Part shown: one piece after another, positions 1 through 64,000 of the stretch
How positions within the stretch are numbered: position 1 is the stretch's first letter
Layout: every line of letters starts with the position of its first letter
NCBI GenBank assembly: GCA_021741155.1
Contig: JAIOYP010000002.1
Coordinates: 43,551 to 107,550 of the forward strand
Direction: 5' to 3'
Source of the DNA: Flavobacteriales bacterium
GTDB taxonomy: Bacteria > Bacteroidota > Bacteroidia > UBA10329
DNA length: 64,000 nucleotides
Program-made: the position numbers and the translations under genes
Notes under the pieces: generated by a model
What the model saw: the letters and a program-made list of their open reading frames with translations, nothing else
The model's database searches: none
What the model was told of the DNA's origin: nothing

Positions 1-243
1 GCATCTGGCCCAGCCTTGCCAGCAGTTTTCTTAAAAAGAAGTCCGAAAACTTCGCCCAAAGGCACATCATCTGCATCGGTATAAATACTGATGTCTTCTA
101 GCGCCAATATTTTCTGTGTGGTATAGGCAGCCATACGTTTGCCATCTACTATAGATTCTACCACTATACCAGTTTTCATCTGGCTAACCATTTTGAACAA
201 TCCCGGATAACCTCCGATTGCAAGAATTTTGCTTAAATCCATC
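1..243 (-). CDS. hypothetical protein, 5' part only (gene continues past the window start)
   Basis: The reverse strand carries an ATG (rc of cat at 241-243) followed by an open frame to the window edge (MDLSKILAIGGYPGLFKMVSQMKTGIVVESIV...). It is absent from the ORF track because it has no stop inside the window. No family recognised. Confidence 0.35.
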
Positions 244-362
244 TAAAAAAAAATTTGTCCAAAAGTAAGTATTCCACGCACGACCGTATTTGAGCTCTTT
301 CTGAATTATCAACACGGAACAATTTTCCTTTTAGCGGCACGGTTTTCCGTAGATTCGTTCAC

Positions 363-1157
363 ATGATTAATCGCGTCATTTTCGGAATCTTCATGCTGCT
401 CGGTTTTAGTGCTACAGCACAAGAACTCAAACTCACCAATACCATTAAAGGCGAGTTTGATTTCATGACCACCGACCACATCGGAAGGCTTTATCTGGCC
501 AAGGGCCACGAACTTTTTGTGTATTACGATGATGGTAAGCTCAAATATCAATACAGTGATTTGAGTCGTGGCGTTATCACCCATCTCGACACGCGCAATC
601 CAATGAAATTGCTGCTTTTCTACCCTGGTTACGGGCAGATTGCACTTCTTGACAACACCCTCAGCAGAACGCGTGACAATATCAACCTCAGCGATTTTGG
701 ATTGGAGTTGGCAACATTAGCATGCGCATCCTACGATAATGGTTTTTGGGTGTACGACCCTGTAAGTTTCCAATTGCTGCGCTACGATCAGGGATTAAAA
801 ATCACCAACGAAATCTCCAATATCAATCAATTGGTGGGAGCTGAAATTAACCCAAATCAGATGGTTGAGTTTGAGAATAGCCTATATCTGAATGACGCTA
901 ACCACGGTGTCTTTGTCTTCGACTCGTTCGGAACCTACTCTAAGCTTATTCCAATTAAAGGCGCTGAGCGCATTCAAGTGCGCGAAAATGGTGTGTTCTT
1001 AGAATATGAGAACAAACTGATTAAATACGACCCGATGAATTTTGAGCAGGCGGAGATTACCCTTCCCGTTAAGGAATTCAAAGCGTTGAGCATCGAAAAA
1101 AAGAGCCTTTACGTTCTACAGAAAGGCCAAGTGCTCGTATTCTCTCTCGACAAATAA
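363..1157 (+). CDS. secreted hypothetical protein (N-terminal signal peptide)
   Basis: 264-aa ORF. The N-terminus MINRVIFGIFMLLGFSATAQ is a typical Sec signal peptide. No recognisable catalytic motif. Confidence 0.55.
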   Translation: MINRVIFGIFMLLGFSATAQELKLTNTIKGEFDFMTTDHIGRLYLAKGHELFVYYDDGKLKYQYSDLSRGVITHLDTRNPMKLLLFYPGYGQIALLDNTLSRTRDNINLSDFGLELATLACASYDNGFWVYDPVSFQLLRYDQGLKITNEISNINQLVGAEINPNQMVEFENSLYLNDANHGVFVFDSFGTYSKLIPIKGAERIQVRENGVFLEYENKLIKYDPMNFEQAEITLPVKEFKALSIEKKSLYVLQKGQVLVFSLDK

Positions 1158-1234
1158 AATTCAACCAAACTAAATGGCGCAACCACCCACTTTCGGTTTG
1201 GGTTCGTACTTTCAATTACTATTTTTGACCGTCC

Positions 1235-1861
1235 ATGTCACAACCAAAACACATAGCAGTAGCCGGGAATATCGGAGCAGGAAAAACCACTCTCACCGGA
1301 CTACTTTCTAAACATTACAAGTGGGACGCCCAGTACGAGGCTGCGGACGAGAATCCGTACCTAAACGATTTCTACGAGGAAATGCAGCGTTGGTCTTTCA
1401 ACCTGCAAGTTTATTTCCTCAACTCCCGTTTCAGACAGGTGATGGAGATTAAGAACGGCAGCAAAACCGTTATTCAAGACCGAACCATTTTTGAGGATGC
1501 ACACATCTTTGCGCCCAACCTTCACGCCATGGGGCTGATGACTAGCCGCGATTTTGACAACTATCAGTCGCTGTTTCAGTTGATGAATGAGTTTGTAGCA
1601 CCACCAGATTTGATGATTTATCTGCGCGCTTCCATTCCAACCTTGGTAAATCAAATTCAAAAGCGCGGACGCGCCTACGAAGAGACTATCCGATTGGATT
1701 ACCTGAAAAGATTGAACGAGCGTTACGAAGCGTGGATTAGTACCTACGACAAAGGCAAGCTTCTTATTATTGAAGTGGACGAGAACAACTTCTCCGAAAA
1801 CCCTGAAGACCTCGGAAAAATCATTACCCGAATTGATGCCGAAATAAACGGCCTGTTTTAA
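1235..1861 (+). CDS. deoxynucleoside kinase (dAK/dGK/dCK family)
   Basis: 208 aa. It has the P-loop AVAGNIGAGKTT and is colinear with the deoxyadenosine/deoxyguanosine kinase family, including the DRxxFEDAHIFA and LID-region motifs. Confidence 0.8.
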   Translation: MSQPKHIAVAGNIGAGKTTLTGLLSKHYKWDAQYEAADENPYLNDFYEEMQRWSFNLQVYFLNSRFRQVMEIKNGSKTVIQDRTIFEDAHIFAPNLHAMGLMTSRDFDNYQSLFQLMNEFVAPPDLMIYLRASIPTLVNQIQKRGRAYEETIRLDYLKRLNERYEAWISTYDKGKLLIIEVDENNFSENPEDLGKIITRIDAEINGLF

Positions 1862-1871
1862 ACAAAGAGAC

Positions 1872-1900
1872 ATAGTAACAAGGGGCCATGTCCCTTTGTT
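1872..1900. terminator. hairpin between the convergent dNK and S8 peptidase genes (candidate bidirectional terminator)
   Basis: An imperfect 8-9-bp stem (aacaagggg / cccctttgtt) between the two stop codons. Confidence 0.35.
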
Positions 1901-3725
1901 ATCGAATCATCAGCTTAACTGTTTCCTGCAATTTCTCTCCCTCCATTCTTAGGGCATACATTCCTGCGCTCAATCCGCTGTGCATTACGTTCACAGTCCC
2001 GTTGGCATTTCCTGTTCGCACCATGCGGCCATTAATGTCAAACAATTGCCAAGCAACCTGCGTGTTATCAGAAGTTCGGATGATGTATTTATCAGCATGT
2101 GTTTCAACCAACACGTTCCTATCAGCAGCAAGCTCACCAACGGCAGAAGCGCCATAGGTAACAGCATGAAAGGCATTAATACGTCCATAACCCAACTCTT
2201 TAGACCAACTTCCCGCTTCCTTCCAAGTTGAATAAGCGTAGCCTCCCACCTTCTCACTGGTTGAACTGAGAACTTTTCGAGCCAACCATTCTGGTAAACT
2301 TGGCGTGTGCGAAAGAATCAATCCCATCGTTCCTGCTGCGTTTGGGCATGCTGCGGATGTTCCGTTAAAACTGTTGTAATACTCCGTTGAATGAAACCCA
2401 TTCGTGCCCAACATATCAATGGTGGCGATTCTAACCCCAGGTGCACTCACGTCCAAACCTTCGCCCCAATTACCAGCCCACCAGCTTTCGCCATCGCATG
2501 AAGTCTGCGTTTTGTGTTCGTCACACATACTTGTGGCTCCCACAGCAATGGTTGGTGCATAACGCGCTGGCCAAATTGGAATCGTATCCGTTACGCCATC
2601 ATTTCCGCTCGAAAACAGCATAGGAACTCCTAATCCGCCTCTGCCTTGCTCAATAGCATCATCAATCACCGCATTCACAAGTGTATCTCCTCCCGGAAAA
2701 AGCGCCAACAGAAAATCAGGCACACCCCATGAGTTTGACGCCACATCTGCTTCTGCCACCTGCCACATCCAACTCAATCCATTAATAAACACATCTGTTG
2801 TAGACCAAGGCTGAACCTCGCCAACAAGCAACTGATATTCAAACACACGAATTGGAATAACCCGACAGTCTTGGCACACACCTGCAACGCCCAAATTGTT
2901 GTTCGTAGTGGCTGCCGCAATTCCTGCACAAGAAGTTCCGTGTCCATCACTATCATAATTCGGAATCGGATAACCGTTCGTACCTGCATCAAAAGCATCA
3001 AAGCCTGGTAACAGTTTTCCCAACAATTCTGGATGAAGCGTATCAACCCCGCTATCAATAATGGCAATCTTAATGTTCGGACTTCCCGTGGTAATGGCCC
3101 AAGCCGCTTCCACATCCATATCGGCCCCAATCGTACCATTTCCTTGTTGACTTGAGCCAGTGTTCTGTAGATTCCACTGAAGATTATAGCGCGGATCATC
3201 TACCGAACAATCGCTTACCGTGTGCATCAGGTTCGGACTCACAATGGAGAACAACCCTGTAGCCTTAAAGTGATTGACCGCCTCAATGGCATCCATCCCA
3301 AACTTATTGGATTTCAACTCAATCATATCAGCATTAAAGCGGTTGGCGCCCAACACCTCCACTCCTATCTTCTTTGCCTCGCGCTCCACCAATTCGAGGT
3401 CATTCAAGCTCTTCAGCTTCACAAAAAACGTTGACTGATAGGTTACAAACTGCTTCTTATCAGTCATAAAAACAGGCGAAATGTATTCGACCTGTGCATC
3501 ACTACGCAATGCATTTGCAGCAACCTCCGCATTCGGAATAAAAACCACATCGCGACTTCCGAATTGCGTCACAGCATTCTTATCAATTCCATGCTTCTCA
3601 AGCACGTTGATCTGTTCCGATTTAGAAACTCCTTTATAAAAGAAGACAGCCGTGTGAGTTTCCGTAAGTTCATTCTGAGCAAAGGAGAAAAATGGCAAAA
3701 GGAGAAAAAGTAAAATGTTTCGCAT
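1899..3725 (-). CDS. subtilisin-family (S8) serine peptidase with a T9SS type-A C-terminal sorting domain
   Basis: The catalytic triad motifs are present in order: IIDSGVD (Asp), HGTSCAGI (His) and GTSAACPNAAG (Ser). The signal peptide is MRNILLFLLLPFFSFAQ (the start is taken at this internal Met; the track ORF runs to 3788). The C-terminal ~80 aa resemble a Por/T9SS CTD (YALRMEGEKLQETVKLMIR). Confidence 0.85.
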   Translation of the reverse strand: MRNILLFLLLPFFSFAQNELTETHTAVFFYKGVSKSEQINVLEKHGIDKNAVTQFGSRDVVFIPNAEVAANALRSDAQVEYISPVFMTDKKQFVTYQSTFFVKLKSLNDLELVEREAKKIGVEVLGANRFNADMIELKSNKFGMDAIEAVNHFKATGLFSIVSPNLMHTVSDCSVDDPRYNLQWNLQNTGSSQQGNGTIGADMDVEAAWAITTGSPNIKIAIIDSGVDTLHPELLGKLLPGFDAFDAGTNGYPIPNYDSDGHGTSCAGIAAATTNNNLGVAGVCQDCRVIPIRVFEYQLLVGEVQPWSTTDVFINGLSWMWQVAEADVASNSWGVPDFLLALFPGGDTLVNAVIDDAIEQGRGGLGVPMLFSSGNDGVTDTIPIWPARYAPTIAVGATSMCDEHKTQTSCDGESWWAGNWGEGLDVSAPGVRIATIDMLGTNGFHSTEYYNSFNGTSAACPNAAGTMGLILSHTPSLPEWLARKVLSSTSEKVGGYAYSTWKEAGSWSKELGYGRINAFHAVTYGASAVGELAADRNVLVETHADKYIIRTSDNTQVAWQLFDINGRMVRTGNANGTVNVMHSGLSAGMYALRMEGEKLQETVKLMIR

Positions 3726-3792
3726 GAGGTATGTTTTTGTGATTCGAAAGTAAACAATCCCACATCCATACAATGCTTCTCTCCTCAATCGT

Positions 3793-3815
3793 AGAGACGC
3801 GAATTATCGCGTCTC
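3793..3815. promoter_or_regulatory. perfect 9-bp-stem palindrome immediately upstream of the S8 peptidase start (candidate operator)
   Basis: The sequence gagacgcga-atta-tcgcgtctc was read directly. Confidence 0.25.
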
Positions 3816-4050
3816 CGCAGCACGTGACAAAACGCGACTATAGTCAGCTAGGCACGGTAGTGTTTTGGTCGTGCAGCCTCGAAGGAGGCGCAATCACTCA
3901 ACACGGAGTGCAGCCCCGTGATTCTATGCCCTGCACCAAACCAAGCCCTGAAAGGGCGGAACACATAAACGAGGGGCATCGCCCTTCGCTTATGGCGGTA
4001 TGTGTCGGTAGCCTTGAAGGTGATTGCCTAGCAAATGGCTGGGGGCTTTA

Positions 4051-4198
4051 TTGGCTATAGAAAACAGACCCTTCGTTCCTCAGGGAAGCAAGTAGCGGGC
4101 TCCGCAGCCATCCGTTTGTTTCCCTGAGGAACGAAGGGTCTCTCATTTATTTAGTGAATCACAACTTTTGGGGCTGATTGCCACTTTCTAGGAAATCA
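4051..4198. mobile_element. MITE-like element, copy 1 (148 bp; 19-bp TIRs, internal 21-bp hairpin, imperfect ~10-bp flanking duplication)
   Basis: The TIRs are tgattgcctagcaaatggc and gccactttctaggaaatca. The internal stem is cagacccttcgttcctcaggg ... ccctgaggaacgaagggtctc. The flanks are gccttgaagg and gccttgaaagg. It is about 85-90 % identical to the copy at 8699-8872. Confidence 0.7.
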
Positions 4199-4367
4199 CC
4201 GCCTTGAAAGGGCGATATAGTACTCTGTGGATTTTTGGATGTCGTGTACGTCAATAGCCATCGCGTTCAGATATATACAGTCGTCAACTTTTTGAAAGTT
4301 TGACGGCTGTGAGCATAAACAAGCGGGATTATCCTCTTTTAGCTTCAATTACGACTTAAACCTAGCG

Positions 4368-4472
4368 AGAGGAAGGTTCCTCGGTGCATTGAGAAGGTTC
4401 CTCGGTGGACGGAGAACAATCCTCGGTGCACGGAGAAGGTTCCGTTATGCACGCAGAAGGTTTCTGCACGGA
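4368..4472. repeat. tandem array, 5 x 21 bp (consensus cggagaaggttcctcggtgca), 3' of nadB
   Basis: The units begin at 4368, 4389, 4410, 4431 and 4452, all read directly. Confidence 0.8.
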
Positions 4473-4531
4473 GCATTTCAGCTCTCCCGTGTAGGGTTCA
4501 GAAGGGATTGTTTGAATCTAAAAGCAGACCC

Positions 4532-6055
4532 CTATTCGAGGTCGGAACGGTAAAATCCGCCTACGTTTTTCTTCCTATTTAATGATTGGGTAACGATAAG
4601 CTCTGCCACGATGAGCAGATTTCTGAGCTCCATAAAACCCGTTCCATCCGAAGCGCTGACGGCTCCAAGTACGCTAGACATTCTCTTTATTTCTTGCAGC
4701 GCGTGCTTGAGGCCGAGCTCCGTGCGAATAATGCCCACATGGGTATCCATCAATTCACCCAAATTCTTACGCAATGCGCGCACATCAACCCCTGCGTTAT
4801 GCAGAGATGGAAGCCGCATACTTTCATCGGTAGTGTCGACTACAGCAATATGCTCCGTGGCTAAAAAACAGCGGTGCGCCATTACCAACGCTTCAAGCAG
4901 CGAATTGGATGCCAATCTATTGGCGCCATGCAGCCCCGTGTTGGCACATTCGCCAATGGCATAAAGCCTGCTAATGTTGGTATTTCCATCAAGATCGGTA
5001 TCAATGCCTCCACAACAATAATGAGCCGATGGCCGCACAGGAATGTTGTCTGTTTGAATGGCCAGACCCAACGCTGCACACTTTTGGGAAATAGTAGGAA
5101 AATGCGAACTCAATTCGTTCGGGTCAATCCAGCTGCAATCAAGAAGCACGTGGTCTGATTGTGTTTTCTGCATTTCGTTGAACACGGCTCGCGAAACCAC
5201 ATCACGCGGAGCGAGGTCTGCTTGCTCATCGTAGCTTTTCATGAAATACTCTCCTGCGGTGTTCAACAAGCGCGCACCTGCACCCCGAATGGCTTCAGAA
5301 ATCAAGAACGGCTCTGTCATTTTAGGGTGATAAAGAGCCGTTGGATGAAATTGAATGAACTCCATGTTGCTGATATTCACACCTGCCTGGTGCGCCATGG
5401 CTAGACCATCGCCTGTGGCAATGGATGGGTTGGTGGTAAAACCATAGACCTGCCCACTGCCGCCCGTGGCCAATACCGTTACCGAACTGAGAACCGAATA
5501 ATCGTTTCCGTCAGAATCAATCACCCGTGCGCCTATGCAAACACCATCAGCCATCACGAGGTCATAGGCCATGTGTCCGCTCACAAAATGAACATTCGGC
5601 AGTCCTTGCACCTTTCTCAGCAGTACTTCTGCCAGTTCTAAACCCGTTTGGTCTCCTTTATGAACAACACGGTTTTCGACATGACCGCCCTCACGCCCCA
5701 ACAAGAGTTTGCCATTTTGAGCATCAAACCTCACGCCCCAATCAATTACTTCTTGCACACGTTCGGGGCCTTCGCCAATAATGGTGCGCACCACTTGCTC
5801 ATCGCACAGGCCGTCTCCAGCCTTGAGGGTGTCGTTCACATGCTTTTGAAAGCTGTCTGTTTGCGTATCTGTAACCACGGCAATTCCGCCTTGGGCCATG
5901 CGTGTGTTTGACATGAGTTCTGCACACTTGTTGAGTACAACTACACGTCTTTCTGGAAAAGCTGTTGCCACTTTAATGGCATAGGTCAGCCCAGCCACAC
6001 CAGCGCCAACAACCAAGTAATCTGCCCTCAAGGTTTTGGTTTGTAATCCAAGCAA
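4532..6055 (-). CDS. nadB: L-aspartate oxidase
   Basis: 507 aa. It has an N-terminal FAD-binding motif [12 protein letters not shown] and is of the succinate-DH / fumarate-reductase flavoprotein family, at NadB length. It overlaps nadA by 28 nt in a nadA-nadB operon. Confidence 0.85.
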
Positions 6056-6999
6056 CGTAGCATTGGAATTAAGGCGCGTTTTCTCATTTCCTCATCGAGG
6101 ATAATCTCTGGTTTGTTGTTTTTCAAACAGAGATAGAGCTTTTGCATCGTGTTCATTTTCATGTAGCCACATTCGCTGCACGCGCAGGTATTGTCTGCTA
6201 CAGAAGGTGCAGGAATTAGGGTTTTATGAAGCACGTCCTGCTTCATTCTATGCAGAATTCCCGCTTCGGTGGCCACAATGAATTGGTCGTTCGGGCTGTC
6301 GTTCACATACCGAATCATGGCGGCTGTAGAACCGATAAACGAGGCCGTTTTCAGCACGTGTGCTTCACTTTCTGGATGCGCAATGATGTCGGCATTCGGA
6401 AATTCCTTGTGCAAATCCAACAGTTTATCGATGGAAAATGCTTCGTGCACCATGCAGGCACCTTCCCACAACACCAAATCTCGCCCTGTTTTATCGGCCA
6501 AATAAGCACCCAAGTTCTTGTCGGGTGCAAAAATGATGGGCTGCTCTTTTGGAATGCTATTGATAATCTGCTCGGCATTGGATGACGTGCAGATGATGTC
6601 GCTCATCGCCTTTATTTCGATGGAGCAATTGATGTAGCTGATAACGATATGATTGGGATGTGCATCTAAAAACGCACGGAATTCCGTTGGCGGACAGCTA
6701 TCAGAAAGCGAACATCCAGCCTTCATATCGGGCAACAAAACCGTTTTAGTTGGATTGAGAATCTTGGCAGTTTCGGCCATAAAAAGCACTCCAGCAAATA
6801 CAATTACATCGGCATTTGTGGTGGCGGCCCATCGCGCCAACTCCAAACTATCGCCCACGTAATCGGCAATATCCTGAATGGCGGGCTCCTGATAATAGTG
6901 CGCTAGAATAACCGCATTGCGCTCTTTTCGTAGCGCGTTAATCTTCTCGCTCAGCGAAGTGTTAATCACTGTTTTCTCAATCGTATTCATTGGCCGCAA
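6028..6999 (-). CDS. nadA: quinolinate synthase
   Basis: 323 aa. It is colinear with NadA (AHYYQ near the N-terminus and three conserved Cys-containing segments) and sits directly upstream of nadB. Confidence 0.85.
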
Positions 7000-7120
7000 A
7001 GATTACAACAGATACCACGTGGAAAAATGCCAGTTGTCATTTTTTAGAGATTCTCATTAATGCATATCTGTATGTGTTCCCAAACATCCAGTCCAATTAC
7101 AAATCGGACATGAAAAGGCC

Positions 7121-7204
7121 ACAGATGCACGGATTTCCACTGATTTTCCACAGATAAAAGTAAGTCCATCAGAGAAATCAGTGGAAATCCGTGCATCTGT
7201 GGCT
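7121..7204. terminator. perfect 27-bp-arm inverted repeat between ctaA (3' end) and nadA (5' end)
   Basis: The arms are ccacagatgcacggatttccactgatt ... aatcagtggaaatccgtgcatctgtgg. A related palindrome occurs at 35258-35335. Confidence 0.5.
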
Positions 7205-7270
7205 AAAAACATGTTCTTATTACGTTTCTCAAAACTGACCATTTGGGGAAAGTGGTGGATATGCATTTCC

Positions 7271-8293
7271 TCATTTCTTCATTGGAAGCGCGTGCATCAG
7301 CACCACGCTGCCCGAAAGCAACACCAACGCCCCAAACTGATGAATTACGCCCAATGAAACGGGCACCAGATAAAGCAACGTAAATACACCAAGTGTGAAT
7401 TGTATCAGCACCATTACAACCAAAAGTTGAATGATTTTGTTCTGATAACGGCTCAACGCTTCCTTTCGTGCTGCAAACCACAGATAGCCAACCAATAACA
7501 CCACCACATAGGCAAACGTGCGATGCACGAATTGCACCGAAACAATTTGCGAGAATAGGCTCGAAATACCCCCGCTCTGCAAATCATTCATAACGCTGCT
7601 CGGAATCCAATCGGCACCCATTTTGGGCCAAGATGGGAAGACCAAACCAGCTTTGAGGCCTGCTACAAATGCTCCGAAAATAATCTGTAATGAAACCACC
7701 GCCACCAACACACGTGCAAGAATAGCGGTGCGTTTTGAAGCTAAATCTTGACTCTTGGGCATGTAAATCGAAAGAATGACCCACAGAATGTAGCAGAACG
7801 TGAGGAAGGCCGCACTGAGGTGAATGGCCAGTCGATAATGACTCACACTCGGCCGATCAACCAATCCGCTTTTCACCATAAACCAACCCAAAAAGCCCTG
7901 CAACGCTCCGAGCCCAAACAGCGCAAGGCTCTGAAAAATCAGCTTGCGGTCCATACTTTTTCTCACAAGAAAAATGATGAATGGAATGATGAAGACCATG
8001 CCAATCATCCGACCAATCAAACGGTGCAGATATTCCCAAAAGAAGATGGATTTGAACTCAGAAAGCGTAAAGTGGCTATTCACTTTCTGATATTCTGGAA
8101 ACTGCTGATATTGCTCAAATACTTCATTCCAATCCGCATCATTCAATGGCGGAATGGTTCCCATTATCAGTTTCCATTCGGTGATGGAAAGCCCCGAATG
8201 TGTTAGTCGGGTAATGCCCCCGATAAGCACCATTCCCGCAACCATGATGGCACCTGCGGCCAACCAAAGTATAATCCACTTCCTATCTCTCAC
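7271..8293 (-). CDS. ctaA: heme A synthase (COX15/CtaA family)
   Basis: 340-aa polytopic membrane protein with His-containing TM segments (HRLIGRMIG, HQFGALVLL), colinear with COX15/CtaA. Confidence 0.75.
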   Translation of the reverse strand: MRDRKWIILWLAAGAIMVAGMVLIGGITRLTHSGLSITEWKLIMGTIPPLNDADWNEVFEQYQQFPEYQKVNSHFTLSEFKSIFFWEYLHRLIGRMIGMVFIIPFIIFLVRKSMDRKLIFQSLALFGLGALQGFLGWFMVKSGLVDRPSVSHYRLAIHLSAAFLTFCYILWVILSIYMPKSQDLASKRTAILARVLVAVVSLQIIFGAFVAGLKAGLVFPSWPKMGADWIPSSVMNDLQSGGISSLFSQIVSVQFVHRTFAYVVVLLVGYLWFAARKEALSRYQNKIIQLLVVMVLIQFTLGVFTLLYLVPVSLGVIHQFGALVLLSGSVVLMHALPMKK

Positions 8294-8395
8294 AGGCGCA
8301 AAAGTAGGACTATACTGGATGATGATGAAATATGACGCGAATCATCCTTAATTGGTCGAAAAAATGACGAATATAGCACGACAAAAAATCACGAA

Positions 8396-8695
8396 ATGAA
8401 AAGTCTCAGTAATACCTTTTTAGTTGCTCTCGGTCTTCTGTTAACCGTGGCATTTAGCAGCTGCGAAAAGTGCTACGATTGCACCTTGAAATGCGGCACC
8501 TGCACCAACGGAACGGTAACAGTGGCTGGATGCCAAGGCGACTCCATCCTTCAGGGTCAATCAGTTGACGCTTGGAAGGCATACTTTGAGTCACAAGGAT
8601 ATTCTTGTGCTTACAACAACACAACGCAAGAAGCCTGCGGCAAGGAAAACAAAGACGAGCTTTCGGATTTGCACTACGAATGCCTGACCAACTAA
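8396..8695 (+). CDS. small Cys-rich lipoprotein, hypothetical
   Basis: 99 aa with a lipobox LTVAFSSC and then about ten Cys residues. Its stop codon lies inside the target-site duplication of MITE copy 2. Confidence 0.5.
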   Translation: MKSLSNTFLVALGLLLTVAFSSCEKCYDCTLKCGTCTNGTVTVAGCQGDSILQGQSVDAWKAYFESQGYSCAYNNTTQEACGKENKDELSDLHYECLTN

Positions 8696-8698
8696 GGT

Positions 8699-8872
8699 GA
8701 ATTGCCTAGCAAATGGCTCAGTGCCTAATTGCTATAGAAAACAGACCCTTCGTTCCTCAGGGAAACAAACGGATATGGAAGAGCCAGCTAGTTGCTTCCC
8801 TGAGGAACGAAGGGTCTCACATCTGTTCCGTGAGCAATACTTTGAGGCTGATTGCCACTTTCTAGGCAATTC
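8699..8872. mobile_element. MITE-like element, copy 2 (174 bp) with a perfect 10-bp TSD, caactaaggt
   Basis: The TIRs are gaattgcctagcaaatggc (8699-8717) and gccactttctaggcaattc (8854-8872). The internal 21-bp hairpin is the same as in copy 1. The direct repeat caactaaggt lies at 8689-8698 and again at 8873-8882. Confidence 0.8.
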
Positions 8873-8979
8873 CAACTAAGGTCAGAGTTTGTCATAATTA
8901 TGATATACGTCATAAACTGGCGTATGCGCTGCGAGTAATTTCAAAGGCTCAATCTGTTTCTCACACAATTTCAAGAACG

Positions 8980-9876
8980 GTGCAGCCTCTGATATTTGAC
9001 ATACAGCGTTTTTCCATTCACGATGGAGCAGGAATTCGTAGTGTTGTGTTCTTTAAAGGATGCAACCTCAATTGTCCGTGGTGTCAAAATCCCGAGTCAA
9101 TGGATCATCGGCCTGAGATTGCCTTTTATGCTGAAAAATGCACGAAGAATGCCGATTGCGTTGAGGTTTGTCCTGTAAATGCCATCATCATTGGTTCCAA
9201 AACACACATAGACCGCGAACTGTGCAATCGCTGCGGCAAATGCACCGAAGCGTGTGTTACTGGTGCGTTAAAAAAGATTGGAAACGTCTATTCGGTTGAT
9301 GAAGTGATGCACCAATTGCTCAAAGACAAACCTTACTACGAAACATCGGGCGGTGGTGTAACTTTTTCGGGCGGAGAACCGAGCCTGCATGCAGACTTCA
9401 TTCTTGAAGTGCTGAAAGAATGCAAGAAGCATGATATTCACACGAATATCGAAACCAACGGTTACTTCAACTGGGAAAAATTCAAACCACTTCTCCCGTA
9501 TTTAGATCAGATATACTTCGATTTGAAAATTGTTGATCAGAAACGGAACAAAGATCTGCTAGGTGGCGATAGCCAACGCATTCTATCCAACATGGATCTT
9601 TTAATTGAGCACAACGCTCCAGTCGAATTCCGTATTCCGCTTATTCCAGGTCATACCACAGATGATGAGAACCTGAAATCGTTGGTCAGGGTGCTGAAGG
9701 AGAAAGGAATTTCAAAGATTCATCTTTTGCCATACCACAGCATGGGCGAAGCAAAAGCAGAACGCATTTGCAGTCCGCTCATTGATTTGAACCAAAAACC
9801 ATTCGATACAGAACAATTGAATGGCTTTCAACACATGTTTGAAAGCGAACACATTGAAACAGAACTTTATAGATAG
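8980..9876 (+). CDS. glycyl-radical-enzyme activating enzyme (radical SAM, with two extra ferredoxin-like clusters)
   Basis: It has an N-terminal CNLNCPWC (C-x3-C-x2-C) motif and the typical IHDGAGIRSVVFFKGC segment. Two further Cys clusters follow (CTKNADCVEVCP and CNRCGKCTEAC), as in non-PFL GRE activases. There is a 6-nt gap to the GRE gene. The start codon is probably GTG. Confidence 0.85.
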   Translation: MQPLIFDIQRFSIHDGAGIRSVVFFKGCNLNCPWCQNPESMDHRPEIAFYAEKCTKNADCVEVCPVNAIIIGSKTHIDRELCNRCGKCTEACVTGALKKIGNVYSVDEVMHQLLKDKPYYETSGGGVTFSGGEPSLHADFILEVLKECKKHDIHTNIETNGYFNWEKFKPLLPYLDQIYFDLKIVDQKRNKDLLGGDSQRILSNMDLLIEHNAPVEFRIPLIPGHTTDDENLKSLVRVLKEKGISKIHLLPYHSMGEAKAERICSPLIDLNQKPFDTEQLNGFQHMFESEHIETELYR

Positions 9877-9882
9877 AACGTC

Positions 9883-12267
9883 ATGGAAACTACCGCAAAG
9901 GCCACTGCCACCATCATCAGCCCACGGCTCAATCGTCTAAAGGAGAAGGTGCTTAATTATCCACCATCCATCTGTCCCGAAAGAGCGCTTCTAGTAACCA
10001 AGTATTTTAAGCAGAAGGAGAACGGTAAGAAGCCGATGGTCATACAAAAGGCCGAAGCATTGGCCTACATTCTTGACCAAAAAACGGTACGCATTTACGA
10101 GGATGAGTTAATTGTGGGAACAACCACGTCTAAGCGTGTAGCTGGGCCGATTTTCCCTGAATTGCACGGCCTACCCGTAATGGAAGACTTGTTCAGCTTT
10201 TCGGACAGAAAGATTAATCCACTAAAAATTCACAAGCACGAAAAGACCAAATTACTGACCGAAGTTGTTCCTTTCTGGCTCACGCGATTTTTGGGCTACA
10301 AGGCCATGAACGGGTTGGATCTAATCAAGTTTGTGACCGACCAACTTAATCCGAAATTCTATCTCATCAACGAAACAGGCGGTATCGGTCACCTCATTCC
10401 AGATCATGAAAGAGTGCTGGAACGCGGATTGGATGGCATCAAAGAAGACATTAGAGTTAAGCTGAATGAAGCAGGATTAAGCGAATCTGCACGGAACCAA
10501 TATGAAGCCATGATTATTTCGTGTGATGGCATCATCAATTACGCTCACAAGTACGCAGAAAAGGCCGAGGGACTGGCGAAAACGGAAAATGACCCAGGCC
10601 GAAAAGCCGAATTGTTGACAATTGCAAAAAACCTAAAACACGCTCCGCAAAAACCTGCCGAGACATTTCATCAAGCAATACAGGTGGTGTGGCTCATGCA
10701 TACGGCCGTTTTTATTGAGGGATTGGATAACGGAATCAGCTTTGGAAGAATGGATCAATACCTGTATCCATTTTACAGAAGAGATCTGATAAATGGTACG
10801 ATTACAAAGGACAAAGCAAAAGAACTGATTGGCTGTCTGGGCATCAAAAGCTCAGAGATTATTCCCGTTTTCAGTTCCAAGATAAGCGAATGCCATGGAG
10901 GTTTCCTGAGTGGACAAGCCATCACTTTGGCCGGAACGGATGAGGAAGGAAACGACCTTACCAACGAACTGACTTTTATGATGCTCGAACTGATGGATGA
11001 GGTTCGTCTGCGCCAACCAAATTACCATGCACGAATTCATGATGGTTCGCCCAAGCCTTACATCGACAAGATTATGTCCAACCTTGTAAAAGGCGTTAAT
11101 TCTCCCGCGCTTTACAACGACAAGGTGATTATCAGCTCACTTAAAAAAGCTGGTTATTCAGATGCTGATTCAAACGCCTACGCCACCTTGGGTTGTGTGG
11201 AGTTGCTTTCGGCAGGAAAAACGTTTGGCTCTACCGATGCGGCTTTGGTCAACATTCCTATTTGTCTAGAAATGGCCCTCAACGAAGGCCGACTCTTCGG
11301 GGATCTGATGCGAAAAGGAACAGAAACGAAGCCTGTTGATGATTTCAAGAATATTGATGAGGTGAAAGCCGCATTCAAAACACAGCTTCAGTTCGTCATT
11401 GACCGTTTGGTGAAAGTGCTGGAGCCGATTGAAATTGCTAATCGTGATTTTCATCCAACGCCTCTCACATCTGTGGTAACACAAGGCTGTATTGAAAGCG
11501 GAAAAGACGTTACTTCTGGTGGCGCCATCTATAATTTCAGTGGTGTTCAAGGAGTAGGCGTTACCGATGTTGGAGATAGTTTGTATGCCATCGACCAATT
11601 GGTTTTCCAAAAGAAAAAAATCAAACTTTCTGAATTGGTCAACGCACTAAAAACCAATTTCAAAGGGAAAGAGAAACTCAGAATGGAACTTCATAATCTC
11701 CCGAAATTCGGGAACGATATGGAAGATGTGGATGCCTTGAGCCGTTGGGTAACGGACACGTATTACGATTCATTCAACGGAAAAATGAACACCCGTGGCG
11801 GCAAGTTTGTGGCAGGATTCTATTCCACCACAACCCATTACAGTTTCGGAAAAATGACTGGCGCGTTGCCAAATGGAAGAGAAAAAGGAGAGCCGTTCAG
11901 CTCTGGCATTGCACCCATGAACGGGGCAGATGTGCTTGGCCCAACCGCCATGTTCAATTCCATTACTGCTCTCGATTTTGAACGAGCGCACAATGGAGTA
12001 AACGTAAACGCCAAGTTTGATACCGCCACGCTGAAAGGAGAACATGGAAAAATGATTTTGGAAAGCCTATTGCTTACCTATTTCAAGAAAGGTGGCATGC
12101 AAGTGCAATTAAATGTATTGGATACGGAAATGCTGAAAGACGCGAAAATTCATCCCGAAAAATATCCCAATCTACTTGTTCGGGTTTCGGGTTATTCGGC
12201 CTATTTCAATGACCTTTCTCCAGCCATGAAAGATGAGATTATTAACCGAAGTTGTTTGAATACTTAA
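9883..12267 (+). CDS. glycyl radical enzyme, C-x-E (dehydratase/eliminase) class of the PFL2/GDH/HypD/CutC type; substrate unknown
   Basis: 794 aa. The C-terminal glycyl radical fingerprint LLVRVSGYSAYFNDL is present. The active-site loop TLGCVELL has a single Cys with Glu at +2, whereas PFL has two adjacent Cys. The length matches glycerol dehydratase and HypD. Confidence 0.85.
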   Translation: METTAKATATIISPRLNRLKEKVLNYPPSICPERALLVTKYFKQKENGKKPMVIQKAEALAYILDQKTVRIYEDELIVGTTTSKRVAGPIFPELHGLPVMEDLFSFSDRKINPLKIHKHEKTKLLTEVVPFWLTRFLGYKAMNGLDLIKFVTDQLNPKFYLINETGGIGHLIPDHERVLERGLDGIKEDIRVKLNEAGLSESARNQYEAMIISCDGIINYAHKYAEKAEGLAKTENDPGRKAELLTIAKNLKHAPQKPAETFHQAIQVVWLMHTAVFIEGLDNGISFGRMDQYLYPFYRRDLINGTITKDKAKELIGCLGIKSSEIIPVFSSKISECHGGFLSGQAITLAGTDEEGNDLTNELTFMMLELMDEVRLRQPNYHARIHDGSPKPYIDKIMSNLVKGVNSPALYNDKVIISSLKKAGYSDADSNAYATLGCVELLSAGKTFGSTDAALVNIPICLEMALNEGRLFGDLMRKGTETKPVDDFKNIDEVKAAFKTQLQFVIDRLVKVLEPIEIANRDFHPTPLTSVVTQGCIESGKDVTSGGAIYNFSGVQGVGVTDVGDSLYAIDQLVFQKKKIKLSELVNALKTNFKGKEKLRMELHNLPKFGNDMEDVDALSRWVTDTYYDSFNGKMNTRGGKFVAGFYSTTTHYSFGKMTGALPNGREKGEPFSSGIAPMNGADVLGPTAMFNSITALDFERAHNGVNVNAKFDTATLKGEHGKMILESLLLTYFKKGGMQVQLNVLDTEMLKDAKIHPEKYPNLLVRVSGYSAYFNDLSPAMKDEIINRSCLNT

Positions 12268-12273
12268 GATAAT

Positions 12274-12726
12274 ATGGAAAAGACCGATACTGCAATTTGG
12301 GATTTTATTGCCAACACAGATGTGTTCACGTTGGCCACCTGCCACCGTGGAAAACCATATTGCTGCTCTTGCTTTTACACCTTCGATCGTGAAGGGAAGC
12401 GCCTGATATTCAAATCTGAAACAGGAACACGCCACGTGACCGAACTATTGCTTCAACCACAGATTGCAGGCAGCATTCTTCCCAAAAGTCTTGCAATTGG
12501 AAAAGTGAAAGGCATTCAGTTTACTGGTCAAGCACTTCCGTTGCAGGAAACAGAAGATTATGATAGAACGAAGAAACTCTATTACAAGCAATTTCCTATT
12601 GCCCTAACCATGGGCGGACAGCTTTGGGCAGTAGAGTTGGAGACAATTAAAATGACCGATCATACGCTCGGATTCGGCAATAAACTGCGCTGGGAAAGGG
12701 CTCAATTGAGCACAAAAATGAACTAA
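12274..12726 (+). CDS. pyridoxamine-5'-phosphate-oxidase-like (split-barrel, FMN-binding) protein
   Basis: 150 aa with the pattern DVFTLATCHRGKPYCCSCFYTFD, typical of the PNPOx/general-stress-protein-26 fold. It starts 7 nt after the GRE stop, which suggests an operon. Confidence 0.5.
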   Translation: MEKTDTAIWDFIANTDVFTLATCHRGKPYCCSCFYTFDREGKRLIFKSETGTRHVTELLLQPQIAGSILPKSLAIGKVKGIQFTGQALPLQETEDYDRTKKLYYKQFPIALTMGGQLWAVELETIKMTDHTLGFGNKLRWERAQLSTKMN

Positions 12727-13745
12727 AACGGGCTTGAAAGCGAAGTATCGTTCACAAACTCCCAATCTGTTAGTGTTTTAAGGAAGGCCACCAGATTCTG
12801 CTTCTCCTCTTCGGTAAGTTGAAGTCCGTATTCCTTGCCTGGTTTGGTCATTATGGGGTCAATAGTCATGGAGCGTTTTACCTGACTATTATAGTGTTCT
12901 ACAACTTCTTCGAGCGTAACGAACCGCCCATCGTGCATGTAAGGTGAGGTCAACTCCACATTTCGTAAGGTGGGCGTTTTGAATTTTAAACGGTCGTACG
13001 GACTTCCGCTAATGTAACTGCGATCCTTAACGGTCGGGTCATAAATACTGTCGAGCCCAATATTGTGAAACTCATTATTCGTCATCAATGGAATTCCATG
13101 GCAATGGAAACAATCTCCTTTTTCGGTAAAAAAAGTAGTCATACCATTCAACTCACTGTCCGTCAATTGTTCTTCCCCTTTTAGATAACTGTCAAATTTG
13201 CTATTGCTAGACTTTAAACGTCTGAACCATTGGGCCAATGCTTTTGCCACCAACTCATCGGTAATCTCGCAAGAGCCAAAGGCCTTTCGGAACAATTCGG
13301 GATAAACAGCATCCTCTTTTAGAAGATTAAAATCCACTTCAAAAAAGTCGTTTACTTCAAACAGCATCACGTCTTCCAAGATTCCTTCCAGCTTTCCATT
13401 CCACAAAAAGTTACGACTCCACGCAAGGTTTACATGCGGGAGCACAGACGAACCGCTTGCTGTTGATGGAACCGAAAAAGAATTACTCTGAAAATGACAA
13501 GAGGAGCATGAGCGCCCTTCACGCGGGCCGCCTGTAGAAAGCAATGGATCGTAATACAATCTCCTGCCAAGTTGAACTCCTTCTTCTGTTAGCGGATTAT
13601 CAGAAGGAACTTCTAGAATGGGGAAATAATCAGGAAATTGTAGTTGGTAAGGATGTGTATTTGCCTCACATTCGTCCACTTCCTCTTTACAGGATGAGGC
13701 AGAAATCGCCAAAAGCACCAATAAGAACCAAACCGAGCGTGTCAT
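12723..13745 (-). CDS. di-heme cytochrome c peroxidase / MauG-family protein (MbnH-like)
   Basis: Two CxxCH motifs (CSSCH and CFHCH), a lipoprotein signal LAISASSC and CCP/MauG-like length. Confidence 0.8.
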   Translation of the reverse strand: MTRSVWFLLVLLAISASSCKEEVDECEANTHPYQLQFPDYFPILEVPSDNPLTEEGVQLGRRLYYDPLLSTGGPREGRSCSSCHFQSNSFSVPSTASGSSVLPHVNLAWSRNFLWNGKLEGILEDVMLFEVNDFFEVDFNLLKEDAVYPELFRKAFGSCEITDELVAKALAQWFRRLKSSNSKFDSYLKGEEQLTDSELNGMTTFFTEKGDCFHCHGIPLMTNNEFHNIGLDSIYDPTVKDRSYISGSPYDRLKFKTPTLRNVELTSPYMHDGRFVTLEEVVEHYNSQVKRSMTIDPIMTKPGKEYGLQLTEEEKQNLVAFLKTLTDWEFVNDTSLSSPF

Positions 13746-14455
13746 GGCGTTTGTTCTAAAGTGAAGGCGTTGTTTATATTGGCGCTTATCTCCAACATGG
13801 CTGGCATGATACCCATGGTATAATTGCTGCTGTCCATGTCGAATGTGTTGGGACCTGTCATGATTTCGTTCAGGTTGAATCCAATGGTCATGCTGCCATC
13901 TTCCGAAATATCAAAAGGGGTTGAGATTGAAACATCGGCCAAACATTCGTTATTCCCCACATGAATGGCATAGCCGTTTACACCTTGATTTGAATTAAAA
14001 TAACCTTCAAATTTCATAAAGTGATACCCTCCGCCCATCTGTTCGGGCCAAACCATACCCGTATTGTATGATGTATTGGGAAGATTACCGTAAACGTTCT
14101 GACTCTGTGGTATTCCGAAGTTAAAACGCAATTCCTTAAAACTACCGACAGGAACTTTGGGTAGATTCAAAATGGTTCCTTCCCGAGCATCAATGAAATG
14201 AGCATCGCCATCAGCCGTAACTACAGAATTGTCTGCCTTTACAAATCGAAAATTGGATAGATAGTACCGCAACTTATTCACACTGTAGGGATTGCCAGCG
14301 GCATTTTGATAGATGATGGTATCGAGCATCAGCTCATCTCCATCAACATGGTAGTGTGGGGTAATGGTAAGGTTGTAGGTCAGCGCTTCCTCTTTGCAGC
14401 TATTCAAAAGAACAGTGTTCAAGGCCAAAAGAAGTACAAATGCAAGTTTTCTCAT
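13742..14455 (-). CDS. lipoprotein partner of the di-heme peroxidase (possible MbnP-family protein)
   Basis: The signal and lipobox are MRKLAFVLLLALNTVLLNSC. It overlaps the peroxidase gene start by 4 nt. The gene order (partner first, then peroxidase) and the size resemble mbnP-mbnH pairs. The family assignment is by context, not by motif. Confidence 0.45.
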   Translation of the reverse strand: MRKLAFVLLLALNTVLLNSCKEEALTYNLTITPHYHVDGDELMLDTIIYQNAAGNPYSVNKLRYYLSNFRFVKADNSVVTADGDAHFIDAREGTILNLPKVPVGSFKELRFNFGIPQSQNVYGNLPNTSYNTGMVWPEQMGGGYHFMKFEGYFNSNQGVNGYAIHVGNNECLADVSISTPFDISEDGSMTIGFNLNEIMTGPNTFDMDSSNYTMGIMPAMLEISANINNAFTLEQTP

Positions 14456-14496
14456 CCCAATTGAATTTGAGTTCAATTACGGATGAAAGCAAACTG

Positions 14497-14534
14497 CCGA
14501 TCATGACTTACATCATGGTCGGCAGTTTATTTTC
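14497..14534. terminator. 16-bp-stem hairpin downstream of nrdJ
   Basis: The arms are aaactgccgatcatga-ctta-catcatggtcggcagttt, with one mismatch. Confidence 0.5.
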
Positions 14535-14551
14535 AAATATGAATTATATGC

Positions 14552-17134
14552 TTATCCGCACTTGCTATGCCCGCAGCTTTTGCACTTGAGGCAACCTTCT
14601 TCATAAATCAATCCATCAGGATCGTTACATGATGGGCATTTGTGATCAGCTTTTGTTCCGTTAGGAATGTAACGCTTCAGTGTTCGTTCAACCCCGTTTT
14701 TCCATGTGTTGATGTTCTCATCAAACAGGTTCAATCTCGACACAAGATTAACCACATACGGCAACGGCATTCCATGACGCAATACACCAGAAATTAGCTT
14801 CGCATAATTCCAGAATTCCTTATCGAAACTGCGCGAAAGTCCTTCGATAGTTACACGATAGCCGTCCTTATCCACATACTGGAAATCGTAACGGGCATTG
14901 CCATCATCATCTCGGTCTTTGATGATCCAACCTTTTTCTGCCCACGTTGGAAGATGAAACGCTTCTTCGGTTTTTCCAGTGAAAACCTCATAAGGTTTGC
15001 CATCCAGCAATCCAACTACTGCAATCCACTTTTCCTTCTCATTTTGGAATCGGACAATCTCAGCTTCTAGTTTCTTTGGTCTTCTTGGCGGACGCGTTTC
15101 CAAAATGGTTTCCAGCGTTGCCGCATCCTTCTTGTCATCATTTGATATGAGCACTCCCGAACGTGAACCATCTCGATAAACCGTAATTCCCTTCACGCCT
15201 TGCTGCCACGCTTTCAAATAAATCTCGCCTACCTTTTCCTGACTTACATCTTCAGGCAAATTGATGGTAGAACTGATGGAATGGGTCACATACTTCTGAA
15301 CCATCGCTTGCAATTTTACGCGCTGCATCCAGTCAATTTCAGGAGCGGTTGAACCGATGTACGGATTGCCGGCATCATTTTTCTTTCCGTTCACGGTCAT
15401 CCACGTTTTTAGCTTCGGATGATACACGGTGAACTCCTCCCAACGATCGCCCATTTCATCAACAAATGAAACATTGGCTTCCGGTGTGCTGTGCATGATT
15501 TTTCTTCTTCTCGTATAACTGGTGAGAAAAACAGGTTCTATACCTGAAGATGATTGCGCCAACATGCTGAGCGTTCCAGTAGGAGCTACTGTACTGATGG
15601 AAATATTTCTTCGTCCATGTTGCATCATGCGCTCATACACATTCGGAAAATCCTGCTTCAGCATTTGCACGAACTCCGAAGTGTTCTCAATTTCTGGATT
15701 GAAATCTTTGAATTTTCCTCGTTCGATGGCCATATCAATAGAACACTGGAACTCAGCATCGCACTTTGTACGCATCATTTTCTCCATTTCGACTAGGGCT
15801 TCATCGCTATCGAATTTTAACCCGAGTGCAGCAGCAGTATCGGCCAAGGCTGTAAATCCAAGACCAGTTCTTCGACCATTCTTTCCAGCATTGTAGAGTA
15901 ACTCCCACGTTTCAACCTCCACCTGCTTCACTTTGTCTGGTTCAGGGTCACTTTTAACCTTAGCCAAAATTCGGTCGATGGCTTCCAGTTCAAGATCCAC
16001 CAAATCATCCATCAAACGTTGCGACTCATAAGTCGTTTTCCAGAATTTCTTGTGGTTGAAACTTGCTTGTGGCGTAAATGGATTTTCTACAAATGAATAC
16101 AGATTGATGGCAATCAGTCGGCAACTATCTCCGCCTTGCATGGCAATTTCTGAGCACGGATTGGTGCTTGTATTCTTAAATCCAGGATAAACCGATGATG
16201 TTGAATAATAATGCTGACGATCCCAGAAAATAAGACCGGGTTCCGCTGTATTGTGCGCGCACTGAATAATGGTGTTCCACAATTCGCGTGCATTCACCTT
16301 CTTCGTGATTTTTGGCTCTTTACTCTCAACTGGCCAACGATGCATAAAATCTTTGTTGTCTCGAACGGCTTTCATGAATTCGTCCGAAATACGAACCGAG
16401 ATATTGGCACCTGTTACCTTCGAAAGGTCTTGCTTGCTGGTAACGAAATCCTCCACATCGGGATGAGCAATGTCCATGGTAATCATCAAGGCACCGCGTC
16501 TTCCATTCTGAGAAACTTCGCGCGTTGTATTTGAGAAACGCTCCATAAATGAAACCGCGCCAGACGTGCTACCAGCTGCATTATTTACCCGCAATCCAGC
16601 AGGGCGAATGGTAGATAAATCAATACCTACACCGCAACGCCTTTTAAAGAGTTGCACCAATTGCTGGTCGGTGTACATAATGCCACCGTAACTATCGTGA
16701 ATTTCAGGAATAACTACGCAGTTGCTCAACGAAGCAAGCACATGCGTATTACCTAGAGAAGACATCACACTTCCTTGTGGAATGACATATTTGAAATCTC
16801 GAAAAAGATTGTAAATCTCATCTTCCGTCATTGGATGCCGCTGCTGACCATATTCAGAAAGCAGTGCTGTTTTTGCGCCTAAATCAGCAGATGAACCATT
16901 TTTTTGTTCGATGCGAGCAAACTCGCGAGCCATACGCTTGTGCATATCGTCTGGCGAGGTTTCCAAGTACTTGCCGTCCGTATCGGTCATGGCATACTTG
17001 TTAATCCAAGTGGTGGCCGCCAACTCGTCTCCATCAAAGTAGCTTAAACACTTCTTCAATACTTCCTGATAAGGGAAGGTTGGTGTTCTTGTTAATGTGT
17101 CAATTGTGGGTTTCGGTGTCTTCTTGTTGGCCAT
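14552..17134 (-). CDS. nrdJ: ribonucleoside-diphosphate reductase, probably adenosylcobalamin-dependent class II (NrdJ type)
   Basis: 860 aa. The RNR active-site motif STNPCSEI is present. There is a C-terminal four-Cys tail (CPSCNDPDGLIYEEGCLKCKSC). No adjacent nrdB small-subunit gene is present. Confidence 0.65.
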   Translation of the reverse strand: MANKKTPKPTIDTLTRTPTFPYQEVLKKCLSYFDGDELAATTWINKYAMTDTDGKYLETSPDDMHKRMAREFARIEQKNGSSADLGAKTALLSEYGQQRHPMTEDEIYNLFRDFKYVIPQGSVMSSLGNTHVLASLSNCVVIPEIHDSYGGIMYTDQQLVQLFKRRCGVGIDLSTIRPAGLRVNNAAGSTSGAVSFMERFSNTTREVSQNGRRGALMITMDIAHPDVEDFVTSKQDLSKVTGANISVRISDEFMKAVRDNKDFMHRWPVESKEPKITKKVNARELWNTIIQCAHNTAEPGLIFWDRQHYYSTSSVYPGFKNTSTNPCSEIAMQGGDSCRLIAINLYSFVENPFTPQASFNHKKFWKTTYESQRLMDDLVDLELEAIDRILAKVKSDPEPDKVKQVEVETWELLYNAGKNGRRTGLGFTALADTAAALGLKFDSDEALVEMEKMMRTKCDAEFQCSIDMAIERGKFKDFNPEIENTSEFVQMLKQDFPNVYERMMQHGRRNISISTVAPTGTLSMLAQSSSGIEPVFLTSYTRRRKIMHSTPEANVSFVDEMGDRWEEFTVYHPKLKTWMTVNGKKNDAGNPYIGSTAPEIDWMQRVKLQAMVQKYVTHSISSTINLPEDVSQEKVGEIYLKAWQQGVKGITVYRDGSRSGVLISNDDKKDAATLETILETRPPRRPKKLEAEIVRFQNEKEKWIAVVGLLDGKPYEVFTGKTEEAFHLPTWAEKGWIIKDRDDDGNARYDFQYVDKDGYRVTIEGLSRSFDKEFWNYAKLISGVLRHGMPLPYVVNLVSRLNLFDENINTWKNGVERTLKRYIPNGTKADHKCPSCNDPDGLIYEEGCLKCKSCGHSKCG

Positions 17135-17489
17135 GGGTTACTCTTTTATTAGTTGATGGCCATGAAAGTATTAACCAAAAAACACCATCCGAAGCAAGTC
17201 GAAAAACGTTACTAAGAATCTGCTTGTTAATAAGTCTAATTGACTGAAAATCAGCAGTGGTTCTTCAATTCTGATATAAATCATAATCGTAAAAGTTGGA
17301 GTAATTAAAAATTGTGCTTATTGGGTAAGCAATGTTCTAACCTCGATAACCCGCGCACTGTTGTCAACTCCCAAGCCTTCTTGCCGATGCTGCAAAAAAA
17401 ACACGCTTATTCTACAACTGGGTCTTGTTTATTCATCCGCCCATATTCTCAAACTTTGAATTTCTCTGAGATGATTGAAAGGTAGAAAT

Positions 17490-18068
17490 TCAATCTCCGC
17501 GTTTGTAGCCGATTTTCTGCCTGTTCTGTTGGTCAAGTTCTTGCTGTTTAATCGCTTCAAACTGTTTGAGGTATTCAAATATGATCTGAAGTTGGTCATC
17601 GTGGCCTCTGACGCTACTCCTTATCTCTTCCAACTGTTTGAAGAACTCTTGATGACTGGAAATCAGCTGTCTCATCTTGGTGAAGAGACGCATAATCTGG
17701 ATGTTTACTTGGATTGCGGTCGGACTGTTCAATATGCTTGACAGCATGGCAACTCCCTGTTCCGTAAAGCAGAATGGAGCGTATCGTAACCCTTTCCTAT
17801 CTTCTTTGGACATCACAGATTGTGATCTCCAAGATTGGAATTCCTCTTTATCCATCTCGAACATGAAGTCTTCTGGAAATCTGTCCAGATTACGCCTAAC
17901 TGCTTGTTTGAGGACTCTTGTTTCTACGCCATACAAGGCTGCCAAATCCCTATCCAGCATCACTTTTCCCCCACAGACCTCACGTATTTTGCTCATCAAT
18001 ACTTCGTGCGGTATTGCAATCGTCAGATTCTTTTTGGCCATGTCTAAAAAGGTTGAGCGGTCTTTCAC
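17490..18068 (-). CDS. ORF6N-domain protein
   Basis: It contains the characteristic KVMLDRDLAALYGVETRVLKQAVRRNLDRFPEDFMFE ... RYAPFCFTEQGVAMLSSILNS ... VNIQIMR segments. Confidence 0.8.
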   Translation of the reverse strand: MKDRSTFLDMAKKNLTIAIPHEVLMSKIREVCGGKVMLDRDLAALYGVETRVLKQAVRRNLDRFPEDFMFEMDKEEFQSWRSQSVMSKEDRKGLRYAPFCFTEQGVAMLSSILNSPTAIQVNIQIMRLFTKMRQLISSHQEFFKQLEEIRSSVRGHDDQLQIIFEYLKQFEAIKQQELDQQNRQKIGYKRGD

Positions 18069-18317
18069 AAAACTAAGATTTCATGGGTTTTTCGTGTTTG
18101 GTGCAATGGCTCATTCTCAGGATACTCAACTTTTCAATGAGTTCTTATTCTCCGTCCCAGACTTCCATCTTCTATCAAATTAAAATAACGGAGCCTTTAC
18201 GTAACGGCCTCGTTCTGCACGAAACTTCGGAATACGGCTGTTGGATTCCGTCCCTCGGCCATTGGCGTTCGCCATGCGGTTAGTGGCTTTCGGCTAAAGG
18301 TTAAAGGCTTCCGCAGA

Positions 18318-18422
18318 GCGGAAAACGGTAGCCGTGGTGCGGAAACCAGTTGCGATGTAACGGAAATTGATTGCCGTGTAACGAGCGATGACCACGGAGC
18401 GGCTGACAACCGCATTACCCTA
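18318..18422. repeat. tandem array, about 5 x 21 bp (gcggaaaNcNgtNgccgtgta), immediately 3' of the adhesin gene
   Basis: The units start at 18318, 18339, 18360, 18381 and 18402. The theme (cggaa ... cgtgca) resembles the 4368-4472 array. Confidence 0.7.
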
Positions 18423-21400
18423 CCGCCTCAGCGTAAACGTACCGCGATAGATGTGTGGCACGCCCAAAATGTCGATTACCTCCATGTGGTAGATGTAAAC
18501 GCCTTGCTGCACTTGGGTTCCGTTAAAGGTTCCGTCCCAACCCAAATCCAGACTGCCGGAATAGAATATCTCCATATCCCAACGGTTATAGATGGTCATG
18601 CTAAACTCGGCAATGCTTTCGCCTTGCGGAATCCAAGTGTCGTTCAGCCCGTCTTCATTCGGGGTAAAAGCGCCCGGTATGTACAGCGTGTAATGCGGAT
18701 TGACCTCCAACGTGCCAGAGATGGTATCCATACAGCCATGCTGCGTGGTTACAACTTGGGAGATGGAATACCTTCCCGTGTCGGGATAGGTGTAAGAAGT
18801 TTGCATTGCCACCACGTGATCTTCGAACGGATGGAAGGTGAATTCGCTGTTTGCGGCACTATCGCACAGATTGGTCACAATCACGGTTGGGTCGATGATG
18901 TCCAATTGCTGCGAGCTCAAACTGAAAAGTGCTTTCGGCTTGTAGTAAGACTCAATCATGGCATTCTGCACCTTAAAATCGGCACAGCCTTGGGCCGTTA
19001 CCACATCTAACCGAATGTTGTAAACCCCATGCTCGTATGTCATGCCTGGGTCGCTATTGGTGGTAGCTGTTCCATTGCCCAAATTCCATGTGTAATAGAG
19101 CGTGCTGTTTCCATTGAAGGATTGATCTTCGAACGTAACGCTGAGCGGCTCACAGCCTTCCAAAACATCAGCCGTAAACTGCGCATCTGGCATGTGAAAC
19201 ACGTTAATCGTTCCTACAAATGGGTCGCTAACGCAGCCATTATCGGTAATGGTAAGCGTAACTGGCTGTGGCCCCGGGGCATTGAAAATGACGCCTTGCG
19301 GTTGCCTGTTGGTTGAGTTTGCAGGAAATCCCACAGGGCCAAAGTTCCAAGCAAAGGTGGCGTTCGGACCAAAATATCCTTCGGCCAAAAGGTTGAATGA
19401 ATTAACAGGAAAACACTTCCCAGCAGGAATGGCAAACTCGGCCGTAGGTTTTGCAAAGACGGTTACCCGCATGGTATCGCGGCTCTTGCAGCCCTGCTCT
19501 GTGGCAATTAGCACATAATCCAAAACTTGCGTGGTATGCCCGGGATTGATGAGTTCAACGGTGGTTTCGCTCGCGGTAGGATCTGCAACACCATTGATTG
19601 GGCTCCATAGATAGGTAACGCCATTAACGGGTGCAGAACCGATAGGTCCCGAATCGCCCGAGCAGAACGAAATATCGGAACCAGCATCAACAGGAGGCGC
19701 ACCCAAAATCTCAATCTGAGCGGTAGAATTAGCAGAAACACAACCATTCCAAGCCACGGTTAAATCCACATTATAAATTCCTGGCGTTGCCCAATACACC
19801 GCTAACGGACCTATGCCGCTTCCATTGGTGATGATGCCTGTGTCAAAGTTCCATTGATATTGTGCAGCAGCATTGGCGTTGCCTGTGTAATGAACCAAGA
19901 GCGGTGTGCCGACACAACCAAAGGCTGGTAGATTGAAATCGGATGTTGGTGGTGGCGTGATAGTGACTAGAACCGTATCCTCATTCGAACATCCATCTTG
20001 CCTAGTAACCGTTACGATGTATTCCATTGGCCCTTGTGGTGTACACAAAGGATTGGCAACATTTATGGCCGAAAGGTCGGTTGGCGGATTCCAAGAGAAC
20101 GTACTATTTGGTGCGTTTGATGAGGCATTCAGAAGCACGCTCCCACCAATACATACAGACACATCATTCCCCGCAAAAGGCGTGGGGCCACCATCAACCG
20201 TTACGGTTACAAAATCTGTAACGGGCGTTGAACCGCAGTTATCTGAAACAGAAACGTTGTAAACCGTGGTTTGGGTTGGAGCGGGAGAAATGCTGCTTCC
20301 TACACCCATATTATTATCCCATGTATAGGTAAACAGACCTCCACCTCCACTTGCTTCGCACCAAACATTGGCATTGCCAATACAGATGGTGGTATCGTTA
20401 CTGGTTTGTGTGGTGATTGGCAACAGGTCGTTGATGTAGATTCGGAAGGTATCCGTCAACCCACATGTAGATGTAATGACGATAAACTCTATATACTCCA
20501 ACCCTTCCGTTACGTTATCGTTGATGGGCGAAATGACGAAAGAAACGGTGTTCTGCCCAGCCGGAATGGTAACGGTACTATCTGCTTGATTCAACTGCGG
20601 AATGGGATCGTAATCAATTCCCCAATCGGCTGTAGAACCCGAAATCCAAATAGGAACTGGGAAATTCTGCGTAATGGCTGGTCCGTTTAACGTTAACGTA
20701 ACTGTGGCATCGTTACATCCTTCATAAGCCGTAGAATCTGCTGCTGCAGTTGCAGTCTCAACAACCACACTTCCAGTGGTCAAACTATTCTCCTTTACAA
20801 AGCAGCCAGTATCGTAAGATGAATCTCCACCATCCGAAATCATCATTCGTAAATGATAGGTTTCTCCGCAAATAACAGCCATCTCGGCACGGAGCACGGT
20901 AGTGAAACCACCAAAAACCACGTACTGGCTGTTTTGAGCGGTATTGTCAACGAAGTAAGTCGCATTTCCACAACCTTGATTGTTTACCGTTCCGATAGAC
21001 ACAGGAGTAGTTGTTCCAGGCACCAGCGTAATTACCGTCTCGGCCAATGGCACAGAAACTCCCTGAACGGTAATAGCAAAAATGTCATTAAAGAAAGGGT
21101 CGCACGAAAAACTAGGATGCTCCTCTGAACCAAAAACGTAATCAAACGAAACCCAATCAGCGTTAGGAACGAAATCAAACTCTAGCGTTAGTGCATCGTA
21201 GGAATCAATCCCTGCCAAATTTGCCAAATATGGATTTCCTGTTGTTCCGAGAATTGTACTTGCAAAGGTTGTTTGGTTTTGAGAGAAGCCAGTAACCTCT
21301 CCTGTTCCGAAAACAACACCAGAAGGCACGTTCAATCCCGTTGCATTTGCGCCTGTGGTGAACGCGCCAATTGCAAGAGGATCTCCAGAAATGGAGGCAT

Positions 21401-21575
21401 TACTTACCAAAACGCCCGTTCCAGCAATTACCTCGGCAAGTTGCTGAGCAGTTTGCCCTGTTGTTACGGCCATCTGCGCCATCGACTTCTCCGAATAAAC
21501 AGAAAAGCAAAGAATGAAGACGATTAACAGAATGTTTCTCACACAGATTTTTTTCGGGGGAACAAAAATAACCAA
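18420..21575 (-). CDS. large cell-surface protein with a T9SS type-B (gliding-motility-associated) C-terminal domain, PKD repeats and an N-terminal anchor-type domain
   Basis: 1051 aa. The C-terminus YTLYIPGAFTPNEDGLNDTWIPQG ... WDGTFNGTQVQQGVYIYHMEV fits the gliding-motility CTD. The N-terminal ~90 aa are related to the N-terminus of 23901-26018. It has a signal peptide. Confidence 0.8.
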   Translation of the reverse strand: MVIFVPPKKICVRNILLIVFILCFSVYSEKSMAQMAVTTGQTAQQLAEVIAGTGVLVSNASISGDPLAIGAFTTGANATGLNVPSGVVFGTGEVTGFSQNQTTFASTILGTTGNPYLANLAGIDSYDALTLEFDFVPNADWVSFDYVFGSEEHPSFSCDPFFNDIFAITVQGVSVPLAETVITLVPGTTTPVSIGTVNNQGCGNATYFVDNTAQNSQYVVFGGFTTVLRAEMAVICGETYHLRMMISDGGDSSYDTGCFVKENSLTTGSVVVETATAAADSTAYEGCNDATVTLTLNGPAITQNFPVPIWISGSTADWGIDYDPIPQLNQADSTVTIPAGQNTVSFVISPINDNVTEGLEYIEFIVITSTCGLTDTFRIYINDLLPITTQTSNDTTICIGNANVWCEASGGGGLFTYTWDNNMGVGSSISPAPTQTTVYNVSVSDNCGSTPVTDFVTVTVDGGPTPFAGNDVSVCIGGSVLLNASSNAPNSTFSWNPPTDLSAINVANPLCTPQGPMEYIVTVTRQDGCSNEDTVLVTITPPPTSDFNLPAFGCVGTPLLVHYTGNANAAAQYQWNFDTGIITNGSGIGPLAVYWATPGIYNVDLTVAWNGCVSANSTAQIEILGAPPVDAGSDISFCSGDSGPIGSAPVNGVTYLWSPINGVADPTASETTVELINPGHTTQVLDYVLIATEQGCKSRDTMRVTVFAKPTAEFAIPAGKCFPVNSFNLLAEGYFGPNATFAWNFGPVGFPANSTNRQPQGVIFNAPGPQPVTLTITDNGCVSDPFVGTINVFHMPDAQFTADVLEGCEPLSVTFEDQSFNGNSTLYYTWNLGNGTATTNSDPGMTYEHGVYNIRLDVVTAQGCADFKVQNAMIESYYKPKALFSLSSQQLDIIDPTVIVTNLCDSAANSEFTFHPFEDHVVAMQTSYTYPDTGRYSISQVVTTQHGCMDTISGTLEVNPHYTLYIPGAFTPNEDGLNDTWIPQGESIAEFSMTIYNRWDMEIFYSGSLDLGWDGTFNGTQVQQGVYIYHMEVIDILGVPHIYRGTFTLRR

Positions 21576-21590
21576 AACCTAAGGGTCTAG

Positions 21591-23765
21591 TTATTTTAGG
21601 ATGATTACGTGGCCAGATTCTTTAATTATGAGGTCTCTAATGGCAACAGCCGATATTCGATACGAATAGACGGCTGGGACTGGTTCGTGGTTGCCTTCAT
21701 TATTTAGAGTGCCATCCCATTTCTCAAATGGATCGGTAGAATGAAACATCTGTTTGCCCCATCTGTCGAACACCCAAAGCTCATAAACTCTAAATCCATA
21801 AGCCTTTGGGCCCCAGGTGTCATTAATCCTATCACCATTGGGTGTAAAAGCGTTGGGAATGTAGAATCGGATTTCTGGCTCCACCCGAATCAGTACCGAG
21901 TCCTTCGTTTCGCAGCCGTTGGCATCGGTAAAAGTCATCACTGCATCATACCTTCCGGTATCTAAATACGTGTATTCGTATGCGCACATTGGCACGTTCC
22001 CAGAAAAAATGGTTCCATCGCCCGTGGCAAGCGAACACTCAACCGCATCCGTAGAAGTTCCCTCAAAATTGAAGGTTGGCTCAAAGATGTAATGGAAATT
22101 GGTGTCTACAGTAAGTTCTCCGTTTGGAATGGGAAATGTCTCCACGATTTGCCGTAAGGTGTATGTGGAGGTGTCAACGCATCCTTCATTTGTCCAAATG
22201 GTAAGCGAAATATCGAAGGAGCCAGTGGTAGTGTATTCGTGCAGAATATGACTTCCCACATCGGTGCTTCCATCTCCCAAATTCCAAGAAATTTCATAGT
22301 CGGTGGCGGAGGTGGAATTATCTACCAGCAACACACCCAAGGGTGCACAGCCAATCAGTGTATCCAGCGGAAAAAAGGCTTGCGGACGAGGTAAGGTTTC
22401 GATGGTTGAAGTGGCTTCGCCCGAACAACTGTTCTCCGTCACTGTCACGGTAACCGAATAAACTCCGAGGGAATCAAAGACGATTCCAATTGGATTTCTG
22501 TCGGTTGAAGTTGCTGGAGTTGCATTAGAGAATTCCCACAGAAAGGTTGATCCACCGCCAAACTGCCCGTTGGCTTCAAACCTAAAATTGTTGGCATCTG
22601 CACACGGATTGCCGCTGCTGGTAATGTCCACTACAATCTCTTCATACACCTCTATAATGGCAACCGCTGTATCGGCACAGGCATAACCCGGATTTCCAAT
22701 AAGCGTCACTGAATAAGCACCCGTATCAGGAAAAAGATAGGTCGGATTGTGAATATTGGACGTATCGGTGGTGATGTTAGCCACACCAAAATCCCAATGG
22801 TAATACTGCGTATTGATGCTGTTGTTTCCGAAGGTCACTCCCAACCCACTGCATGGGTCGTGAAAGGAGGTCTGGATTGGGATTACCGCCTCCACATTTG
22901 AGGCGCAATTCACCACGTTGAATTGAAAATCGCGCTTGTTGATGCTCAAAAGCTGACCGTTCCGGTATTCTTCCACGCAAACACCAACCACATATTGCCC
23001 AGCTTGTGTTGGCACTCCGGTCAGTTGTCCCGTTACGGGGTCAATGGCCAAAATCGGACTGGCATCAAGCGGATCCATAGCACTGTAACCTCCGCCCCAA
23101 TTGATATTAGTGTACGGAGGACCAAGAGGCGGAATTGGTGCCGGATTGGCCTGCGAACCGCCATGATAAGGCGTGCAAAGTGAATAGACCAATTGGTCGC
23201 CATCTGGGTCGGTGGCAGAATGATTGAAAATCAATTCTTCGCCAATACACAGCGCCAAGGGCGGAAAGCTGTTAAAGTGCGGACTGCTGTTGCAGGAGTT
23301 CAAAGCAGCTTCTGGAATGGCTACATAATAAGTGGAGCCCTGCGAAGCAGGATTAGTTAGATTGACAATACTCTGGTTTCGGCAGCAACGCTGATAAGCC
23401 ACATGATATCCTCCAGCGATGAACGGAAGATTGACCGTGACGGTGTAAACCGCTTCTTCAACACACACATTTGGTGGTGCTTGCAAGCAAGGATTGTTGA
23501 TGATGACAGGAAGCAATTGTGCGCCTCCATGAAACGCATCTAACGTAGTGAACAAACCACCGTTGGAAGTGTAAATGGCGATGCTTGCTGGACTATCAAA
23601 CGGAGCGCCCGAACTATTGCAATCTCGATAGACTTTGAGGGTTATCTGGTAATTATCGTTGCCCAGACATTCATAATAGATTTCTCCTCCCACCAGATGA
23701 TCGCCCTTGGAGATGAGGGGTATCGAAAGGATGGTAAAAAGGAAAATGAGAAACCTCCTGAACAA
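21591..23765 (-). CDS. cell-surface protein with a T9SS type-B C-terminal domain
   Basis: 724 aa. The C-terminus is FYIPNAFTPNGDRINDTWGP ... FDRWGKQMFHS ... WDGT. The N-terminal domain is Cys-rich, and it has a signal peptide. Confidence 0.8.
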   Translation of the reverse strand: MFRRFLIFLFTILSIPLISKGDHLVGGEIYYECLGNDNYQITLKVYRDCNSSGAPFDSPASIAIYTSNGGLFTTLDAFHGGAQLLPVIINNPCLQAPPNVCVEEAVYTVTVNLPFIAGGYHVAYQRCCRNQSIVNLTNPASQGSTYYVAIPEAALNSCNSSPHFNSFPPLALCIGEELIFNHSATDPDGDQLVYSLCTPYHGGSQANPAPIPPLGPPYTNINWGGGYSAMDPLDASPILAIDPVTGQLTGVPTQAGQYVVGVCVEEYRNGQLLSINKRDFQFNVVNCASNVEAVIPIQTSFHDPCSGLGVTFGNNSINTQYYHWDFGVANITTDTSNIHNPTYLFPDTGAYSVTLIGNPGYACADTAVAIIEVYEEIVVDITSSGNPCADANNFRFEANGQFGGGSTFLWEFSNATPATSTDRNPIGIVFDSLGVYSVTVTVTENSCSGEATSTIETLPRPQAFFPLDTLIGCAPLGVLLVDNSTSATDYEISWNLGDGSTDVGSHILHEYTTTGSFDISLTIWTNEGCVDTSTYTLRQIVETFPIPNGELTVDTNFHYIFEPTFNFEGTSTDAVECSLATGDGTIFSGNVPMCAYEYTYLDTGRYDAVMTFTDANGCETKDSVLIRVEPEIRFYIPNAFTPNGDRINDTWGPKAYGFRVYELWVFDRWGKQMFHSTDPFEKWDGTLNNEGNHEPVPAVYSYRISAVAIRDLIIKESGHVIILK

Positions 23766-23805
23766 TTGGTTATTAGGTTAGCAGTTATTGGATATTGACG
23801 GATTC

Positions 23806-23828
23806 TTAGTGAGACCTTTCGTTCCTCA
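23806..23828. repeat. fragment of the MITE internal stem (gagacctttcgttcctcaggg)
   Basis: It matches the 21-bp stem of the MITE family and lies in the intergenic spacer between two adhesin genes. Confidence 0.5.
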
Positions 23829-23900
23829 GGGTTACAACCTGGGAATCCCCGCGTTTTCCCATGCCTCTTGTCCCTTGTCTCTTGTCTCTCGCCCCTTCAA

Positions 23901-26018
23901 TTACTCCCCAGAAAGCACGTGCAGTAAGCCCGTTTCCCTCACCTCAATGCCAATTGGCGGTTCTACCCACACGTGATAGACATACGCACCGCTCGGCACC
24001 AACTTTCCGTTGTACGTTCCGTCCCAAGCTGTATCGTCCTTGAACCGACCGAACTTCATCTTGTTGCCCCACCTGTCAAATATCTCCAAATCGTAATAAA
24101 GGTAACCCTCTCCTTGAATTCCGAAAACATCATTTACACCATCGCCATTTGGCGTAAAGGCATTTGGAATGTACACGTGAAGTGGCGGATAGACAGTAAC
24201 GGTGTCTTCAACGAACGACTGGCAGCCGTTGCTGTTTGTAACCGTGAGGATAACGGGATACGTGCCTTCTTCGGCATATTCGTGCAACGGAGATTCGCGG
24301 ATGCTGGTCTCGCCATCTCCAAAATCCCAATTGAAATTGGTAGCGCCAACGGTGGTATTGGTGAACTGAATAGTGCTATGTTTTACGAGCTGATGCGTGA
24401 ACGAAGCATCCAATTCTTCTACTGTAACTGTGGCCGTGGTAGATTCAGAAATACCGCAACCGTCCGTAACCTGAAGTGCAACAGACACGGTACTTGTTGG
24501 ACTTAATGAATACGTTGGGTCAGTTCCGTTCCCATCCCAGAGGTAGGTTATGCTACCTATTCCGCCTGTTACGTTTGAGGTCAAAAGCGCATCATCGCCA
24601 TTGCAAACCACTACATCAGCCGCAGAAACCTGCATTTGCTGGTAATTGACCGAAATGGTACTGGTGGCAGTAGAGATAAAGCCGCAAGCATCGGTTACAA
24701 TCACCGTGTAATTGGTGGTGGTGTATGGATTAACTGTGATAGACTCATCCGTATCAGCTGCACCATTCCATTGATACTCATAAACAGGATAGCCCCCCGA
24801 AACAACCACATCAATCGTGCTCGGAGTGGGGCAAGCCAAGGCCAAGCTTGGTGTAATCTGCAACACCATTGGCTCTACATCTTGAATGGTGATGGTTACA
24901 GAAGAAGCAGGCCCCGAACTGCAAGGATTTAGCTGGTCGAGGGCAATTGTCAATGTTTCTATTCCTTCAACAGCACCATCTTGAACAATATTGAACGTAA
25001 TGCTGGTAGTGCCCTGTCCAGCAGGAAATGTGATGGTATTGGGAATATTGGTCACATCAGCACCAACCGTAACCGTACCGCTGAAATTCAACCCAACGGT
25101 CAAAGGTGCATCAAACGGTTCGGAACGCTCAAACGTGAGACTCATGGAACTGCAGCCTTCTACCAAATCAAGCGATCCAGTTGTAGAGGTATAATTCGTC
25201 TCCGCACTCAAACTTACCGTAGGGCTCGAAAAACTTCCCGCTTCTAGAAAAACTGCACTATCGTAGGTTCCATCACCTCCATCGGCAATGGCCAAACGGA
25301 TATGATACGATTGGCACGAAGTAAGAACGACTTGCGCTGTTAGCACCCGAGTAAATCCATTGTAGTTAACGGATGCACCACCTTGCTCGCCAGCATCATC
25401 GCCATTATCGATATAATACTGAGAATTGGTGTTGGCATTCACATTGAGCATAGTTATGGGCGTGGTAGTGCCCGGAAGTTGCGCAATATTTTGCTCGCCA
25501 ACAATCCCTGGTCCACTCACAAAAAAGGCGAATACATCGTTGATATTGTTGGTCGGATTGACCCAAAACATGTACTCATTGGAGGCAAAAACATAGCGGA
25601 ACTGAACCGTATCGGAAGAAGGAATGAAATCAAACTCCAAGACGGAAGCATCGTGTGTTCCGAGCGATGAGGCAGAAATGGCAGAAAGCGCGGCATCTCC
25701 CGGACGCATAAAATCGGTTCCTTCTTCGGAGATAGAGCCCGCAGTAGTTGAATTTGGCCCCACAGCATCAATGGCGCGACCAGTAGAAAGAATTACTCCC
25801 GATGCCAAACCAATGTTAGAATTAGCCCCGTCAAAGAACCCTCGCGAAGCAGGATTACCCGTAAACTGGAAGTTACTTACCTGCACTCCTTGTCCAATCA
25901 ATACATCTTCCACCAATTGCTGTGGCGAATAGGTGGCATCCACCACCAACTGCGCATGGACAGACATACCAAAAAGGCACGCCACAAGCATCAGATAGAA
26001 TGAACGGAACAACTTCAT
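23901..26018 (-). CDS. cell-surface protein with a T9SS type-B C-terminal domain and a PKD domain
   Basis: 705 aa. The C-terminus is VYIPNAFTPNGDGVNDVFGIQG ... FDRWGNKM ... WDGTYNGKLVPSGAYVYHV. A PKD signature (NWDFGDGETS) is present. The N-terminus is paralogous to 18420-21575. Confidence 0.8.
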   Translation of the reverse strand: MKLFRSFYLMLVACLFGMSVHAQLVVDATYSPQQLVEDVLIGQGVQVSNFQFTGNPASRGFFDGANSNIGLASGVILSTGRAIDAVGPNSTTAGSISEEGTDFMRPGDAALSAISASSLGTHDASVLEFDFIPSSDTVQFRYVFASNEYMFWVNPTNNINDVFAFFVSGPGIVGEQNIAQLPGTTTPITMLNVNANTNSQYYIDNGDDAGEQGGASVNYNGFTRVLTAQVVLTSCQSYHIRLAIADGGDGTYDSAVFLEAGSFSSPTVSLSAETNYTSTTGSLDLVEGCSSMSLTFERSEPFDAPLTVGLNFSGTVTVGADVTNIPNTITFPAGQGTTSITFNIVQDGAVEGIETLTIALDQLNPCSSGPASSVTITIQDVEPMVLQITPSLALACPTPSTIDVVVSGGYPVYEYQWNGAADTDESITVNPYTTTNYTVIVTDACGFISTATSTISVNYQQMQVSAADVVVCNGDDALLTSNVTGGIGSITYLWDGNGTDPTYSLSPTSTVSVALQVTDGCGISESTTATVTVEELDASFTHQLVKHSTIQFTNTTVGATNFNWDFGDGETSIRESPLHEYAEEGTYPVILTVTNSNGCQSFVEDTVTVYPPLHVYIPNAFTPNGDGVNDVFGIQGEGYLYYDLEIFDRWGNKMKFGRFKDDTAWDGTYNGKLVPSGAYVYHVWVEPPIGIEVRETGLLHVLSGE

Positions 26019-26126
26019 TTATTCGGGTGGGCAAAGATAAACAAGCGAATCACCACGCTTGAACTCCATTCGGGCTCAGATGTTTCGCAGACATTAAAAA
26101 CTAATTTTGGCCGCCTAAACACGCTC

Positions 26127-27503
26127 ATGATGAATCTGAATACAGTTGACAAATACATTGAATCGAACAAGGATCGTTTCTTGGATGAACTTATAGACTT
26201 GCTGAAGGTTCCTTCGGTGAGCGCTGACCCTGCGTTTAGCAAAGACGTTCACCGTGCTGCCGAGTTGCTAGCTTCAAGGCTGAAGGAAATTGGCATTGAT
26301 AAGGTGGAGATTTGCCCAACGGCTGGCTACCCAATCGTTTACGGAGAGAAAATAGTGGATGAGAAACTGCCAACCGTGCTTGTTTATGGCCACTACGATG
26401 TACAACCTGCTGATCCTATTGAATTGTGGACTTCGCCTCCATTTGAGCCTGTGATTAAAGACGGAAAAATTTATGCCCGTGGCGCATGCGATGACAAAGG
26501 TCAGATGTACATGCACGTGAAAGCGGTGGAGTTGATGATGAAAACCGATGGACTTCCGTGCAACGTGAAGTTTATGATTGAAGGAGAAGAAGAAGTTGGT
26601 TCGGATAACCTTGGCCTGTTTGTAAAGGCAAACAAGGAGCGTTTGAAAGCTGATTTGGTGCTTATTTCCGACACGGGAATGATTGCCAATGATGTTCCTT
26701 CCATTACAGTAGGACTTCGCGGACTGAGCTACATTCAAGTAGAAGTAACGGGTCCAAAGCGCGACCTCCACTCTGGATTGTATGGCGGAGCGGTTGGCAA
26801 TCCAATCAATGTGCTGTGCGACATGATTGCTTCGTTGCAAGATGAGAACAAGAGAATTACCATTCCGGGATTCTATGATGGTGTGATTGAAGTAAGCGCG
26901 GATGAACGCGCGCAAATGGCAAAAGCGCCTTTCAGCGAAGCGGAATACTGCAAAGAACTGGACATGAAAGCCACGCAAGGTGAGGCAGGCTATTCTACCT
27001 TGGAGCGTGCTACCATTCGTCCAACATTAGATGTAAACGGCATTTGGGGTGGCTATACTGGCGAAGGCGCTAAGACCGTTCTTCCGTCAAAGGCTTACGC
27101 TAAGATTTCGTGCCGATTGGTACCGGGACAAAACCCAGACAAGATTACCAAGCTGTTGCTGAGTCATATTGAAGGCATGGCACCCGATTCGGTAAAGGTG
27201 AAAGTGAAGCCACACCATGGCGGACAACCTTACCTCACTCCGACCAACTTTACGGGTTACCAAGCGGCTCACAAAGCCATGGAAACCACTTTTGGTAAAG
27301 CACCCCTGCCAATGCGAAGCGGTGGTAGTATTCCAATCGTTGCCATGTTTGAAGAAGAACTCGGTTTGAAATCTGTGCTGATGGGCTTTGGATTGGATTC
27401 CGATGCCATTCACTCGCCAAACGAGCACTTCGGCATTTTCAATTACCTCAAAGGCATTCAGACCATTCCGTTCTTTTATCAGAACTTGGCTGATTTGAGT
27501 TGA
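26127..27503 (+). CDS. M20-family metallopeptidase (dipeptidase/ArgE/DapE-like)
   Basis: 458 aa. The N-terminal ~90 aa (conserved VYGHYDVQPADP region) and the overall length are M20/dipeptidase-like. Confidence 0.7.
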   Translation: MMNLNTVDKYIESNKDRFLDELIDLLKVPSVSADPAFSKDVHRAAELLASRLKEIGIDKVEICPTAGYPIVYGEKIVDEKLPTVLVYGHYDVQPADPIELWTSPPFEPVIKDGKIYARGACDDKGQMYMHVKAVELMMKTDGLPCNVKFMIEGEEEVGSDNLGLFVKANKERLKADLVLISDTGMIANDVPSITVGLRGLSYIQVEVTGPKRDLHSGLYGGAVGNPINVLCDMIASLQDENKRITIPGFYDGVIEVSADERAQMAKAPFSEAEYCKELDMKATQGEAGYSTLERATIRPTLDVNGIWGGYTGEGAKTVLPSKAYAKISCRLVPGQNPDKITKLLLSHIEGMAPDSVKVKVKPHHGGQPYLTPTNFTGYQAAHKAMETTFGKAPLPMRSGGSIPIVAMFEEELGLKSVLMGFGLDSDAIHSPNEHFGIFNYLKGIQTIPFFYQNLADLS

Positions 27504-27545
27504 GAGAAGGGAAAAAGAAAAAGGTGAAAAGGAAAAACGTGTGCG

Positions 27546-27585
27546 AGACCTACTAGGTTTCAAAAAAACCTAGTAGGTCTTTTTA
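27546..27585. terminator. Rho-independent terminator after the M20 peptidase gene
   Basis: The hairpin is agacctactaggttt-caaaaaa-acctagtaggtct, followed by ttttt. Confidence 0.7.
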
Positions 27586-27594
27586 GATTAACAA

Positions 27595-28413
27595 ATGAAT
27601 TTCACTAGGCTTTCCATTCTGCTTGCGTTGCTTTCTTTCGCCTTGCTCTTTTCGGGCTGCGAGAAGGAACCGCTTACCGAATTCCCGATGGATGCAGATG
27701 GAACGCTGACGGATGTTGCTGATTTCAGAATCGTTTCTTACAACATTCATGGTGGTACTGGTCCGAACGGAGAAGGTAATCTGACCGACAACCTCACTGC
27801 TTTCCGTGGCATGTTGCAGGGAGAATCCATCATCTGCTTGCAGGAAGTGGTACCCGATTGTTGGAACCAAGTGAAGGCCGTTTTCTCCGATTACCCGTAC
27901 CGCTATTTTCTGCCGCAGACTTCTACCAAATTTGGCACGCACAAAGAAGGCGGCAATGCCATTCTATCCAAGTTTCCTATTCAGGCATACGACCAACAGT
28001 TGATTCAGACTGACCCCGAAGGCGATAAATGGGAGCGCAAAGCGCAGTATGTGCGCATTTATATTGGCAAGGACAATCAGTACCTCAACCTCTTCCATTA
28101 CCACAACACCTACAATTGGCACAACGATAATTCTGCTTCGGAACGGGCGGGCTTTGAGAAGTTTGTGGCGTTTGTTACCTCCATGAATATCGATACTGCG
28201 GAAATGACCGTGCAAATGGGCGATTTCAACATCAGCCAATCACAAGTAAACGCCATCATCGCTACCGATGATTTCCCGTATTCGCAATCAAGCTGGGTAG
28301 ATCACATCTACTCCAACCGTGTGCTTTTAACGAAAGGCGAATACGATACGTTCGGCAATCTGCTTTCCGACCACAATGCCGTTTGGGCGGTGGTTTGTAA
28401 TGAGGGGTGTTGA
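27595..28413 (+). CDS. endonuclease/exonuclease/phosphatase (EEP) family lipoprotein
   Basis: The lipobox is LLFSGC. The EEP motifs include FRIVSYNIHGG and a C-terminal SDHNAVW. Confidence 0.65.
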   Translation: MNFTRLSILLALLSFALLFSGCEKEPLTEFPMDADGTLTDVADFRIVSYNIHGGTGPNGEGNLTDNLTAFRGMLQGESIICLQEVVPDCWNQVKAVFSDYPYRYFLPQTSTKFGTHKEGGNAILSKFPIQAYDQQLIQTDPEGDKWERKAQYVRIYIGKDNQYLNLFHYHNTYNWHNDNSASERAGFEKFVAFVTSMNIDTAEMTVQMGDFNISQSQVNAIIATDDFPYSQSSWVDHIYSNRVLLTKGEYDTFGNLLSDHNAVWAVVCNEGC

Positions 28414-28439
28414 GATGGGCAGACGATTGCCGTGACCAA

Positions 28440-29303
28440 TTACAATTCAACCCAATTGATGACCACGATCATTTGCACATCTACCGGATATGGTCCAAAC
28501 GAAGGACTTGGTGGTATTTGCACTATAGCCCCTGTAGTGCTGCTATTCTGAGCGCCCTCTAAGGTGAACTGCTTACTGCTTCCAGCAGTGGAGATGGGAA
28601 TAAGGGCAGTTATCGGTAGAGTGATGTTCGACTTATCGGATATCGCCATTCCTCTAAATGGAACCGGCATAATGGTCTGTCCATCATATTTCAGATACAA
28701 ATCCACATCAGACTGACCAAAATCCAAGCCGTTATCTGTTGCTACTGATGGAAATTCAAAATCTAGATTTACATATCCGTTCATCATAATGGTGCGACCA
28801 CCTTTCCAGTCGGCCGTGGTGGATAGAATGGTCTCAGAGTTTCCTCCGTTAAGATCACCTTGCCAAGTATAGTTCATCACGTAATCGCCATCGGCATAAT
28901 GCTCCACTTTATCGGCATAGAGAGCATAGGGTACACTCAACAGTTCGCTGATACCCGAAATGGTGTACGTGGTTTCTCCGTTAGGGTCTATCTCGCGCTT
29001 CAGAAGATACGGGCCATTGGCCCAGTCTATTTGGGAGAAATCTCCATCGACCACCGTTCCGCCTCCTATGGCCACCGACACAAGACCGTTGTCGTTGGTG
29101 GTGGGTGTCTGCGTTTCTACATAGACAACCGTTTGATTGATATCATCCCGAATGATACTGAGCTGCATACCAATGGTTTGGTTGGTAACCAGTTGGTCGC
29201 CCGCATCGCGGATTACGGCTTGATAGCTCATCTTAGAAGGTGCTTGGGCAAAAGCTCCAGTAAGGGTCAAAACGGTCACGCAAAGGGTCAGTAGTGTTTT
29301 CAT
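28440..29303 (-). CDS. secreted hypothetical protein
   Basis: Signal peptide MKTLLTLCVTVLTLTGAFAQA. No family recognised. Confidence 0.5.
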   Translation of the reverse strand: MKTLLTLCVTVLTLTGAFAQAPSKMSYQAVIRDAGDQLVTNQTIGMQLSIIRDDINQTVVYVETQTPTTNDNGLVSVAIGGGTVVDGDFSQIDWANGPYLLKREIDPNGETTYTISGISELLSVPYALYADKVEHYADGDYVMNYTWQGDLNGGNSETILSTTADWKGGRTIMMNGYVNLDFEFPSVATDNGLDFGQSDVDLYLKYDGQTIMPVPFRGMAISDKSNITLPITALIPISTAGSSKQFTLEGAQNSSTTGAIVQIPPSPSFGPYPVDVQMIVVINWVEL

Positions 29304-29309
29304 GGGGTA

Positions 29310-29783
29310 TTAGTTTTTAATGATCTTGAATGTTCTGATTGATTGATTGTTCTTGAATATGTTTAGGAAATAAACACCTACAGGTAGGGCAGATGTGTTG
29401 AGTACTGTTTGTGAGCTTGTGGTGTTGCCATCAAGCAGGCGTTTCCCCTGTGCATCAGATAGTTCATACTGAAGGTTGAACGAATCTGCTTGCAGCACCT
29501 GCATCAGCAGTTGATTGGTGGTGGGATTGGGAAAAACATTTAGCGTCAGCACATATTCAGTCTCCTGAACGGAAACGGGAAATATCTCGTTGGCATGTTC
29601 AATTCCCTGACTGGCAGATCCGCCCGGACCGGTAACTTCAGTGAACACCACCAGTCCCACGGCAAATGCCTCGGAACCGCCAGTACCAGTACCGTCACCA
29701 CCTACGGAACTCAACGCATCCTGCGCGCTACTTCCGAATACGATCCCAAAGAGAAGACCGAAGAAGATTATTGTTGTTTTCAT
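29310..29783 (-). CDS. small secreted protein with a T9SS type-A C-terminal sorting domain
   Basis: It has a signal peptide. The C-terminal ~70 aa resemble a Por CTD (VFPNPTTNQLLMQVL ... LPVGVYFLNIF ... FKIIKN). Confidence 0.65.
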   Translation of the reverse strand: MKTTIIFFGLLFGIVFGSSAQDALSSVGGDGTGTGGSEAFAVGLVVFTEVTGPGGSASQGIEHANEIFPVSVQETEYVLTLNVFPNPTTNQLLMQVLQADSFNLQYELSDAQGKRLLDGNTTSSQTVLNTSALPVGVYFLNIFKNNQSIRTFKIIKN

Positions 29784-29985
29784 GGTGTAAAAGTGTGGTG
29801 GTGACCAAAAGAGTGTGATGATTTCACACGGTAATCAGATATGATATTTGTCAGGAAAAAGACATCCGGGGCCATTCCGTTCTTCTTTCAGTGTGAGGCA
29901 GATAGATAAAAGAAAAAACGGAAACCAAGACCTTCAAGGTCTTGCTGAATAGAGGCGAAGCACCACGTTAATGAAGGAGACAACG

Positions 29986-31536
29986 TTACCAACTTGTGGG
30001 TCTATAATCCTTCAGGAATTTGCCGCACCAATGTTTGCCCGTGTTGATGCCATATAACAATGGATCCAATACTCTGGCAGCTCCATCCACAATATCTAAT
30101 GGCGGTTGGAAGTCGTGCAGTTCTTCCTTCTTTTTCGCCAACTCAATGGGGTCTTCATCGGTTACCCATCCCGTATCTACTGCATTGGAATAGATGCCAT
30201 ACTTGGAAAAATCAGCGGCAGAAGTAAGGGTCATCATGTTCAGCGCAGCCTTGGCCATATTGGTATGTGGGTGGCGCGATTCTTTGTGGTATTGATGAAA
30301 CTTCCCCTCCATGGCCGAAACATTGATGATGTGCTTCATGCCTGTGTTTTCCTTTTTCATGAGATGAACCAAGCGATTGCAGAGCACAAAAGGCGCAACA
30401 GAATTGACGAGCTGCACTTCTAGCATTTCGTTGGTATGAATCTCTCCCAGTTTCAACCGCCAACTGTTGGTCTTTCGAAGATCAACTTGTTGCAAGTCGG
30501 CATCCAACTTCCCCGTTGGAAATACCTCATCGGTAGCTAAAGAATGGTCTACCGTGTAGGCAATTTGAGAGAGTTTGGCAGAAGCACTCAAACCAATACC
30601 CACTTGCTTTCTGTTCCAAGAAACAGGTAAGTTCTTGTCCTCATCTTCTAGTTGAGCGCTGATGATTCCTAGCTCTCGCAAACAGGCTTCATGATCTGAC
30701 AAAACGTTCCTCACCAAGGGAGGCAGTTCAGAAATAGGAGCGTCTTCTTGCGCCAATAGGTGCTGATAGAAACCTGCTGGACGCCTCACGGTCTGTGCTG
30801 CATTATTGATGAGCACATCCAATCGGTCGTATTGCTGCTCTATGTAATTGCAGAAAATCTCAACGCTCGGAATGTGCCTGAGGTCCAGGCCGTGCACCTT
30901 CAGACGGTGGCCCCATTTGTCAAAGTCGTCTTCTTTGGCATAACGCATGGCAGAATCTACTGGAAACCGCGTGGTGGCAATAACGGTGGCTCCTGCCCGC
31001 AACATCATGAGGGTAATATGGTAGCCAATTTTGAGGCGCGAACCCGTAACCAGAGCCACTTGTCCAGTGAGGTCTGCGGTTTGAAAACGCTTGGCATAAT
31101 TGAAGTCGCCACAGGGCGAACACATGGTGTCATAGAAGTGATGCAGCGTTGTAAACTCCTCCTTGCAGACATAACATTCGCGCGGGGTAACAGTGGTAGT
31201 AGCACGTTTTGCTTGCTCGGCAGTGAGTGCAATCATTTTGGGTGCAACAAAGACGGTTGCTTCTCTCGCGCTGCGAATGCCTGTTTTGTTGCGCGCCTGC
31301 TTGTCTTGTGCAGCCGCTTTTTTCCTGCCGTTTTTGCGCGCGTCCTTATCGCGTTGGGTAAACTCATTTTTAAGCGGTCGCGACAATCGACCCGCTTGTA
31401 TCATCAGTTCAATTCTGCGCTCTTTGGGAATCTCAAAGAGTTGACCGGTATCGTTGTTCAGCGTTTCTAAGATGGCGATACACTGATCAATTTGATCTTG
31501 GCTCAATTGAACCTGTTCTTTGTCCATTTCGTTCAT
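29986..31536 (-). CDS. SDR-family oxidoreductase with a ~170-aa N-terminal extension containing a CxxC ... CxxC motif
   Basis: The Rossmann motif is [16 protein letters not shown]. The SDR YxxxK region is present. The N-terminal part has CYVCKEEF ... CSPCGD and a basic low-complexity segment. Confidence 0.6.
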
Positions 31537-31623
31537 CCCGTGCCTAGCTTATTGCCCACGTTTACGGCTCAGAAAAGTAAGGTTTTAGTTACTGCAACCT
31601 TTGCCAAGGTCTTCAAGGTTTGG

Positions 31624-31929
31624 CTATCTGATCTTAATCAGGTCAATTTCCTCGTATGCATTTGACACCCATCCGCAGCCGGCCATGGTGGCCAGTACAT
31701 CATACTTGACCTCGATCTTCAGTTCGTCCACCTGATACTTGGCAGGCAGGTCAATGGGTTTGTAAACGGTGCCATCAATTTCCATGACCCAACCACAGCC
31801 ATCAACCGCTGGTGGTCCAAAATCTTTTACCGTTGCTTTGGTAAACTTTCGTTGGTCGCATGCAATGAGCGATGCGAAGAGAACCAGAAGTAGGAAGAGT
31901 TTATTTTTCATGGTTACTGATTTGTGCAT
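31624..31929 (-). CDS. small lipoprotein, hypothetical
   Basis: Lipobox LIAC. It lies 2 nt downstream of the 31931-33289 gene. Confidence 0.45.
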   Translation of the reverse strand: MHKSVTMKNKLFLLLVLFASLIACDQRKFTKATVKDFGPPAVDGCGWVMEIDGTVYKPIDLPAKYQVDELKIEVKYDVLATMAGCGWVSNAYEEIDLIKIR

Positions 31930-31930
31930 C

Positions 31931-33289
31931 TTATTGCCTTACAAATTTTTCCCAGCCCTGCTTTTCCCCATCCGTGAGGTGGATGAAATAAAGACCCTGA
32001 TCCAGAGAACTAATATCAATCGTAGCGTTCTGATTGGTGGTGGAGTATTGCATTACTAATTGTGCCTGCGCATTGAATAGTTCTATTGTGCCGCGTTTCA
32101 AATCCTCTGGCAGTTCAATTGTAATGTGGCTACTAGCGGGATTGGGATACGCACTAAAAAGTATCTGCTCTCGATCTTCTATGCCCAGAAAAATGGCGTT
32201 CGATACGGTATTACTAAAAACGTCTTCGCCACTACTCGTTTTTGATGGCGTGCAGTAAGCGTCTAATGTTGTTCCAATGGCATAATAGGTTAGCGAGGTG
32301 GCAAATGGCAGAATCCAATTGGTGAAGCCAGCCGGAATAGCCACTTGCAACGTAAGCTGAGAAGGAGATGAGCCAGCGTAAACCAAGTAATCTTGTTCCA
32401 GACCCGGCTGCGGGAAATAATTGTTCCAGCTCAGTCCCATCTGTTGCCCTTCCGTATTCGTAAACGTATCAACTCTAAGATGAATGGTAGTATGTTTTGC
32501 TGATCGGTTGCTTTCGTCTCCATCGTTGTTAACCATGGATAAATAATAGTTCGTGGCTGCGCTGGATGAAGGGCTGGGATCAACAAAAACAGTTAAATCT
32601 TGGTAGGCAACAGCGCCAAGAAGCTGAATTTGCTGCGGACTGGTAACAAGCGAACTATAAATTCTGAATGAGTCTGTAAAGTTCGATGTCAACCTTTCCC
32701 AAACCACCTGATTAACTCCAGTGCCAAGTTCTGTACTCACAAAACAAATCTCAGGGGTGAATAGGTTTTCGGAGACTGCGTACTCAATCGTGTAATCAAA
32801 TGGGGTGCTTAATGGGGCAGGAGGCAGTTGGCTTAAAAAAAACCTGACAGTAATCGTATTCGTACCCGATGTGATGGTGGTGGGTGTGCCATAAATGCGA
32901 ATGCACCACCTCGAATAACCGGGTTGCTGAGGAACGAGGTGAACTGCCGAAACTCCCTGTCCTGCTGCATAATTAAACGGAAGCGCCATGCCAGTGGTAT
33001 CTACCATGTCACCGTTGTCGAGGTAAAATTCGTATTCCATTCCATCTGGCATTCCCGTTACATCCATAACGCCTACCTGTTCGATGGCTATAGAGCCAAA
33101 AGGAACACTTGGGGCCAACCCTCCATAGGGAAAATAGACCGTGAAATTACCATCGAAGTATTGGTTGGGCTCCATGGTTACTCCTCCAGCAAAAGAGGAC
33201 TGAAAAGTGTTGATTGCAGTATTAACTACACACTGCGAAAAGCCTTGAATCTGTACCAGTAATAAGGCAAGGGTAAAATAGGTTTTCAT
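31931..33289 (-). CDS. secreted protein with a T9SS type-A C-terminal sorting domain
   Basis: It has a signal peptide. The C-terminus is FSAYPNPASSHITIELPEDL ... LYFIHLTDGEKQGWEKFVRQ. Confidence 0.65.
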   Translation of the reverse strand: MKTYFTLALLLVQIQGFSQCVVNTAINTFQSSFAGGVTMEPNQYFDGNFTVYFPYGGLAPSVPFGSIAIEQVGVMDVTGMPDGMEYEFYLDNGDMVDTTGMALPFNYAAGQGVSAVHLVPQQPGYSRWCIRIYGTPTTITSGTNTITVRFFLSQLPPAPLSTPFDYTIEYAVSENLFTPEICFVSTELGTGVNQVVWERLTSNFTDSFRIYSSLVTSPQQIQLLGAVAYQDLTVFVDPSPSSSAATNYYLSMVNNDGDESNRSAKHTTIHLRVDTFTNTEGQQMGLSWNNYFPQPGLEQDYLVYAGSSPSQLTLQVAIPAGFTNWILPFATSLTYYAIGTTLDAYCTPSKTSSGEDVFSNTVSNAIFLGIEDREQILFSAYPNPASSHITIELPEDLKRGTIELFNAQAQLVMQYSTTNQNATIDISSLDQGLYFIHLTDGEKQGWEKFVRQ

Positions 33290-33517
33290 GGTTGAGGTTT
33301 TTATGGATTGTGCTTAATCGTTACCGTCTGCAACTCCCGATATTGTTACCCCAATATTACCCAACTTCTTTCAATTTACCTACACCATGTTGCACTACTA
33401 TCTGGCAGCGCATCAAGCAACACAATTGGTCATGGCGCGGACTCTACTCGCAGGTACATGGAGGCCGTGATGGTGTAAATCCACCTTAAAAAGACTGGTA
33501 ATTAAAAAGGAAATTTC

Positions 33518-34072
33518 CTATTCCTTCTCATAAGGTTTGAATTCGAAATACGTTTTCACCTCAATTACTTCGGCAATGTTGGCAAACACAACCTTAGGAA
33601 CCTTAATCTGATAATCTCTTAGCGCCACCGCAAAATCGCAGATAAGCGTGGCTCTTCCTTTGTGGCAAACCATCAATCCGCTGAGGCTCTCGGCCCTGTC
33701 ATGTCCATGAATATTCATCATTCCGGTGGCAGTAACATTATAGATGGTATCCTTGGTAATTTCCAACGTATCACTCAATTTTCCATTGAAAGTGGCGTAC
33801 GGAAACTTCTCCGATTCCATGTAGCTCTCATTGAAATGTTCCTGCATCAACGTTTTTTCAAACTGAAACCCTGCAATGGGAATCCGAAATGTAATTTCTC
33901 TCTTGGTTACATTAAGTAATGATGTGGATGCCGAATTGAACGCCTCAATATTCTCTATCGGAGTTGCAGAAAAGAAACTCACCAAGCTACTATCTGTGGT
34001 GTAAATGGGCTGAGAAAACGACTGCCCAGCAAGCATTGTCAATCCTACAATTATGGTCAAAAATGATTTCAT
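33518..34072 (-). CDS. YceI-like (polyisoprenoid-binding) periplasmic protein
   Basis: It is colinear with the YceI family (signal peptide, FRIPIAGFQFEKTLMQEHFNESYMES, C-terminal beta-barrel). The start is taken at the internal Met MKSFLTIIVG. Confidence 0.6.
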   Translation of the reverse strand: MKSFLTIIVGLTMLAGQSFSQPIYTTDSSLVSFFSATPIENIEAFNSASTSLLNVTKREITFRIPIAGFQFEKTLMQEHFNESYMESEKFPYATFNGKLSDTLEITKDTIYNVTATGMMNIHGHDRAESLSGLMVCHKGRATLICDFAVALRDYQIKVPKVVFANIAEVIEVKTYFEFKPYEKE

Positions 34073-34276
34073 ATCATTCATACTACTGTTGCAAAAAGCT
34101 GCTGCTGGCTCAGCATGCAAACACTTGTTTTAATGAATCTGGAAGTGGATTACTAGGGAATATGTCCAATCCGATTTCAATCTCCAGCAATCTATCACTT
34201 TTCATTCCGTTCATGGTGGCGCGAATAAACAAAAAAGGTGCCGTTAAGCACCTTTCCTATCTTGGGTATCGGTCAT

Positions 34277-35101
34277 TTATTTGACCAACAATTTCTTAAT
34301 GGTCGATTTTCCGTCCACTTCAATTTGCAAGAAATATACACCTGTGTTCAGGCTTCTAGATTTCACATCAATCTTAATGTTGCCACCATCATGCTTTTCC
34401 TCAAGCACTTTCCGTCCCTGCACGTCAAACATCGTAATCAGCATCTTCTCGTCAACATCTCTCGCAGCCACATGAATTTCATCTATTACTGGGTTCGGAT
34501 AAACCGAAATATCAGCAAGGTCAGATTCTGCTATTCCAACACCTAATTCACCTACAGTAAGCGAACCAGAAACCACCACATCATCACTTGTACCACCACC
34601 ATTATCAGTAAAATTTCCAGCATAATAAACACCAACGGCCCCTGTTCCAGAGACTGGAGCAATCCACTGAAAATTCCAAGTTTTTATTCCTCCAATAACC
34701 GAAGTTCCGCTAAACGTATGGGTGATGTACTTGGAACCGAGTATCTGTGTTCCTGTTCCAGCGATAAGTGTTCCCAATTCGTTCCCAGAATTATCCTGTG
34801 CAGAAAGTTGAAATCCGAACTTCTCACCTCCAGACTTGGTCATTGTAAACATAATGTTGTATGTCTCGCCACCAACATATCCAGTAGGTGGAATATCTGA
34901 TGAGACATCTATCTCCTCGGTGGTTACCGCAGGACCACCAGAATGGCAACCCAATGTTGCGCACGTCTGACCATCAGACGGAGATCCCGTGTTTCCCATG
35001 GGTGCTCCCGAACTGTTTGTGTGAGCCATTCTAAAATTGTAATCATAAACCAATCCGGCCATCAGCAATAATGACAATACGAGAGCGAATTTTTTCTTCA
35101 T
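34277..35101 (-). CDS. secreted protein with a T9SS type-A C-terminal sorting domain
   Basis: It has a signal peptide. The C-terminus is ISVYPNPVIDEIHVAAR ... GVYFLQIEVDGKSTIKKLLVK. Confidence 0.65.
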   Translation of the reverse strand: MKKKFALVLSLLLMAGLVYDYNFRMAHTNSSGAPMGNTGSPSDGQTCATLGCHSGGPAVTTEEIDVSSDIPPTGYVGGETYNIMFTMTKSGGEKFGFQLSAQDNSGNELGTLIAGTGTQILGSKYITHTFSGTSVIGGIKTWNFQWIAPVSGTGAVGVYYAGNFTDNGGGTSDDVVVSGSLTVGELGVGIAESDLADISVYPNPVIDEIHVAARDVDEKMLITMFDVQGRKVLEEKHDGGNIKIDVKSRSLNTGVYFLQIEVDGKSTIKKLLVK

Positions 35102-35257
35102 GATTATGGTAGTAATTGTGCGCTAAAATTAAGACCGTCTTTGGATATGTAATTGTCTTACTCGCAACTTCATCAAAGGTTCAATGGTAGCACAGATAGG
35201 AAATATGGTTGCTTTCGGGGCAATCGGATCTTAATCAAGGTGAAAAACATGCTTTAG

Positions 35258-35335
35258 CCACAGAGACACAGATTTGCATAGAAAGACCACTGATTATCTG
35301 TGAAAAATCCGTGAAAATCTGTGAATCCGTGGCTA
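35258..35335. repeat. palindromic element related to the 7121-7204 hairpin
   Basis: The sequence gccacagagacacagattt ... aaatctgtgaatccgtggc shares the ccactgatt / ccgtg / atctgtg motifs with the 7.1-kb element. Confidence 0.4.
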
Positions 35336-35435
35336 TTTCATGTCAGCTACTTAAGACCCAATTACCTTGATGGTCTTAAAGAATTCAGATTTTCCCAAAT
35401 GGCTTTTCATAAATTTGGCCTCCCAACGAAAAACA

Positions 35436-36614
35436 ATGGCTGACGACAGATATCAAGGACACGATTATTATTTAGTGGATGATTTGCTCACAGAAGAGCA
35501 CAAACTCATTCGCGAAACGGTGCGAACATGGGTAAAGCAGAACGTTTCTCCCATTATTGAAGAATACGCGCAAAAGGCCGAATTCCCAATTCACTTACTG
35601 AAAGGTTTAGGTGAAATTGGTGCTTTTGGCCCATACATCCCCGCAGAATATGGCGGCCCAGGGCTTGATCAAATCAGCTACGGAATTATCATGCAAGAGC
35701 TAGAGCGTTGCGATAGCGGATTGCGCAGCACGGCTTCGGTTCAAAGTTCGTTGGTGATGTTCCCTATTTGGAGTTATGCTACTGAAGCGCAGAAGCAGAA
35801 ATGGTTGCCTAAATTGGCTACAGGAGAATTACTCGGCTGCTTCGGTCTCACCGAACCCGACCATGGTTCTAACCCAAACGGGATGGTCACAAACTTCAAA
35901 GATGCTGGCGACCACGTCATCCTAAACGGGGCCAAAATGTGGATAAGCAACGCACCGTTTGCCGACATCGCAGTGGTTTGGGCAAAGGATGAAGAAGGCA
36001 CAATTCGCGGCCTAGTTGTAGAACGCGGAATGGAAGGATTTACCACGCCAACCACGCATGGAAAATGGAGTCTTCGTGCTTCTGCCACAGGCGAATTGGT
36101 GTTTGATAATGTGAAAGTCCCGAAGGCGAATTTGTTCCCAGACATCCGCGGACTGAAAGGCCCGTTGAGCTGTTTAAACTCCGCTCGTTATGGTATTGCT
36201 TGGGGCGCACTTGGTGCTGCGTTAGATTGCTACGATACCGCTTTGCGTTATTCCAAAGAGCGTATTCAGTTCGGAAAGCCAATTGGAAGCTTCCAATTGC
36301 AACAGAAGAAATTGGCCGAAATGATTACCGAAATCACAAAAGCGCAATTGCTTGTTTGGAGATTAGGTGTGCTCAAAAACGACCACCGCGCTTCTCCACA
36401 GCAAATTTCGATGGCCAAACGAAATAACGTTGAAATCGCTCTAAGAACAGCTCGCGAAGCACGCCAAATGTTGGGCGGAATGGGCATTACGGGCGAATAC
36501 CCAATCATGCGCCACATGATGAACTTAGAAAGCGTTGTAACCTACGAAGGCACGCACGACATCCATCTTCTCATCACGGGAATGGACGTGACCGGGTTCA
36601 ATGCGTTTAACTGA
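35436..36614 (+). CDS. acyl-CoA dehydrogenase (glutaryl-CoA dehydrogenase-like)
   Basis: It is colinear with the ACAD family, including the LTEPDHGSNP motif and the C-terminal YEGTHDIH region. The start is taken at MADDRY. Confidence 0.8.
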   Translation: MADDRYQGHDYYLVDDLLTEEHKLIRETVRTWVKQNVSPIIEEYAQKAEFPIHLLKGLGEIGAFGPYIPAEYGGPGLDQISYGIIMQELERCDSGLRSTASVQSSLVMFPIWSYATEAQKQKWLPKLATGELLGCFGLTEPDHGSNPNGMVTNFKDAGDHVILNGAKMWISNAPFADIAVVWAKDEEGTIRGLVVERGMEGFTTPTTHGKWSLRASATGELVFDNVKVPKANLFPDIRGLKGPLSCLNSARYGIAWGALGAALDCYDTALRYSKERIQFGKPIGSFQLQQKKLAEMITEITKAQLLVWRLGVLKNDHRASPQQISMAKRNNVEIALRTAREARQMLGGMGITGEYPIMRHMMNLESVVTYEGTHDIHLLITGMDVTGFNAFN

Positions 36615-36656
36615 TTTATACATAGATTACACACACAAAATCCATAACTGAAAAAA

Positions 36657-36893
36657 ATGACACAAAAAGGAAAACTCACACCAGTGGTTTTGGCCGCAGC
36701 ACTTCATGAAAATATGAACGCAAAAGGCACACTGAAAGCACAGTTCAAAACACAATTCCTATCAAGGTTCTCAGAAGAGCAATTGGAAGGGATTAAGCAA
36801 GGAATTGAATTGGAGATCAACGACAGAAAAATGGCGGTAGTTGACGAAAAAATAAAATTCTTGGAAGAAATGGGCTACAAAGTTTCCAAGTAA
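36657..36893 (+). CDS. small hypothetical protein
   Basis: 78-aa ORF with a good context downstream of the ACAD gene. No family recognised. Confidence 0.35.
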   Translation: MTQKGKLTPVVLAAALHENMNAKGTLKAQFKTQFLSRFSEEQLEGIKQGIELEINDRKMAVVDEKIKFLEEMGYKVSK

Positions 36894-36941
36894 ATCACAA
36901 GCATTCTGAGCTTTAAGTGCAAGAGGAAAACACATAGTGAA

Positions 36942-37868
36942 ATGAGATTTTTTCTAGCTTTTCTTCTTTGGTTTCCCCTTGCATGTTCAGCTCAATTCAA
37001 AGGCGTTTCTTACGAACTCCGAAATGAGATTGGAACGTATGTTCTTACATCCAAAACCTTCTCGCACCGAATTAATAACGAAGAAGGTGTCACTTCTGTA
37101 ACCGACAAAACAGGCGAGAAATCGCTCTATCAATTTGATGAATTCCTGAATGGATTTGTTGGGCTGAGCAATGATGGAAGAACAATTGTCCACGTGCAGT
37201 CTGAGAATAACTCTGAGCCGTTAGCGAAGTTGAAAATCACCTTCTACCGCGATGGGAAAAAGTTTGATACTGTTGAACTCGGCAAGCTTCTCAAATATGA
37301 ATTGGATGGTGTAATTAAGAGTGAAAAACTCCCAAAAAGCGGCTGGCTAAGAAACGACAGCCTCCTACACAAAATGGCAAGCAATGCATTTTACATCACC
37401 GATGATAAGGTGTTCGTTTCCATTGATGGTCCCCTTCTACTGGTCTTCGATATGAACAAGATGTTCCACATCTATACGGGAAACGGTGCCAACCATTTTC
37501 AGCAGAATTATTATTCGATTCCGAACCTTCCATTCCGAACGGAGTTTACCTCTTCTGAGTACTTCCCGAAAGAAATTCCTCAAACCGAAAACGGACGAGA
37601 TTTTGATGCCATCATCGCTAATGCGGCTAAGTTGAAATCTGCGATTCCAGAAGAAGCACTCTATCGGGTAGAAATGGAAGTTCTAGTTCGAGTAGACGGT
37701 ACTTCAGAGATTCGAAAAGCGGCTGTTTTCTCTACAAAAACCAACATTCTTGACGAGAAGTTGTCGGAGCAGTTAAAGGCAAATCTGCCGACTACGCGTT
37801 TTCAAACGGCAACCATTCCGCCTAAACATCCCGCGTGGATTTTTAGTGAGAGTTTCTGGTTGAAGTGA
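36942..37868 (+). CDS. secreted hypothetical protein
   Basis: Signal peptide MRFFLAFLLWFPLACSAQ. Confidence 0.5.
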   Translation: MRFFLAFLLWFPLACSAQFKGVSYELRNEIGTYVLTSKTFSHRINNEEGVTSVTDKTGEKSLYQFDEFLNGFVGLSNDGRTIVHVQSENNSEPLAKLKITFYRDGKKFDTVELGKLLKYELDGVIKSEKLPKSGWLRNDSLLHKMASNAFYITDDKVFVSIDGPLLLVFDMNKMFHIYTGNGANHFQQNYYSIPNLPFRTEFTSSEYFPKEIPQTENGRDFDAIIANAAKLKSAIPEEALYRVEMEVLVRVDGTSEIRKAAVFSTKTNILDEKLSEQLKANLPTTRFQTATIPPKHPAWIFSESFWLK

Positions 37869-37930
37869 TTTTCCTATAAAGGACGATAAAGCTTAACTTT
37901 GATTCAGTTGTTTAAATTCAAAAAACGAAA

Positions 37931-38137
37931 ATGAAAGTTCTTCTCGACATAAAAGATGCGAACGCATTGCATTTGATGGAGGTATTGAAAAGTCTTCCTT
38001 ATGTGAAGACGCAACAACTGACGGACGAAAAAGCCGAATTGTTGAGCGACATTCGCGAAGCAGTGGAAAACCTCAAACTGGTTAGAAGCGGCAAGATGAA
38101 AGCGAGACCTGCCAAGGATTTGCTGAATGAGTTATGA
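37931..38137 (+). CDS. type II antitoxin (partner of the RelE/ParE-like toxin)
   Basis: 68-aa ORF that overlaps the toxin gene by 11 nt, which is the typical toxin-antitoxin arrangement. Confidence 0.55.
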   Translation: MKVLLDIKDANALHLMEVLKSLPYVKTQQLTDEKAELLSDIREAVENLKLVRSGKMKARPAKDLLNEL

Positions 38138-38456
38138 GGTTCTAACCATCCCTCCGTTTGACAAGCAGTTAAAACGGCTGGTTAAGAAATATCCATCTCT
38201 TAGAACAGAATTTTCAACCTTTCTAGATGGTCTTGAAGTACATCCAGAATTGGGAACTTCGCTTGGCAACAATTGCCGCAAGATTCGATTATCCATCAAG
38301 TCAAAAGGTAAGGGAAAATCAGGTGGTGCTAGAATCATTACGAATATCGTCATAAGCGAAAAGGTCGTTTACCTGCTCTCCATCTATGACAAATCTGAAA
38401 AAGCTAATCTGACAGATTCTGAATTAAAGGAATTGCTCCAATTCACGATTGGCTAA
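38127..38456 (+). CDS. RelE/ParE-family type II toxin
   Basis: 109 aa. The pattern CRKIRLSIKSKGKGKSGGARIITNIV ... VVYLLSIYDKSEKANL is characteristic of RelE/ParE toxins. Confidence 0.7.
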   Translation: MSYEVLTIPPFDKQLKRLVKKYPSLRTEFSTFLDGLEVHPELGTSLGNNCRKIRLSIKSKGKGKSGGARIITNIVISEKVVYLLSIYDKSEKANLTDSELKELLQFTIG

Positions 38457-39737
38457 TCACTCCGTCCTGATTTTCATTGTCTGCAATTGCTGTAACACGA
38501 GAGCGAGCGGTATCACAGACACAAGAATAAATCCGCCACAAATCATATAGCTGTATATGATGTTGTTTGATGCAGAGAAAAACGGCATAGCGAAGATGGT
38601 GATGAACACTCCCCGACTGGCAATATTGAAGATGTAGAAGATGCTGTTGGCACGGCCAATGATGTTGTTGGGAATGTGATTGAACAGAAACGTGACACGA
38701 GTGATGCGTGTAGCGGCATTTGAAAATCCGATAAGAACGGAAAACAAGTAAAATCCGATAATACTTTTGGTGAAGGCGATGACCACAAACGAAATCCCAG
38801 CAATCAGCATCATCAATAAAACCGTTTTGGCAGGTGCCAAATTCCGTGTCAGTTTCATGATGAGAAAACCAGCAAACAGACTTCCTAGAGCAAAGTAAAC
38901 CTCGCTGCTAGCATATACATCCGCACCAGCTTCCAACTGATTATCCACGAAAATCGGTAGCAGAAACTGAACCTCCACCAGCAGTACAACGAAGATGGAA
39001 TAAGAAGCCAGTCCGAATACGAGTAACTGTTTGTTCAGCATCAAAAACTGCCAACCACGCTTGAATCGCTCCACAATCTTGTCAAGATCTATAGGCAGCG
39101 GATTATGGTCTACATATTTGATGAAAGGAATGATGCAAGCCGCTAGAGCGTACGTGCTTGCATCTAGAAGAAATATCTCCCAAATCCGCCACTGTTCAAT
39201 CTCAAACGGAAAGGAAATCTGAAATCCAAGCAAATCAATTGCTCCTCCTGTCGTTCCCGAAAGGAGAATGGCTCCGAATGCACCTGAAAGCACATTCGTG
39301 CTTTGCCCAAGCACTTCAATCATAGAATTGACGCGACCATAATCACCTCGTGCAGCCAATTGCTGGGAGAAGGCGTAAAGATTCGGATAGTGAATATTGA
39401 AGCCGAAAAAAGTAAACACGAAGATAGCAGCCACCAGCCGAATGGGAGCTTCCTGATTGATTTCTCCGTACAAACCAGCCGTGCCAAGCACTACAAATCC
39501 AACCACGGATGCAATCCAAAAGATGTTCTTGCGAGGATAACGGTCAATTAATGTTCCCGCAAACAGACTCCAGAAAATGCTAATGAATGTGGCAAAGGCC
39601 AACACTTGCCCAAACACCACCGATTCATGTATAATTGAAGCGAAATACCACGGAATGGAAAGCATGGTGATGCCCTGAGCGAAACTCGAAACCACGTGTG
39701 ACGTGAAAAGAAGGGCAAGCGCGCGTTTGTTTTCCAT
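38457..39737 (-). CDS. MFS transporter
   Basis: Twelve or more predicted TM segments, with the DRYPRKNI and DRxGRR-like loop motifs. The start is taken at the internal MENKRA. Confidence 0.7.
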   Translation of the reverse strand: MENKRALALLFTSHVVSSFAQGITMLSIPWYFASIIHESVVFGQVLAFATFISIFWSLFAGTLIDRYPRKNIFWIASVVGFVVLGTAGLYGEINQEAPIRLVAAIFVFTFFGFNIHYPNLYAFSQQLAARGDYGRVNSMIEVLGQSTNVLSGAFGAILLSGTTGGAIDLLGFQISFPFEIEQWRIWEIFLLDASTYALAACIIPFIKYVDHNPLPIDLDKIVERFKRGWQFLMLNKQLLVFGLASYSIFVVLLVEVQFLLPIFVDNQLEAGADVYASSEVYFALGSLFAGFLIMKLTRNLAPAKTVLLMMLIAGISFVVIAFTKSIIGFYLFSVLIGFSNAATRITRVTFLFNHIPNNIIGRANSIFYIFNIASRGVFITIFAMPFFSASNNIIYSYMICGGFILVSVIPLALVLQQLQTMKIRTE

Positions 39738-39875
39738 CAAAAAGTCGGGCAAAGCTAGGTTTAGTCGATAGTTCACAGTCGATAATCCACAGAAAAAAAC
39801 CATCAATGTATATGACGCAACATCCATTATCGTCTATGGACTATGGTCTATCGACTTTCTGGCTATTTTACAACC

Positions 39876-40340
39876 ATGGATTTTGGCCCGAAAGAAGCGC
39901 TCGAAAAACTCAGGAAATACTGTGCCTATCAAGAGCGGTGCCACTCGGATGTGAATCAGAAACTGTGGGATTTGGAGATTCCATCAGAGTGGAAGGATGA
40001 CATTATTCTTTCATTGATGAAAGAAAACTTCTTGAACGAAGAACGATTCGCCAGAACGTATGCTCGCGGCAAATTCAACATCAAAAAATGGGGAAAAGTG
40101 AAAATCACCGATGGACTCAAAAAACATGAGGTAAGCAAGAAATGCATTCAACTTGCCTTGACCGAAATTGATGAGGATGATTACCTCAGGGTTTTGCGTC
40201 AAACAATTGACGAAAAGCGTTCATCCCTAAAAGAGAAAAATCAATGGAAGCGCAAAGCGGCCATCTATCGGTTTGCAGCGCAACGCGGATTTGAAGGAAA
40301 TTTGATTAACGAATTGCTGAACGAAGAAAAGAGACGATAG
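39876..40340 (+). CDS. recX: regulatory protein RecX
   Basis: It is colinear with RecX (ALEKLRKYCAYQERCHSDVNQKL ... three-helix repeats). The start is taken at MDFGPKEA. Confidence 0.7.
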   Translation: MDFGPKEALEKLRKYCAYQERCHSDVNQKLWDLEIPSEWKDDIILSLMKENFLNEERFARTYARGKFNIKKWGKVKITDGLKKHEVSKKCIQLALTEIDEDDYLRVLRQTIDEKRSSLKEKNQWKRKAAIYRFAAQRGFEGNLINELLNEEKRR

Positions 40341-40445
40341 ATCACGTCAACAGACCACAAAAATGAATCGGTACTGTTGACTATCGACCATGGACTGTGG
40401 ACTAAGCAGCCGATTGTACATTTGCGGCCTCAATCAAACATCCAA

Positions 40446-41549
40446 ATGATCACAAGCGATCAACTAAATAAGCTTAAAAAACGCCTTTCCGACCTTCACG
40501 GCTACCTCGATATTGACCGAAAATTGCGCGAAATTGAAGAGGAAATCCAAACCACTTTATCTCCTGGTTTTTGGGACGACCCGAAAAAGGCGGAGGAGTT
40601 GATGAAGAAAACCAACGCCAAAAAAGATTGGACCAAGGCGTATGCCAAGGCCGAAACCGCGCTAGAAGACCTTGTGGTCCTGTACGAATTCTGCAAAGAG
40701 GGCGAAGCATCTGAAGAAGAGGTGAACGCTCAGGATGAATTATGCACCGACCTGTTGGAAGATTTGGAGTTCAGAAATATGTTGGGCGATGAAGGCGATG
40801 AATTGCACGCAGTACTTGAAATAAATTCAGGCGCTGGTGGCACAGAAAGTTGCGATTGGGCTGGTATGCTGATGCGGATGTACATCATGTGGGCTGAGAA
40901 GAATGGTTTCAAGGTAACGGAGAATGATATTCAGCAGGACGACATTGCTGGAATCCGCTCATGCTCACTTCAAATTGAAGGTGAATACGCATACGGAAAC
41001 CTGAAAGGCGAGAACGGAGTGCATCGTTTGGTGCGTATTTCTCCGTTTGATAGTAATGCCAGACGGCACACATCATTTGCTTCCGTTTTCGTTTACCCAG
41101 TTGTAGATGATACCATTACCATCGAAATCAATCCGGCCGATATTAGCTGGGATACGTTCCGATCGGGCGGTGCTGGTGGACAGAACGTAAACAAGGTTGA
41201 AACGGGAGTTCGAGTTACTCACCATCCAAGCGGAATCATCATCCGTAACACAGAAAGCCGATCACAATTAGGTAACCGCGAAGCAGCTCTTAAGTTGTTG
41301 AAATCTCAGCTTTATGATATTGAACTCCGAAAACGATTGGAAAAGCGAGCCGAAGTTGAAGGTGGTAAAATGAAAGTTGAATTCGGAGCACAAATTCGTA
41401 ACTACGTTTTTCATCCATACAAATTGGTGAAGGACCTTCGTTCAGGAATTGAAACTTCAAACGTTCAAGGTGTGATGGACGGTGAGTTGAACAAGTTCAT
41501 CAAAGGATATTTGCTGCAATTTGGAAACGAGCAAGACGAATCACTTTAA
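40446..41549 (+). CDS. prfB: peptide chain release factor 2; in-frame, with no programmed +1 frameshift
   Basis: It has the GGQ motif (SGGAGGQNVNKVETGVRVTHHPSGI) and the SPF tripeptide (RISPFDSNARR). The N-terminal LHGYLDIDRK region is continuous in one frame, with no in-frame UGA. Confidence 0.85.
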   Translation: MITSDQLNKLKKRLSDLHGYLDIDRKLREIEEEIQTTLSPGFWDDPKKAEELMKKTNAKKDWTKAYAKAETALEDLVVLYEFCKEGEASEEEVNAQDELCTDLLEDLEFRNMLGDEGDELHAVLEINSGAGGTESCDWAGMLMRMYIMWAEKNGFKVTENDIQQDDIAGIRSCSLQIEGEYAYGNLKGENGVHRLVRISPFDSNARRHTSFASVFVYPVVDDTITIEINPADISWDTFRSGGAGGQNVNKVETGVRVTHHPSGIIIRNTESRSQLGNREAALKLLKSQLYDIELRKRLEKRAEVEGGKMKVEFGAQIRNYVFHPYKLVKDLRSGIETSNVQGVMDGELNKFIKGYLLQFGNEQDESL

Positions 41550-41645
41550 CCAGCCCCCTAAATTCTACAAAAGGGACTCGGTTCTCTCTATGAACTCTGT
41601 GCATTCCTCCGTGTTCTCTGTGGTTAAACTCTATTCGCAATCAAA

Positions 41646-41984
41646 ATGAAAATCTACCATAACCCACGCTGCTCCAAATCAAGAGAAACGCTGCAAATTA
41701 TTCTTGATGCTGGAGTGGAACCAGAAATCATAGATTACTTGATTGATGTGCCGACCGAAGCTGAATTGAAGGACTTAATCAGTATGCTTGGCATCAAACC
41801 TTACGATCTTCTTCGTAGAGGCGAGGCCGATTTCAAAGACAACTTTAAAGGAAAAGACCTTTCGGATGATGAATGGATTACAGCAATGGTCAAGTTTCCA
41901 AAATTGATTGAGCGACCAATTGTTGTGAAACAAAAAAAGGCCGTCTTGGGACGGCCTCCTGAAAACGTTAAAACGTTACTGTAG
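41646..41984 (+). CDS. ArsC/Spx/YffB-family (arsenate-reductase-like) protein
   Basis: 112 aa. It has an N-terminal MKIYHNPRCSKSR with the catalytic-Cys context. Confidence 0.7.
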   Translation: MKIYHNPRCSKSRETLQIILDAGVEPEIIDYLIDVPTEAELKDLISMLGIKPYDLLRRGEADFKDNFKGKDLSDDEWITAMVKFPKLIERPIVVKQKKAVLGRPPENVKTLL

Positions 41985-42149
41985 TTAGTCTCTTGGCGTT
42001 ATCATAGCAGCCAACTTCTCTCCCATTTTTGGGCTGAAACGCTCCATGAAAAGTAATGTTGCCATCAATGGAACCCACATGGCAAGGAAGGTCAACATCC
42101 AAAAACCCAAAAGCATATAAGCGAAAATTACAACGATACCTGCGGTCAT
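41985..42149 (-). CDS. small membrane protein (hypothetical)
   Basis: A 54-aa hydrophobic ORF (MTAGIVVIFAYMLLGFWMLTFLAMWVPLMATLLF...) downstream of the DnaB-C ATPase gene. The longer track ORF would overlap the neighbouring gene. Confidence 0.3.
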   Translation of the reverse strand: MTAGIVVIFAYMLLGFWMLTFLAMWVPLMATLLFMERFSPKMGEKLAAMITPRD

Positions 42150-42219
42150 CTTTCTAGAATTTGAGGCGAAAGTAATGCATGTGGATGATATGCGCAAAAG
42201 GAAACGGTCAAATTCCACT

Positions 42220-43008
42220 CTAATCATGTGGATCCTGAAAGAGAAGCGTATTCTCGTCAAAGACAAGTGTCATCCAAGGACTCTTAACGGGATAGACCGA
42301 CTTATCGATGTAAACCGTTGTATCCCCTTTTAATACTTTCTGACCAAAATTGTCTTTCTTTTGGTTGCGGTATTCCCATCTATACAGCGTAATAATACGG
42401 TCGGCAACTTGCTCCGTAATTGCATAGTGGTTGTAACGCCCACTTTTTTTTGACCTTTTCCGGTAGTCGGTAGAAGCTTCAAGAATCACTGGTATCTCCA
42501 TCAGTTCTGCTAATATCTTAAGGTGTTTAAGAATAGGTAAATACCGTCTTTTCTTCTTAAAAAGCTGCGAGGATTTTGGTCCGACAAAAAGCATGGCGTT
42601 GATTACAATGCAGTCGACATTCTTTTCTCTTTTCATGATAGAAACAAGCTCACACAGATCAATAAGCGTTGGCCAATACTTGTAAACGACCGGATGGCTG
42701 ACATTCTCAGTTCGCAAAATTCCTGACCGACCGTTCTTTTCCATTTCAAACGAACATTCTTCAATTTGTCGGGATGCCAACGCAACGCGTTCCTTGAATT
42801 TGAATAACGATTCTTCTAGTGAAATGTAGCCTATACGCTGTTTCTGAAGTTTGCTTAACATCATACTCAGCACGAAAGATGTCTTACCCATGGCAGGTTC
42901 GCCAGCAAGAATGACCAGCTCGCCTGGCCGAAAACCACCAATGGCATTGTCCAACATTTTGATACCCGAGAAGAAACATTGATCTGACATTTGTCGTGTT
43001 TTCGGCAA
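42220..43008 (-). CDS. stand-alone DnaB-helicase C-terminal (RecA-like ATPase) domain protein
   Basis: 262 aa. It has Walker A GEPAMGKTSF and is colinear with the DnaB C-terminal domain only (LDNAIGGFRPGELVILAG ... IPVILEASTDYRKRS ... TVYIDKS). The DnaB N-terminal and linker domains are missing. Confidence 0.7.
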   Translation of the reverse strand: MPKTRQMSDQCFFSGIKMLDNAIGGFRPGELVILAGEPAMGKTSFVLSMMLSKLQKQRIGYISLEESLFKFKERVALASRQIEECSFEMEKNGRSGILRTENVSHPVVYKYWPTLIDLCELVSIMKREKNVDCIVINAMLFVGPKSSQLFKKKRRYLPILKHLKILAELMEIPVILEASTDYRKRSKKSGRYNHYAITEQVADRIITLYRWEYRNQKKDNFGQKVLKGDTTVYIDKSVYPVKSPWMTLVFDENTLLFQDPHD

Positions 43009-43040
43009 ATGTTCAGGATGACAGCGACAACTGCTGTCGG

Positions 43041-43943
43041 CTATGCGTAGCGTTCCAATATCCCCTTCAACATCGCTTTCATTCGGTCAATGGCTGAGGC
43101 AGGACTGAGAATACGAACCCTCGATTCCATCATCAATATCTGTTGAAAAAACTCGTAGTTGGGAACTACATGAAGCTCAAATATGACACCGTTTTCGCTC
43201 TCGCCCACTTCGCGCTGCGAATGATGCAATTTCACCGACCGCAAGTAACCAGCGTGGGTCGTTTCTGACCAAAGTTGGATTGTTTCGGGAGCATCCTCAT
43301 TTCCGTAAAGCCCAATTACGTGACCATACATGGCGTCATGATCGTTCTGTTCTGTGAACTGGAAAATTTCATCGATGACTTCCATTTTAAGGATGCGATC
43401 CAACCCAAAACTCTTTGTCTTGCCGCTTTCATCTTCGCGTGCCAACAAGTACCAACGATGAAGGTATTGCTTCAGAAAAAGTGGACAGACCTTTCTTTCC
43501 GTTGGTTCTCCTCCAAATTTGCAATGCGAAACCTTCAATTTTGTGCTGTTCTTTATCGCTTCCAGAATTACAGGAACATGCCCAAGTCCTTCAGTCATCT
43601 GCGTTTCATCCAGATAGATTGATCTGCGTTGACCGCGTTTTTTAGTGGCCTCGTTGCGGAGCATTTCGGCAAGCCCTGCGTGTTCCAAGTAGCGGCTTAT
43701 CAGCGTTTTCTCCTCTGGTTCTTCCACAATCTCGTACCATCTATTCGGATGCGAACCTTTCCGTTCTATCACATAATCGAGTTCGTTTTCGATAGTTTTG
43801 ATGTCGCGCTGAACGGTGCGTTCATCCACGCCCTCACCCAAACCGTGAAGAAAATTCACAATATCTTCGGTGGTCGGGCGGCTGTTCTTCTTGATAAAAT
43901 CTAAGATGTAACCGTGTCTGTTGTATATTCTTGCGTAAGCCAT
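43041..43943 (-). CDS. WYL-domain transcriptional regulator (HTH-WYL-WCX architecture)
   Basis: It has an N-terminal HTH (YARIYNRHGYILDFIKK ... ERTVQRDIKTIENEL), a central WYL-like region (HCKFGGEPTERKVCPLFLKQYLHRWYLLA) and a C-terminal extension. It lies immediately upstream of the DnaB-C ATPase. Confidence 0.65.
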   Translation of the reverse strand: MAYARIYNRHGYILDFIKKNSRPTTEDIVNFLHGLGEGVDERTVQRDIKTIENELDYVIERKGSHPNRWYEIVEEPEEKTLISRYLEHAGLAEMLRNEATKKRGQRRSIYLDETQMTEGLGHVPVILEAIKNSTKLKVSHCKFGGEPTERKVCPLFLKQYLHRWYLLAREDESGKTKSFGLDRILKMEVIDEIFQFTEQNDHDAMYGHVIGLYGNEDAPETIQLWSETTHAGYLRSVKLHHSQREVGESENGVIFELHVVPNYEFFQQILMMESRVRILSPASAIDRMKAMLKGILERYA

Positions 43944-44022
43944 GCGGCTAAGGTAAGCGGGGATGGCGACATTGGTTGTCGGGATGTGTTTTAACATTTG
44001 CTCAACTCATTTATTCGAACAC

Positions 44023-44811
44023 ATGGAAAACTCCAATGAAACTCCGCGTTATAAAACCGTAACCCATTTTTTGTGCGACCTGATCCGCAATCCAGATTTT
44101 GCTTCGTTCCCACGTAGTTTCGCCTATCCAAGTGGGCTTCCCAAAAAAAGTATTCTTTTTCTGGGCCTTCAACCGCCCATGTCGGAGGACAAAGAAAAAC
44201 GCTATCGCTTCGAAATGTATAAGCAGGGAACGAAAGGAGATAAAAATCAATACATCAAACAGTTTGCGGAAATAGCGGAATACTGCAATACTCCGTGGGC
44301 GCATCTGAATCTGCTCTTCTTCAGGAAAACGAAAAACAATGGCATTGATGAAATTTTAAAGAAGGAAGCAGGTGTTCAATTTATATGGGAACAATTGAAA
44401 GTTACCGATCAGCTGATTCGGCAAATAGAACCTGAAATTATTGTGAGCCTGAATAAGACTGATGCAAGCACATTTATGGGATTCAACAAAACCGATAATG
44501 GTAATGCTTGGCTCGATTACGAATTCGTGTTCGATAATGAAATTGACACCTATCGTTGGGAAGGAACACCCGTATTCTTCACCAAATTGTTCAAAGGCCA
44601 ACGAACATTGGACAACGGTTCATTCGAAAAGCTGAAATGGCAGATCAGGAACGCACTGATCCTTGACCTTGAAAAGAAGAAAAAGGAAGTGGTTGAACTC
44701 AAAAACAAGGTGGTCAAATCCTCAAAATATGAACTGGCTGCCGAAATACGGAATCAGGAACGGGAGTTGGAGGATAGGTTGGAGAAACTCAGGTTTAGCA
44801 ATACGCAATAG
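44023..44811 (+). CDS. hypothetical protein with a C-terminal UVR (UvrB/UvrC-type) motif
   Basis: The C-terminus KYELAAEIRNQERELEDRLEKLR resembles the UVR domain. The N-terminal 200 aa are unassigned. It is divergently transcribed from the WYL regulator. Confidence 0.45.
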   Translation: MENSNETPRYKTVTHFLCDLIRNPDFASFPRSFAYPSGLPKKSILFLGLQPPMSEDKEKRYRFEMYKQGTKGDKNQYIKQFAEIAEYCNTPWAHLNLLFFRKTKNNGIDEILKKEAGVQFIWEQLKVTDQLIRQIEPEIIVSLNKTDASTFMGFNKTDNGNAWLDYEFVFDNEIDTYRWEGTPVFFTKLFKGQRTLDNGSFEKLKWQIRNALILDLEKKKKEVVELKNKVVKSSKYELAAEIRNQERELEDRLEKLRFSNTQ

Positions 44812-44813
44812 TT

Positions 44814-46037
44814 TCAACTACCTGTTGCGTACAGTTTTTTTACGATTTCTTCCACCTTTTGCCCAATAGTTTCAGCCGAGGTTTCATAGTCACTTATAGT
44901 TTCGTATAGTACAAACGATTCCTCTCTTTTGCCAGACAGTTTATTTTTATCTCCTACCGACAGAATATTTTCGCTTTTCTCTGATAGGCCATTTGTATTC
45001 CAGAATTCTATAGTCCATCCAATAGGCGAAAGTCTTATTTTCAAATGCAAATCGTTGGTTGCATCTAATGGCTTCAATGGAATGTAAAGGACTGAGTTCA
45101 ACTTACTCAGCTGATCCTCTTTATCCCAAATTTCGGTAGCACTCATCCTTTGAAATTCAGAAAGGTTCAATTTACGCTGTAATTCTCTTAGCTTTCCCCC
45201 AACATCTTTTAGAAACACATTGAAAGCCTGTTGTATCCGTATGAGATTTTCCTGACCATATTCTTTCGATTTCCCTAAGCCTGTAACCAAATCAATTAAT
45301 TCCTTCTTTTGAATATCGTCCATACCTTGTCCAGTTAGTTTTTTGATTAGATAAATGTATTGCCCTATTACGTCTCTTACGGTTGGCACATCAATAACCA
45401 CACTTTGGCATTTAATTAACCATTCGAGTATATCATTCGAGTATGAAATGAGGAAATAATGCTTGTCCTTCTCTCTCGATATTTCTGGCTTTTCTGAGTG
45501 AGTACTGAATCTTGATGCATCGCTCCCATATAACGTCAAATAAAGAATAAGACCACCTTTTTCGCCATTCACATAATAATTGTAATATCGGATGAGTTGC
45601 TTTTTCTGATCTTGAGCGTAAATCTTATTCTCGATACAGATTGAATTCCTTGGATGATTTATTACAATATCTGCCCTTCCGCCTTTTGTCCAATCATCGC
45701 TGATTTTACCCAAATCCACTTCTTTCCTAACCAAAGCTGACTCCATATCAACTTCAGGAATATTCATTTTTTCATCTTTTGATGCTGTCTTTTTTTCTTC
45801 CAGCATCTTTATGAAAAGATTCAGAAATAGTGAGCCCTGTCCATGCGAACCTTTTGGATTGAGCAGTTCAACTAAAAAAGCAGAGTGCGTACTCGTCTCT
45901 GTACTTTCGGCTCCAAGAATGGAAAAAACATTAAATTTTCTTCCAGTTATCCGAGCTATCTCCTCGTGCTTCTTGTTCAGTGCCGAAACCTGTGACAGCA
46001 AAAACTTTGCACGGTTTGTCAGTTCATTCATCAACAA
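44814..46037 (-). CDS. PD-(D/E)xK nuclease superfamily protein
   Basis: 407 aa. The core motif is GGRADIVINH ... ICIENKIYAQDQ (D ... E-x-K). Confidence 0.55.
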   Translation of the reverse strand: MLMNELTNRAKFLLSQVSALNKKHEEIARITGRKFNVFSILGAESTETSTHSAFLVELLNPKGSHGQGSLFLNLFIKMLEEKKTASKDEKMNIPEVDMESALVRKEVDLGKISDDWTKGGRADIVINHPRNSICIENKIYAQDQKKQLIRYYNYYVNGEKGGLILYLTLYGSDASRFSTHSEKPEISREKDKHYFLISYSNDILEWLIKCQSVVIDVPTVRDVIGQYIYLIKKLTGQGMDDIQKKELIDLVTGLGKSKEYGQENLIRIQQAFNVFLKDVGGKLRELQRKLNLSEFQRMSATEIWDKEDQLSKLNSVLYIPLKPLDATNDLHLKIRLSPIGWTIEFWNTNGLSEKSENILSVGDKNKLSGKREESFVLYETISDYETSAETIGQKVEEIVKKLYATGS

Positions 46038-46117
46038 AAAATATTAGGATAACGTATTGATCTCAAAATATCCAGACGAGTATTTCAAACACATCAACGA
46101 ACTCAAAACATACAATT

Positions 46118-46348
46118 TCACAGTGCAGGTTGGTGCTTTTTTGTAGGACTTTTTGAACAAGAATTTACACACAGACTGGAAAGGCTTGAATACTTTCCAC
46201 CACAGAACTTACAAGTATATTGAGCCTTTTCGCTTCCCTCATACAAAGCATGTTTCTTGCCTTCTGGATTTTTGGAGCAGGAGTTTACAGTCAGACTGGA
46301 TACGCTGGAATACTTACCTCCGCACCATTTGCAATAAAAATTAGACAT
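46118..46348 (-). CDS. 76-aa protein made of two tandem C-x2-C-GGKYSS-x-SSL-x-VNSCSK repeats (possible zinc ribbon)
   Basis: The protein reads MSNFYCKWCGGKYSSVSSLTVNSCSKNP ... YTCKFCGGKYSSLSSLCVNSCSKSP. The DNA shows a ~110-bp internal tandem duplication. Confidence 0.4.
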   Translation of the reverse strand: MSNFYCKWCGGKYSSVSSLTVNSCSKNPEGKKHALYEGSEKAQYTCKFCGGKYSSLSSLCVNSCSKSPTKKHQPAL

Positions 46349-46592
46349 CTTAATTTCGGTTTTTCGTTCAGTGCTTACTCTTCTCGGTTTTCAGCTTCCC
46401 CTGTTTCTTGTAAATGTACATTTAATACTCTCAGACAAACATCCATACTGTTACCGACAAATGCTGTCGGAACATGAGAGACCCTTCAATTTCTTCGGCT
46501 ATGCTTAGAACAGACAGAGAAACAAACGAGACAATCATACCTCGCCAAATCACTCCAACAAAACCACTTTTGGCGAAGTATAATCGTTTTGC

Positions 46593-47993
46593 TTACTCAA
46601 ATAGGCAATCCATTTTCAGATCGTTTTGAACCAATTCCAGGCTGTAGGGATTCTCTTTGGTACCAAAAGTTGTTACCATGACCAAGTGTGTGCCTTTTCG
46701 GGTTCCAGAAGAATTTTTGAATTCCGAAATCTTGTTCCGAAGATTCTGAGCGTACGTTTTATCAATGGTAAATGGCGAATTGGCAAACTTCATTTCACAT
46801 AGATTAATAATGTTGTCTGCCCGATCAATTACCAGGTCTATCTGTGCATTTTCGTTGAACCAACTGCTGCTTTCGGAGCGGATTGCCTGTATTTGAAGTC
46901 CTTTCTTCAGTTGATGAACATGTTTAAGACACAGTCCCTCAAAACTGAATCCCGACCACGAAACATACGACTGACTGGTTTGCAGATTCAGCCAAGTACC
47001 AGAACCGTTGTATTTTCCGTTCTCCATGAATTTCAGGTAAAACAGTGAATATTCATCCGACAAGCGATACAGGGTTTGCTTCGCCTTATTCTGAAAATAA
47101 GGATACTCAGTAACAAATCCAGACTCGATTAATTCCATCAATTTCAGCGAAAGATCGCCACCACTGGGAAGTCCACTTTTCTCAATGATCCCGTCTCTTG
47201 TCAACCCTTTCCGTGTATTTGCCAACGCCCTGATTATCGCTTTATGCTTATCAGAATCATCAAATAGTGAGGCGAACAGTAGATTGAACTCATCACTCAA
47301 CACTCCGTCCTTCTCGAAACACATTCGGTCCAAATTCTGCGCTACACTCTTACCCCGTTGCACTTTCTCCAAATAGTGAGGAACGCCACCAACGGCCATG
47401 TATAGCTGCAAAATATCATAGCGTGTAAGATCAATATTCCTGCTTTTCAGAAACAGTTCTGTTTCTTGTAGGTTGAATGGCAACAGACGTATTTTTTGCG
47501 AAATCCGATTGTGAAGACCGCCTTTGTTCCTAATAATCTTCTGAACCATGTACGATGCAGCAGAACCACATATTACAACAATCAGATCTGCACGTTTCTC
47601 AGAATAGCTATTCCAAAAATTCGCAAATGCCATGAGAAATTTAGACCTCTTTGTGGCCATCCAAGGAAACTCATCAATGAAGATTACCTTTTTTCCTTCA
47701 TTGGAAAGACTATCAATATACTGTTCCAATAAGGTGAATGCATCCAGCCAATTAGTTGGTTTTTTATTATTGGTCGATGTTCGTTTGTCGAGTTCCTTGG
47801 TAAAATTGGCCAACTGATCAACCATTCCGCCTTGAAAAAGACCCGTTACCTCAAAGCAAATCCTATTCTCAAAAAACTGCCGAACGAGAAAGGTCTTTCC
47901 TACCCTTCTCCTTCCATAAATGGCAATCAATTCGGCTTTATCGCTTGACAAAGTGGCCTCAAGCAGACCAATTTCGTGTGTTCTTCCAACCAT
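46593..47993 (-). CDS. AAA-type ATP-binding protein (Arch_ATPase + DUF234-like architecture)
   Basis: Walker A GRRRVGKTF and Walker B VIFIDEF are present. The C-terminal ~100 aa are typical of the DUF234 family, which is common in Bacteroidota. Confidence 0.7.
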   Translation of the reverse strand: MVGRTHEIGLLEATLSSDKAELIAIYGRRRVGKTFLVRQFFENRICFEVTGLFQGGMVDQLANFTKELDKRTSTNNKKPTNWLDAFTLLEQYIDSLSNEGKKVIFIDEFPWMATKRSKFLMAFANFWNSYSEKRADLIVVICGSAASYMVQKIIRNKGGLHNRISQKIRLLPFNLQETELFLKSRNIDLTRYDILQLYMAVGGVPHYLEKVQRGKSVAQNLDRMCFEKDGVLSDEFNLLFASLFDDSDKHKAIIRALANTRKGLTRDGIIEKSGLPSGGDLSLKLMELIESGFVTEYPYFQNKAKQTLYRLSDEYSLFYLKFMENGKYNGSGTWLNLQTSQSYVSWSGFSFEGLCLKHVHQLKKGLQIQAIRSESSSWFNENAQIDLVIDRADNIINLCEMKFANSPFTIDKTYAQNLRNKISEFKNSSGTRKGTHLVMVTTFGTKENPYSLELVQNDLKMDCLFE

Positions 47994-48099
47994 AACATCT
48001 ATTTATAATTCGCCAAATGTATGAAAAGAGGTGAGATTTGGCGAGATATAAGCAAAAAGGGGAACTGACCGTTTTTGATCAATAATCTTGAAGCAAAGA

Positions 48100-48175
48100 A
48101 ACCGAGACCCTTCCTTCGTCAGGGAAACAAATGAGGTAAACTGATGTAGGCCACTTACTTTGCTGCCTAGGAAGC
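48100..48175. repeat. deleted derivative of the MITE (first stem plus right TIR)
   Basis: The sequence is gagacccttccttcgtcaggg ... gccacttactttgctgcctaggaag. Confidence 0.45.
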
Positions 48176-48182
48176 GTCTCAG

Positions 48183-49319
48183 TTAATTCACAATTAACTT
48201 TTGCGTGAAAGTCTCTTTTTCGGAAATAACCGTCAGAAAGTAAACGCCTGAGCTTTCCAATTCAAACTCAAACGAGCTTCCATTAAAGTTGGTTTGCTTA
48301 ACCAATTGCCCAGTTGCATTATGAACCTGAATTGTTCTTTTTTCAGCATTTTCAAATCGTAAAGCCACATTTCCATTTGACGGATTCGGATAAACCACCA
48401 ACGGATTTTCGCTCTGCTGCTCATCAATTCCTACAAGCCCATCAAGACTATACTGACTAAAGAACCTCCAGATTTCTTTTGATGCGGAGAAATCTCTGTT
48501 TGTCACTCCAATTGAGATCAACGGATTAGAACCTGGCCACGTGTGACCACCTCCATTTGTACGGTAAAGCTCAACAGATGAGCCCGCGTCTCCTCCTGAA
48601 TAAACAAAATGGTCTGCCGTACAGCCATCCGTCAAATCAACATTTGGAATAGCTGTTTGAACTGCTGTCATGTTGCAATTATTGAAATCTACCCAATGTG
48701 CAATTCCAGCTTCTACGCCTAATACTCCACCCGATCCAAGATAAGGCACGGTTGGATCCGCAGTACCATGAACCTCCATTATTGGAGTTGGGTGAACGGG
48801 GTTGCATGAAATAAAAGCAGGGTTTAGCATGGCTCCAGTAACCGAAGCTATGGCCGTGATACGATGGCTTAATTCGCAAGCAAGCCTGTAACTCATAAAA
48901 CCGCCATTGCTCATTCCTGTGCTGTAAACACGATTTAAGTCAATGTTGAAATCTGATGCAATCGTGTCTATCAATGCCGAAATAAAACCGATGTCATCAA
49001 CCGTTTCGGACGGGGAACCGAACGCGTTCCAAAACGTGGTTCCGCTGGCGTCTAGCGTTCCATCGGGATGAATCAAAATAAAATTGGCCGTATCGGCAAT
49101 CGGTCTGAAATCACCATAAACCTCTTGCTCAAACGCATTGGAAGTATATCCATGCAAATTGATAATTAGCGGAACCGCTTCAGAACCATCATAAATAGCT
49201 GGTTCGTACACGCGATAAGAACGCTGAATACCGTCATGCATCATATTTCGGACAACAGATTGAGAAAAAATGTTCTGAGCAATGGATAGAAAAAGGGTGA
49301 TTGCAAGGAAGTGTTTCAT
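48183..49319 (-). CDS. secreted alpha/beta-hydrolase esterase (PHB-depolymerase/feruloyl-esterase-like) with a T9SS type-A CTD
   Basis: It has a signal peptide and the nucleophile elbow GMSNGG. The C-terminus is VYPNPSNGNVALRF ... GVYFLTVISEKETFTQKLIVN. Confidence 0.7.
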   Translation of the reverse strand: MKHFLAITLFLSIAQNIFSQSVVRNMMHDGIQRSYRVYEPAIYDGSEAVPLIINLHGYTSNAFEQEVYGDFRPIADTANFILIHPDGTLDASGTTFWNAFGSPSETVDDIGFISALIDTIASDFNIDLNRVYSTGMSNGGFMSYRLACELSHRITAIASVTGAMLNPAFISCNPVHPTPIMEVHGTADPTVPYLGSGGVLGVEAGIAHWVDFNNCNMTAVQTAIPNVDLTDGCTADHFVYSGGDAGSSVELYRTNGGGHTWPGSNPLISIGVTNRDFSASKEIWRFFSQYSLDGLVGIDEQQSENPLVVYPNPSNGNVALRFENAEKRTIQVHNATGQLVKQTNFNGSSFEFELESSGVYFLTVISEKETFTQKLIVN

Positions 49320-49426
49320 GTGATTTTGGTCAGTTAGAGCGATAAAAGTAGATGATATTTATCCGAAGCTTGGTCGGTATGATTCAGACGGTAATTTTGC
49401 GGCCAATTCAAACGTAAATTTTCATC

Positions 49427-50821
49427 ATGTCAGATTTCAGAATAGAAAAAGATACCATGGGCGAGGTGCAAGTACCTGCCGATAAATATTGGGGCGCACA
49501 GACCGAGCGTTCACGCAACAATTTCAAGATTGGACCAGAGGCCAGTATGCCTTTGGAAGTGATTTATGGTTTTGCTTACCTAAAGAAGGCAGCGGCTCAT
49601 ACAAACTGCGAATTGGGCGTTCTATCGGAAGAAAAACGCGATTTGATTTCGGCTGTTTGTGATGAGATTTTGGCTGGAAAACACGATGACCAATTCCCTT
49701 TGGTTATTTGGCAAACAGGTTCGGGAACGCAGAGTAACATGAATGCCAACGAGGTAATTGCCAATCGTGCACACGTTCTCAGTGGTGGAAAATTAGGAGA
49801 TAAAGAAACCGTTCTTAAAGCGAATGATGATGTAAACAAAAGCCAATCATCAAATGACACGTATCCAACAGGAATGCACATTGCCTGCTACAAATTAATT
49901 GCAGAGAACACGATTCCTGGAGTTGAAACGCTTCGCGATACGTTGAAAGCAAAATCAGTAGCATTCAAAGATGTGGTGAAGATTGGACGAACGCATTTAA
50001 TGGATGCAACTCCACTAACCATCGGTCAGGAATTTAGCGGATACGTTTCGCAATTAGATCACGGTTTAAGAGCATTGAGAAACACATTGGCGCATCTTTC
50101 TGAACTTGCACTTGGCGGAACTGCTGTTGGAACGGGAATTAACACACCTCCAGGATATTCCGTACATGTTGCAGGGAAAATCGCTGAATTCACTGGGTTA
50201 CCATTTATTACTGCTGAGAACAAATTTGAAGCTTTGGCAGCACACGATGCATTAGTTGAAACTCACGGAGCTTTGAAACAGCTTGCGGTTTCACTGAACA
50301 AAATTGCCAACGATATTCGAATGATGGCTTCTGGTCCACGCTCAGGAATTGGTGAGCTAATTATTCCAGCAAACGAGCCAGGTTCTTCTATCATGCCAGG
50401 AAAAGTAAATCCAACGCAATGCGAAGCCCTGACAATGGTTTGTGCACAGGTAATGGGAAATGATACAGCTGTTACAATTGCTGGAACACAAGGTCATTAC
50501 GAACTCAACGTTTTCAAACCTGTAATGGCTTATAATGTGCTTCAATCAGCACGCTTGTTGGGAGATGCTTGTGTTTCGTTCGATGAGCATTGTGCGCAGG
50601 GAATTGAGCCGAATCATCCTAGAATTTTGGAATTGGTAAACAACAGCCTTATGTTGGTTACTGCTTTGAATACGAAAATTGGATACTACAAATCGGCTGA
50701 AATAGCTGGAAAAGCACACGAAGAAGGAACAACATTGAAAGCTGCTGCGCTTTCGCTGGGCTATGTCACTTCGGAAGAATATGATGAGTGGGTTGACCCG
50801 AAGAAGATGATTGGGAGCTAA
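49427..50821 (+). CDS. fumC: fumarate hydratase, class II
   Basis: The [16 protein letters not shown] signature and full-length colinearity are present. Confidence 0.9.
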
Positions 50822-50830
50822 GATTGAATA

Positions 50831-50869
50831 GAGCCGTCAACTTTTAAAAAGCTGACGGCTCTTCTTTCT
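50831..50869. terminator. bidirectional terminator hairpin between fumC and the Fic gene
   Basis: The hairpin is gagccgtcaactttt-aaaaa-gctgacggctc, followed by ttctttctt. Its stem sequence (ccgtcaactttt) also occurs in a hairpin at 4266-4290. Confidence 0.55.
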
Positions 50870-51880
50870 TCATACATCCCTTTTTCGCTGCCGATTGGCC
50901 ATGTATTCTACAATGGCATCTTCGGTAGTGAGCCAATTGCGGCCGTCCTTGTAGGCGTCTATTTTACCTTGCCGTGCCAGCAAACTCACGTATTCCTGAC
51001 CATAAGGAAGCTGACTTTCTTCTACAATATTTGAAATCGGTTTGTACTCATTCCCGTCAGGGTGCATGCTCAAGTAAATATCCAAGGAACGCTCTACAGC
51101 CTGCATCATTAAAAGCAAAAGCTTGGCATGAGAACCATTGCTGGCCCTATCCTTATTTAGCGCATCATAGTATTTCTTCCTGTCATTTTTTAAGATGATA
51201 GCTGGAGGATAACCCTTCCGCATAAGCAAAAGGTTCATTGCCAAACGCACCGTACGCCCGTTTCCATCAAAAAAGGGATGGATCCAAACAAACCGATGAT
51301 GAAAAATCGTGGCTAGAACAATGGGCGAAAGCCCCTGCTCATTCTCATTCACGAAATGGATTAACTCATCAATCATATCAGAAACCTTCTGAGCATTAGG
51401 TGGAGAAAAATTTGCACCTGTAATACGAACACCAGCATTTCGAAACCTTCCAGCATAAAACTTCTCCAATTTCAGCATTACCAATTCGTGAAGATCTAAT
51501 ACTTCCGTTGTACGCAACGGAGCATCTGAACCTACCAGCCCTTCTAAGTAGGAAATAGCATCGTGGTGGTTTGCCACTTCAAAATGCTCGCGCATCGATT
51601 TGCCCTTCACCGTCATACCATCTTGCAGTACCACGCGGGTTTCGTTAAGCGTAAGCGTATTGCCCTCAATACTGGTAGAATTATAAGTCCATTCAAGATT
51701 AAGCCCTTCGCGAAGCCGCTCCAAAGCAACTTGTGCCATGGGTCTTTTAGTATCTAACAGGAGTTTTTTCTGTTCAATACGATCAATCCCAACTTGCAGG
51801 TCTTTAATATCGGATAGGTCTATTTTCCACATAACCCCACAAATATATGAATTATCGTTTAGTTTAATTATTGCCTTCAT
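50870..51880 (-). CDS. Fic/DOC-family protein
   Basis: It carries the Fic motif HPFFDGNGRTVRLAMN. Confidence 0.8.
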   Translation of the reverse strand: MKAIIKLNDNSYICGVMWKIDLSDIKDLQVGIDRIEQKKLLLDTKRPMAQVALERLREGLNLEWTYNSTSIEGNTLTLNETRVVLQDGMTVKGKSMREHFEVANHHDAISYLEGLVGSDAPLRTTEVLDLHELVMLKLEKFYAGRFRNAGVRITGANFSPPNAQKVSDMIDELIHFVNENEQGLSPIVLATIFHHRFVWIHPFFDGNGRTVRLAMNLLLMRKGYPPAIILKNDRKKYYDALNKDRASNGSHAKLLLLMMQAVERSLDIYLSMHPDGNEYKPISNIVEESQLPYGQEYVSLLARQGKIDAYKDGRNWLTTEDAIVEYMANRQRKRDV

Positions 51881-51954
51881 CCGATATTAATGGATTGAAA
51901 ATAGAAAAAGGAAGTGTTATACTTCCTCTATTCTAGTTATCTGCCTTAACCGTA

Positions 51955-53046
51955 CTATACGAACTTCTCGCCTTTTGTTGCCTTTACATCATTCACAATC
52001 CTCTTAATCTGCTGCTCATCAGATTGCTTGCAAATCAGGAGAATATCATCGCTTTCTACAACAATCATATCCTTCATTCCTTGAATAACTACAAGCTTAT
52101 TCTTCGGAACATTGACGATACAATTCTTTGAATCATAAGTAAGAACGTTTTTTCCTTGGATAACGTGACCTTCTTCATCTTTTTCAGAATAAGAATACAA
52201 CGAACCCCACGTGCCTAGGTCGCTCCAGCCGATGTCAGCCGCAAGCGTGAAGACGTTCTTAGCCTTTTCCATCACACCGTAATCAATAGAAACACTCTTG
52301 CATTGCATGTAAGCTGTTTCAATAAACTTACGTTCGTTTGGAGTATTGAATTCAGCAGCGCCTTCTTCAAACAACTGAAACATTTCGGACATATGCCTTT
52401 CAAATGCCGCCATAATTCCCTTAACAGACCAGATGAAAATTCCAGCATTCCAAAGAAATTCTCCGCTTTTCACCAACTGTTTGGCCATAGCGAGGTCTGG
52501 TTTCTCCGTGAAGCTTTTCACTTTATGAACTCCACCATCACCCGCAGCTTCCTCAAACTGAATATAGCCGTAGCCAGTATCAGGCCGTGTTGGCGAAATA
52601 CCGAGAGTTATTAGCGAATCACTTTTCTCAACTTCTGCAAGGGCCTTATTTATAAGGTTAACATATTCAGAATCTTTCAGAATCAAATGATCTGAAGGAG
52701 CCACCACCATGCTCGCCTCAGGGTTAATGGCTTTAATCCTAAAAGCAGCATAGGCAATACAAGGAGCAGTGTTTCTTCTTCCAGGTTCTAGAAGAATCTG
52801 TGAAGGCTTGATTCCTTCGAGTTGCTCCATCACCAACGACTTGTAATCAGTGTTGGTGACAATGAAAATATTCTTTACCGGACAGACTTCTTTAGAGCGT
52901 TCATAGGTTTGCTGTAAAAGCGATTTACCTGTTCCTAGAATGTCTATAAATTGTTTTGGATGTGATGTTCGGCTCATGGGCCAAAATCGGGAACCGACTC
53001 CGCCTGCCATAATCACTACATAGTGATTTGGGTTTTTCTTGCTCAT
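51955..53046 (-). CDS. mannose-1-phosphate guanylyltransferase
   Basis: It has an N-terminal VIMAGGVGSRFWPMSR nucleotidyltransferase motif and is 363 aa, so it lacks a PMI domain. Confidence 0.75.
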   Translation of the reverse strand: MSKKNPNHYVVIMAGGVGSRFWPMSRTSHPKQFIDILGTGKSLLQQTYERSKEVCPVKNIFIVTNTDYKSLVMEQLEGIKPSQILLEPGRRNTAPCIAYAAFRIKAINPEASMVVAPSDHLILKDSEYVNLINKALAEVEKSDSLITLGISPTRPDTGYGYIQFEEAAGDGGVHKVKSFTEKPDLAMAKQLVKSGEFLWNAGIFIWSVKGIMAAFERHMSEMFQLFEEGAAEFNTPNERKFIETAYMQCKSVSIDYGVMEKAKNVFTLAADIGWSDLGTWGSLYSYSEKDEEGHVIQGKNVLTYDSKNCIVNVPKNKLVVIQGMKDMIVVESDDILLICKQSDEQQIKRIVNDVKATKGEKFV

Positions 53047-54326
53047 TTTTTGAATTGGCTTAACGCCTCCCTTAGATTTTCAATCACCGTTGAAATCTGC
53101 TCAACTTTCAAAGTTCCTACAGAAATTCTAAACCACGGACTTTGCCTTGATGCTCCAAAGCAATAGAAAGGAACGACTCCGACTTTTGCTTTTTTGATGA
53201 GAAACGTGGTCACATCAGACGCGTCATTTAGGAACTCTCCTTCCGATGTTGTTTCTCCAATCAGGTCTATTTTCACTGTCAAATACATTGCCCCTTCTGA
53301 TTGAATGGCATCCACAGGATAACCCACTTCGCGAAGTGCAGAAAATCCATTGTAAAGCTTATTTACGCGTTCCGAAATCATATCGCGATGCTTTTGAATG
53401 GTTGCTTTAACTGCTTCGGGCTGATTCAAAAACGCAGCGGTTGCAATCTGTTCAGGTTTTGGCGCCCAAGCACCAACATGACTGAGCAACGCCCTCATTT
53501 TGGCAATCACTTTGGTTGGGCCAAATGCCCACCCAACACGAACTCCAGTGGCGGCAAAAGCTTTTGAAATTCCATCAACATAAATGGTGTATTCACGCAT
53601 TTCTGGACACAATGAAACTGGGTCATAATGTTTAGTATGGCCCAGAATCAACTCAGAATAAATCTGATCATAAAGCACGTAAAGCGGTTTTTGCCCAATT
53701 CGTCTGCGATTTTCAGCAACAACCAAATCGCAAATTTCTGTCAAGGCTTTTTCAGTGTAAGAAGTACCTGTAGGATTCAGTGGCGAGCATAATGCAACAA
53801 GCGCTGCATCTTGCAAATGTGGTCTGAGATCATCAGCCGTAGGAAGGAATTTATTTTCTGGCAATGTTTCAATGACAACAGGCTCAGCAAAACTGAGGTA
53901 CGTATAGTGGTTATTATTCCAGCTCGGAATCGGAAATATCACTTTATCTCCACTATTCACCAATGCCCTAAAAATGGCATAAATCAATGGTCTGGCACCG
54001 CCAGAAATCAATATGTCTTCTTTCGAAAACTCCAATCCTTGACGGGCTTGTATGTATTTGCTTACCGCTACACGCAGCACCTCCACTCCATTTGCAGCTG
54101 GGTAATTGGTGTGGCCTTCTTCGTATGCCTGAATAATTTCATTCAGCAAACCTTTTGGCAACGGATATATTTTTGGGTCAAAATCACCGATGGTCAAATT
54201 GGTGATTGGTTCGCCAGCAGCAATCAACGCATTAATTTCTCCTGCAATCTTTATAATCTCGGAACCGACCAAATTTTCAGCGAGATCTGAAACCGTGATT
54301 ACTTCCTGTGTTATTGATTCTGACAT
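53043..54326 (-). CDS. PLP-dependent aminotransferase, class I/II
   Basis: The Lys-containing SKAFAATGVRVGW motif is present. It overlaps the guanylyltransferase gene by 4 nt. Confidence 0.7.
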   Translation of the reverse strand: MSESITQEVITVSDLAENLVGSEIIKIAGEINALIAAGEPITNLTIGDFDPKIYPLPKGLLNEIIQAYEEGHTNYPAANGVEVLRVAVSKYIQARQGLEFSKEDILISGGARPLIYAIFRALVNSGDKVIFPIPSWNNNHYTYLSFAEPVVIETLPENKFLPTADDLRPHLQDAALVALCSPLNPTGTSYTEKALTEICDLVVAENRRRIGQKPLYVLYDQIYSELILGHTKHYDPVSLCPEMREYTIYVDGISKAFAATGVRVGWAFGPTKVIAKMRALLSHVGAWAPKPEQIATAAFLNQPEAVKATIQKHRDMISERVNKLYNGFSALREVGYPVDAIQSEGAMYLTVKIDLIGETTSEGEFLNDASDVTTFLIKKAKVGVVPFYCFGASRQSPWFRISVGTLKVEQISTVIENLREALSQFKK

Positions 54327-54539
54327 AAACTGATTTTAATAGGGCATGCGAAGATAATTATTCTGATGCGCTAGCGTGTTTTAGACTGAATTCAGTACCT
54401 ATGTTGATCACAAATCTTATCCACAGCGAAATTCGGCTAGAACTTAGGCCGTAAGCTCTCAGATAAAACGCTCGACTGACTCCGCTCAGGAATTTTCATA
54501 TATCACTCCGCTATATTTGCGCACTCAAACTTTAGGTCT

Positions 54540-55706
54540 ATGGTCTCGTTCGACAATACCGAAATAGCGTTTTCCGATAGGTCGGATGCCGAATTGAATC
54601 GGGCTCAATTCCTATTCAAGATAGTTGGCAATCCAACATTGGTCAAATTGGGCCAGATTGCTTTGAACGTTGGCCTTTTTCTTCGTCTTCCTATCAAGAA
54701 AATTATTCGTTCCACGGTATTCAATCATTTCTGTGGGGGCGAGACGATTGAAATGTGCGAACCGACTATGGCACGACTTCATAAAAGGGGTGTCTATTCG
54801 CTTTTAGATTATTCGGCAGAAGGAAAGGAAACGGTTGCAGAGCTTGAGCAGTCAGCCTTAGAGATTCTAGCAGCAAATCAAGTAGGAAAACAAGATAGCC
54901 GCGTGCCATTCTCCGTATTTAAACCCACAGCTATCTTCCCAAACAGGCTCTTGGCCAAGAAAAATGCGAATGCAAAATTCAGCCAGAAAGAAGAAATTGA
55001 CTGGTCGGCCGCAAAACAGAGAATAAATTTGATTTGCGCATCCGCAGAAAAAAATAATATTCCAGTGCTGATTGATGCGGAGGAAACATGGTTTCAAGAT
55101 GCCATAGATGAGCTTGTTGAAGAACAGATGGCGCTTCGCAATAGCCAAAAAGTAATTGTTTACACAACGCTTCAGCTTTACAGGAAAGATCGTCTTGAGT
55201 TTCTGGCTGAAAGCCTAAAAAAGGCGAAGGAGAAAGGCTATCACCTAGGAGTTAAACTCGTTCGTGGAGCTTATATGGAAAAGGAAAGACTTAGAGCAGA
55301 AAAACAAGGATATCCAACTCCGATTCATGAGACGAAAGCCGACACAGATCGGGATTATGATTTGGCCGTTAAATTCTGCGTAGACAACTATCCCAACATT
55401 CATTTAGTTGCAGGAACTCACAACGAATTAAGTGCTGGCTACCTCACCAAACTCATTGCAGAAAGACAAATTGAACTGAACGACCAACACATCTTTTTCT
55501 CACAGCTTTACGGTATGAGCGACAATATCAGCTTCAACTTGGCAGTGAACGGTTACAATGTGGTGAAATATGTGCCATACGGACCCATTTTGGAAGTGAT
55601 GCCATATCTCATCAGAAGAGCAGAAGAAAACACTTCCGTTGCTGGCCAAACTGGACGCGAATTGTCTTTAATTTTCAAAGAAAAGGCACGAAGAAGAGCT
55701 TCGTAA
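54540..55706 (+). CDS. proline dehydrogenase (stand-alone PRODH)
   Basis: 388 aa, colinear with bacterial monofunctional proline dehydrogenases. Confidence 0.65.
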   Translation: MVSFDNTEIAFSDRSDAELNRAQFLFKIVGNPTLVKLGQIALNVGLFLRLPIKKIIRSTVFNHFCGGETIEMCEPTMARLHKRGVYSLLDYSAEGKETVAELEQSALEILAANQVGKQDSRVPFSVFKPTAIFPNRLLAKKNANAKFSQKEEIDWSAAKQRINLICASAEKNNIPVLIDAEETWFQDAIDELVEEQMALRNSQKVIVYTTLQLYRKDRLEFLAESLKKAKEKGYHLGVKLVRGAYMEKERLRAEKQGYPTPIHETKADTDRDYDLAVKFCVDNYPNIHLVAGTHNELSAGYLTKLIAERQIELNDQHIFFSQLYGMSDNISFNLAVNGYNVVKYVPYGPILEVMPYLIRRAEENTSVAGQTGRELSLIFKEKARRRAS

Positions 55707-55713
55707 GTCCTAT

Positions 55714-55748
55714 TGGTCGAAAACCTGAACTTTTGACCATTTTTTCCG
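55714..55748. terminator. hairpin plus T-run after the proline dehydrogenase gene
   Basis: The sequence is tggtcgaaaa-cctgaac-ttttgacca, followed by ttttttcc. Confidence 0.45.
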
Positions 55749-55780
55749 TACAATCATTATTCAGGCAACGCCTGTACTTA

Positions 55781-58465
55781 ATGAAAGAATCCACCCCGTC
55801 AAATCAAAGGTTTGAGTCTTTGGCACCAAATGCCGAAATGCGCTCGTTGCTGGAACATTCTAGCCGAAGCATCATTATTTTGGACGATTCGTATCGCATT
55901 ATGTGGTTCAATGCCAAGGCAGCGAGAGAAATGTATTCGTTTTTTAACGAAAACCTGAAAACGGGAAACTCCTACTGGGATTATGTTGATCAGAATCAGA
56001 ACAAGCGATTTATAAGAAATTTTCAGACCGCCCTCAAGGGAAGAACCATAAGCACCGAGCAAAAAATAATAAAGCCCAGAAGTAGCAAGGGCGAGATATG
56101 GATAGAAGGAAAATTCAGTCCGCTGTATGATGATAAAGGAAACCCTCACGGAGTAATTTATTCTTACGCCAACATTTCTGATAAGAAACGAGCAGAAGTA
56201 GAAGAGCGAGAAAAAGCATTGGTCTTACAGGCTATTGACAACAATAGCTCTCAGGGGTTCATGCTAATCAACCAAGAAAATGAGGTTCTGAGCTGTAATC
56301 TTCTTGCCCCAGCCATGCTGGCAATCATCGCAGATGAACAAGGTTTGCTTGGACACAACATTATTTCGAATATCCATCCAAAATGGAGGAAGGAGTTTGA
56401 AGGAGGAATGAAAATTGCCCGTTCTGGCGGAACTGTCTCCATTGAATTTGACAGTCCAACCATGGAAGAAAAGGTGGTGGAAGTACGGTTCATTCCACTG
56501 AAGCATAGCCTAGGCAAACAGAATATGGTTTCTGTTTGGTTCTTTGATATTACAGACAAGAAACGGGCAGAGCGAAACGTACGAAAGTCGGAAGCGAACC
56601 TCCGCGCGGTTTTCAACAGTAGTTCACAAACGTTCTATCTGATAGATAGAAAATTGAACATCCTCACCTTCAATCAAGCTGCATCGGACCTTGTAAATGA
56701 GCAATTCGGATTCAACCTTGAAGTGGGAATGAACATAGCCGAAATAACAGCCAAAGAAAATCTGCTTCAGTTTAAAGTAGAAACCCAACGCGCCTTTTCG
56801 GGAAGAAAGGTTCAGGTAGAGAAGCATTTTTCTTTTAACGGAAAAGAATATTGGTTTGACAGACATCTCAATCCAGTACTAAATTCGAAAGGAGAAATTG
56901 ATCGACTCACCATCTGGTCAATTGATATTACGGATCGAAAACTGGCAGAAAAGGCACTAAAGGAAAATGAATCAAAGTTCCGAAAACTCGCCTCTCTCCT
57001 GCCCGTTGGTATCTATCAGATGGATGATAAAGGGAATGCGACTTATGTAAATGAGAGTTTACAGCTAATAATAGGTGCAAATCTTACGACTATTTTGGAT
57101 GGATCTTGGACCAAACAAATTCATCCAGAAGATCATAATCAGGTAAGAGAAAAATGGAAAACCATTGAAAAGGAAAAAAAATCGTTCTCAATGGAATATC
57201 GTTTTAGGCGGCAGAATGGGGATTCGATTCACGTACTGGAACAAGCTCAGCCGCTCTTTAATCATTTGGGGGAGTACCGCGGTTACCTAGGAACAATCAT
57301 TGACATTTCGGAGCAGAAACGTTCTCAACAATTGCTTCAGCAAAAGCACGTGGCTGAAAATTCTTTGAAGTTCCGATCAGATTTTCTTGCAAGCATGAGT
57401 CATGAAATCCGCACACCTTTGAACGGCATTATGGGATTAAGTGAGATTTTGCTCGACACAAAACTCAGCGCAGATCAATCATCGAAGGTTCAGAACATTC
57501 TTGGCGCCAGCAAAGACCTACGTTCCATAGTAAATGACGTACTCAACCTGTCTGAGCTTGAAGCAGGTAAAGTGACTTTGCAAAAAGAATCGTTCAAAGT
57601 TTCTGAACTTATTGAAACCATTGCTGAACGTTTTGAGCCAGAGGCAAAGGCAAAAAAACTGACTTTATCTTTCAATACGCCTACTAACGAAATTCAACTC
57701 GACACTGACCGAAGGAGGCTAACGCAAGTACTTTCCAATTTGGTTCGGAACGCCATTAAATTCACAAACCAAGGGTCGGTTGTAGTTTCGGTGCAAGTAG
57801 AAAAAGACAGCAAACTGTTGTTTCAAGTAGCCGATACTGGACCCGGAATTCCAAAGAATGATTTGGCAAAATTGTTTCAGGACTTCTCCCAACTCCAGCA
57901 TACTACCGCCCAAAACTTGGAGGGAACTGGTCTAGGACTTTCTATTAGCAAAAAACTAATGTTCCTGCTGGGAGGAGAAATAGGCGTTAAAAGTGCGGTC
58001 AACAAAGGCAGCACATTCTGGTTGAGACTTTCGGTAATGGAAGGCATGATTCCGATTGAAAAAAGTGAAACCATCATCAAAAAAGATCCGAAACGGTCTG
58101 TTGAAGGAACAAGCGTTCTGTTGGTAGAAGACAACCTCATCAATCAGCAGGCTTTTAAGATTATGCTTCAGAAAATGGGCTGTAAAGTGGATGTATTATC
58201 GAACGGAAAACAGGCCGTTGATAATTTCGACAAAAGTGAATACGACATCGTTTTTATGGATATTCAAATGCCGATAATGGATGGATTGGAGGCTACATCT
58301 GAGATTAAAAAACGCTTTGAAAATGTACCTCCTATCATCGGTCTAAGCGGAAACATCCTTCAGCGAGATGAGGAAGGAAACTTGAAATCCGACATGAATG
58401 ATTTGCTACTGAAGCCGGTAGTCTCGCACGACATCGAGCGTATGATAAAGAAGTGGGTGGCGTAA
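55781..58465 (+). CDS. hybrid sensor histidine kinase / response regulator with multiple PAS domains
   Basis: It has the H-box SHEIRTPLNGIMG, an HATPase region (DTGPGIP ... GTGLGLSISK) and a C-terminal receiver domain (VLLVEDNLINQ ... DIVFMDIQMPIMDG). Confidence 0.85.
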   Translation: MKESTPSNQRFESLAPNAEMRSLLEHSSRSIIILDDSYRIMWFNAKAAREMYSFFNENLKTGNSYWDYVDQNQNKRFIRNFQTALKGRTISTEQKIIKPRSSKGEIWIEGKFSPLYDDKGNPHGVIYSYANISDKKRAEVEEREKALVLQAIDNNSSQGFMLINQENEVLSCNLLAPAMLAIIADEQGLLGHNIISNIHPKWRKEFEGGMKIARSGGTVSIEFDSPTMEEKVVEVRFIPLKHSLGKQNMVSVWFFDITDKKRAERNVRKSEANLRAVFNSSSQTFYLIDRKLNILTFNQAASDLVNEQFGFNLEVGMNIAEITAKENLLQFKVETQRAFSGRKVQVEKHFSFNGKEYWFDRHLNPVLNSKGEIDRLTIWSIDITDRKLAEKALKENESKFRKLASLLPVGIYQMDDKGNATYVNESLQLIIGANLTTILDGSWTKQIHPEDHNQVREKWKTIEKEKKSFSMEYRFRRQNGDSIHVLEQAQPLFNHLGEYRGYLGTIIDISEQKRSQQLLQQKHVAENSLKFRSDFLASMSHEIRTPLNGIMGLSEILLDTKLSADQSSKVQNILGASKDLRSIVNDVLNLSELEAGKVTLQKESFKVSELIETIAERFEPEAKAKKLTLSFNTPTNEIQLDTDRRRLTQVLSNLVRNAIKFTNQGSVVVSVQVEKDSKLLFQVADTGPGIPKNDLAKLFQDFSQLQHTTAQNLEGTGLGLSISKKLMFLLGGEIGVKSAVNKGSTFWLRLSVMEGMIPIEKSETIIKKDPKRSVEGTSVLLVEDNLINQQAFKIMLQKMGCKVDVLSNGKQAVDNFDKSEYDIVFMDIQMPIMDGLEATSEIKKRFENVPPIIGLSGNILQRDEEGNLKSDMNDLLLKPVVSHDIERMIKKWVA

Positions 58466-58590
58466 TCTGACCACATATAAGAAGGATTGGAAGAGCTAAA
58501 CCTTTAAATCATGTCTCAATTTCTTACCCTCAACAATACCTGAGGGCCCACGAGGTTTAAGTGTTTAGAAACCCACTAAACCTCCTCGTT

Positions 58591-60705
58591 ATGAAAAAGC
58601 TCCTTGTCATTTTGCTTGTGCTTTCGCAGTATGCTTTCGCACAGGATTCGGTTGAGTTGACTATCCATTTTGAAGATGGAAGTGATGTTCCATCTATGCC
58701 CGAAATGGCTATGTTGGATGAGATTGCCCAGCATCCCAATTCAGGTCAACTCAGATTTTGGGTGGTTGGACACACAGACGATAAAGGTTCGAAGAAGTTC
58801 AATGAAGAACTATCGAAGCAACGAACCCGCAAGGTTGCCTACCATTTGCTGCTCTCGGGCATAAAACCTTACAATATCCTGTTTGAACATCACGGAGAGG
58901 ATTGCCCAGTTAATGAGAACGAAGACGAAGCATCTCGTTCAGAGAACAGACGCGTGGAAGTGCTCATATCAAACATTGGAACGCTTGATGCGGCCGGTTT
59001 TGCAGGCCGCTACCGCCCAGAAATGTTCCATAAACCTTTGACTGAAATCGTTGCCGACAAGGAAGTTTTCGTTATCGAAAATCAGGAATCGAACTGCATC
59101 GAAACCGCAAGCGGCACCACCATCGATGTGCCTCCCATGGCGTTTATGGATGCTTACGGAAGACCGATTGGTGGTGTCGTTGAATTGACGTATGAGGAGA
59201 TGAACAGCCCTTTCAGCATTTTCCTGAGCGGCATCAACATGAAGGACGATGAGTGCCAGTCCAGCTCGCACCTCGAAACATCGGGCATGTTTAGCATCAA
59301 CGCTACACATAGAGGCAAACCGGTTGAGATTAGACATGACCGACCAATAAAAGTTGACCTTGCCTCAAACAGCATGGATTCCGATTTCAACTTTTTGTTC
59401 ATGAATCCATCAACCGAAACTTGGAACAATTTGGGATTGGCGGCCATCAATCAGCACGATGCCGAGCTTATTTCCATTGCCGAAAACCTGTCTCCAGCCG
59501 TGCGGGAATATCTTACTAAAGCTGATTACCTCTCGCCTTCGGCTGCTAGTAGAACCACGTTGGAAGCACGTTTTGAGAACACCGAATATTTGGCCAACCG
59601 ACCCATTGCCAGCTACTACCGTTTTTTACGCGATGGCGATGAAAACGAGCGCAATCAGTTTGAGAAGGAATGGAAGAAGGCGGCATCATTCCAAGCAAAA
59701 GTTCTGCCTCCAAACAAGAACAATAGTGAAGAAATTGTGCACTTCACCGTTCAGAAACACTCGCAATTCGGGCAACATCCAGAGTACTTCTTATTCAATT
59801 TTCATACATGGGAATATGCGGGCGACCTGAGCCGCGCCAAGGTGGAAGCCTTGCTTCAGAATAGGCGTTTTCACGACATCCGCGTGCGCTACAATGACGC
59901 AAAGGATTCTGTTTCTATTGAGTTGAAAGACCTTGACGGCATCGTGAAACTTCCGGTAAAGAAGATTACCATCGAAAACATGAGTGCCGAGTTGCAGAAG
60001 CGCATGTTCGGAGAATTTGCTCCTAGATTCCAAGCTTGGAGAGAACTCAAAGACAACCACGGGTTTGAGAACCGCTATGCGATTTACGCAGACATTTTGG
60101 AAGATCAGGAAAACCTCATCCGCAGAAAGGCCGATAAGTTTGACAGGCATTCACAGCACGTCTATCAAAAAGAATTAGACGTGGCCTGGAAACAGGCGCA
60201 ACGAACCATGACCGAGCCAGAGAAAATGATGAGCCAAGCCAACTGGGTTTCTTACTGCAACGGTATTTCTGTCAAGTTGGAGGAATACTATGCGCGGCAG
60301 AATGGCGGAAACACCATTACCCGAACCATTGCGCTAGACAGAATGGGCATTTATAACTGCGCTCGGCCCGTTAATCAAAGCCAATTCCAAAGTGTGAAAC
60401 CACGGTTTGTGCTTTCAAACGGCAAGGCCATCAACTGGAAAACCTGCTACGTGTTTGACGAAAAAGTCAATTCCGTGATTTCCTACACTAGCTCCGAACT
60501 GGACGACATTGCTCTTAATCCAAGTTCAGTGAAGATGATGATGGTGACCGATGCAGATGGCAACATCTACCAGCTCAACGAAAGCGAAGTGGTGGCTATG
60601 AACATGGGAAAGGTGGCGCAGCGCATTATGCACATCACCGCGTTCGATAGTTCCATTCGTTCGTTGGATGATATGCGGGAAATGTTGGGGATGGCGGAGG
60701 AATAG
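58591..60705 (+). CDS. OmpA-domain protein with a long C-terminal region of unknown function
   Basis: It has a signal peptide. The OmpA-like motif near the N-terminus is FWVVGHTDDKGSKKFNEELSKQRTRKVAYHL ... NRRVEVLI. The remaining ~550 aa are unassigned. Confidence 0.6.
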   Translation: MKKLLVILLVLSQYAFAQDSVELTIHFEDGSDVPSMPEMAMLDEIAQHPNSGQLRFWVVGHTDDKGSKKFNEELSKQRTRKVAYHLLLSGIKPYNILFEHHGEDCPVNENEDEASRSENRRVEVLISNIGTLDAAGFAGRYRPEMFHKPLTEIVADKEVFVIENQESNCIETASGTTIDVPPMAFMDAYGRPIGGVVELTYEEMNSPFSIFLSGINMKDDECQSSSHLETSGMFSINATHRGKPVEIRHDRPIKVDLASNSMDSDFNFLFMNPSTETWNNLGLAAINQHDAELISIAENLSPAVREYLTKADYLSPSAASRTTLEARFENTEYLANRPIASYYRFLRDGDENERNQFEKEWKKAASFQAKVLPPNKNNSEEIVHFTVQKHSQFGQHPEYFLFNFHTWEYAGDLSRAKVEALLQNRRFHDIRVRYNDAKDSVSIELKDLDGIVKLPVKKITIENMSAELQKRMFGEFAPRFQAWRELKDNHGFENRYAIYADILEDQENLIRRKADKFDRHSQHVYQKELDVAWKQAQRTMTEPEKMMSQANWVSYCNGISVKLEEYYARQNGGNTITRTIALDRMGIYNCARPVNQSQFQSVKPRFVLSNGKAINWKTCYVFDEKVNSVISYTSSELDDIALNPSSVKMMMVTDADGNIYQLNESEVVAMNMGKVAQRIMHITAFDSSIRSLDDMREMLGMAEE

Positions 60706-60844
60706 CATCCGTCATTGCGAACGGAGTGAAGCAATCTGGTGCTTACCATGAGAGATTATCTCGTTCCTCGATGTGTTCCCTTCGGTCGGCTGCCACGCTT
60801 CCCGTCAGTACGGGACAGGCTGTGCTCGCTCGTAATAACGTTTT

Positions 60845-61010
60845 GATGACCCGAACGCCCTTCGGAAGTTCTTCCGAACCACATTCCCGCAGCCAAATGG
60901 CCTTCGGAAGTTTTTCCGAGCCACGTTTCCTTGACCAAATGTCCCTCGGAAGTTCTTCCGAACCGCATTCCCGTGGCCAAATGTGCCTCGGAAGTGGGCT
61001 TACGGATGGT
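60845..61010. repeat. tandem array, about 3.5 x 42-43 bp (ccttcggaagttcttccgaaccacattcccgcagccaaatg)
   Basis: The units are at 60857-60899, 60900-60942 and 60943-60984, plus a partial unit. The track ORFs here (both strands) are artefacts of the repeat. Confidence 0.8.
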
Positions 61011-61040
61011 TTCCCTTTACGAGTGCAGCGGCTATAGAAC

Positions 61041-61183
61041 AATATTCACAATCCGCCCCGGAACCACAATTACCTTCTTAGGCGCGGCACCTTCCAAACG
61101 TTCTTGCACTTCTGCATTGGCAAGCACAACTTTCTCCACTTCGTCTTTGCTCATGCTGGCAGGAAGTTCGAGGCTGAGGCGCG
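61041..61183. repeat. displaced pseudo-3'-end of leuS (direct repeat of 63156-63298, about 92 % identical)
   Basis: On the minus strand it would encode ...[39 protein letters not shown], which is almost identical to the true LeuS C-terminus. Confidence 0.8.
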
Positions 61184-61265
61184 TTTTAGATAGGGAAGTA
61201 GATACTACAGTAGAGATTAAGAAAACCTAACTTAGCCGACATACAAGACAACACGCATACTTATT

Positions 61266-63128
61266 ATGAAATCTACACTGATTGATGAGACCTTGATTCG
61301 AATTAGGCAGTCGCTCTCTAGTGATGAGTTCATTGATGTTGAAAAAAGTAAAGTTGAACTCAAAGATCTATCAACAGGCAACGACTGGAAATCTTTGAAA
61401 GAAACCATCAGTGCATTTTTAAATACGGATGGAGGCATTATTGTCTGTGGAATTAGAGAGAAAAACAAGCAGTACATCCTTACAGGATTCAACAGAAACA
61501 ATGAAGGCAATCTCACCGATTTGGATTCTAAGTTTTTTAGGGATGACCGAGGAGTACTCCTTGATGTTTCAGACCACATCCACTTCAGCTACGAAACTGT
61601 GAAGGATAAGGAAGTGGCGGTTATTGCCATTTTTCCTCTCACAGATGACTTGAAGTATGTGCAATTTGATGATGTGTATTATGAGCGAAAACTAACCAGA
61701 GACTGTCAGATTCCTCAGCCTAAGTTGCAAAGGCATAGGGAGTATAAAGCGGAATTGGAATACGCAAAGGAATTAGCATTAGTAGCAGATGCATCAATTA
61801 AGGATCTTAGCTTAGATAAGATTAACAACTATGTCAATCTACTGAATCGGGAGATTAGGAATGAGACGCTGAAACCATCCATTGCGAAAGCCAAACCATT
61901 TTTAGCTAACCAACATTTTATTCGAGAAGACAATGTTACAACCTTGGGAATGCTTGTTTGCGGAGCAGACCCTTACCATTTCCTTGGTGCCAGAGCAGAG
62001 GTGAACGCCTATTTTGATACCGATTCTGGTATCGGTAAGGACAAGAAGCTTTTCCGTAGTGATGTAATCACTCTGATGGAAGAATCTTTCAGATTTGTTT
62101 GGGGACACATACGTGTAGCCAGAGCCGTGACCGATGGCGGCAAGAGCGAGCCTGAGTATCCCGAACAGCTTGTAAGGGAAGTCATAAACAATGCCTTGGC
62201 CCATCGCGACTACACCATTGACGGATTCGTCAGCCTAACTGTCGAGCCTGCCCAATACCTCGAAGTTCGTAATCCTGGGTCTTTCAAGGAGAAAATGAAG
62301 CTGATTCACACGGAAACGGATGTTCCCGTCCGCAGGCTCATCCATGGCATTCCGGAGAGCAAAAACCCGAAGTTGGCTGGTGTACTCAAAGTATTCGACA
62401 AGCTGGAAGGACAGAGCAGGGGGATGTCTTTTCTGATTAACGCGACCCTCGAAAACTTGACCGACCTGCCATACTACATAATCAAGGATAATCTGGTTAC
62501 GCTCCGAATTCCGCAGGGCAAATTGCTAGACGAGGGCGTGGAAGTCTGGCTCGCTGGCTACAGCGGTTACATCACCTCTAAACTTGGTTTCTCACCCACA
62601 ATAGAGCAACAGCAGGTACTCGCCTATTTCTACAAGTCGGAACTATTGAACCGTCAGCGGTACTTCACCATCCTACTCAATGAGAGCAACAATCACTTTC
62701 AGGCGATTGAGGCGTTGAGAAACGCTGGCCTTCTTGAAGAGCACGTGGCGTCCACCGAGGAGGCCCCCGTGTTCATCCTTGACAGGACAATGATGCGGAC
62801 GGAGTTCCACAAAGAGCTGCGAGAACTTATAGGCGATCTGGTACTAAACAGTCTGGATGAAGCGGCATTGCACATCTTGAACCTCACGTATCAATACACT
62901 GTTTACAATAATGCTGGATTGAAGGCCTCTGAGTTAACCCCAGAGATTTACCGCAGACTTCATGGCAAACACATTAACCCAAGGAAGTATGAGTCATTGG
63001 GTCGACAGGTTAGAAAGCACTGTGCAAAACTTGAGGAGGAGGAAATCCTTATACGTGAGGAAAAGAAAGCATACCGCTTGAACCCTAATTATATACAACC
63101 TTCGTCCCTGTTTTCAGGAAAAAATTGA
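61266..63128 (+). CDS. AlbA_2 (Schlafen-like putative DNA-binding) + HATPase_c_4 domain protein (annotated as 'transcriptional regulator/RecG-like' in Bacteroidota)
   Basis: The N-terminal AlbA_2 pattern is DVEKSKVELKDLSTGNDWKSLKETISAFLNTDGGIIVCGI. The central motif is VREVINNALAHRDYTIDGFVSLTVEP. A C-terminal HTH-like region follows. Confidence 0.6.
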   Translation: MKSTLIDETLIRIRQSLSSDEFIDVEKSKVELKDLSTGNDWKSLKETISAFLNTDGGIIVCGIREKNKQYILTGFNRNNEGNLTDLDSKFFRDDRGVLLDVSDHIHFSYETVKDKEVAVIAIFPLTDDLKYVQFDDVYYERKLTRDCQIPQPKLQRHREYKAELEYAKELALVADASIKDLSLDKINNYVNLLNREIRNETLKPSIAKAKPFLANQHFIREDNVTTLGMLVCGADPYHFLGARAEVNAYFDTDSGIGKDKKLFRSDVITLMEESFRFVWGHIRVARAVTDGGKSEPEYPEQLVREVINNALAHRDYTIDGFVSLTVEPAQYLEVRNPGSFKEKMKLIHTETDVPVRRLIHGIPESKNPKLAGVLKVFDKLEGQSRGMSFLINATLENLTDLPYYIIKDNLVTLRIPQGKLLDEGVEVWLAGYSGYITSKLGFSPTIEQQQVLAYFYKSELLNRQRYFTILLNESNNHFQAIEALRNAGLLEEHVASTEEAPVFILDRTMMRTEFHKELRELIGDLVLNSLDEAALHILNLTYQYTVYNNAGLKASELTPEIYRRLHGKHINPRKYESLGRQVRKHCAKLEEEEILIREEKKAYRLNPNYIQPSSLFSGKN

Positions 63129-63147
63129 CCGCTAATTCGCAGTCTCG

Positions 63148-64000
63148 TTAAACCACAATATTCACAATCCGCCCCGGCACCACAATTACCTTCTTAGGTG
63201 CGGCACCTTCCAAACGTTCTTGCACTTCAGCATTGGCAAGCACAACTTTCTCCACTTCGTCTTTTCCCATGCTGGCAGGAAGTTCGATGCTGAGGCGTGT
63301 CTTTCCATTGAAACTGATAGGGTAATTCACACTATCCTCCACCAAAAAGCTTTCGTTAAACGCTGGGTAGGTGGCAAAGGTGATGCTTTCTGAGTGACCG
63401 AGTTGCGACCATAGCTCTTCTGCAATGTGTGGCGCATACGTAGAAATGACCACCGTAAATGGCTCCAAAATTGCGCGCTTGTTGCACTTCAAATCGTTGA
63501 GTTCGTTTACGCAAATCATAAACTGGCTTACGCTTGTATTGAATGATAAACGCTCAATGTCTTCCTGCACCTTTTTGATGGTGGCGTGCAATGCTTTCAA
63601 CTCCTTTTTAGTCGGCTCTTCTTCCGAAACAACGAACGTATCTCCATCATGGAATAGGTTCCAGAACTTTTTCAAGAACCGCGAAACGCCTTCAATACCG
63701 TTGGTGTTCCACGGCTTGGCATCTTCCAACGGCCCAAGGAACATTTCGTACAAACGAAGCGTGTCTGCTCCGTAGCGTTCAATAATGTCATCAGGATTTA
63801 CAACGTTCCATTTGGATTTGGACATTTTTTCAACTTCTGGTTGCGTATAAAAAGCTTTATCCAAAGTTGTATCCTGTTCGAAGTAATGAAACTTGCCATT
63901 TTGCCAATATCCATTTCTACAAATGAAAATGGCGTTCTCGTCATCTCTACTCCAAGTCAGATACTCTTCAACGTTAAGCTCGCATTTTTGGTCAAACGAT
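63148..64000 (-). CDS. leuS: leucyl-tRNA synthetase, C-terminal part (gene continues past the window end)
   Basis: It has the class-I KMSKS motif (EKMSKSKWN). It is open to the window edge and absent from the complete-ORF list because its 5' end lies outside the window. The track lists only 63148-63864. Confidence 0.8.
   Translation of the reverse strand, partial: SFDQKCELNVEEYLTWSRDDENAIFICRNGYWQNGKFHYFEQDTTLDKAFYTQPEVEKMSKSKWNVVNPDDIIERYGADTLRLYEMFLGPLEDAKPWNTNGIEGVSRFLKKFWNLFHDGDTFVVSEEEPTKKELKALHATIKKVQEDIERLSFNTSVSQFMICVNELNDLKCNKRAILEPFTVVISTYAPHIAEELWSQLGHSESITFATYPAFNESFLVEDSVNYPISFNGKTRLSIELPASMGKDEVEKVVLANAEVQERLEGAAPKKVIVVPGRIVNIVV

Follow-up and report, generated by a model that had tools for sequence, protein, structure and literature searches.

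Two copies of a repeat element in the window

The window is the whole 64,000-nucleotide stretch of Flavobacteriales DNA that was analyzed, and it contains two full copies of a short repeat element. Copy 1 lies 3' of a minus-strand nadA-nadB pair, and not upstream of nadBA as a preliminary description had it, and it lies on the upstream side of an S8 peptidase gene. Copy 2 is intergenic: it directly follows a stop codon, and a GRE-activase gene lies about 100 nt further downstream. The stop codon is that of a 99-aa ORF at 8396-8695. The features are as follows.

4011..4018: left target duplication of copy 1, GCCTTGAA; identical over all 8 bp to 4201-4208 if the termini are GG...CC
4019..4200, + strand: element copy 1, 182 nt; TIR shell with a nested REP dimer; ends GGTGATTGCCTAG...CTAGGAAATCACC
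4019..4039 (start 4019/4020), + strand: left TIR of copy 1, GGTGATTGCCTAGCAAATGGC
4066..4142, + strand: nested head-to-head REP dimer of copy 1; CCGTTTGTTT-tagged unit on the + strand; arms 4066-4091 and 4116-4141
4180..4200, - strand: right TIR of copy 1, reverse complement GGTGATTTCCTAGAAAGTGGC
4201..4208: right target duplication of copy 1, GCCTTGAA
8688..8698: left duplicated block of copy 2, CCAACTAAGGT; the 99-aa ORF ends within it (TAA)
8699..8872, + strand: element copy 2, 174 nt by the limits first given; tips ambiguous by up to 3 nt
8699-8717 and 8854-8872: TIRs of copy 2, GAATTGCCTAGCAAATGGC and GCCACTTTCTAGGCAATTC; 17/19 positions match
8743..8818, - strand: nested head-to-head REP dimer of copy 2, inverted relative to that of copy 1
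8872..8882: right duplicated block of copy 2, CCAACTAAGGT; the initial C doubles as the final element base under the limits first given
23809..23838 (in the site 23806-23838), - strand: solo REP-like unit, not an element remnant; TTGTAACCCTGAGGAACGAAAGGTCTCAC on the - strand; no TIR
48104..48180: degenerate head-to-head REP dimer, not an element remnant; left arm of GAC..GGA type, right arm of decayed CGCT type; no TIR

Copy 2 was found as first described, including the perfect direct repeat CAACTAAGGT at 8689-8698 and 8873-8882 that holds the upstream stop codon; the full repeated block is 11 nt. Copy 1 is also real, with the same ends and the same stem, but its earlier limits (4051-4198) left out the left TIR at 4019/4020-4039, and the copy spans about 4019-4200. 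Its flanking duplication had been called imperfect; with the termini GGTGATT...AATCACC, all 8 bp of it match.

Aligned over their length, the two copies share 83% identity, and the inner stems (AGACCCTTCGTTCCTCAGGG / CCCTGAGGAACGAAGGGTCT) are exact in both. Both recur far more often than chance would give. The TIR 18-mer, with up to three mismatches, had 4 matches compared to 0.05 expected; the stem 20-mer had 6 compared to 0.01, and for each, none of 100 shuffles gave as many. The 35- to 36-nt segment between the stem arms is inverted between the copies, the dimer loop of copy 2 scoring 19 against that of copy 1 as the reverse complement and 1 in the same orientation. Fold prediction gave a single long hairpin for copy 1 as DNA (-47.3 kcal/mol, z = -7.3) and -93.6 kcal/mol (z = -9.0) for copy 2 with its flanks as RNA. 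Transcribed into RNA, the element would form a single long and very stable hairpin in the intergenic space.

Empty site and copies in other genomes

The preliminary description had proposed a search of relatives for further copies and empty-site alleles, and both were found. A close relative, L240 (GCA_018057745.1), has the exact empty site for copy 2 (...GAATGCTTGACCAACTAAGGTCAGAGTTTGTC...), with one CAACTAAGGT and one copy of the block CCAACTAAGGT that is duplicated around copy 2 in the window. L240 is colinear with the window on either side of this point, and the GRE activases of the two share 96% protein identity. Because a close relative has this exact empty site, copy 2 is a true insertion. 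The empty-site evidence comprises this one site (copy 2 only, L240); at the copy 1 site, synteny was broken in every relative fetched, and about 42 kb of relatives' DNA contained no element copy. Both full copies are genuine mobile-DNA insertions, as had been proposed.

Copy 2 had also been suggested as a promoter donor to the GRE operon. The conserved upstream box of that operon lies downstream of copy 2 and is unchanged in L240; since L240 lacks the element, the element is dispensable as the GRE operon promoter.

Related copies are present in other Flavobacteriales MAGs and in metagenomes, and these copies adjoin unrelated genes. Copies bounded by these TIRs, each with a duplication of its own, were found in L104 (= L156; TCCTTTGT), L212 and L224 (ACGAAGGA), L041 + L106 (CTTTGCAG), L219 (TCTCAAGA), L174, L167, and L103 from Roseivirga (TTTGTCAAA), which has no REP inside.

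Termini and insertion targets

A 10-bp duplication had been taken as the length for the family. The repeat stands at copy 2, but the best-fitting reading across the family is termini of GGTRATT...AATYACC with an 8-bp duplication. Of 12 ends, 11 have G just outside GTRATT and one has A; in every case, this base is complementary to the one at the opposite end. In copy 1, L104, and L212, it is exactly the two outermost positions that mismatch under the 10-bp reading, and the 8-bp reading has no mismatch. Copy 2 does not fit the 8-bp model neatly. GG...CC tips would give it a 6-bp duplication, and therefore a 2-nt change at the GGGG junction must be assumed. The 10- to 11-nt repeat at copy 2 is the longest reading that its sequence permits. 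A duplication of 8 bp instead of 10 bp alters which transposase families are plausible partners.

The targets themselves are inverted repeats: CTGACC-AACTAA-GGTCAG, CCCCTCC-TTTGCA-GGAGGGG, CCTTTG-T-CAAAGG, CTCT-CA-AGAG, and the REP unit CCCTGAC-GAA-GGAAGGG. In L104, L212, L224, and probably L012, the insertion occupies the apical portion of a REP unit. Judged on about 10 sites and without a formal null model, insertions appear to favor the tips of hairpins, REP units included. Insertion into REP hairpins is also a property of the REP-targeting insertion sequences IS1397, ISKpn1, and ISPpu9/10 (Tobes and Pareja 2006, PMC1525189). Unlike those, the inserter here is a MITE with an 8-bp duplication, and non-REP hairpins are targeted as well.

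The internal hairpin is an independent REP-like dimer

The 21-bp internal hairpin had been described as a feature of the element. Its stems are indeed shared exactly by both copies, but the hairpin is a REP-like dimer that exists independently of the element in which it is nested and is very widespread; of 35 head-to-head dimers in the fetched DNA, only about 6 are flanked by element TIRs. The unit of about 27 nt, TGTC-A-NNNN-GA-G-GAA-C-GA-N'N'N'N'-T-CTC, forms a hairpin with a covarying 4- to 5-bp stem, two tandem G·A pairs, a G-C or C-G closing pair, and a GAA triloop; two such units, head to head, make up the internal hairpin. The tag reads TGTT or TGCT in the window copies. Among units collected without use of pairing, 85.6% of cells were paired, compared to 66% in shuffles and 23 to 45% with partners slid. 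There were 54 double-sided changes (0/500 shuffles had as many), and 22 sequences had GC as the closing pair, compared to 12 with CG.

A metagenome scan placed the unit's 20-mer at no fewer than 120 loci (at least 120), in contigs of 36 to 68% GC; in high-GC contigs, the units often lie directly after stop codons. The dimer span is constant at 68 to 70 nt, and the dimer occurs in either orientation within otherwise colinear TIR shells. Two sites at 23806-23828 and 48100-48175, previously read as deleted derivatives of the element, have no TIR and are the solo unit and the degenerate dimer listed above. The solo unit has an orthologue of consensus sequence at the same position in L158 and L220 (83 to 86% identical here).

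REPs tagged CGTC/TGTC have been reported from Gramella forsetii among the Bacteroidetes and from several further phyla, and their description in the paper by Di Nocera, De Gregorio, and Rocco (2013, PMC3733652) names no dedicated transposase. Our unit appears to resemble them as there described, having an unpaired TGTC tag, a stem often opening with an A-T pair, a 3-nt tail, and a predominance of head-to-head dimers. Compared with that description, it differs in its 8-position stem with two tandem G·A mismatches, a loop of 3 nt (GAA) instead of 4 to 5, and a tail of CTC/CTG instead of CCA. To the extent of that account, the REP component has already been described in print. REPINs, in which two inverted REPs and a spacer form a jointly dispersed hairpin of about 70 to 80 nt (Bertels and Rainey 2011, PMC3116915), likewise pair inverted REPs around a spacer, and the constant dimer span here is a further likeness. 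Our dimer differs in having no GTAG tag and no apparent RAYT link and, unlike lineage-specific REPINs, in the presence of an identical 20-mer in contigs of such different GC content. The window copies are a tidy nested example of ordinary bacterial repeat DNA.

How the composite may move

We favor, with a probability of roughly 0.78, the reading that the full copies are non-autonomous, cut-and-paste-type MITEs that carry the REP dimer as a passenger and are served by a transposase in trans. A MITE of about 155 to 250 nt with TIRs of about 20 to 24 bp (5'-GGTRATTKCCTAGMAARTGGC...-3') would be inserted by such a transposase with a staggered cut, most likely of 8 bp, preferentially at the tip of short intergenic inverted repeats, such as terminator-like hairpins just past stops and REP units. 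Its center would be the head-to-head dimer of an independent REP-like unit. The two arms are inverted repeats of nearly identical sequence, so that the intervening segment could flip, by recombination or template switching, and both dimer orientations would result. We infer this flipping, the 8-bp stagger, and a DDE-type mechanism.

In being short, non-coding, TIR-bounded, flanked by a target duplication, present in multiple intergenic copies, folded as a single long hairpin, and present or absent between close relatives, the element is like the bacterial MITEs covered by the paper of Di Nocera et al., e.g., Correia/NEMIS of Neisseria, Nezha of cyanobacteria, RUP, and ERIC (PMC3733652). The TIR (GGTRATTKCCTAG...), the flipping nested REP dimer core, and the apparent preference for hairpin tips set it apart from those listed.

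No transposase was found within the copies, as noted previously, or among the window ORFs checked (51 long ORFs, most read by eye). The autonomous element with matching TIRs that the preliminary description hoped for was not found either; the only lead is at L111 6047-6184, where a TIR is followed by 21 codons at the contig end, and this fragment had no match by tblastn, word search, plasmid BLAST, or Pfam. Our guess, from the 8-bp duplication, the GGTRAT tips, and this one ORF fragment, is an IS1/IS1595-like partner.

It is unlikely that the TIR shell is instead a palindromic target entered by REP dimers, with the dimer alone being mobile. REP dimers do occur without the shell, L103 has a shell without a REP, and the dimer is found in either orientation. 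Moreover, section 7 of the Di Nocera paper has REP dimers regularly embedded in longer palindromes, as in Anabaena variabilis GTAG-15 and Halothiobacillus neapolitanus CGTC-1, whose outer palindromes it reads as insertion targets (PMC3733652). Like these, ours is a REP dimer centered in a longer inverted repeat and repeated in the genome; unlike these, for which that section reports no duplication or empty site, the composite is shown to insert whole, flanked by a duplication. Shell and dimer are both missing from the empty site, the duplication flanks the shell and not the dimer, and no direct repeat surrounds the dimers within shells. It may well be that the REP entered the shell a single time, but the whole composite is what moved into the copy 2 site.

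We consider it quite improbable that the 180-nt unit is REPIN/BIME-like and that a Y1 HUH transposase (RAYT-/TIRYT-type) moves it in single-stranded form, the outer repeats being an extra palindrome layer. Y1 HUH transposition (IS200/IS605, REP systems) is known to leave no target duplication, while one of 8 to 10 bp is present at every well-preserved copy and is confirmed by the empty site at one. The form of the element, one long hairpin with a REP doublet as its core, would suit such an enzyme, Bacteroidetes encode TnpA_REPs of subclasses 2.4 and 2.6, with atypical flanking structures (PMC6006769), and TIR-associated tyrosine transposases appear in the account by Di Nocera et al. (PMC3733652). 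However, scanning all DNA gathered for the HUH...Y[IV]xxNP motif returned a single RAYT-like ORF, which is in L067 and has none of these REPs in its vicinity.

A non-mobile conserved structured RNA gene or cis-regulatory RNA (terminator, attenuator, or processing site) would suit the very stable predicted fold, the position of copy 2 between a stop codon and the GRE-activase gene, and the REP units often found just past stop codons in high-GC contigs, but it is highly improbable given no Rfam family at gathering or relaxed thresholds, an orthologous L240 spacer that keeps the operon's upstream box and lacks the element, and other copies beside unrelated genes. The effect on the host is most likely neutral or selfish.

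Both full copies combine a MITE shell with a nested REP dimer

The features discussed here lie at these window positions.
4019-4200: copy 1, 182 nt, with its left terminal inverted repeat (TIR) at 4019/4020-4039
8396-8695: 99-aa ORF next to copy 2
8689-8698 and 8873-8882: direct repeat flanking copy 2, CAACTAAGGT
8699-8872: copy 2, 174 nt
8699-8717: left TIR of copy 2, GAATTGCCTAGCAAATGGC
8854-8872: right TIR of copy 2, GCCACTTTCTAGGCAATTC
8897-8915: palindromic box 3' of copy 2, TATGATATACGTCATAA
23809-23838: solo REP unit
48104-48180: decayed head-to-head REP dimer

Both full copies hold up as mobile, non-coding elements. Each is a composite of a MITE shell, the part bounded by the TIRs, and a nested, invertible head-to-head dimer of a ~27-nt REP-like hairpin (the REP unit). 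The preliminary description was largely right about the anatomy, but it merged two kinds of element into one, miscalled two REP loci and probably made the target-site duplication (TSD) too long. At copy 2, we confirmed the TIRs and the perfect 10-bp flanking repeat, whose block extends to 11 nt (CCAACTAAGGT), and the stop codon of the upstream gene is indeed in the left repeat, as the TAA of the 99-aa ORF. Copy 1 has the same ends, as had been proposed; however, its left TIR lies at 4019/4020-4039, so the element spans approximately 4019-4200 and not 4051-4198. The two copies align at 83% identity, and both are under the MITE ceiling of ~500 bp. The TIRs are complementary at 17/19 to 18/21 positions. 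A TIR 18-mer had four matches at no more than 3 mismatches (0.05 expected) and a stem 20-mer had six (0.01 expected), counts that no shuffle reached. The sole ORF within the copies is a 60-aa GTG frame at 8697-8879, and copy 1 shares sequence with only the tail of a 95-aa ORF, for which Pfam gave no match. The shell is an ordinary MITE on all testable criteria but the missing partner.

Copy 2 has an exact empty site in a close relative

The window has a GC content of 44.6% and comes from a Bacteroidota genome, and one of its genes encodes an S8 peptidase with a T9SS sorting tail. Flavobacteriales MAGs are the closest relatives. Searching for homologues of the activase of the glycyl-radical enzyme (GRE) returned a 96%-identical partial protein on a contig of GCA_018057745.1 (locus L240), where the gene order is syntenic: nadB, nadA, COX15, beta-eliminating lyase, small ORF and activase. 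Over the insertion point, this contig reads GAATGCTTGACCAACTAAGGTCAGAGTTTGTC, a single duplicated block with the element absent and both flanks colinear with the window. This is an exact empty site for copy 2, the empty-site allele that the preliminary description had proposed to look for, and copy 2 is a real insertion. It also means that a TIR-bounded shell with its REP dimer can move as one unit, an arrangement that prior surveys saw only as REP dimers inside longer palindromes. No empty site for copy 1 was present in the relatives examined, each of which has another neighbor upstream of the S8 peptidase gene; homology to them there ends at window position 3759. A possible empty/filled pair at ~35100-35370 and locus L224, upstream of an acyl-CoA dehydrogenase gene, was too diverged to use. 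Neither the 298-aa activase nor the product of the 99-aa ORF had a record in exact-protein look-ups.

Both copies had been placed directly upstream of operons. This holds for copy 2, which follows the 99-aa ORF and precedes the genes for the GRE activase and the GRE. Copy 1, in contrast, has the start of the S8 peptidase gene on one side and the stop of nadB on the other, both genes being on the minus strand, and is therefore downstream of nadA-nadB. Copy 2 had also been proposed as a possible donor of a promoter or terminator. The palindromic box TATGATATACGTCATAA upstream of the activase, a candidate CRP/FNR-type operator for this anaerobic operon, lies 3' of copy 2 and is retained at ~4368-4386 in L240, where the element is absent, so the operon is independent of the element for that signal. 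A similar box occurs in locus L238.

The element recurs in other Flavobacteriales

A genome scan and a later metagenome scan gave the TIR-bounded copies listed below. The same TIRs bound at least 8 copies besides the window pair, and copies occur in at least 3 Flavobacteriales MAGs as well as in metagenome contigs. When the loci from the genome scan were searched by BLAST with the element, true relatives came from Flavobacteriales MAGs only.

Copies of the element outside the window
L104 (= L156): TIR-bounded copy
L167: TIR-bounded copy, with a second element abutting
L174: TIR-bounded copy, 154 nt
L212 and L224: TIR-bounded copies, 252 nt, with an extra REP unit
L041 and L106: two ends of one variant, at contig ends
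L219: TIR-bounded copy
L103: Roseivirga pacifica; interior without this REP
L012: partial copy

A degenerate TIR 17-mer scan of species-representative genomes gave mostly chance matches. Five of them, in Desulfosediminicola flagellatus (L003, L007, L046, L060 and L115), belong to an unrelated multicopy repeat of ~1.9-2 kb, with inverted repeats containing CTAGGAGGCTGTCCGA and the same flanks at five chromosomal places, which includes the TIR-like 17-mer by chance. Viral contigs had no match for the stem or the TIR (a looser TIR pattern gave 3, by chance), and plasmid BLAST of the element gave no match.

The target-site duplication is probably 8 bp

We tested boundary shifts for each element. 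With the termini set as GGTRATT...AATYACC, five elements have a perfect 8-bp duplication.

Perfect 8-bp duplications
Copy 1: GCCTTGAA
L104: TCCTTTGT
L212: ACGAAGGA
L041/L106: CTTTGCAG
L219: TCTCAAGA

In copy 1, L104 and L212, the 10-bp reading breaks precisely at its two outer positions. Of 12 ends, 11 carry a G outermost, and L103 has an A; in every case this base is complementary to the one at the opposite end, which makes it part of the TIR. With GG...CC tips, copy 2 would have a TSD of 6 bp despite its 11-nt block; an assumed 2-nt contraction of the GGGG junction would bring it to 8 bp. We take 8 bp as the probable value for the family. The 10-bp repeat in the preliminary description stands for copy 2, where it is the longest reading, but not as the family value.

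Judging from about 10 reconstructed sites, the element would have inserted mostly into the apical part of inverted repeats.

Reconstructed insertion targets
Copy 2: hairpin tip CTGACC-AACTAA-GGTCAG, stop codon included
GCCTT-GA-AAGGGC
CCCCTCC-TTTGCA-GGAGGGG
CTCT-CA-AGAG; the end of contig L111 has the same flank
CCTTTG-T-CAAAGG
L104, L212, L224 and probably L012: a REP unit, CCCTGAC-GAA-GGAAGGG
L167 and L174: T-runs after terminator-like hairpins

REP hairpins are known targets of some insertion sequences (PMC1525189).

The internal hairpin is a distinct and widespread REP unit

A metagenome scan with CCCTGAGGAACGAAGGGTCT gave at least 120 loci. Among the matches listed, 60 loci have a GC content below 45% and 47 have one of at least 55%, with a maximum of 68%. 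The conserved unit is directional, TGTC-A-NNNN-GA-G-GAA-C-GA-N'N'N'N'-T-CTC. Among the matches listed, 103 of 255 units have the tag “tgtca” before the stem, with variants cgtca and tgtcg, and the tag is TGTT or TGCT in the arms of the window elements. Counting both G·A pairs, the stem has 8 positions, and 19 of 36 units open it with an A-T pair. The 3-nt loop reads GAA, GCA or GTA, and the tail is CTC, CTG or CCG.

For covariation, units were re-collected by the tag and the GA/GA letters alone, with the seed 20-mer excluded. In the 5-bp stem and closing pair, 85.6% of cells were paired, compared to 66% in shuffles and 23-45% with slid partners; there were 54 double-sided changes, a number that none of 500 shuffles attained. 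Twenty-two units close with a G-C pair and 12 with C-G.

Among the matches listed, 65 units are in head-to-head dimers versus 28 in tail-to-tail ones. The 35 head-to-head dimers in the DNA examined span mostly 68-70 nt, a minority 53 nt, and GGTRATT TIRs surround only ~6 of them. Dimers of constant span dominate in low-GC contigs; solo units are often directly after stop codons in high-GC contigs; head-to-tail arrays occur in L122, L221 and L237. The two arms of a dimer may differ in stem (L129, L135, L141 and L174), so each arm is a unit by itself. The internal hairpin is an element distinct from the shell. A lineage-restricted MITE and a far more widespread REP-like hairpin, two layers that the preliminary description had merged, can now be told apart.

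The arrays in L122 (12300-13400), L221 and L237 have two alternating repeated intervening sequences and adjoin an IS3-family OrfA. In high-GC contigs (L119, L125, L136, L144, L192, L201, L206 and others), a second hairpin, GTCC...(35-45 nt)...AATCGGGAC, typically comes after the REP unit, which suggests that the repeat of these organisms is a larger composite.

The preliminary description had named a conserved structured RNA gene as a reading that would undo the element. No Rfam family covers the elements or the REP units: the window gave no gathering-level match, relaxing E up to 10 gave microRNA-like hairpin noise alone over the elements, and the REP units in 10 loci gave nothing. A hammerhead or other self-cleaving ribozyme, to which the CUGANGA...GAA-like letters of the unit could point, was rejected for lack of a three-way junction, since the flanks just pair, and of an Rfam match. 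Same-strand matches in L122 and L135 might be read as a CRISPR array, but the “spacers” are themselves repeated (two alternating, with periods of 59 nt and 92-99 nt).

The putative deleted copies are REP loci and the dimer occurs in both orientations

Two deleted derivatives had been reported at 23806-23828 and 48100-48175. Both turned out to be REP loci without a TIR. The first, at 23809-23838, is a solo unit, which persists at the orthologous place in L158 and L220 (83-86% identity to the window over 2.5-3 kb). The second, at 48104-48180, is a decayed head-to-head dimer, with a GAC..GGA-type arm, a spacer and a CGCT-type arm carrying a small deletion.

We oriented the shells by TIR polarity (CTAGCAAATGGC left, CTAGAAAGTGGC right). 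The inter-arm segments then fell into two groups, with copy 1 and L167 in one and the reverse complement in copy 2, L104 and L174; L219 leans, more weakly, to the copy 2 group. Alignment scores were 17-27 in the matching orientation versus -2 to 4 in the other. The shell sequences do not divide along these groups. Repeated inversion between the near-identical 26-bp arms would be the simplest reading of both orientations; excision and re-insertion of the dimer is an alternative that would also give them.

A partner transposase is sought among DDE and REP-associated types

No transposase occurred among those window ORFs that were run through Pfam; most of the 51 long ORFs were read by eye only. 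The suggested search for an autonomous element with matching TIRs yielded none in the loci examined: when all loci were scanned for inverted repeats with an IS-like spacing of 600-3500 bp, none had such termini. There was one truncated lead. At 6047-6070, L111 matches the right TIR over 24 nt; different sequence follows, with an ATG and 21 codons (MDLIETGRRFNDETTCIRHLE), before the contig ends (6047-6184 overall). The peptide may resemble a zinc-ribbon start. The 21-aa fragment, a short and X-padded query, gave no candidates by tblastn or word search and no Pfam match, and the contig end had no plasmid BLAST match.

IS1 and IS1595-type elements make 8-9-bp target duplications, have GGTGAT or GGTAAT tips and encode a DDE transposase with an N-terminal zinc ribbon. 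An Escherichia coli IS1A copy has tips GGTGATG and GGTAATG and the duplication GATTTTTG. The probable 8-bp duplication and the GGTRAT tips of our element are reminiscent of IS1. The repeats are unrelated past 6 nt (5-10 of 24 positions identical), so the resemblance is just a lead.

As for REP-associated types, TnpA_REP subclasses specific to Bacteroidetes have been described (PMC6006769, Quentin et al.). The inverted doublet, constant spacer and hairpin resemble a REPIN, but the GTAG tag is lacking, and no single-copy RAYT flanked by these REPs was found in the DNA examined. In all of this DNA, an HUH/RAYT motif scan picked up a single RAYT-like ORF, in L067, and it has none of these REPs in its vicinity.

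Among known repeats, the unit is close to the CGTC-tagged REPs of Di Nocera et al. (PMC3733652). A full-text literature search for the REP sequence turned up nothing of relevance. In the CGTC-tagged REPs, the tag is often TGTC, the stems are 8-9 bp with an A-T start, the loops are 4-5 nt and the tails are 3 nt (CCA). The same paper describes predominant head-to-head dimers, occurrence in five phyla including Bacteroidetes (Gramella forsetii), two species in which dimers are regularly embedded in longer palindromes, and no dedicated transposase (PMC3733652). Compared with that description, the tag, 3-nt tail and head-to-head habit are common to our unit, whereas the G·A pairs, 3-nt loop and CTC tail set it apart.

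Our joint reading, to which we give a probability of roughly 15% and which we thus consider unlikely as it stands, has two parts. A DDE-type mini-transposon would carry the REP dimer as cargo, preferentially into hairpin tips, including REP units, so that the dimer spreads by hitch-hiking. Separately, a conserved host or mobile-element protein would read the hairpin, keeping the unit constant where descent alone would not. We propose such a structure-reading protein because an identical 20-mer hairpin with tandem G·A pairs occurs in contigs of 36-68% GC among the matches listed. If hitch-hiking is true, MITE and REP would make landing pads for each other, giving REP clusters, and there would be a testable route of REP spread in phyla without a known REP transposase.

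Assembly breaks, neighboring repeats and islands

A Logan contig (run SRR12088350) is 100% identical to window positions 8793-14725 and begins within the copy 2 hairpin, as expected if the element is repeated. Since the elements break short-read assemblies in this way, mark a breakpoint of synteny in the window and leave very stable hairpins in intergenic DNA, they should be recognized when Flavobacteriales MAGs are annotated.

The synteny break covers 3760-4532 relative to L244, L245, L246, L248 and L250. In all five of these relatives, a Peptidase_M19 or H+-PPase gene precedes the S8 peptidase gene, and nadB is there in the window alone. The 770-nt junction is filled by copy 1, hairpins and a tandem array at 4357-4458, which separates copy 1 from the nadB stop and consists of 4-5 repeats of a 21-nt unit (TCCTCGGTGCAYNGAGAAGGT-like). 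To the left of copy 1, at 3944-3988 on the minus strand, two hairpins give an Acido-Lenti-1 near-match (29.2 bits; gathering threshold, 37). Between COX15 and the 99-aa ORF, relatives have a beta-eliminating lyase gene of ~460-470 aa (L238, 3735-5153; L240, 2646-4028). The window has only ~100 nt there (8294-8395) and thus lost, or never gained, this gene.

Another small palindromic family is represented by a perfect 29-bp inverted repeat, GCCACAGATGCACGGATTTCCACTGATTT, with a 28-nt loop (7118-7203, between nadA and COX15), and by a decayed relative at 35253-35330, upstream of the acyl-CoA dehydrogenase gene. A second tandem array, three 42-nt units, lies at 60851-60995. A 149-nt direct repeat (95% identity; 61039-61187 and 63155-63303) brackets one Schlafen/AlbA_2-domain gene (61266-63128), and a truncated leuS-like ORF (63148-63864) overlaps the second repeat copy with its 3' end; the pair of repeats looks like an att-type duplication from a small integrated island. 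Adjoining the REP dimer at 48104-48180, the cluster at 42220-47993 encodes a DnaB_C/KaiC-like ATPase, a WYL-WCX regulator, a PDDEXK_4 nuclease and an ATPase_2+DUF234 protein and looks like a defense or mobile island.

Follow-up and report, generated by a model that had tools for sequence, protein, structure and literature searches.

An activase and a glycyl radical enzyme of an uncharacterised clade form a two-gene cassette beside a yhbP-like gene in a Flavobacteriales genome

The solved structure that best matches the glycyl radical enzyme (GRE) described here is Archaeoglobus fulgidus PFL2 (AfPFL2; PDB 2F3O; 545 bits, 37.5% identical across 763 residues). The first function put forward for AfPFL2 was that of a glycerol dehydratase, and a role as alkylsuccinate synthase has also been suggested. 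It is still a "GRE of unknown function" in a 2026 review, which contains no enzyme of the clade reported in this study. The B12-independent glycerol dehydratase (GD) of Clostridium butyricum (PDB 1R8W/1R9D) ranks second in the PDB with 510 bits, and direct-elimination chemistry has been proposed for it. Like our GRE, E. coli PflD and YbiW, the isomerases of anhydroglycolysis, and HypD combine a C-x-E Cys loop with a His at the position of GD His164. The original prediction for this locus equated the C-x-E class with 1,2-eliminases. However, the 2026 review lists the GRE isomerases HplG, YbiW, and PflD with the same motif, and the motif alone therefore does not specify 1,2-eliminases.

In this study, we analyzed a 64,000-nucleotide stretch of a Flavobacteriales genome, referred to as the window. 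The cassette, its third gene, and their motifs were located as follows.

8980..9876, + strand: radical-SAM GRE activating enzyme (activase), 298 aa (TIGR02494 and PF04055 matches)
9061-9084, + strand: activase radical-SAM CX3CX2C motif, CNLNCPWC (translation)
9139-9255, + strand: activase ferredoxin-like insert with 7 conserved Cys (C54, C60, C64, C82, C85, C88, C92)
9883..12267, + strand: GRE, 794 aa (PF02901, PF01228, and TIGR01774 matches)
10390-10392, + strand: GRE His170
10726-10734, + strand: GRE Asp282-Asn283-Gly284
11191-11202, + strand: GRE Cys loop GCVE, with Cys438 and Glu440 (translation)
11236-11238, + strand: GRE Asp452
12181-12195, + strand: GRE glycyl radical motif RVSGY, with Gly770 at 12190-12192 (translation)
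12274..12726, + strand: YhbP/UPF0306-like split-barrel (PNPOx-fold) protein, 150 aa (NF002900 and PF01243 matches, AlphaFold model)

The three ORFs are at the originally predicted coordinates, on the same strand and tightly spaced, with 6 nt from stop to start at each junction; the activase begins with GTG at 8980. Translation confirmed the predicted RVSGY and GCVE motifs of the GRE, which scored 622.7 bits against PF02901 and 106.2 bits against PF01228. The activase scored 327.5 bits against TIGR02494 (cutoff 174) and 78.9 bits against PF04055, and it reached the cutoff of no functional (equivalog) NCBIfam model. The family models and the motifs thus agree with the predicted pair of a C-x-E GRE and an adjacent non-PFL-type activase. 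The expected CxxxCxxC motif was present in the activase, but the insert, predicted to hold two ferredoxin clusters, has seven Cys rather than the canonical 2 x 4. Across 53 activases of the family, all seven were invariant or nearly so, and ten Cys of the protein reached this degree of conservation. The activase and GRE cassette is intact in this Flavobacteriales genome.

The GRE passed only TIGR01774, the broad PFL2/glycerol-dehydratase subfamily model (711.7 vs 678.2). No NCBIfam equivalog model was passed, and every score was at or below about half of the cutoff (score/cutoff: HpfG, 544/1000; HypD, 533/1100; PflD, 509/1109; CutC, 504/1050; HpsG, 487/1000; PFL, 149/994). Identity to the characterised enzymes that could be aligned was 32-37%. 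In a neighbor-joining tree, the GRE family and a Moraxellaceae plasmid GRE grouped together in a clade whose sister is AfPFL2, apart from GD, PflD, YbiW, HypD, and CutC. We found 232 relatives among GTDB species representatives, in Bacteroidota, Desulfobacterota, and Spirochaetota. The clade is large and experimentally uncharacterised; judged by sequence, it is probably isofunctional, and its pocket differs from that of every characterised GRE. The GRE lies outside the characterised clades and its pocket residues are distinct, which bears out the prediction that its substrate is not assignable from sequence.

AfPFL2 shares with the GRE the C-x-E loop, the His at GD position 164, and an SxDAAN segment with the equivalent of GD Asp447, but its pocket motifs are QENYEQAIS, FSGQATNQA, and YPMTTN vs IEGLDNGIS, HGGFLSGQA, and YSTTTH in the GRE, and its glycyl motif is RVAGW vs RVSGY. 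Since AfPFL2 is archaeal and hyperthermophilic, its function need not match. PflD, YbiW, and HypD are 32-34% identical to the GRE, which has no PTS, aldolase, or proC neighbors, and HypD Asp278 is replaced by Asn283. In the plasmid collection, the annotated sequence nearest to the GRE was that of a Moraxella osloensis/Acinetobacter towneri GRE (WP_227522716, WP_317027854; 43-44% identity), which is likewise uncharacterised, likewise occurs in aerobic-type hosts, and falls inside the clade. It shares STDAAN, YS.T.H, and RVSGY; however, its gene precedes the activase gene, it has ETLGET and LGGLTSWEV in place of the pocket motifs EGLDNG and HGGFLSGQA, and it is carried within a Tn3-family transposon with beta-propeller and carboxymuconolactone-decarboxylase-family genes.

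We then compared 80 species-representative loci of the family. In 63 of them, the GRE gene was immediately preceded by the activase gene in the same orientation, and no other gene family occurred in more than nine. The functional unit is the two genes for activase and GRE; the yhbP-like gene was near the GRE in only 3/80. The activase-first order had been called atypical; it is instead that of most family loci, and E. coli ybiY-ybiW and a hypD locus of Cetobacterium share it. We take the C. butyricum operon to run in the reverse order, dhaB1 before dhaB2. Diol-dehydratase operons usually contain aldehyde or alcohol dehydrogenase genes, or microcompartment genes. None of these was consistently associated with the cassette in the neighbor census, and if the GRE is a dehydratase, its product would need to enter general metabolism.

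The active site was examined in 28 family sequences (49-88% identity), in which the catalytic columns were invariant. The invariant signature comprised N163, E164, H170, E279, L281, D282, and N283; H338, G339, G340, G344, Q345, C438, V439, and E440; S450, T451, D452, A453, and A454; and Y647, S648, T650, H652, S769, G770, and Y771. Pocket residues were assigned solely by sequence alignment to GD. On this basis, the pocket would be more open than that of GD, with Gly344 for Tyr339 and Gly284 for Ser282, and its predicted lining is polar and acidic (Glu164, Asp282, Asn283, His338, Gln345, Thr650, His652), with no basic side chain among the mapped residues. These features point to a hydroxylated small molecule, neutral or cationic and larger than glycerol, as the most likely substrate. 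Because the GRE retains the catalytic Cys, Glu, His, and Asp of diol dehydratases, with substitutions at the glycerol-binding residues, our best guess is a new C-O-cleaving eliminase. By family chemistry, the activase would reductively cleave S-adenosylmethionine and take a hydrogen from Gly770. The stored glycyl radical would generate a thiyl radical on Cys438, which would abstract hydrogen from a hydroxyl-bearing carbon. Glu440 would deprotonate this hydroxyl, and a beta leaving group, either OH or perhaps OR or an amine, would depart with the help of His170 and Asp452, which correspond to GD His164 and Asp447. The product radical would recover hydrogen from Cys438. The ether-cleaving isomerase PflD aligns with His and Asp at the same two positions, so elimination and isomerisation are indistinguishable for the GRE.

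Our overall reading, to which we assign a probability of about 0.7, is a two-gene cassette of an uncharacterised clade with likely eliminase chemistry, next to which the yhbP-like gene is a positional neighbor. It seems improbable that the GRE is instead the divergent orthologue of an eliminase with a known function, for instance B12-independent glycerol or propanediol dehydratase. The fold, the second rank of GD among the PDB matches, the equivalents of GD Cys433, Glu435, His164, Asp447, and Tyr640, a neighboring activase that carries a ferredoxin-like insert, the NCBI name "formate C-acetyltransferase/glycerol dehydratase family", and the first proposal for AfPFL2 are consistent with such an orthologue. 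However, identity to GD is only 36.4%, and the tree places GD with 9rco, away from the GRE clade. Throughout the family, Asn, Gly, and Gly stand in place of the GD substrate contacts His281, Ser282, and Tyr339, and a 2-residue deletion and the invariant Glu164 precede the His loop. A dha-type operon context is also missing, and 1,3-propanediol dehydrogenase genes were not consistently nearby. Activation of hydrocarbons or lipids, by an alkylsuccinate-synthase-like or other fatty-acyl enzyme, is the least probable of the alternatives. The role suggested for the sister lineage AfPFL2 would fit it, and degraders of alkanes and fatty acids are common among its carriers (Desulfatibacillum alkenivorans, Desulfosudis oleivorans, Smithella, Syntrophus). 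Acyl-CoA ligases and patatin are among the neighbors. Those that recur outside Bacteroidota are a FadR-type regulator encoded divergently to the activase in 8 loci, acyl-CoA dehydrogenases in 7, and enoyl-CoA hydratases in 4, and they hint at lipid or acyl-CoA metabolism. This hint fits poorly with the very polar pocket predicted above; such genes accompany only about one locus in four, the genomes concerned are rich in beta-oxidation paralogues, and the family is also found in freshwater Flavobacteriales and Chitinophagales without a hydrocarbon context. The X-succinate synthases are only weakly similar (TutD 214 and MasD 211 bits vs 510-545 for GD and AfPFL2), and the census revealed no recurrent small ORF beside the GRE for an accessory subunit.

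A three-component system, in which the YhbP-like protein is a dedicated accessory that donates electrons to the activase through flavin or heme or acts on the product, is also unlikely, if slightly less so than the two alternatives above. In its favor, activases depend on a donor of single electrons, and binding of FMN or heme is within the range of small split-barrel proteins. The third protein is PNPOx-like, as predicted: it scored 31.2 bits against PF01243, matched the model of E. coli YhbP (UPF0306), its best in NCBIfam, over nearly the full length (NF002900, 121 bits, below the equivalog cutoff of 176), and gave an AlphaFold model with a PNPOx-like split barrel (pLDDT 91). The best fold matches in the PDB were the HugZ-like heme-binding proteins At3g03890 and MSMEG_6519 (TM 0.77-0.80), at an identity of only about 15%, so the cofactor may be heme, FMN, or another. 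We found no functional literature on YhbP. The yhbP-like gene starts 6-10 nt past the GRE stop in the window and in loci L088, L005, and L091-L093, and its tblastn match in L003 starts 76 nt past the end of the GRE match; it follows the GRE in L003 and L091 although the flanks differ. It is probably co-transcribed with the cassette here, which follows from its position. However, 77 of the 80 loci, including most of those from Bacteroidota, have no yhbP-like gene within 8 kb of the GRE, and in L002 another gene separates the two. In the fully syntenic relative L090, the yhbP-like gene lies between the same flanking genes without activase and GRE, and the flanking proteins are as near to those of the window as are those of the GRE-bearing L005. 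It also occurs without GRE in L087 and L082-L086, and in other Bacteroidota it adjoins RNR, NadAB, or U32-peptidase genes. Between the window and L088, the YhbP-like protein is 81% conserved vs 95-99% for activase, GRE, and NrdJ. The yhbP-like gene is thus a resident neighbor and not a dedicated GRE component, and the predicted three-gene operon did not hold as a functional unit.

The surroundings of the cassette contain the following features.

7271-8293, - strand: CtaA (Pfam/NCBIfam)
8396..8695, + strand: small Cys-rich predicted lipoprotein, 99 aa (ORF call)
8688-8698 and 8872-8882: 11-bp direct repeats CCAACTAAGGT, target-site duplication flanking the MITE
8699..8872, no strand: MITE-like insertion, separating the small lipoprotein gene from the cassette operator
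8900..8913, no strand: Crp/Fnr-type palindrome ATGAT-ATAC-GTCAT, candidate cassette operator
12723-14476, - strand: MbnH/MbnP-like pair (Pfam/NCBIfam)
14552-17134, - strand: class II B12 ribonucleotide reductase NrdJ (Pfam/NCBIfam)

The palindrome begins 80 nt and ends 66 nt upstream of the activase GTG. The sequence ATGAYNNNNRTCAT occurred 4 times in the window vs 0.42 expected, and 4 occurrences were reached in 0/100 shuffles. The form TGAY-N4-RTCA was found near the activase start in 7/14 Bacteroidota-type loci, at -42 to -119, vs 0.034 expected per region of -250..+60 around the called start; homologous sites were present in L088, L089, and L091. The palindrome was also located upstream of mbnP, in a looser form upstream of nrdJ, and in the intergenic region of ctaA and the small lipoprotein gene. 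A candidate operator common to the cassette, mbnP, and nrdJ fits the predicted anaerobic module, whose NrdJ and CtaA neighbors were confirmed, and supports an anaerobic role of the cassette only indirectly. A candidate gene for a Crp/Fnr-family regulator adjoins nrdJ in L005 and nadA in L087, but its product lacks the FNR iron-sulfur cysteine cluster, and oxygen sensing or anaerobic induction therefore does not follow from the operator.

In this Flavobacteriales lineage, the cassette fills a slot between the small lipoprotein gene on its 5' side and the resident yhbP-like gene. The lipoprotein has no Pfam or NCBIfam match; its orthologues lie upstream of the activase and GRE genes in L002, L004, L005, and L088, and directly upstream of the yhbP-like gene in L090, where there is no GRE. 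Since the cassette is missing from this closely related, fully syntenic contig, it is dispensable. The predicted MITE upstream of the cassette was confirmed: its terminal inverted repeats are 19 nt long, a 26-nt hairpin lies inside it, and compared with the corresponding locus of the close relative L088 it is an exact insertion of 184 bp.

Translation, together with Pfam and NCBIfam searches, confirmed the three same-strand ORFs of the original prediction and their RVSGY, GCVE and radical-SAM motifs. The neighbours it had named were also correctly assigned by Pfam and NCBIfam: an MbnH/MbnP-like pair lies on the opposite strand, with CtaA and class II NrdJ nearby. NadA and NadB are located further upstream. 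The region around the activase and the glycyl radical enzyme (GRE), together called the cassette here, is arranged as follows.

8396-8695, + strand: Cys-rich predicted lipoprotein, 99 aa, kept upstream of the slot (the site before the YhbP-like gene) across the Flavobacteriales lineage
8699-8872, no strand assigned: MITE-like element, about 174 bp, with 19-nt TIRs and an internal 26-nt hairpin
8900-8913, no strand assigned: palindrome ATGAT-ATAC-GTCAT, just downstream of the MITE-like element
8980-9876, + strand: glycyl-radical-enzyme activase, 298 aa (TIGR02494, 327.5 bits, cutoff 174)
9883-12267, + strand: PFL-like GRE, 794 aa (PF02901, 622.7 bits; PF01228, 106.2 bits)
12274-12726, + strand: PNPOx-fold protein, 150 aa, best model YhbP/UPF0306

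At both junctions of the same-strand ORFs, 6 nt separate the stop codon from the next start. The GRE has the features of its superfamily, namely a PFL-like barrel, a C-terminal glycine-radical domain, the Cys of the Cys loop and a nearby radical-SAM activase. In the translation, RVSGY is encoded at 12181-12195 and GCVE at 11191-11202. R767, S769, G770 and Y771 showed no variation in 28 homologues, and Cys438 in GCVE, which aligns with Cys433 of the B12-independent glycerol dehydratase (GD), was invariant within the family. The CX3CX2C motif of the activase is CNLNCPWC at 9061-9084. Two ferredoxin clusters had also been proposed for the activase, but its insert (9139-9255) contains 7 Cys instead of 8. 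These 7 Cys and the 3 radical-SAM Cys were kept across the family activases (n = 53).

GREs catalyze chemically difficult anaerobic reactions, and many GRE clades have no assigned function. The only NCBIfam model that scored this GRE above its cutoff was the broad subfamily model TIGR01774 (711.7 vs 678.2 bits), and all equivalog models, including the sulfonate GRE models NF048009 and NF048011 with a cutoff of 1000 bits each, gave at most about half of their cutoffs (Table).

Table. Equivalog scores of the GRE and its identity to reference proteins
HpfG model: 543.9 bits, cutoff 1000
HypD model NF043068: 533.1 bits, cutoff 1100; identity to HypD 33.3%
PflD model PRK09983: 508.9 bits, cutoff 1109; identity to PflD 33.7%
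CutC model TIGR04394: 503.7 bits, cutoff 1050; identity to CutC 32.5%
HpsG model: 487.4 bits, cutoff 1000
Indoleacetate decarboxylase model: 362 bits, cutoff 1100
HPAD model: 264 bits, cutoff 1150
PFL model TIGR01255: 148.8 bits, cutoff 994
AfPFL2: identity 37.5%
GD: identity 36.4%
9RCO: identity 36.0%
YbiW: identity 32.4%

Among solved structures, PFL2 of Archaeoglobus fulgidus (AfPFL2; 2F3O) matched best at 545 bits, and glycerol dehydratase came second at 510 bits. A neighbor-joining (NJ) tree was built with reference sequences from printed PDB alignments, PGAP-annotated plasmid genes and E. coli K-12. The family formed its own clade with AfPFL2 as sister, and AfPFL2, GD, 9RCO, PflD, HypD, CutC and YbiW were all outside it. 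The GRE thus fell in no characterized clade tested in this tree. According to a 2026 review of GREs, the characterized C-x-E enzymes are GD, PD, HpfG, HypD, HpyG, HpzG, CutC, IslA/IseG, HpsG, HplG, YbiW and PflD; AfPFL2 is still a GRE of unknown function, and entire clades remain unvalidated. Our literature search found no publication characterizing the present family.

The characterized families were then weighed by profile, identity and active-site residues. Cys433, Glu435, His164, Asp447 and Tyr640 of GD are all kept in the GRE; however, the GD contacts His281, Ser282 and Tyr339 are replaced by Asn283, Gly284 and Gly344, and assignment as a glycerol dehydratase was rejected on these replacements and on identity. 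HypD was rejected on score and identity and on the changes of its Asp278 to Asn283 and Phe340 to Gly344. The same measures excluded CutC, in which the column of Asp216 holds His170 in the GRE. The sulfonate GREs HpfG, HpsG and IslA (IseG) were ruled out on profile and PDB scores, the PDB matches being 357 bits for IslA and 347 bits for HpsG. For the PflD/YbiW isomerases, score and identity were again low, and the PTS and aldolase neighbours were not found. Pyruvate formate-lyase was discarded on its score and on GCVE, which has a single Cys and no Cys-Cys pair. The X-succinate synthases (BSS/MAS) were rejected as well: they matched far more weakly, at about 210 bits (TutD 214, MasD 211), and the neighbour census gave no recurrent small ORF beside the GRE. 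The profile scores, the tree and the pocket residues agree with the original prediction in that an intact C-x-E GRE with its own activase lies outside the characterized families.

Pocket invariance was judged on 28 sequences covering both groups of database homologues. The invariant residues were N163, E164, H170, E279, L281, D282, N283, H338, G339, G340, G344, Q345, C438, V439, E440, S450, T451, D452, A453, A454, Y647, S648, T650, H652, S769, G770 and Y771, which gives the clade a distinctive pocket signature among the aligned members (n = 28). His170 and Asp452 occupy the columns of GD His164 and Asp447. A deletion of two residues relative to GD places the invariant Glu164 beside the His loop. 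The mapping agrees with published correspondences, with CutC Asp216 and HypD Asp278 in the expected columns. From these residues we infer a GD-like, C-O-cleaving radical elimination, so that the cassette would work like a GRE eliminase. Compared with that of GD, the predicted pocket appears roomier, polar and acidic, and no basic side chain was found among the mapped pocket residues. These pocket properties suggest that the substrate is hydroxylated, bigger than glycerol and either neutral or cationic. The C-x-E motif is insufficient for calling an eliminase because it is common to GRE isomerases. An ether-cleaving isomerase is a possible alternative, since PflD retains the same His and Asp as the GRE.

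What is known here is the GRE superfamily; what is new, as judged from sequence comparison, is a GRE in a large clade that matches no characterized GRE family. We give a probability of roughly 0.55 to the joint reading that the GRE is a new eliminase or isomerase cleaving C-O or C-N bonds in a polar, hydroxylated metabolite used by no characterized GRE, that its clade occurs in anaerobic Desulfobacterota and Spirochaetota, in aerobic-type Bacteroidota and possibly on Moraxellaceae plasmids, and that in Bacteroidota the cassette belongs to a regulon with Crp/Fnr-type operators together with nrdJ, MbnP/MbnH-like and heme A synthase genes. If this is true, identifying the reaction could also resolve the long-debated function of AfPFL2, the sister of the family in the tree and its nearest solved structure. 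To our knowledge, every GRE clade to which a function was assigned has brought an unrecognized pathway to light, as with choline (to TMA), hydroxyproline, sulfonates and anhydrohexitols. The clade is attractive for being large, for its distinctive pocket, for its minimal two-gene unit, for its mesophilic, expressible members and for its occurrence in aerobic-type Bacteroidota.

The database homologues formed two groups separated by a gap: sequences from Bacteroidota were 60-88% identical to the GRE, and those of the second, large group, which come from Desulfobacterota, Chloroflexi and Spirochaetota, about 50%. A breadth scan with two family-specific peptide patterns and one genome per GTDB species found 232 relatives among 185,579 species representatives. 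Carriers included Desulfatibacillum alkenivorans DSM 16219, Desulfosudis oleivorans, Smithella and Syntrophus, and also Leptospirales, Flavobacteriales and Chitinophagales. The presence of the cassette with heme A synthase in Flavobacteriales suggests a hidden anoxic or micro-oxic metabolism in presumed aerobes. A GRE with 43% identity to that of the window fell in the same clade of the NJ tree and is carried on plasmids. It was seen with an activase on Moraxella osloensis pYHS2 (L094:7965-11340) and Acinetobacter towneri p4SAAt401 (L095), within a Tn3-family transposon that also holds genes for a 6-bladed beta-propeller and a carboxymuconolactone-decarboxylase-family protein. The Moraxellaceae hosts are obligately aerobic.

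The gene order activase-first had been considered atypical. Of the 80 family loci, 63 have the activase gene immediately before the GRE gene and in the same orientation, so this order is a family trait; among the 69 loci whose upstream sequence extends 1.2 kb or more, 9 had no upstream activase. The E. coli ybiY-ybiW pair and a Cetobacterium hypD locus are activase-first too. For a census of the neighbourhood, ORFs were called in the 80 loci and clustered, and Pfam was run on 249 flanking proteins, two genes on each side. Besides the activase, each gene family flanking the GRE occurred in 9 loci at most. The Pfam census counted a divergent FadR-type GntR regulator directly upstream (8 loci), acyl-CoA dehydrogenase (7), enoyl-CoA hydratase (4), and acyl-CoA ligase, patatin and Zn-ADH (2-4 each), in which a lipid/acyl-CoA theme is weakly visible, short of a pathway. 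No substrate pathway emerged from the 80 loci, and the Pfam census of the flanks contained neither microcompartment genes nor a consistent aldehyde-dehydrogenase partner. MbnH-like proteins were near the cassette in 6 Bacteroidota loci. Their di-heme peroxidase genes adjoin it in varied arrangements (window 12723-14476, L006:3645-6981, L009:3133-6497 and L078:1105-4499, the last three in loci from other genomes), accompanied by MbnP, or else by a NosD-like beta-helix protein together with a cytochrome c. This recurrence may reflect a functional link or shared regulation. In L078, a second, unrelated GRE of 874 aa with GCVE and RVSGY (10493-13117) is directly downstream of the family GRE; it shares 30-36% identity with all sequences compared, and a NAD-dependent epimerase/dehydratase-family gene follows.

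The original prediction had treated the cassette and the YhbP/PNPOx-like gene as a three-gene operon. Of the 80 species-representative loci, only 3 had a YhbP-like gene no more than 8 kb from the GRE, and these came from close Flavobacteriales relatives; metagenomic contigs of the same lineage (L088, L089 and L091-L093) also had it. In the syntenic relative L090, the order is NadB-NadA-CtaA-lyase-small lipoprotein-YhbP-MbnH-MbnP, as in the window except that activase and GRE are absent and YhbP starts 47 nt past the lipoprotein gene. Identities to the window were 81% for CtaA, 84% for NadA and 68% for YhbP in L090, and 75%, 74% and 54% in the GRE-bearing relative L005. Since the flanks of L090 match the window as well as or better than those of L005, loss of the cassette in L090 is the simpler reading, and insertion of the cassette beside a pre-existing yhbP was set aside on the same identities. 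Cassette and yhbP are separable under either event. In L087, another Flavobacteriales locus, a transglutaminase-like gene stands between the small lipoprotein gene and the YhbP-like gene. More distant YhbP-like genes had other company: an NrdJ-like RNR immediately downstream in L082, an Rrf2 regulator and a class II RNR alongside in L084-L086, and PFOR, DHODH, U32 peptidase and ferredoxin genes ahead of it in L083. These results demonstrated that the YhbP-like gene is a resident of the neighbourhood that is retained without the GRE, and that the GRE family is overwhelmingly without it. In the window, the 6-nt gap makes co-transcription of the YhbP-like gene with the cassette probable, as a consequence of its position. 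The uncharacterized C-x-E GRE and its activase therefore stood, and the three-gene operon and its atypical order did not. This correction matters, as the experimental unit is two genes and not three.

The third gene scored 121.2 bits against NF002900 (cutoff 176; profile positions 6-145 of 150) and, on this score, is classed as akin to YhbP but not an equivalog. Its predicted structure (pLDDT 91.0, pTM 0.85) gave 175 Foldseek matches in the PDB at E <= 0.001, and the 50 listed were split-barrel proteins (PNPOx-like, HugZ/HutZ-type and related). Closest in fold were heme-binding split barrels of the HugZ-like type, with sequence identities of about 15%. A sequence search against the PDB gave nothing meaningful, and the literature search found no publication on YhbP function or on a link between YhbP and GRE. 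YhbP-like and B12-type RNR genes adjoin in L082:5001-8349, L084:2281-5432 and window 12274-17134, and E. coli yhbP lies near ubiU/ubiV. This orphan family may be tied to tetrapyrrole or low-oxygen functions. In the near-identical relative L088, activase, GRE, NrdJ, NadA and CtaA matched the window at 95-99% identity, and YhbP (81%) and MbnH (85%) were markedly more diverged. Constraint may be relaxed, or recombination may have acted locally, on the 3' side of the cassette.

The MITE claimed upstream of the cassette was borne out by its TIRs, by an 11-bp target-site duplication (whole site 8688-8882) and by alignment with L088, which shows the empty site: the window has 184 bp inserted precisely behind the stop codon of the lipoprotein gene. 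The element occurs once in the window (34-mer search, up to 3 mismatches). A 60-aa entry of the mechanical ORF list (8697-8879) spans it. The small lipoprotein had no Pfam or NCBIfam match; its counterparts are L087:2250-2525, L090:6654-6953 and, in another relative, L004:6692-6979.

The window contains 4 copies of the pattern ATGAYNNNNRTCAT, where 0.42 would be expected; 4 was reached in 0 of 100 shuffles. Three of the four sites are in promoters, one of them being the palindrome at 8900-8913. The other two and a looser box are as follows.

8332-8345: box between ctaA and the lipoprotein gene
14503-14516: box upstream of mbnP
about 17274-17285: looser box, about 140 nt upstream of nrdJ

Boxes were found at homologous positions in L088, L089, L005, L002, L090 and L004. 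In 7 of 14 non-syntenic Bacteroidota loci, TGAY-N4-RTCA was present within -250 to +60 of the called activase start, at -42 to -119, compared with 0.034 expected per region from the background; outside Bacteroidota, 1 of 37 loci had it there. L005 encodes a 228-aa Crp/Fnr-family protein (15532-16218) directly upstream of nrdJ, with a box between them (15518-15533). Its recognition helix has E-x3-R spacing, which is typical of FNR, and a homologue adjoins nadA in L087. Because this candidate regulator lacks the N-terminal Cys cluster of FNR, canonical FNR oxygen sensing is not supported. Such a regulator gene was found in the relatives L005 and L087 only, and none was detected in the window by scanning 20 ORFs and by tblastn. 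Co-regulation of the box-bearing units is plausible, and the conserved boxes and the regulator suggest an undescribed Flavobacteriales regulon. An Rfam scan of 4000-19000 detected no riboswitch or other RNA family. The motif (T)ATGAY-N4-RTCAT(A) heads four adjacent units, namely the ctaA/small-lipoprotein divergent pair, activase-GRE, mbnP-mbnH and nrdJ. Upstream of nrdJ, where L005 has the Crp/Fnr-type regulator, the window has a 192-aa ORF (17490-18068), and L088 carries at the matching position an ORF6N-domain gene and, behind it, the toxin-antitoxin genes HepT/MNT, which suggests mobile-element replacement at the regulator position.

Follow-up and report, generated by a model that had tools for sequence, protein, structure and literature searches.

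Gene content of the locus

The cluster was analysed within a 64-kb stretch of DNA (the window). It encodes a stand-alone DnaB C-terminal domain (DnaB-C-like), a WYL transcription factor, a UDG-like protein with a UVR tail, a PD-(D/E)xK nuclease (PDDEXK_4) and a small Cys-rich protein (Cys76), flanked by genes for a small membrane protein and a DUF234 ATPase (Table 1). The seven open reading frames of the initial annotation were all recovered with small corrections to their coordinates, and the protein families it had named were confirmed using Pfam and PADLOC. For the DnaB-C-like gene, previously placed at 42220-43008, the stop end was retained and the start was moved to the ATG at 42990 as the most likely one, because the TTG at 43008 lies inside the gene's own -7 box, the database protein P0001 is 256 aa long and homologues align from residue 7. 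The gene is adjacent to the WYL gene as reported, but the gap is about 50 nt instead of 33 nt and contains an operator and a promoter. The small hydrophobic reading frame beside it exists and encodes 54 aa. Near 48100, where a MITE remnant had been proposed, only a 16-nt inverted repeat was seen (48003-48051).

Table 1. Genes, operators and -7 boxes at the locus (window coordinates).
Feature	Position	Strand	Remarks
recX	39843-40340		
Small membrane protein, 54 aa	41985..42149	-	conserved
DnaB C-terminal (RecA-fold) stand-alone protein, 256 aa	42220..42990	-	PF03796, E 1.4e-20
-7 box AACATTTG, DnaB-C-like gene promoter	43006..43013	-	11 nt from O2
Operator O2 CGACAACTGCTGTCG	43025..43039		between WYL stop codon and DnaB-C-like gene
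wHTH-WYL-WCX transcription factor, 300 aa	43041..43943	-	Pfam WYL 8e-12 and WCX 7e-7
-7 box TACCTTAG, WYL gene promoter	43948..43955	-	11 nt from O1
Operator O1 CGACATTGGTTGTCG	43967..43981		perfect palindrome; bidirectional promoter of WYL gene and UDG-like/UVR gene
-7 box AACATTTG, UDG-like/UVR gene promoter	43993..44000	+	11 nt from O1
UDG-superfamily-fold protein with C-terminal coiled-coil/UVR tail, 262 aa	44023..44811	+	UVR residues 217-251, E 9.5e-5
PD-(D/E)xK nuclease, PDDEXK_4, 407 aa	44814..46037	-	Pfam E 1.9e-35; PADLOC PDC-S26 3e-86
Cys76, 76 aa, two Cys-rich repeats, duplicated CxxC	46118..46348	-	first gene after O3
-7 box GATGTTTG, Cys76/PDDEXK_4 promoter	46436..46443	-	11 nt from O3
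Operator O3 CGACAAATGCTGTCG	46455..46469		106 nt upstream of Cys76 ATG
ATPase_2/DUF234 ATPase, 466 aa	46593..47993	-	PADLOC PDC-S27 1.5e-192

A palindromic operator with fixed spacing to -7 boxes

Three perfect copies of a 15-bp palindrome, CGACA-N5-TGTCG, were found in the window (0.04 expected); none of 100 shuffles reached this number. All three are intergenic and lie within the cluster, and no further site with one mismatch was detected in the 64 kb. O3 heads the transcription unit of Cys76 and PDDEXK_4. The initial annotation had pointed to "tgtcggga" followed by "taacatttg" as a weak promoter clue. This was correct: the first element is half of O1 and the second is a -7 box 11 nt from it.

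Each palindrome copy is followed after 10-11 nt by a Bacteroidota -7 box. Matches to TAnnTTTG of at least 5/6 were present at offset 10-12 in 31 of 42 unique oriented flanks, compared with only 6 such matches at the 33 other offsets. Of the 11 flanks that lack a box, six run into the 3' end of an upstream gene or lead away from genes. In the remaining five, which lead to DnaB-C-like, PDDEXK_4 or UDG-like genes, a weaker box that misses the 5-of-6 threshold occupies this offset (CAATTTCG, GATGTTTA, GAAACTTG). Several operator promoters share extended sequence, e.g. GGATGTTTG, and duplicated promoter cassettes of common descent could explain part of the fixed spacing. No conserved -33 element was found at the operator promoters, where the operator occupies the usual -33 position. 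Bacteroidota promoters generally have a weak -33 element. As the -7 box of the WYL gene lies 4 nt before the ATG, its mRNA is probably leaderless.

Conservation of operators and variability of the island

In 124 fetched loci (L001-L124, 1.6 Mb), perfect palindromes were confined to loci with a WYL homologue (identity at least 59%) or to the position before a regulon-gene homologue. Operators precede WYL, UDG-like/UVR, PDDEXK_4, DnaB-C-like, P190, P214 and Metallophos genes in six locus types that differ in arrangement. An equivalent of O1 is kept upstream of every close WYL homologue. O2 has equivalents in L002, in L003/L048 (toxin-antitoxin pair inserted upstream of the site) and, with 1 mismatch, in L007. 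PDDEXK_4 homologues in L002, L003 and L048 have the same operator 96-176 nt upstream, and an unlinked UDG-like copy still has the operator in front. In a sister WYL clade (42-44% identity), the site is CGTCA-N5-TGACG, again with 11-nt spacing on either side. As judged from sequence comparison, most genes of the cluster appear to be co-regulated and not merely adjacent, with one operator per transcription unit, because the predicted binding site of the regulator itself precedes most of them.

The same gene order is seen in independent metagenomic contigs. The proposed pairing of WYL and DnaB-C genes was conserved in four of six distinct locus types and was not found beside the closest WYL homologues (85-88% identity). 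Gene content varies: L007 contains only P190, WYL and DnaB-C, L010 and L011 lack both DnaB-C and PDDEXK_4, L001 has Metallophos and P214 in addition, and the window cluster is without P190. The island occupies a variable slot between fumC-esterase and arsC-prfB-recX genes, with toxin-antitoxin and integrase insertions. GC content is 0.375-0.39 in the PDDEXK_4, Cys76 and DUF234 part versus 0.42-0.46 in the flanks.

Some neighbours included in the original cluster were set apart. The DUF234 ATPase gene lacks an operator, occurs in none of the homologous loci, counts as a single-gene PADLOC candidate of its own and is divided from O3 by a terminator-like hairpin (46525-46546); it appears to be an unrelated insertion outside the regulon. 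The 54-aa membrane gene, which has its own conserved TACTTTCG box without an operator, probably also lies outside: its product shares 68-87% identity with its counterparts in L002, L003 and L007, against 31-46% for the DnaB-C-like protein of these loci, a conservation pattern unlike that of regulon genes. Proximity to recX carries no special meaning, since recX belongs to the conserved chromosomal flank; it has no operator, and no canonical repair gene in the window has one.

The WYL protein

By sequence profile against the PDB, the WYL protein matched DriD (4e-9) and PafB (1e-7) better than BrxR (0.03) and CapW (0.05). Foldseek gave the same order (DriD 6e-13, PafBC 2.5e-11, BrxR 2e-8, CapW 1e-7), so that both sequence profile and fold place the protein nearer to the activators than to the repressors. 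The recognition helix carries an invariant R42-T43-x-x-R46. At the positions of the ssDNA-contacting residues R178, Y192, K202, R204 and W206 of DriD, the protein has R, Y, K, K and F, all of them invariant or almost invariant within this WYL clade. Identity to DriD is only 17-20%, and the profile comparison gave no sequence alignment of the N-terminal wHTH with DriD; the box common to both may therefore be a family-level feature or convergent. The WYL protein is predicted to be the master regulator and ssDNA sensor of the cluster.

Proteins encoded by the predicted regulon genes

The DnaB-C-like protein consists of the DnaB_C domain alone, lacking the N-terminal DnaB domain, and its best PDB matches are DnaB C-terminal domains. 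Its catalytic motifs are degenerate (Walker B Asp replaced by Asn, RESG motif absent); orthologues have lost the Walker A Lys instead. It evolves faster than the WYL gene (31-46% vs 59-69% identity), and the gene is missing or split in several relatives, with split copies in L003 and L048. Rather than acting as a motor, it more probably binds or modulates ssDNA or the replicative helicase.

The protein with the UVR tail has a UDG-superfamily, MUG/TDG-like fold and belongs to a large family without a Pfam model. In the subclade of the window, the family motif GINPS reads GLQPP, and its glycosylase activity is therefore uncertain. Tail-less relatives are flanked by radical-SAM and NUDIX genes in a conserved, housekeeping-like setting. 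The UDG-like and PDDEXK_4 genes are convergent, with 2 nt between them in the window and an overlap in L003. In L002 the UDG-like gene is frameshifted with the rest of the locus intact. The PDDEXK_4 active site is intact, with E47, D123, E136 and K138 invariant. Cys76 contains two copies of a C-x2-C-x14-C ... H repeat, which differ by 11 synonymous and 6 non-synonymous codons, which indicates selection on the peptide. No Cys76 homologue was found in the 124 loci.

Comparison with known WYL systems

[quoted passage not shown] Its consensus is ATACGAC(N7)GTCGTAT and the crystallised site contains CGACA-N5-TGTCG (PMC10853764), so that the operator core and geometry CGAC-N7-GTCG are common to both. 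DriD sites overlap the -35 at constant distance to the -10, include the bidirectional driD promoter and, among homologues, lie on average ~17 nt before the start codon. Correspondingly, the site here covers the -33 at constant distance to the -7, lies in a bidirectional promoter with the regulator gene and is about 20 nt from the start codon. Both regulons include a nuclease (bapE in Caulobacter, PD-(D/E)xK here). The present system differs in its Bacteroidota host with -7/-33 promoters and leaderless mRNAs, in a regulon clustered beside the regulator and not dispersed, and in that no recA, recJ, dnaG or division inhibitor was seen in the window regulon. The DriD linker is a three-helix bundle that contacts RNA polymerase; such a bundle is not confidently predicted here, as the AlphaFold2 model has only two confident linker helices (81-99, 120-131) and is disordered at 99-117.

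Mycobacterial PafBC, which acts by sigma adaptation at a -26 element, recognises tGTCgg(N10)tA(N3)T without a -35 element (PMC8635444). This grammar recurs as TGTCG(G/C)-N10-(T/A/G)AnnTTTG, likewise without a -33 element, and both recognition helices have an Arg pair four residues apart facing the GTC triplet (PafB R46/R50, here R42/R46). PafBC, however, is a heterodimer or fusion that binds one half-site and only with RNA polymerase, whereas the full palindrome is as expected for a homodimer; its regulon comprises most mycobacterial repair genes. SiwR (Mycobacterium smegmatis, genotoxic stress) is a homodimeric WYL activator with a small local regulon beside its own gene and binds a palindrome between -10 and -35. 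It differs in palindrome sequence, actinobacterial host and cargo (DinB/YfiT-like metalloenzymes).

Proposed model and alternative explanations

We regard it as reasonably probable that 42220-46469 is the local regulon of a homodimeric, ssDNA-activated wHTH-WYL-WCX factor of the DriD/PafBC/SiwR type with DNA-processing effectors. What the analysis shows is the operator, with its exclusivity, constant spacing and conservation between loci, together with the families and folds of the proteins; that the factor activates instead of repressing, and that its ligand is ssDNA, we infer. The factor would bind CGACA-N5-TGTCG 10-11 bp upstream of the -7 box, at the usual -33 location. ssDNA, possibly arising through DNA damage, replication stalling, phage replication or DNA uptake, would bind the WYL domain, and the ssDNA-bound factor would recruit or adapt RNA polymerase at promoters without a -33 element. 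It would thereby turn on its own gene and the divergent MUG/TDG-like protein with its UVR coiled-coil tail, the catalytically degenerate DnaB C-domain, and the two-repeat Cys protein with the intact PD-(D/E)xK nuclease. The cargo could form an inducible DNA recognition and cutting kit (base excision, then strand cleavage); effector substrates, and repair or anti-phage defence as the purpose, are matters of speculation.

A good deal less probable is that the WYL protein is a BrxR/CapW-type repressor, seated over the -33 region, which keeps defence or toxic genes off until ssDNA derepresses them. Repressors of BREX, CBASS and other defence systems share the domain architecture, ssDNA sensing and defence-type neighbours, and there are established examples of ssDNA-sensing WYL repressors in bidirectional promoters beside defence genes (PMC11662680). 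Further points in favour are the PADLOC defence candidates among the cargo, the variability of the island with its AT-richer PDDEXK_4-Cys76-DUF234 part, and the possibility that an operator over the -33 region blocks the sigma factor. The protein is clearly less similar to BrxR and CapW than to DriD and PafBC, however, and the operator core is the DriD box and not the CapW site, whose sequence is unrelated (PMC11662680). Reports on the activators DriD, PafBC and SiwR moreover describe this very signature, a strict 10-11 nt to the -7 box before unrelated genes without a conserved -33 element.

That sensor ATPase, glycosylase and nuclease form an obligate complex, i.e. a new anti-phage system, seems improbable. 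The same four families recur together, the UDG-like and PDDEXK_4 genes are tightly convergent, and Brig1 and Brig2 are UDG-superfamily glycosylases proven as defence effectors, a precedent for excision of modified phage bases. They resemble the window protein by fold and context (stand-alone, among accessory genes) and differ from it in its UVR coiled-coil tail and predicted WYL control. Against such a machine, each gene has its own operator and promoter, gene content varies among close relatives (L007, L010, L011, L001, window), and DnaB-C-like or UDG-like genes are broken in L003, L048 and L002 with the remaining locus genes intact. PADLOC identified no known multi-gene system in the window, neither BREX nor CBASS nor any other recognised one. 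Chance juxtaposition of unrelated accessory genes without common control, to which the variable slot and the DUF234 insertion would lend themselves, is effectively refuted by the operator counts, the exclusivity and fixed spacing of a motif that stays with the same gene families when rearranged or unlinked (as for the UDG-like copy), and the recurring gene order.

The preferred reading, an activator-controlled local regulon, retains part of the WYL-controlled damage-response module suggested initially: WYL control is strongly supported, with an operator per transcription unit kept in relatives, and the damage part is taken no further than ssDNA-inducible. To our knowledge, no such WYL circuit has been described in Bacteroidota. 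The locus points to an ssDNA-inducible regulon whose cargo resembles defence genes, a gene set that is probably turned on by DNA damage or phage attack.

Gene content of the WYL locus

Every member of the gene list in the initial annotation was recovered by ORF mapping and profile searches. PADLOC, run as proposed there, matched the nuclease to PDC-S26 and the DUF234 ATPase to PDC-S27, both single-gene candidates, and recognised no known multi-gene defence system in the window. The sequence derives from an uncultured Flavobacteriales MAG, and its GC content is reduced across 44.5-47 kb of the window. No plasmid match, Rfam family or tRNA was found for the segment, which bears no mark of a discrete mobile element.

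Coordinates of genes and operators in the window, and of selected features in fetched related loci (L handles)
Feature	Coordinates	Strand	Evidence or position
recX	39843-40340		profile search
ArsC	41646-41984	+	ORF map and profile searches
Small hydrophobic ORF	41985-42266 (ORF); 41985-42149 (54-aa gene)	-	ORF map
DnaB C-terminal-domain-only (DnaB-C-like) protein	42220-43008 (ORF)	-	PF03796, E 1.4e-20
WYL + WCX regulator	43041-43943	-	profile searches
262-aa protein with terminal UVR motif (UDG-like/UVR protein), divergent	44023-44811	+	profile searches
PDDEXK_4 nuclease, 407 aa	44814-46037	-	Pfam 1.9e-35; PADLOC PDC-S26 3.3e-86
76-aa protein with two Cys repeats (Cys76)	46118-46348	-	ORF map
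ATPase_2/DUF234 ATPase	46593-47993	-	PADLOC candidate PDC-S27, 1.5e-192
Operator O1	43967-43981		between WYL gene and UVR-protein gene
Operator O2	43025-43039		between WYL stop codon and DnaB-C-like gene
Operator O3	46455-46469		106 nt before Cys76; past DUF234 ATPase stop codon and terminator-like hairpin
Sister-clade WYL loci	L008:7962-9400; L012:2891-4329; L013:9962-11404
P190 genes	L003:4416-4988; L007:213-788; L001:7288-7854; L011:9364-9969	-

A palindromic operator at three promoters

Alignment of the regions upstream of WYL genes revealed a conserved palindrome, CGACA-N5-TGTCG, within which falls the tgtcggga of the divergent spacer that had been singled out as resembling a WYL-dependent promoter. 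Exactly three copies were present in the 64-kb window (0.04 expected; three reached in 0 of 100 shuffles), and no further site was found there at one mismatch. In homologous loci the palindrome precedes all of the recurrent genes, namely those for WYL, the UVR protein, PDDEXK_4, the DnaB-C-like protein and the families P190, P214 and Metallophos, and the DnaB-C-like operator was kept despite a toxin-antitoxin pair inserted after WYL. All close homologues carry CGACA-N5-TGTCG 22-23 nt before the WYL ATG. Across 1.6 Mb from 124 loci, perfect copies were confined to loci encoding a homologue with 59% or more identity to the WYL protein; the approximately 100 loci whose WYL proteins are more distant, used as negative controls, contained none.

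Loci of a sister WYL clade (42-44% identity) each had one CGTCA-N5-TGACG, located only before their own WYL gene. The same 11-nt spacing to the -7 boxes was observed on both sides, and a 161-aa HD-domain protein is encoded after WYL in place of the DnaB-C-like protein. Opposite the WYL gene, a divergently transcribed operon in L008 and L012 includes a 605-aa ORF, which in L008 is a KAP NTPase; L008 also has a PDDEXK_4 gene.

An unlinked, apparently frameshifted copy of the UDG-like/UVR gene was located between peptidase M1 and deoC in two loci, with a perfect operator retained (L130:8040-8054, L131:7462-7476). On its other side, this operator is joined to the promoter sequence of the Metallophos gene of L001. 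Apparently the bidirectional cassette is mobile as a whole and under regulation in trans.

Promoter architecture

The -7 element of Bacteroidota has the consensus TAnnTTTG. In each gene-facing orientation of the operator, a box resembling it was found 10-11 nt further on. At offset 10-12, at least 5/6 matches were present in 31 of 42 unique oriented flanks; over the 33 other offsets such matches occurred just six times. Of the 11 orientations below this score, six run into a preceding gene's 3' end or point away from genes, and the other five face a gene, with a box at that offset which is weaker (CAATTTCG, GATGTTTA, GAAACTTG). The boxes of O1 are symmetric (43993-44000 on the plus and 43948-43955 on the minus strand). 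The WYL ATG lies 4 nt past its -7 box, which suggests a leaderless mRNA. The box of the DnaB-C-like gene (43006-43013) includes the TTG taken as start by the ORF finder, and the start was therefore assigned to the ATG at 42990. No conserved -33 element was present in the oriented operator flanks, where the operator fills the -33 position. A sigma-70 promoter scan was uninformative for Bacteroidota.

The WYL regulator compared with characterised relatives

The regulator belongs to the wHTH-WYL-WCX transcription factors (YafY/PafBC/DriD superfamily): its WYL domain (PF13280, 8.2e-12) is followed by the dimerisation domain WCX (PF25583, 6.7e-7), and PADLOC WYL models matched as well. The recognition helix of its N-terminal winged HTH reads R-T-x-x-R-D, with R42, T43 and R46 invariant in 14 homologues. 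In an AlphaFold2 model (pLDDT 76), helices were placed at 25-34 and 41-54 and a beta wing at 58-74. Ranking with a clade profile put DriD (4e-9) and PafB (1e-7) far ahead of BrxR (0.03) and CapW (0.05). Foldseek searches with the model gave full-length alignments in the same order (DriD 6e-13, PafBC 2.5e-11, BrxR 2e-8, CapW 1e-7). Sequence identity to DriD is 17-20%.

For DriD, the consensus ATACGAC(N7)GTCGTAT has been reported; the crystallised site ATACGACAGTTACTGTCGTAT includes CGACA-N5-TGTCG, and CGxC(N7)GxCG is located ~17 nt before the start codon in 68 of 69 DriD homologues (PMC10853764). The window operator conforms to this DriD-type box, CGxC-N7-GxCG, and the sister clade to its variant CGTC-N7-GACG. 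DriD sites overlap the missing -35 at a distance to the -10 that is identical in all regulated promoters, and driD is located in a bidirectional promoter whose divergent operon is activated by DriD (PMC13004042). PafBC promoters, tGTCgg(N10)tA(N3)T, are also without a -35 element, which is the basis of 'sigma adaptation' (PMC8635444); this grammar is reproduced here by TGTCG(G/C)-N10-TAnnTTTG. A third activator, SiwR, binds a palindrome between the -10 and -35 of adjacent genes (PMC10693628). As is typical of the DriD/PafBC/SiwR class, the site here is positioned at a fixed distance upstream of a -10-type element and replaces the -35. R42/R46 of the window protein are spaced like R46/R50 of PafB, which read the GTC triplet, and like R38/R42 of SiwR.

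The ssDNA-contact residues of DriD (R178, Y192, K202, R204, W206) have conserved R, Y, K, K and F as their counterparts. The substitutions are conservative and the aligned residues are common to the repressor CapW as well, so that ssDNA sensing is supported but not a direction of regulation. In DriD, a linker three-helix bundle contacts RNA polymerase, whereas the linker of the window model has helices at 81-99 and 120-131 with residues 99-117 at pLDDT <50, and the same bundle was not confidently predicted. Taken together, the comparisons support, but do not prove, that the window WYL protein would be an ssDNA-activated activator; the low identity to DriD and the linker are main reservations. 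A repressor of the BrxR/CapW type could occupy the -33 position too. For such a protein, an adjacent recognised defence system and closest similarity to BrxR or CapW would be expected, and neither was found; both rank below DriD and PafBC in the profile and Foldseek comparisons, and the CapW repressor site (PMC11662680) is unrelated in sequence to the window operator. Repression by the window protein is the less likely alternative.

Conservation of the neighbourhood

WYL homologues of 42-93% identity were obtained from a word-indexed database. Queried with the DnaB-C-like protein, the same database yielded no close relatives, just the protein itself and full-length DnaB proteins at a distance; conservation of the pair was therefore tested from the WYL side, and contigs of WYL homologues were mapped by tblastn for regulon genes. 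The co-occurrence in other genomes on which the initial annotation had made its cluster depend was found, as a gene set recurring around WYL in six different arrangements. The suggested pairing of WYL and DnaB-C held in four of the six locus types; next to the WYL homologues nearest in sequence (85-88% identity) it was missing. A scan of genome contigs detected just four loci of the close WYL clade; the clade is thus narrow.

Gene order around WYL in the window and in related loci
Locus	Gene order
Window	Cys76 + PDDEXK_4, UDG-like/UVR, WYL, DnaB-C-like, membrane gene, arsC
L003-L006, L048	P190, PDDEXK_4, UVR protein, WYL, YoeB/ParE insert, split DnaB-C-like, membrane gene, arsC
L049	UVR-WYL part of the L003-L006/L048 arrangement
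L002	duplicated P190 + PDDEXK_4 pair, frameshifted UVR protein, WYL, DnaB-C-like, membrane gene, arsC
L007	P190, WYL, DnaB-C-like, membrane gene, arsC, prfB, recX, MFS
L001	P214, UVR protein, Metallophos, different PDDEXK_4, P190, WYL, then integrase element
L010, L011, L045, L046, L047	P214, UVR protein, P190, WYL

Both window flanks are syntenic with relatives: the right flank is the one found in L007, and the left flank (fumC and a T9SS esterase) is shared with L010, L011 and L045-L047. The module occupies a fixed chromosomal slot, from fumC-esterase to arsC-prfB-recX, and its gene content is variable. P190, the most constant WYL partner in other loci, is missing from the window, and the DUF234 ATPase and Cys76 were found in the window only, among the mapped loci. 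P190 (~190 aa) is usually divergent from the WYL gene and leaderless; neither P190 nor P214 matched any Pfam or PADLOC model.

A YoeB/ParE-type toxin-antitoxin pair (L003:8190-8698, and equivalent positions in L004-L006 and L048) separates the WYL gene from the DnaB-C-like operator. The DnaB-C-like gene of these loci is broken up, with a 162-aa part followed ~285 nt downstream by a second piece. Beside the closest WYL homologue (88% identity; L001:9028-16819), an integrase directly follows WYL in the DnaB-C-like place. Next come genes for HTH_17, a DnaB N-domain and DUF3987, with an AAA ATPase and GmrSD after them.

Since the genes have promoters of their own and occur in a patchy manner, they are unlikely to form a single obligate multi-protein machine. 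Chance juxtaposition is excluded.

Proteins encoded under the operators

A test for the UDG alpha/beta fold was positive for the UDG-like protein. Its family comprises 1332 clusters at 50% identity (exhaustive profile search, E up to 1e-3); most members have 210-235 aa and are without the UVR tail, and the core had no Pfam match in 37 diverse members. Compared with catalytic motif A (G-x-x-P-x with Asn or Asp), the family motif is G-I-N-P-S, with G48 and P51 invariant and N50 at least 90% conserved; a His-containing motif B was not found. GINPG is the motif of MUG and TDG, which the family motif resembles. The window subclade reads G-L-Q-P-P at this position, which makes glycosylase activity uncertain. 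Tail-less relatives (~40% identity, L125-L129) share a conserved location in several genomes, between radical-SAM and NUDIX hydrolase genes, without the operator. A housekeeping origin is suggested for the family.

In PDDEXK_4, the catalytic E...D...ExK is intact and E47, D123, E136 and K138 are invariant. The defence role of PDC-S26 is a candidate assignment only, and no literature validating it was found. In Cys76, a C-x2-C-x14-C...H unit is duplicated internally. Between the two copies there are 11 synonymous and 6 non-synonymous codon differences, a pattern indicative of a real gene under purifying selection; no homologue was detected in the 124 fetched loci (L001-L124), and no library family scored above threshold.

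The DnaB-C-like protein (256 aa) is nearest to the C-terminal domains of replicative DnaB helicases; it lacks the N-terminal domain PF00772 and starts at the RecA-like domain. It keeps an intact Walker A (GEPAMGKTS); in its Walker B, IVINAM, Asn stands in place of Asp, and there is no RESG motif. Among orthologues, the Walker B Asp is replaced by Ser in L007 and the Walker A Lys by Cys in L002 and L048. Its sequence has changed more rapidly than that of WYL, and in one lineage the gene is split. Because of this divergence, the split and the loss of catalytic motifs, a function as motor is unlikely. A partial PADLOC match to 'mad8' (E 1.9e-4) was dismissed as generic P-loop similarity.

Neighbouring genes outside the regulon

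Two genes counted in the cluster by the initial annotation were not retained: the DUF234 ATPase gene is without an operator and absent from homologous loci, and the small membrane gene, also without an operator, is preceded by a conserved promoter box of its own. The latter encodes a 54-aa hydrophobic protein (MTAGIVVIF...MITPRD) behind a conserved TACTTTCG box; it is 68-87% identical in L002, L003 and L007, versus 31-46% for its DnaB-C-like neighbour. The proximity of recX, also remarked on initially, reflects just its place in the conserved arsC-prfB-recX flank, and a functional link was rejected. The operator-like sequence CAACATCCATTATCG (39818-39832, 10 nt before the recX ATG) has two mismatches and is probably due to chance, since 14 such sites occur in the window.

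For a release-factor-2-like ORF (40377-41549, +), the ORF map gives a TTG start and an unusual N-terminal extension, for which the programmed +1 frameshift typical of prfB may account. Of the other accessory genes flanking the region (37931-38456 and 50870-51880), one is a small two-gene pair whose sequence has the look of an antitoxin with a RelE/ParE-like toxin, and the other is a Fic/Doc-family protein. Upstream of the DUF234 ATPase gene, a 16-nt inverted repeat (48003-48018/48036-48051, 88% complementary) is located in 47994-48182, the region initially named a MITE remnant.

Biological interpretation

Best supported is a model in which the clustered genes are the local regulon of an ssDNA-sensing WYL factor resembling DriD and PafBC. 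On sensing ssDNA, this factor would turn on the glycosylase-like protein, the nuclease with its small zinc-type partner, and the degenerate RecA-fold protein. Of the proposed alternatives, a WYL-controlled damage-response module and a defence system, the element of WYL control is strongly supported by the operators at three promoters; repair and defence are not separable by sequence. Arguments for defence are PDC-S26, the variable content with toxin-antitoxin and integrase insertions, the lower GC over 44.5-47 kb, the fast DnaB-C-like divergence and the recent precedent of defence glycosylases. Repair is favoured by the fixed chromosomal position, by the housekeeping-like context of tail-less family members and by the DriD, PafBC and SiwR precedents.

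A more far-reaching version, which we consider quite unlikely, is that ssDNA-triggered WYL activation without a -35/-33 is a cross-phylum, LexA-independent alarm driving, in these Flavobacteriales, an inducible DNA-hygiene or anti-phage island of a base-excising UDG-like effector, a PD-(D/E)xK cutter and a DnaB-C poison. If true, the alarm circuit would also work with the unusual sigma factor and promoter type of Bacteroidota, and a so far unrecognised UDG-superfamily family of >1300 sequence clusters without a Pfam model would act as base-excising effector. The PD-(D/E)xK nuclease would cut the sites left by base excision, and the dead stand-alone DnaB C-domain would be a decoy or poison of replicative-helicase assembly, halting host or phage replication.

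ssDNA-sensing WYL regulators are established in Actinobacteria, Alphaproteobacteria and Acinetobacter. No literature was found on an ssDNA-responsive WYL regulon in Bacteroidota or with this cargo; such regulons are already known, and the Bacteroidota host and the cargo are new as far as no report was found. Bacteroidota have different promoters and sigma factors, and little is understood of their damage response. The locus offers a precise, testable regulatory code (a 15-bp operator, a fixed 10-11 bp to the -7 box, three promoters in 3.5 kb), a defined cargo and a direct route to asking whether -35/-33-less activation works with Bacteroidota RNA polymerase. It connects an ssDNA alarm signal with the PADLOC defence candidate PDC-S26 and with a large, uncharacterised family of UDG-like proteins, and its operator motif can be used to scan whole Flavobacteriales genomes and thereby define the regulon.
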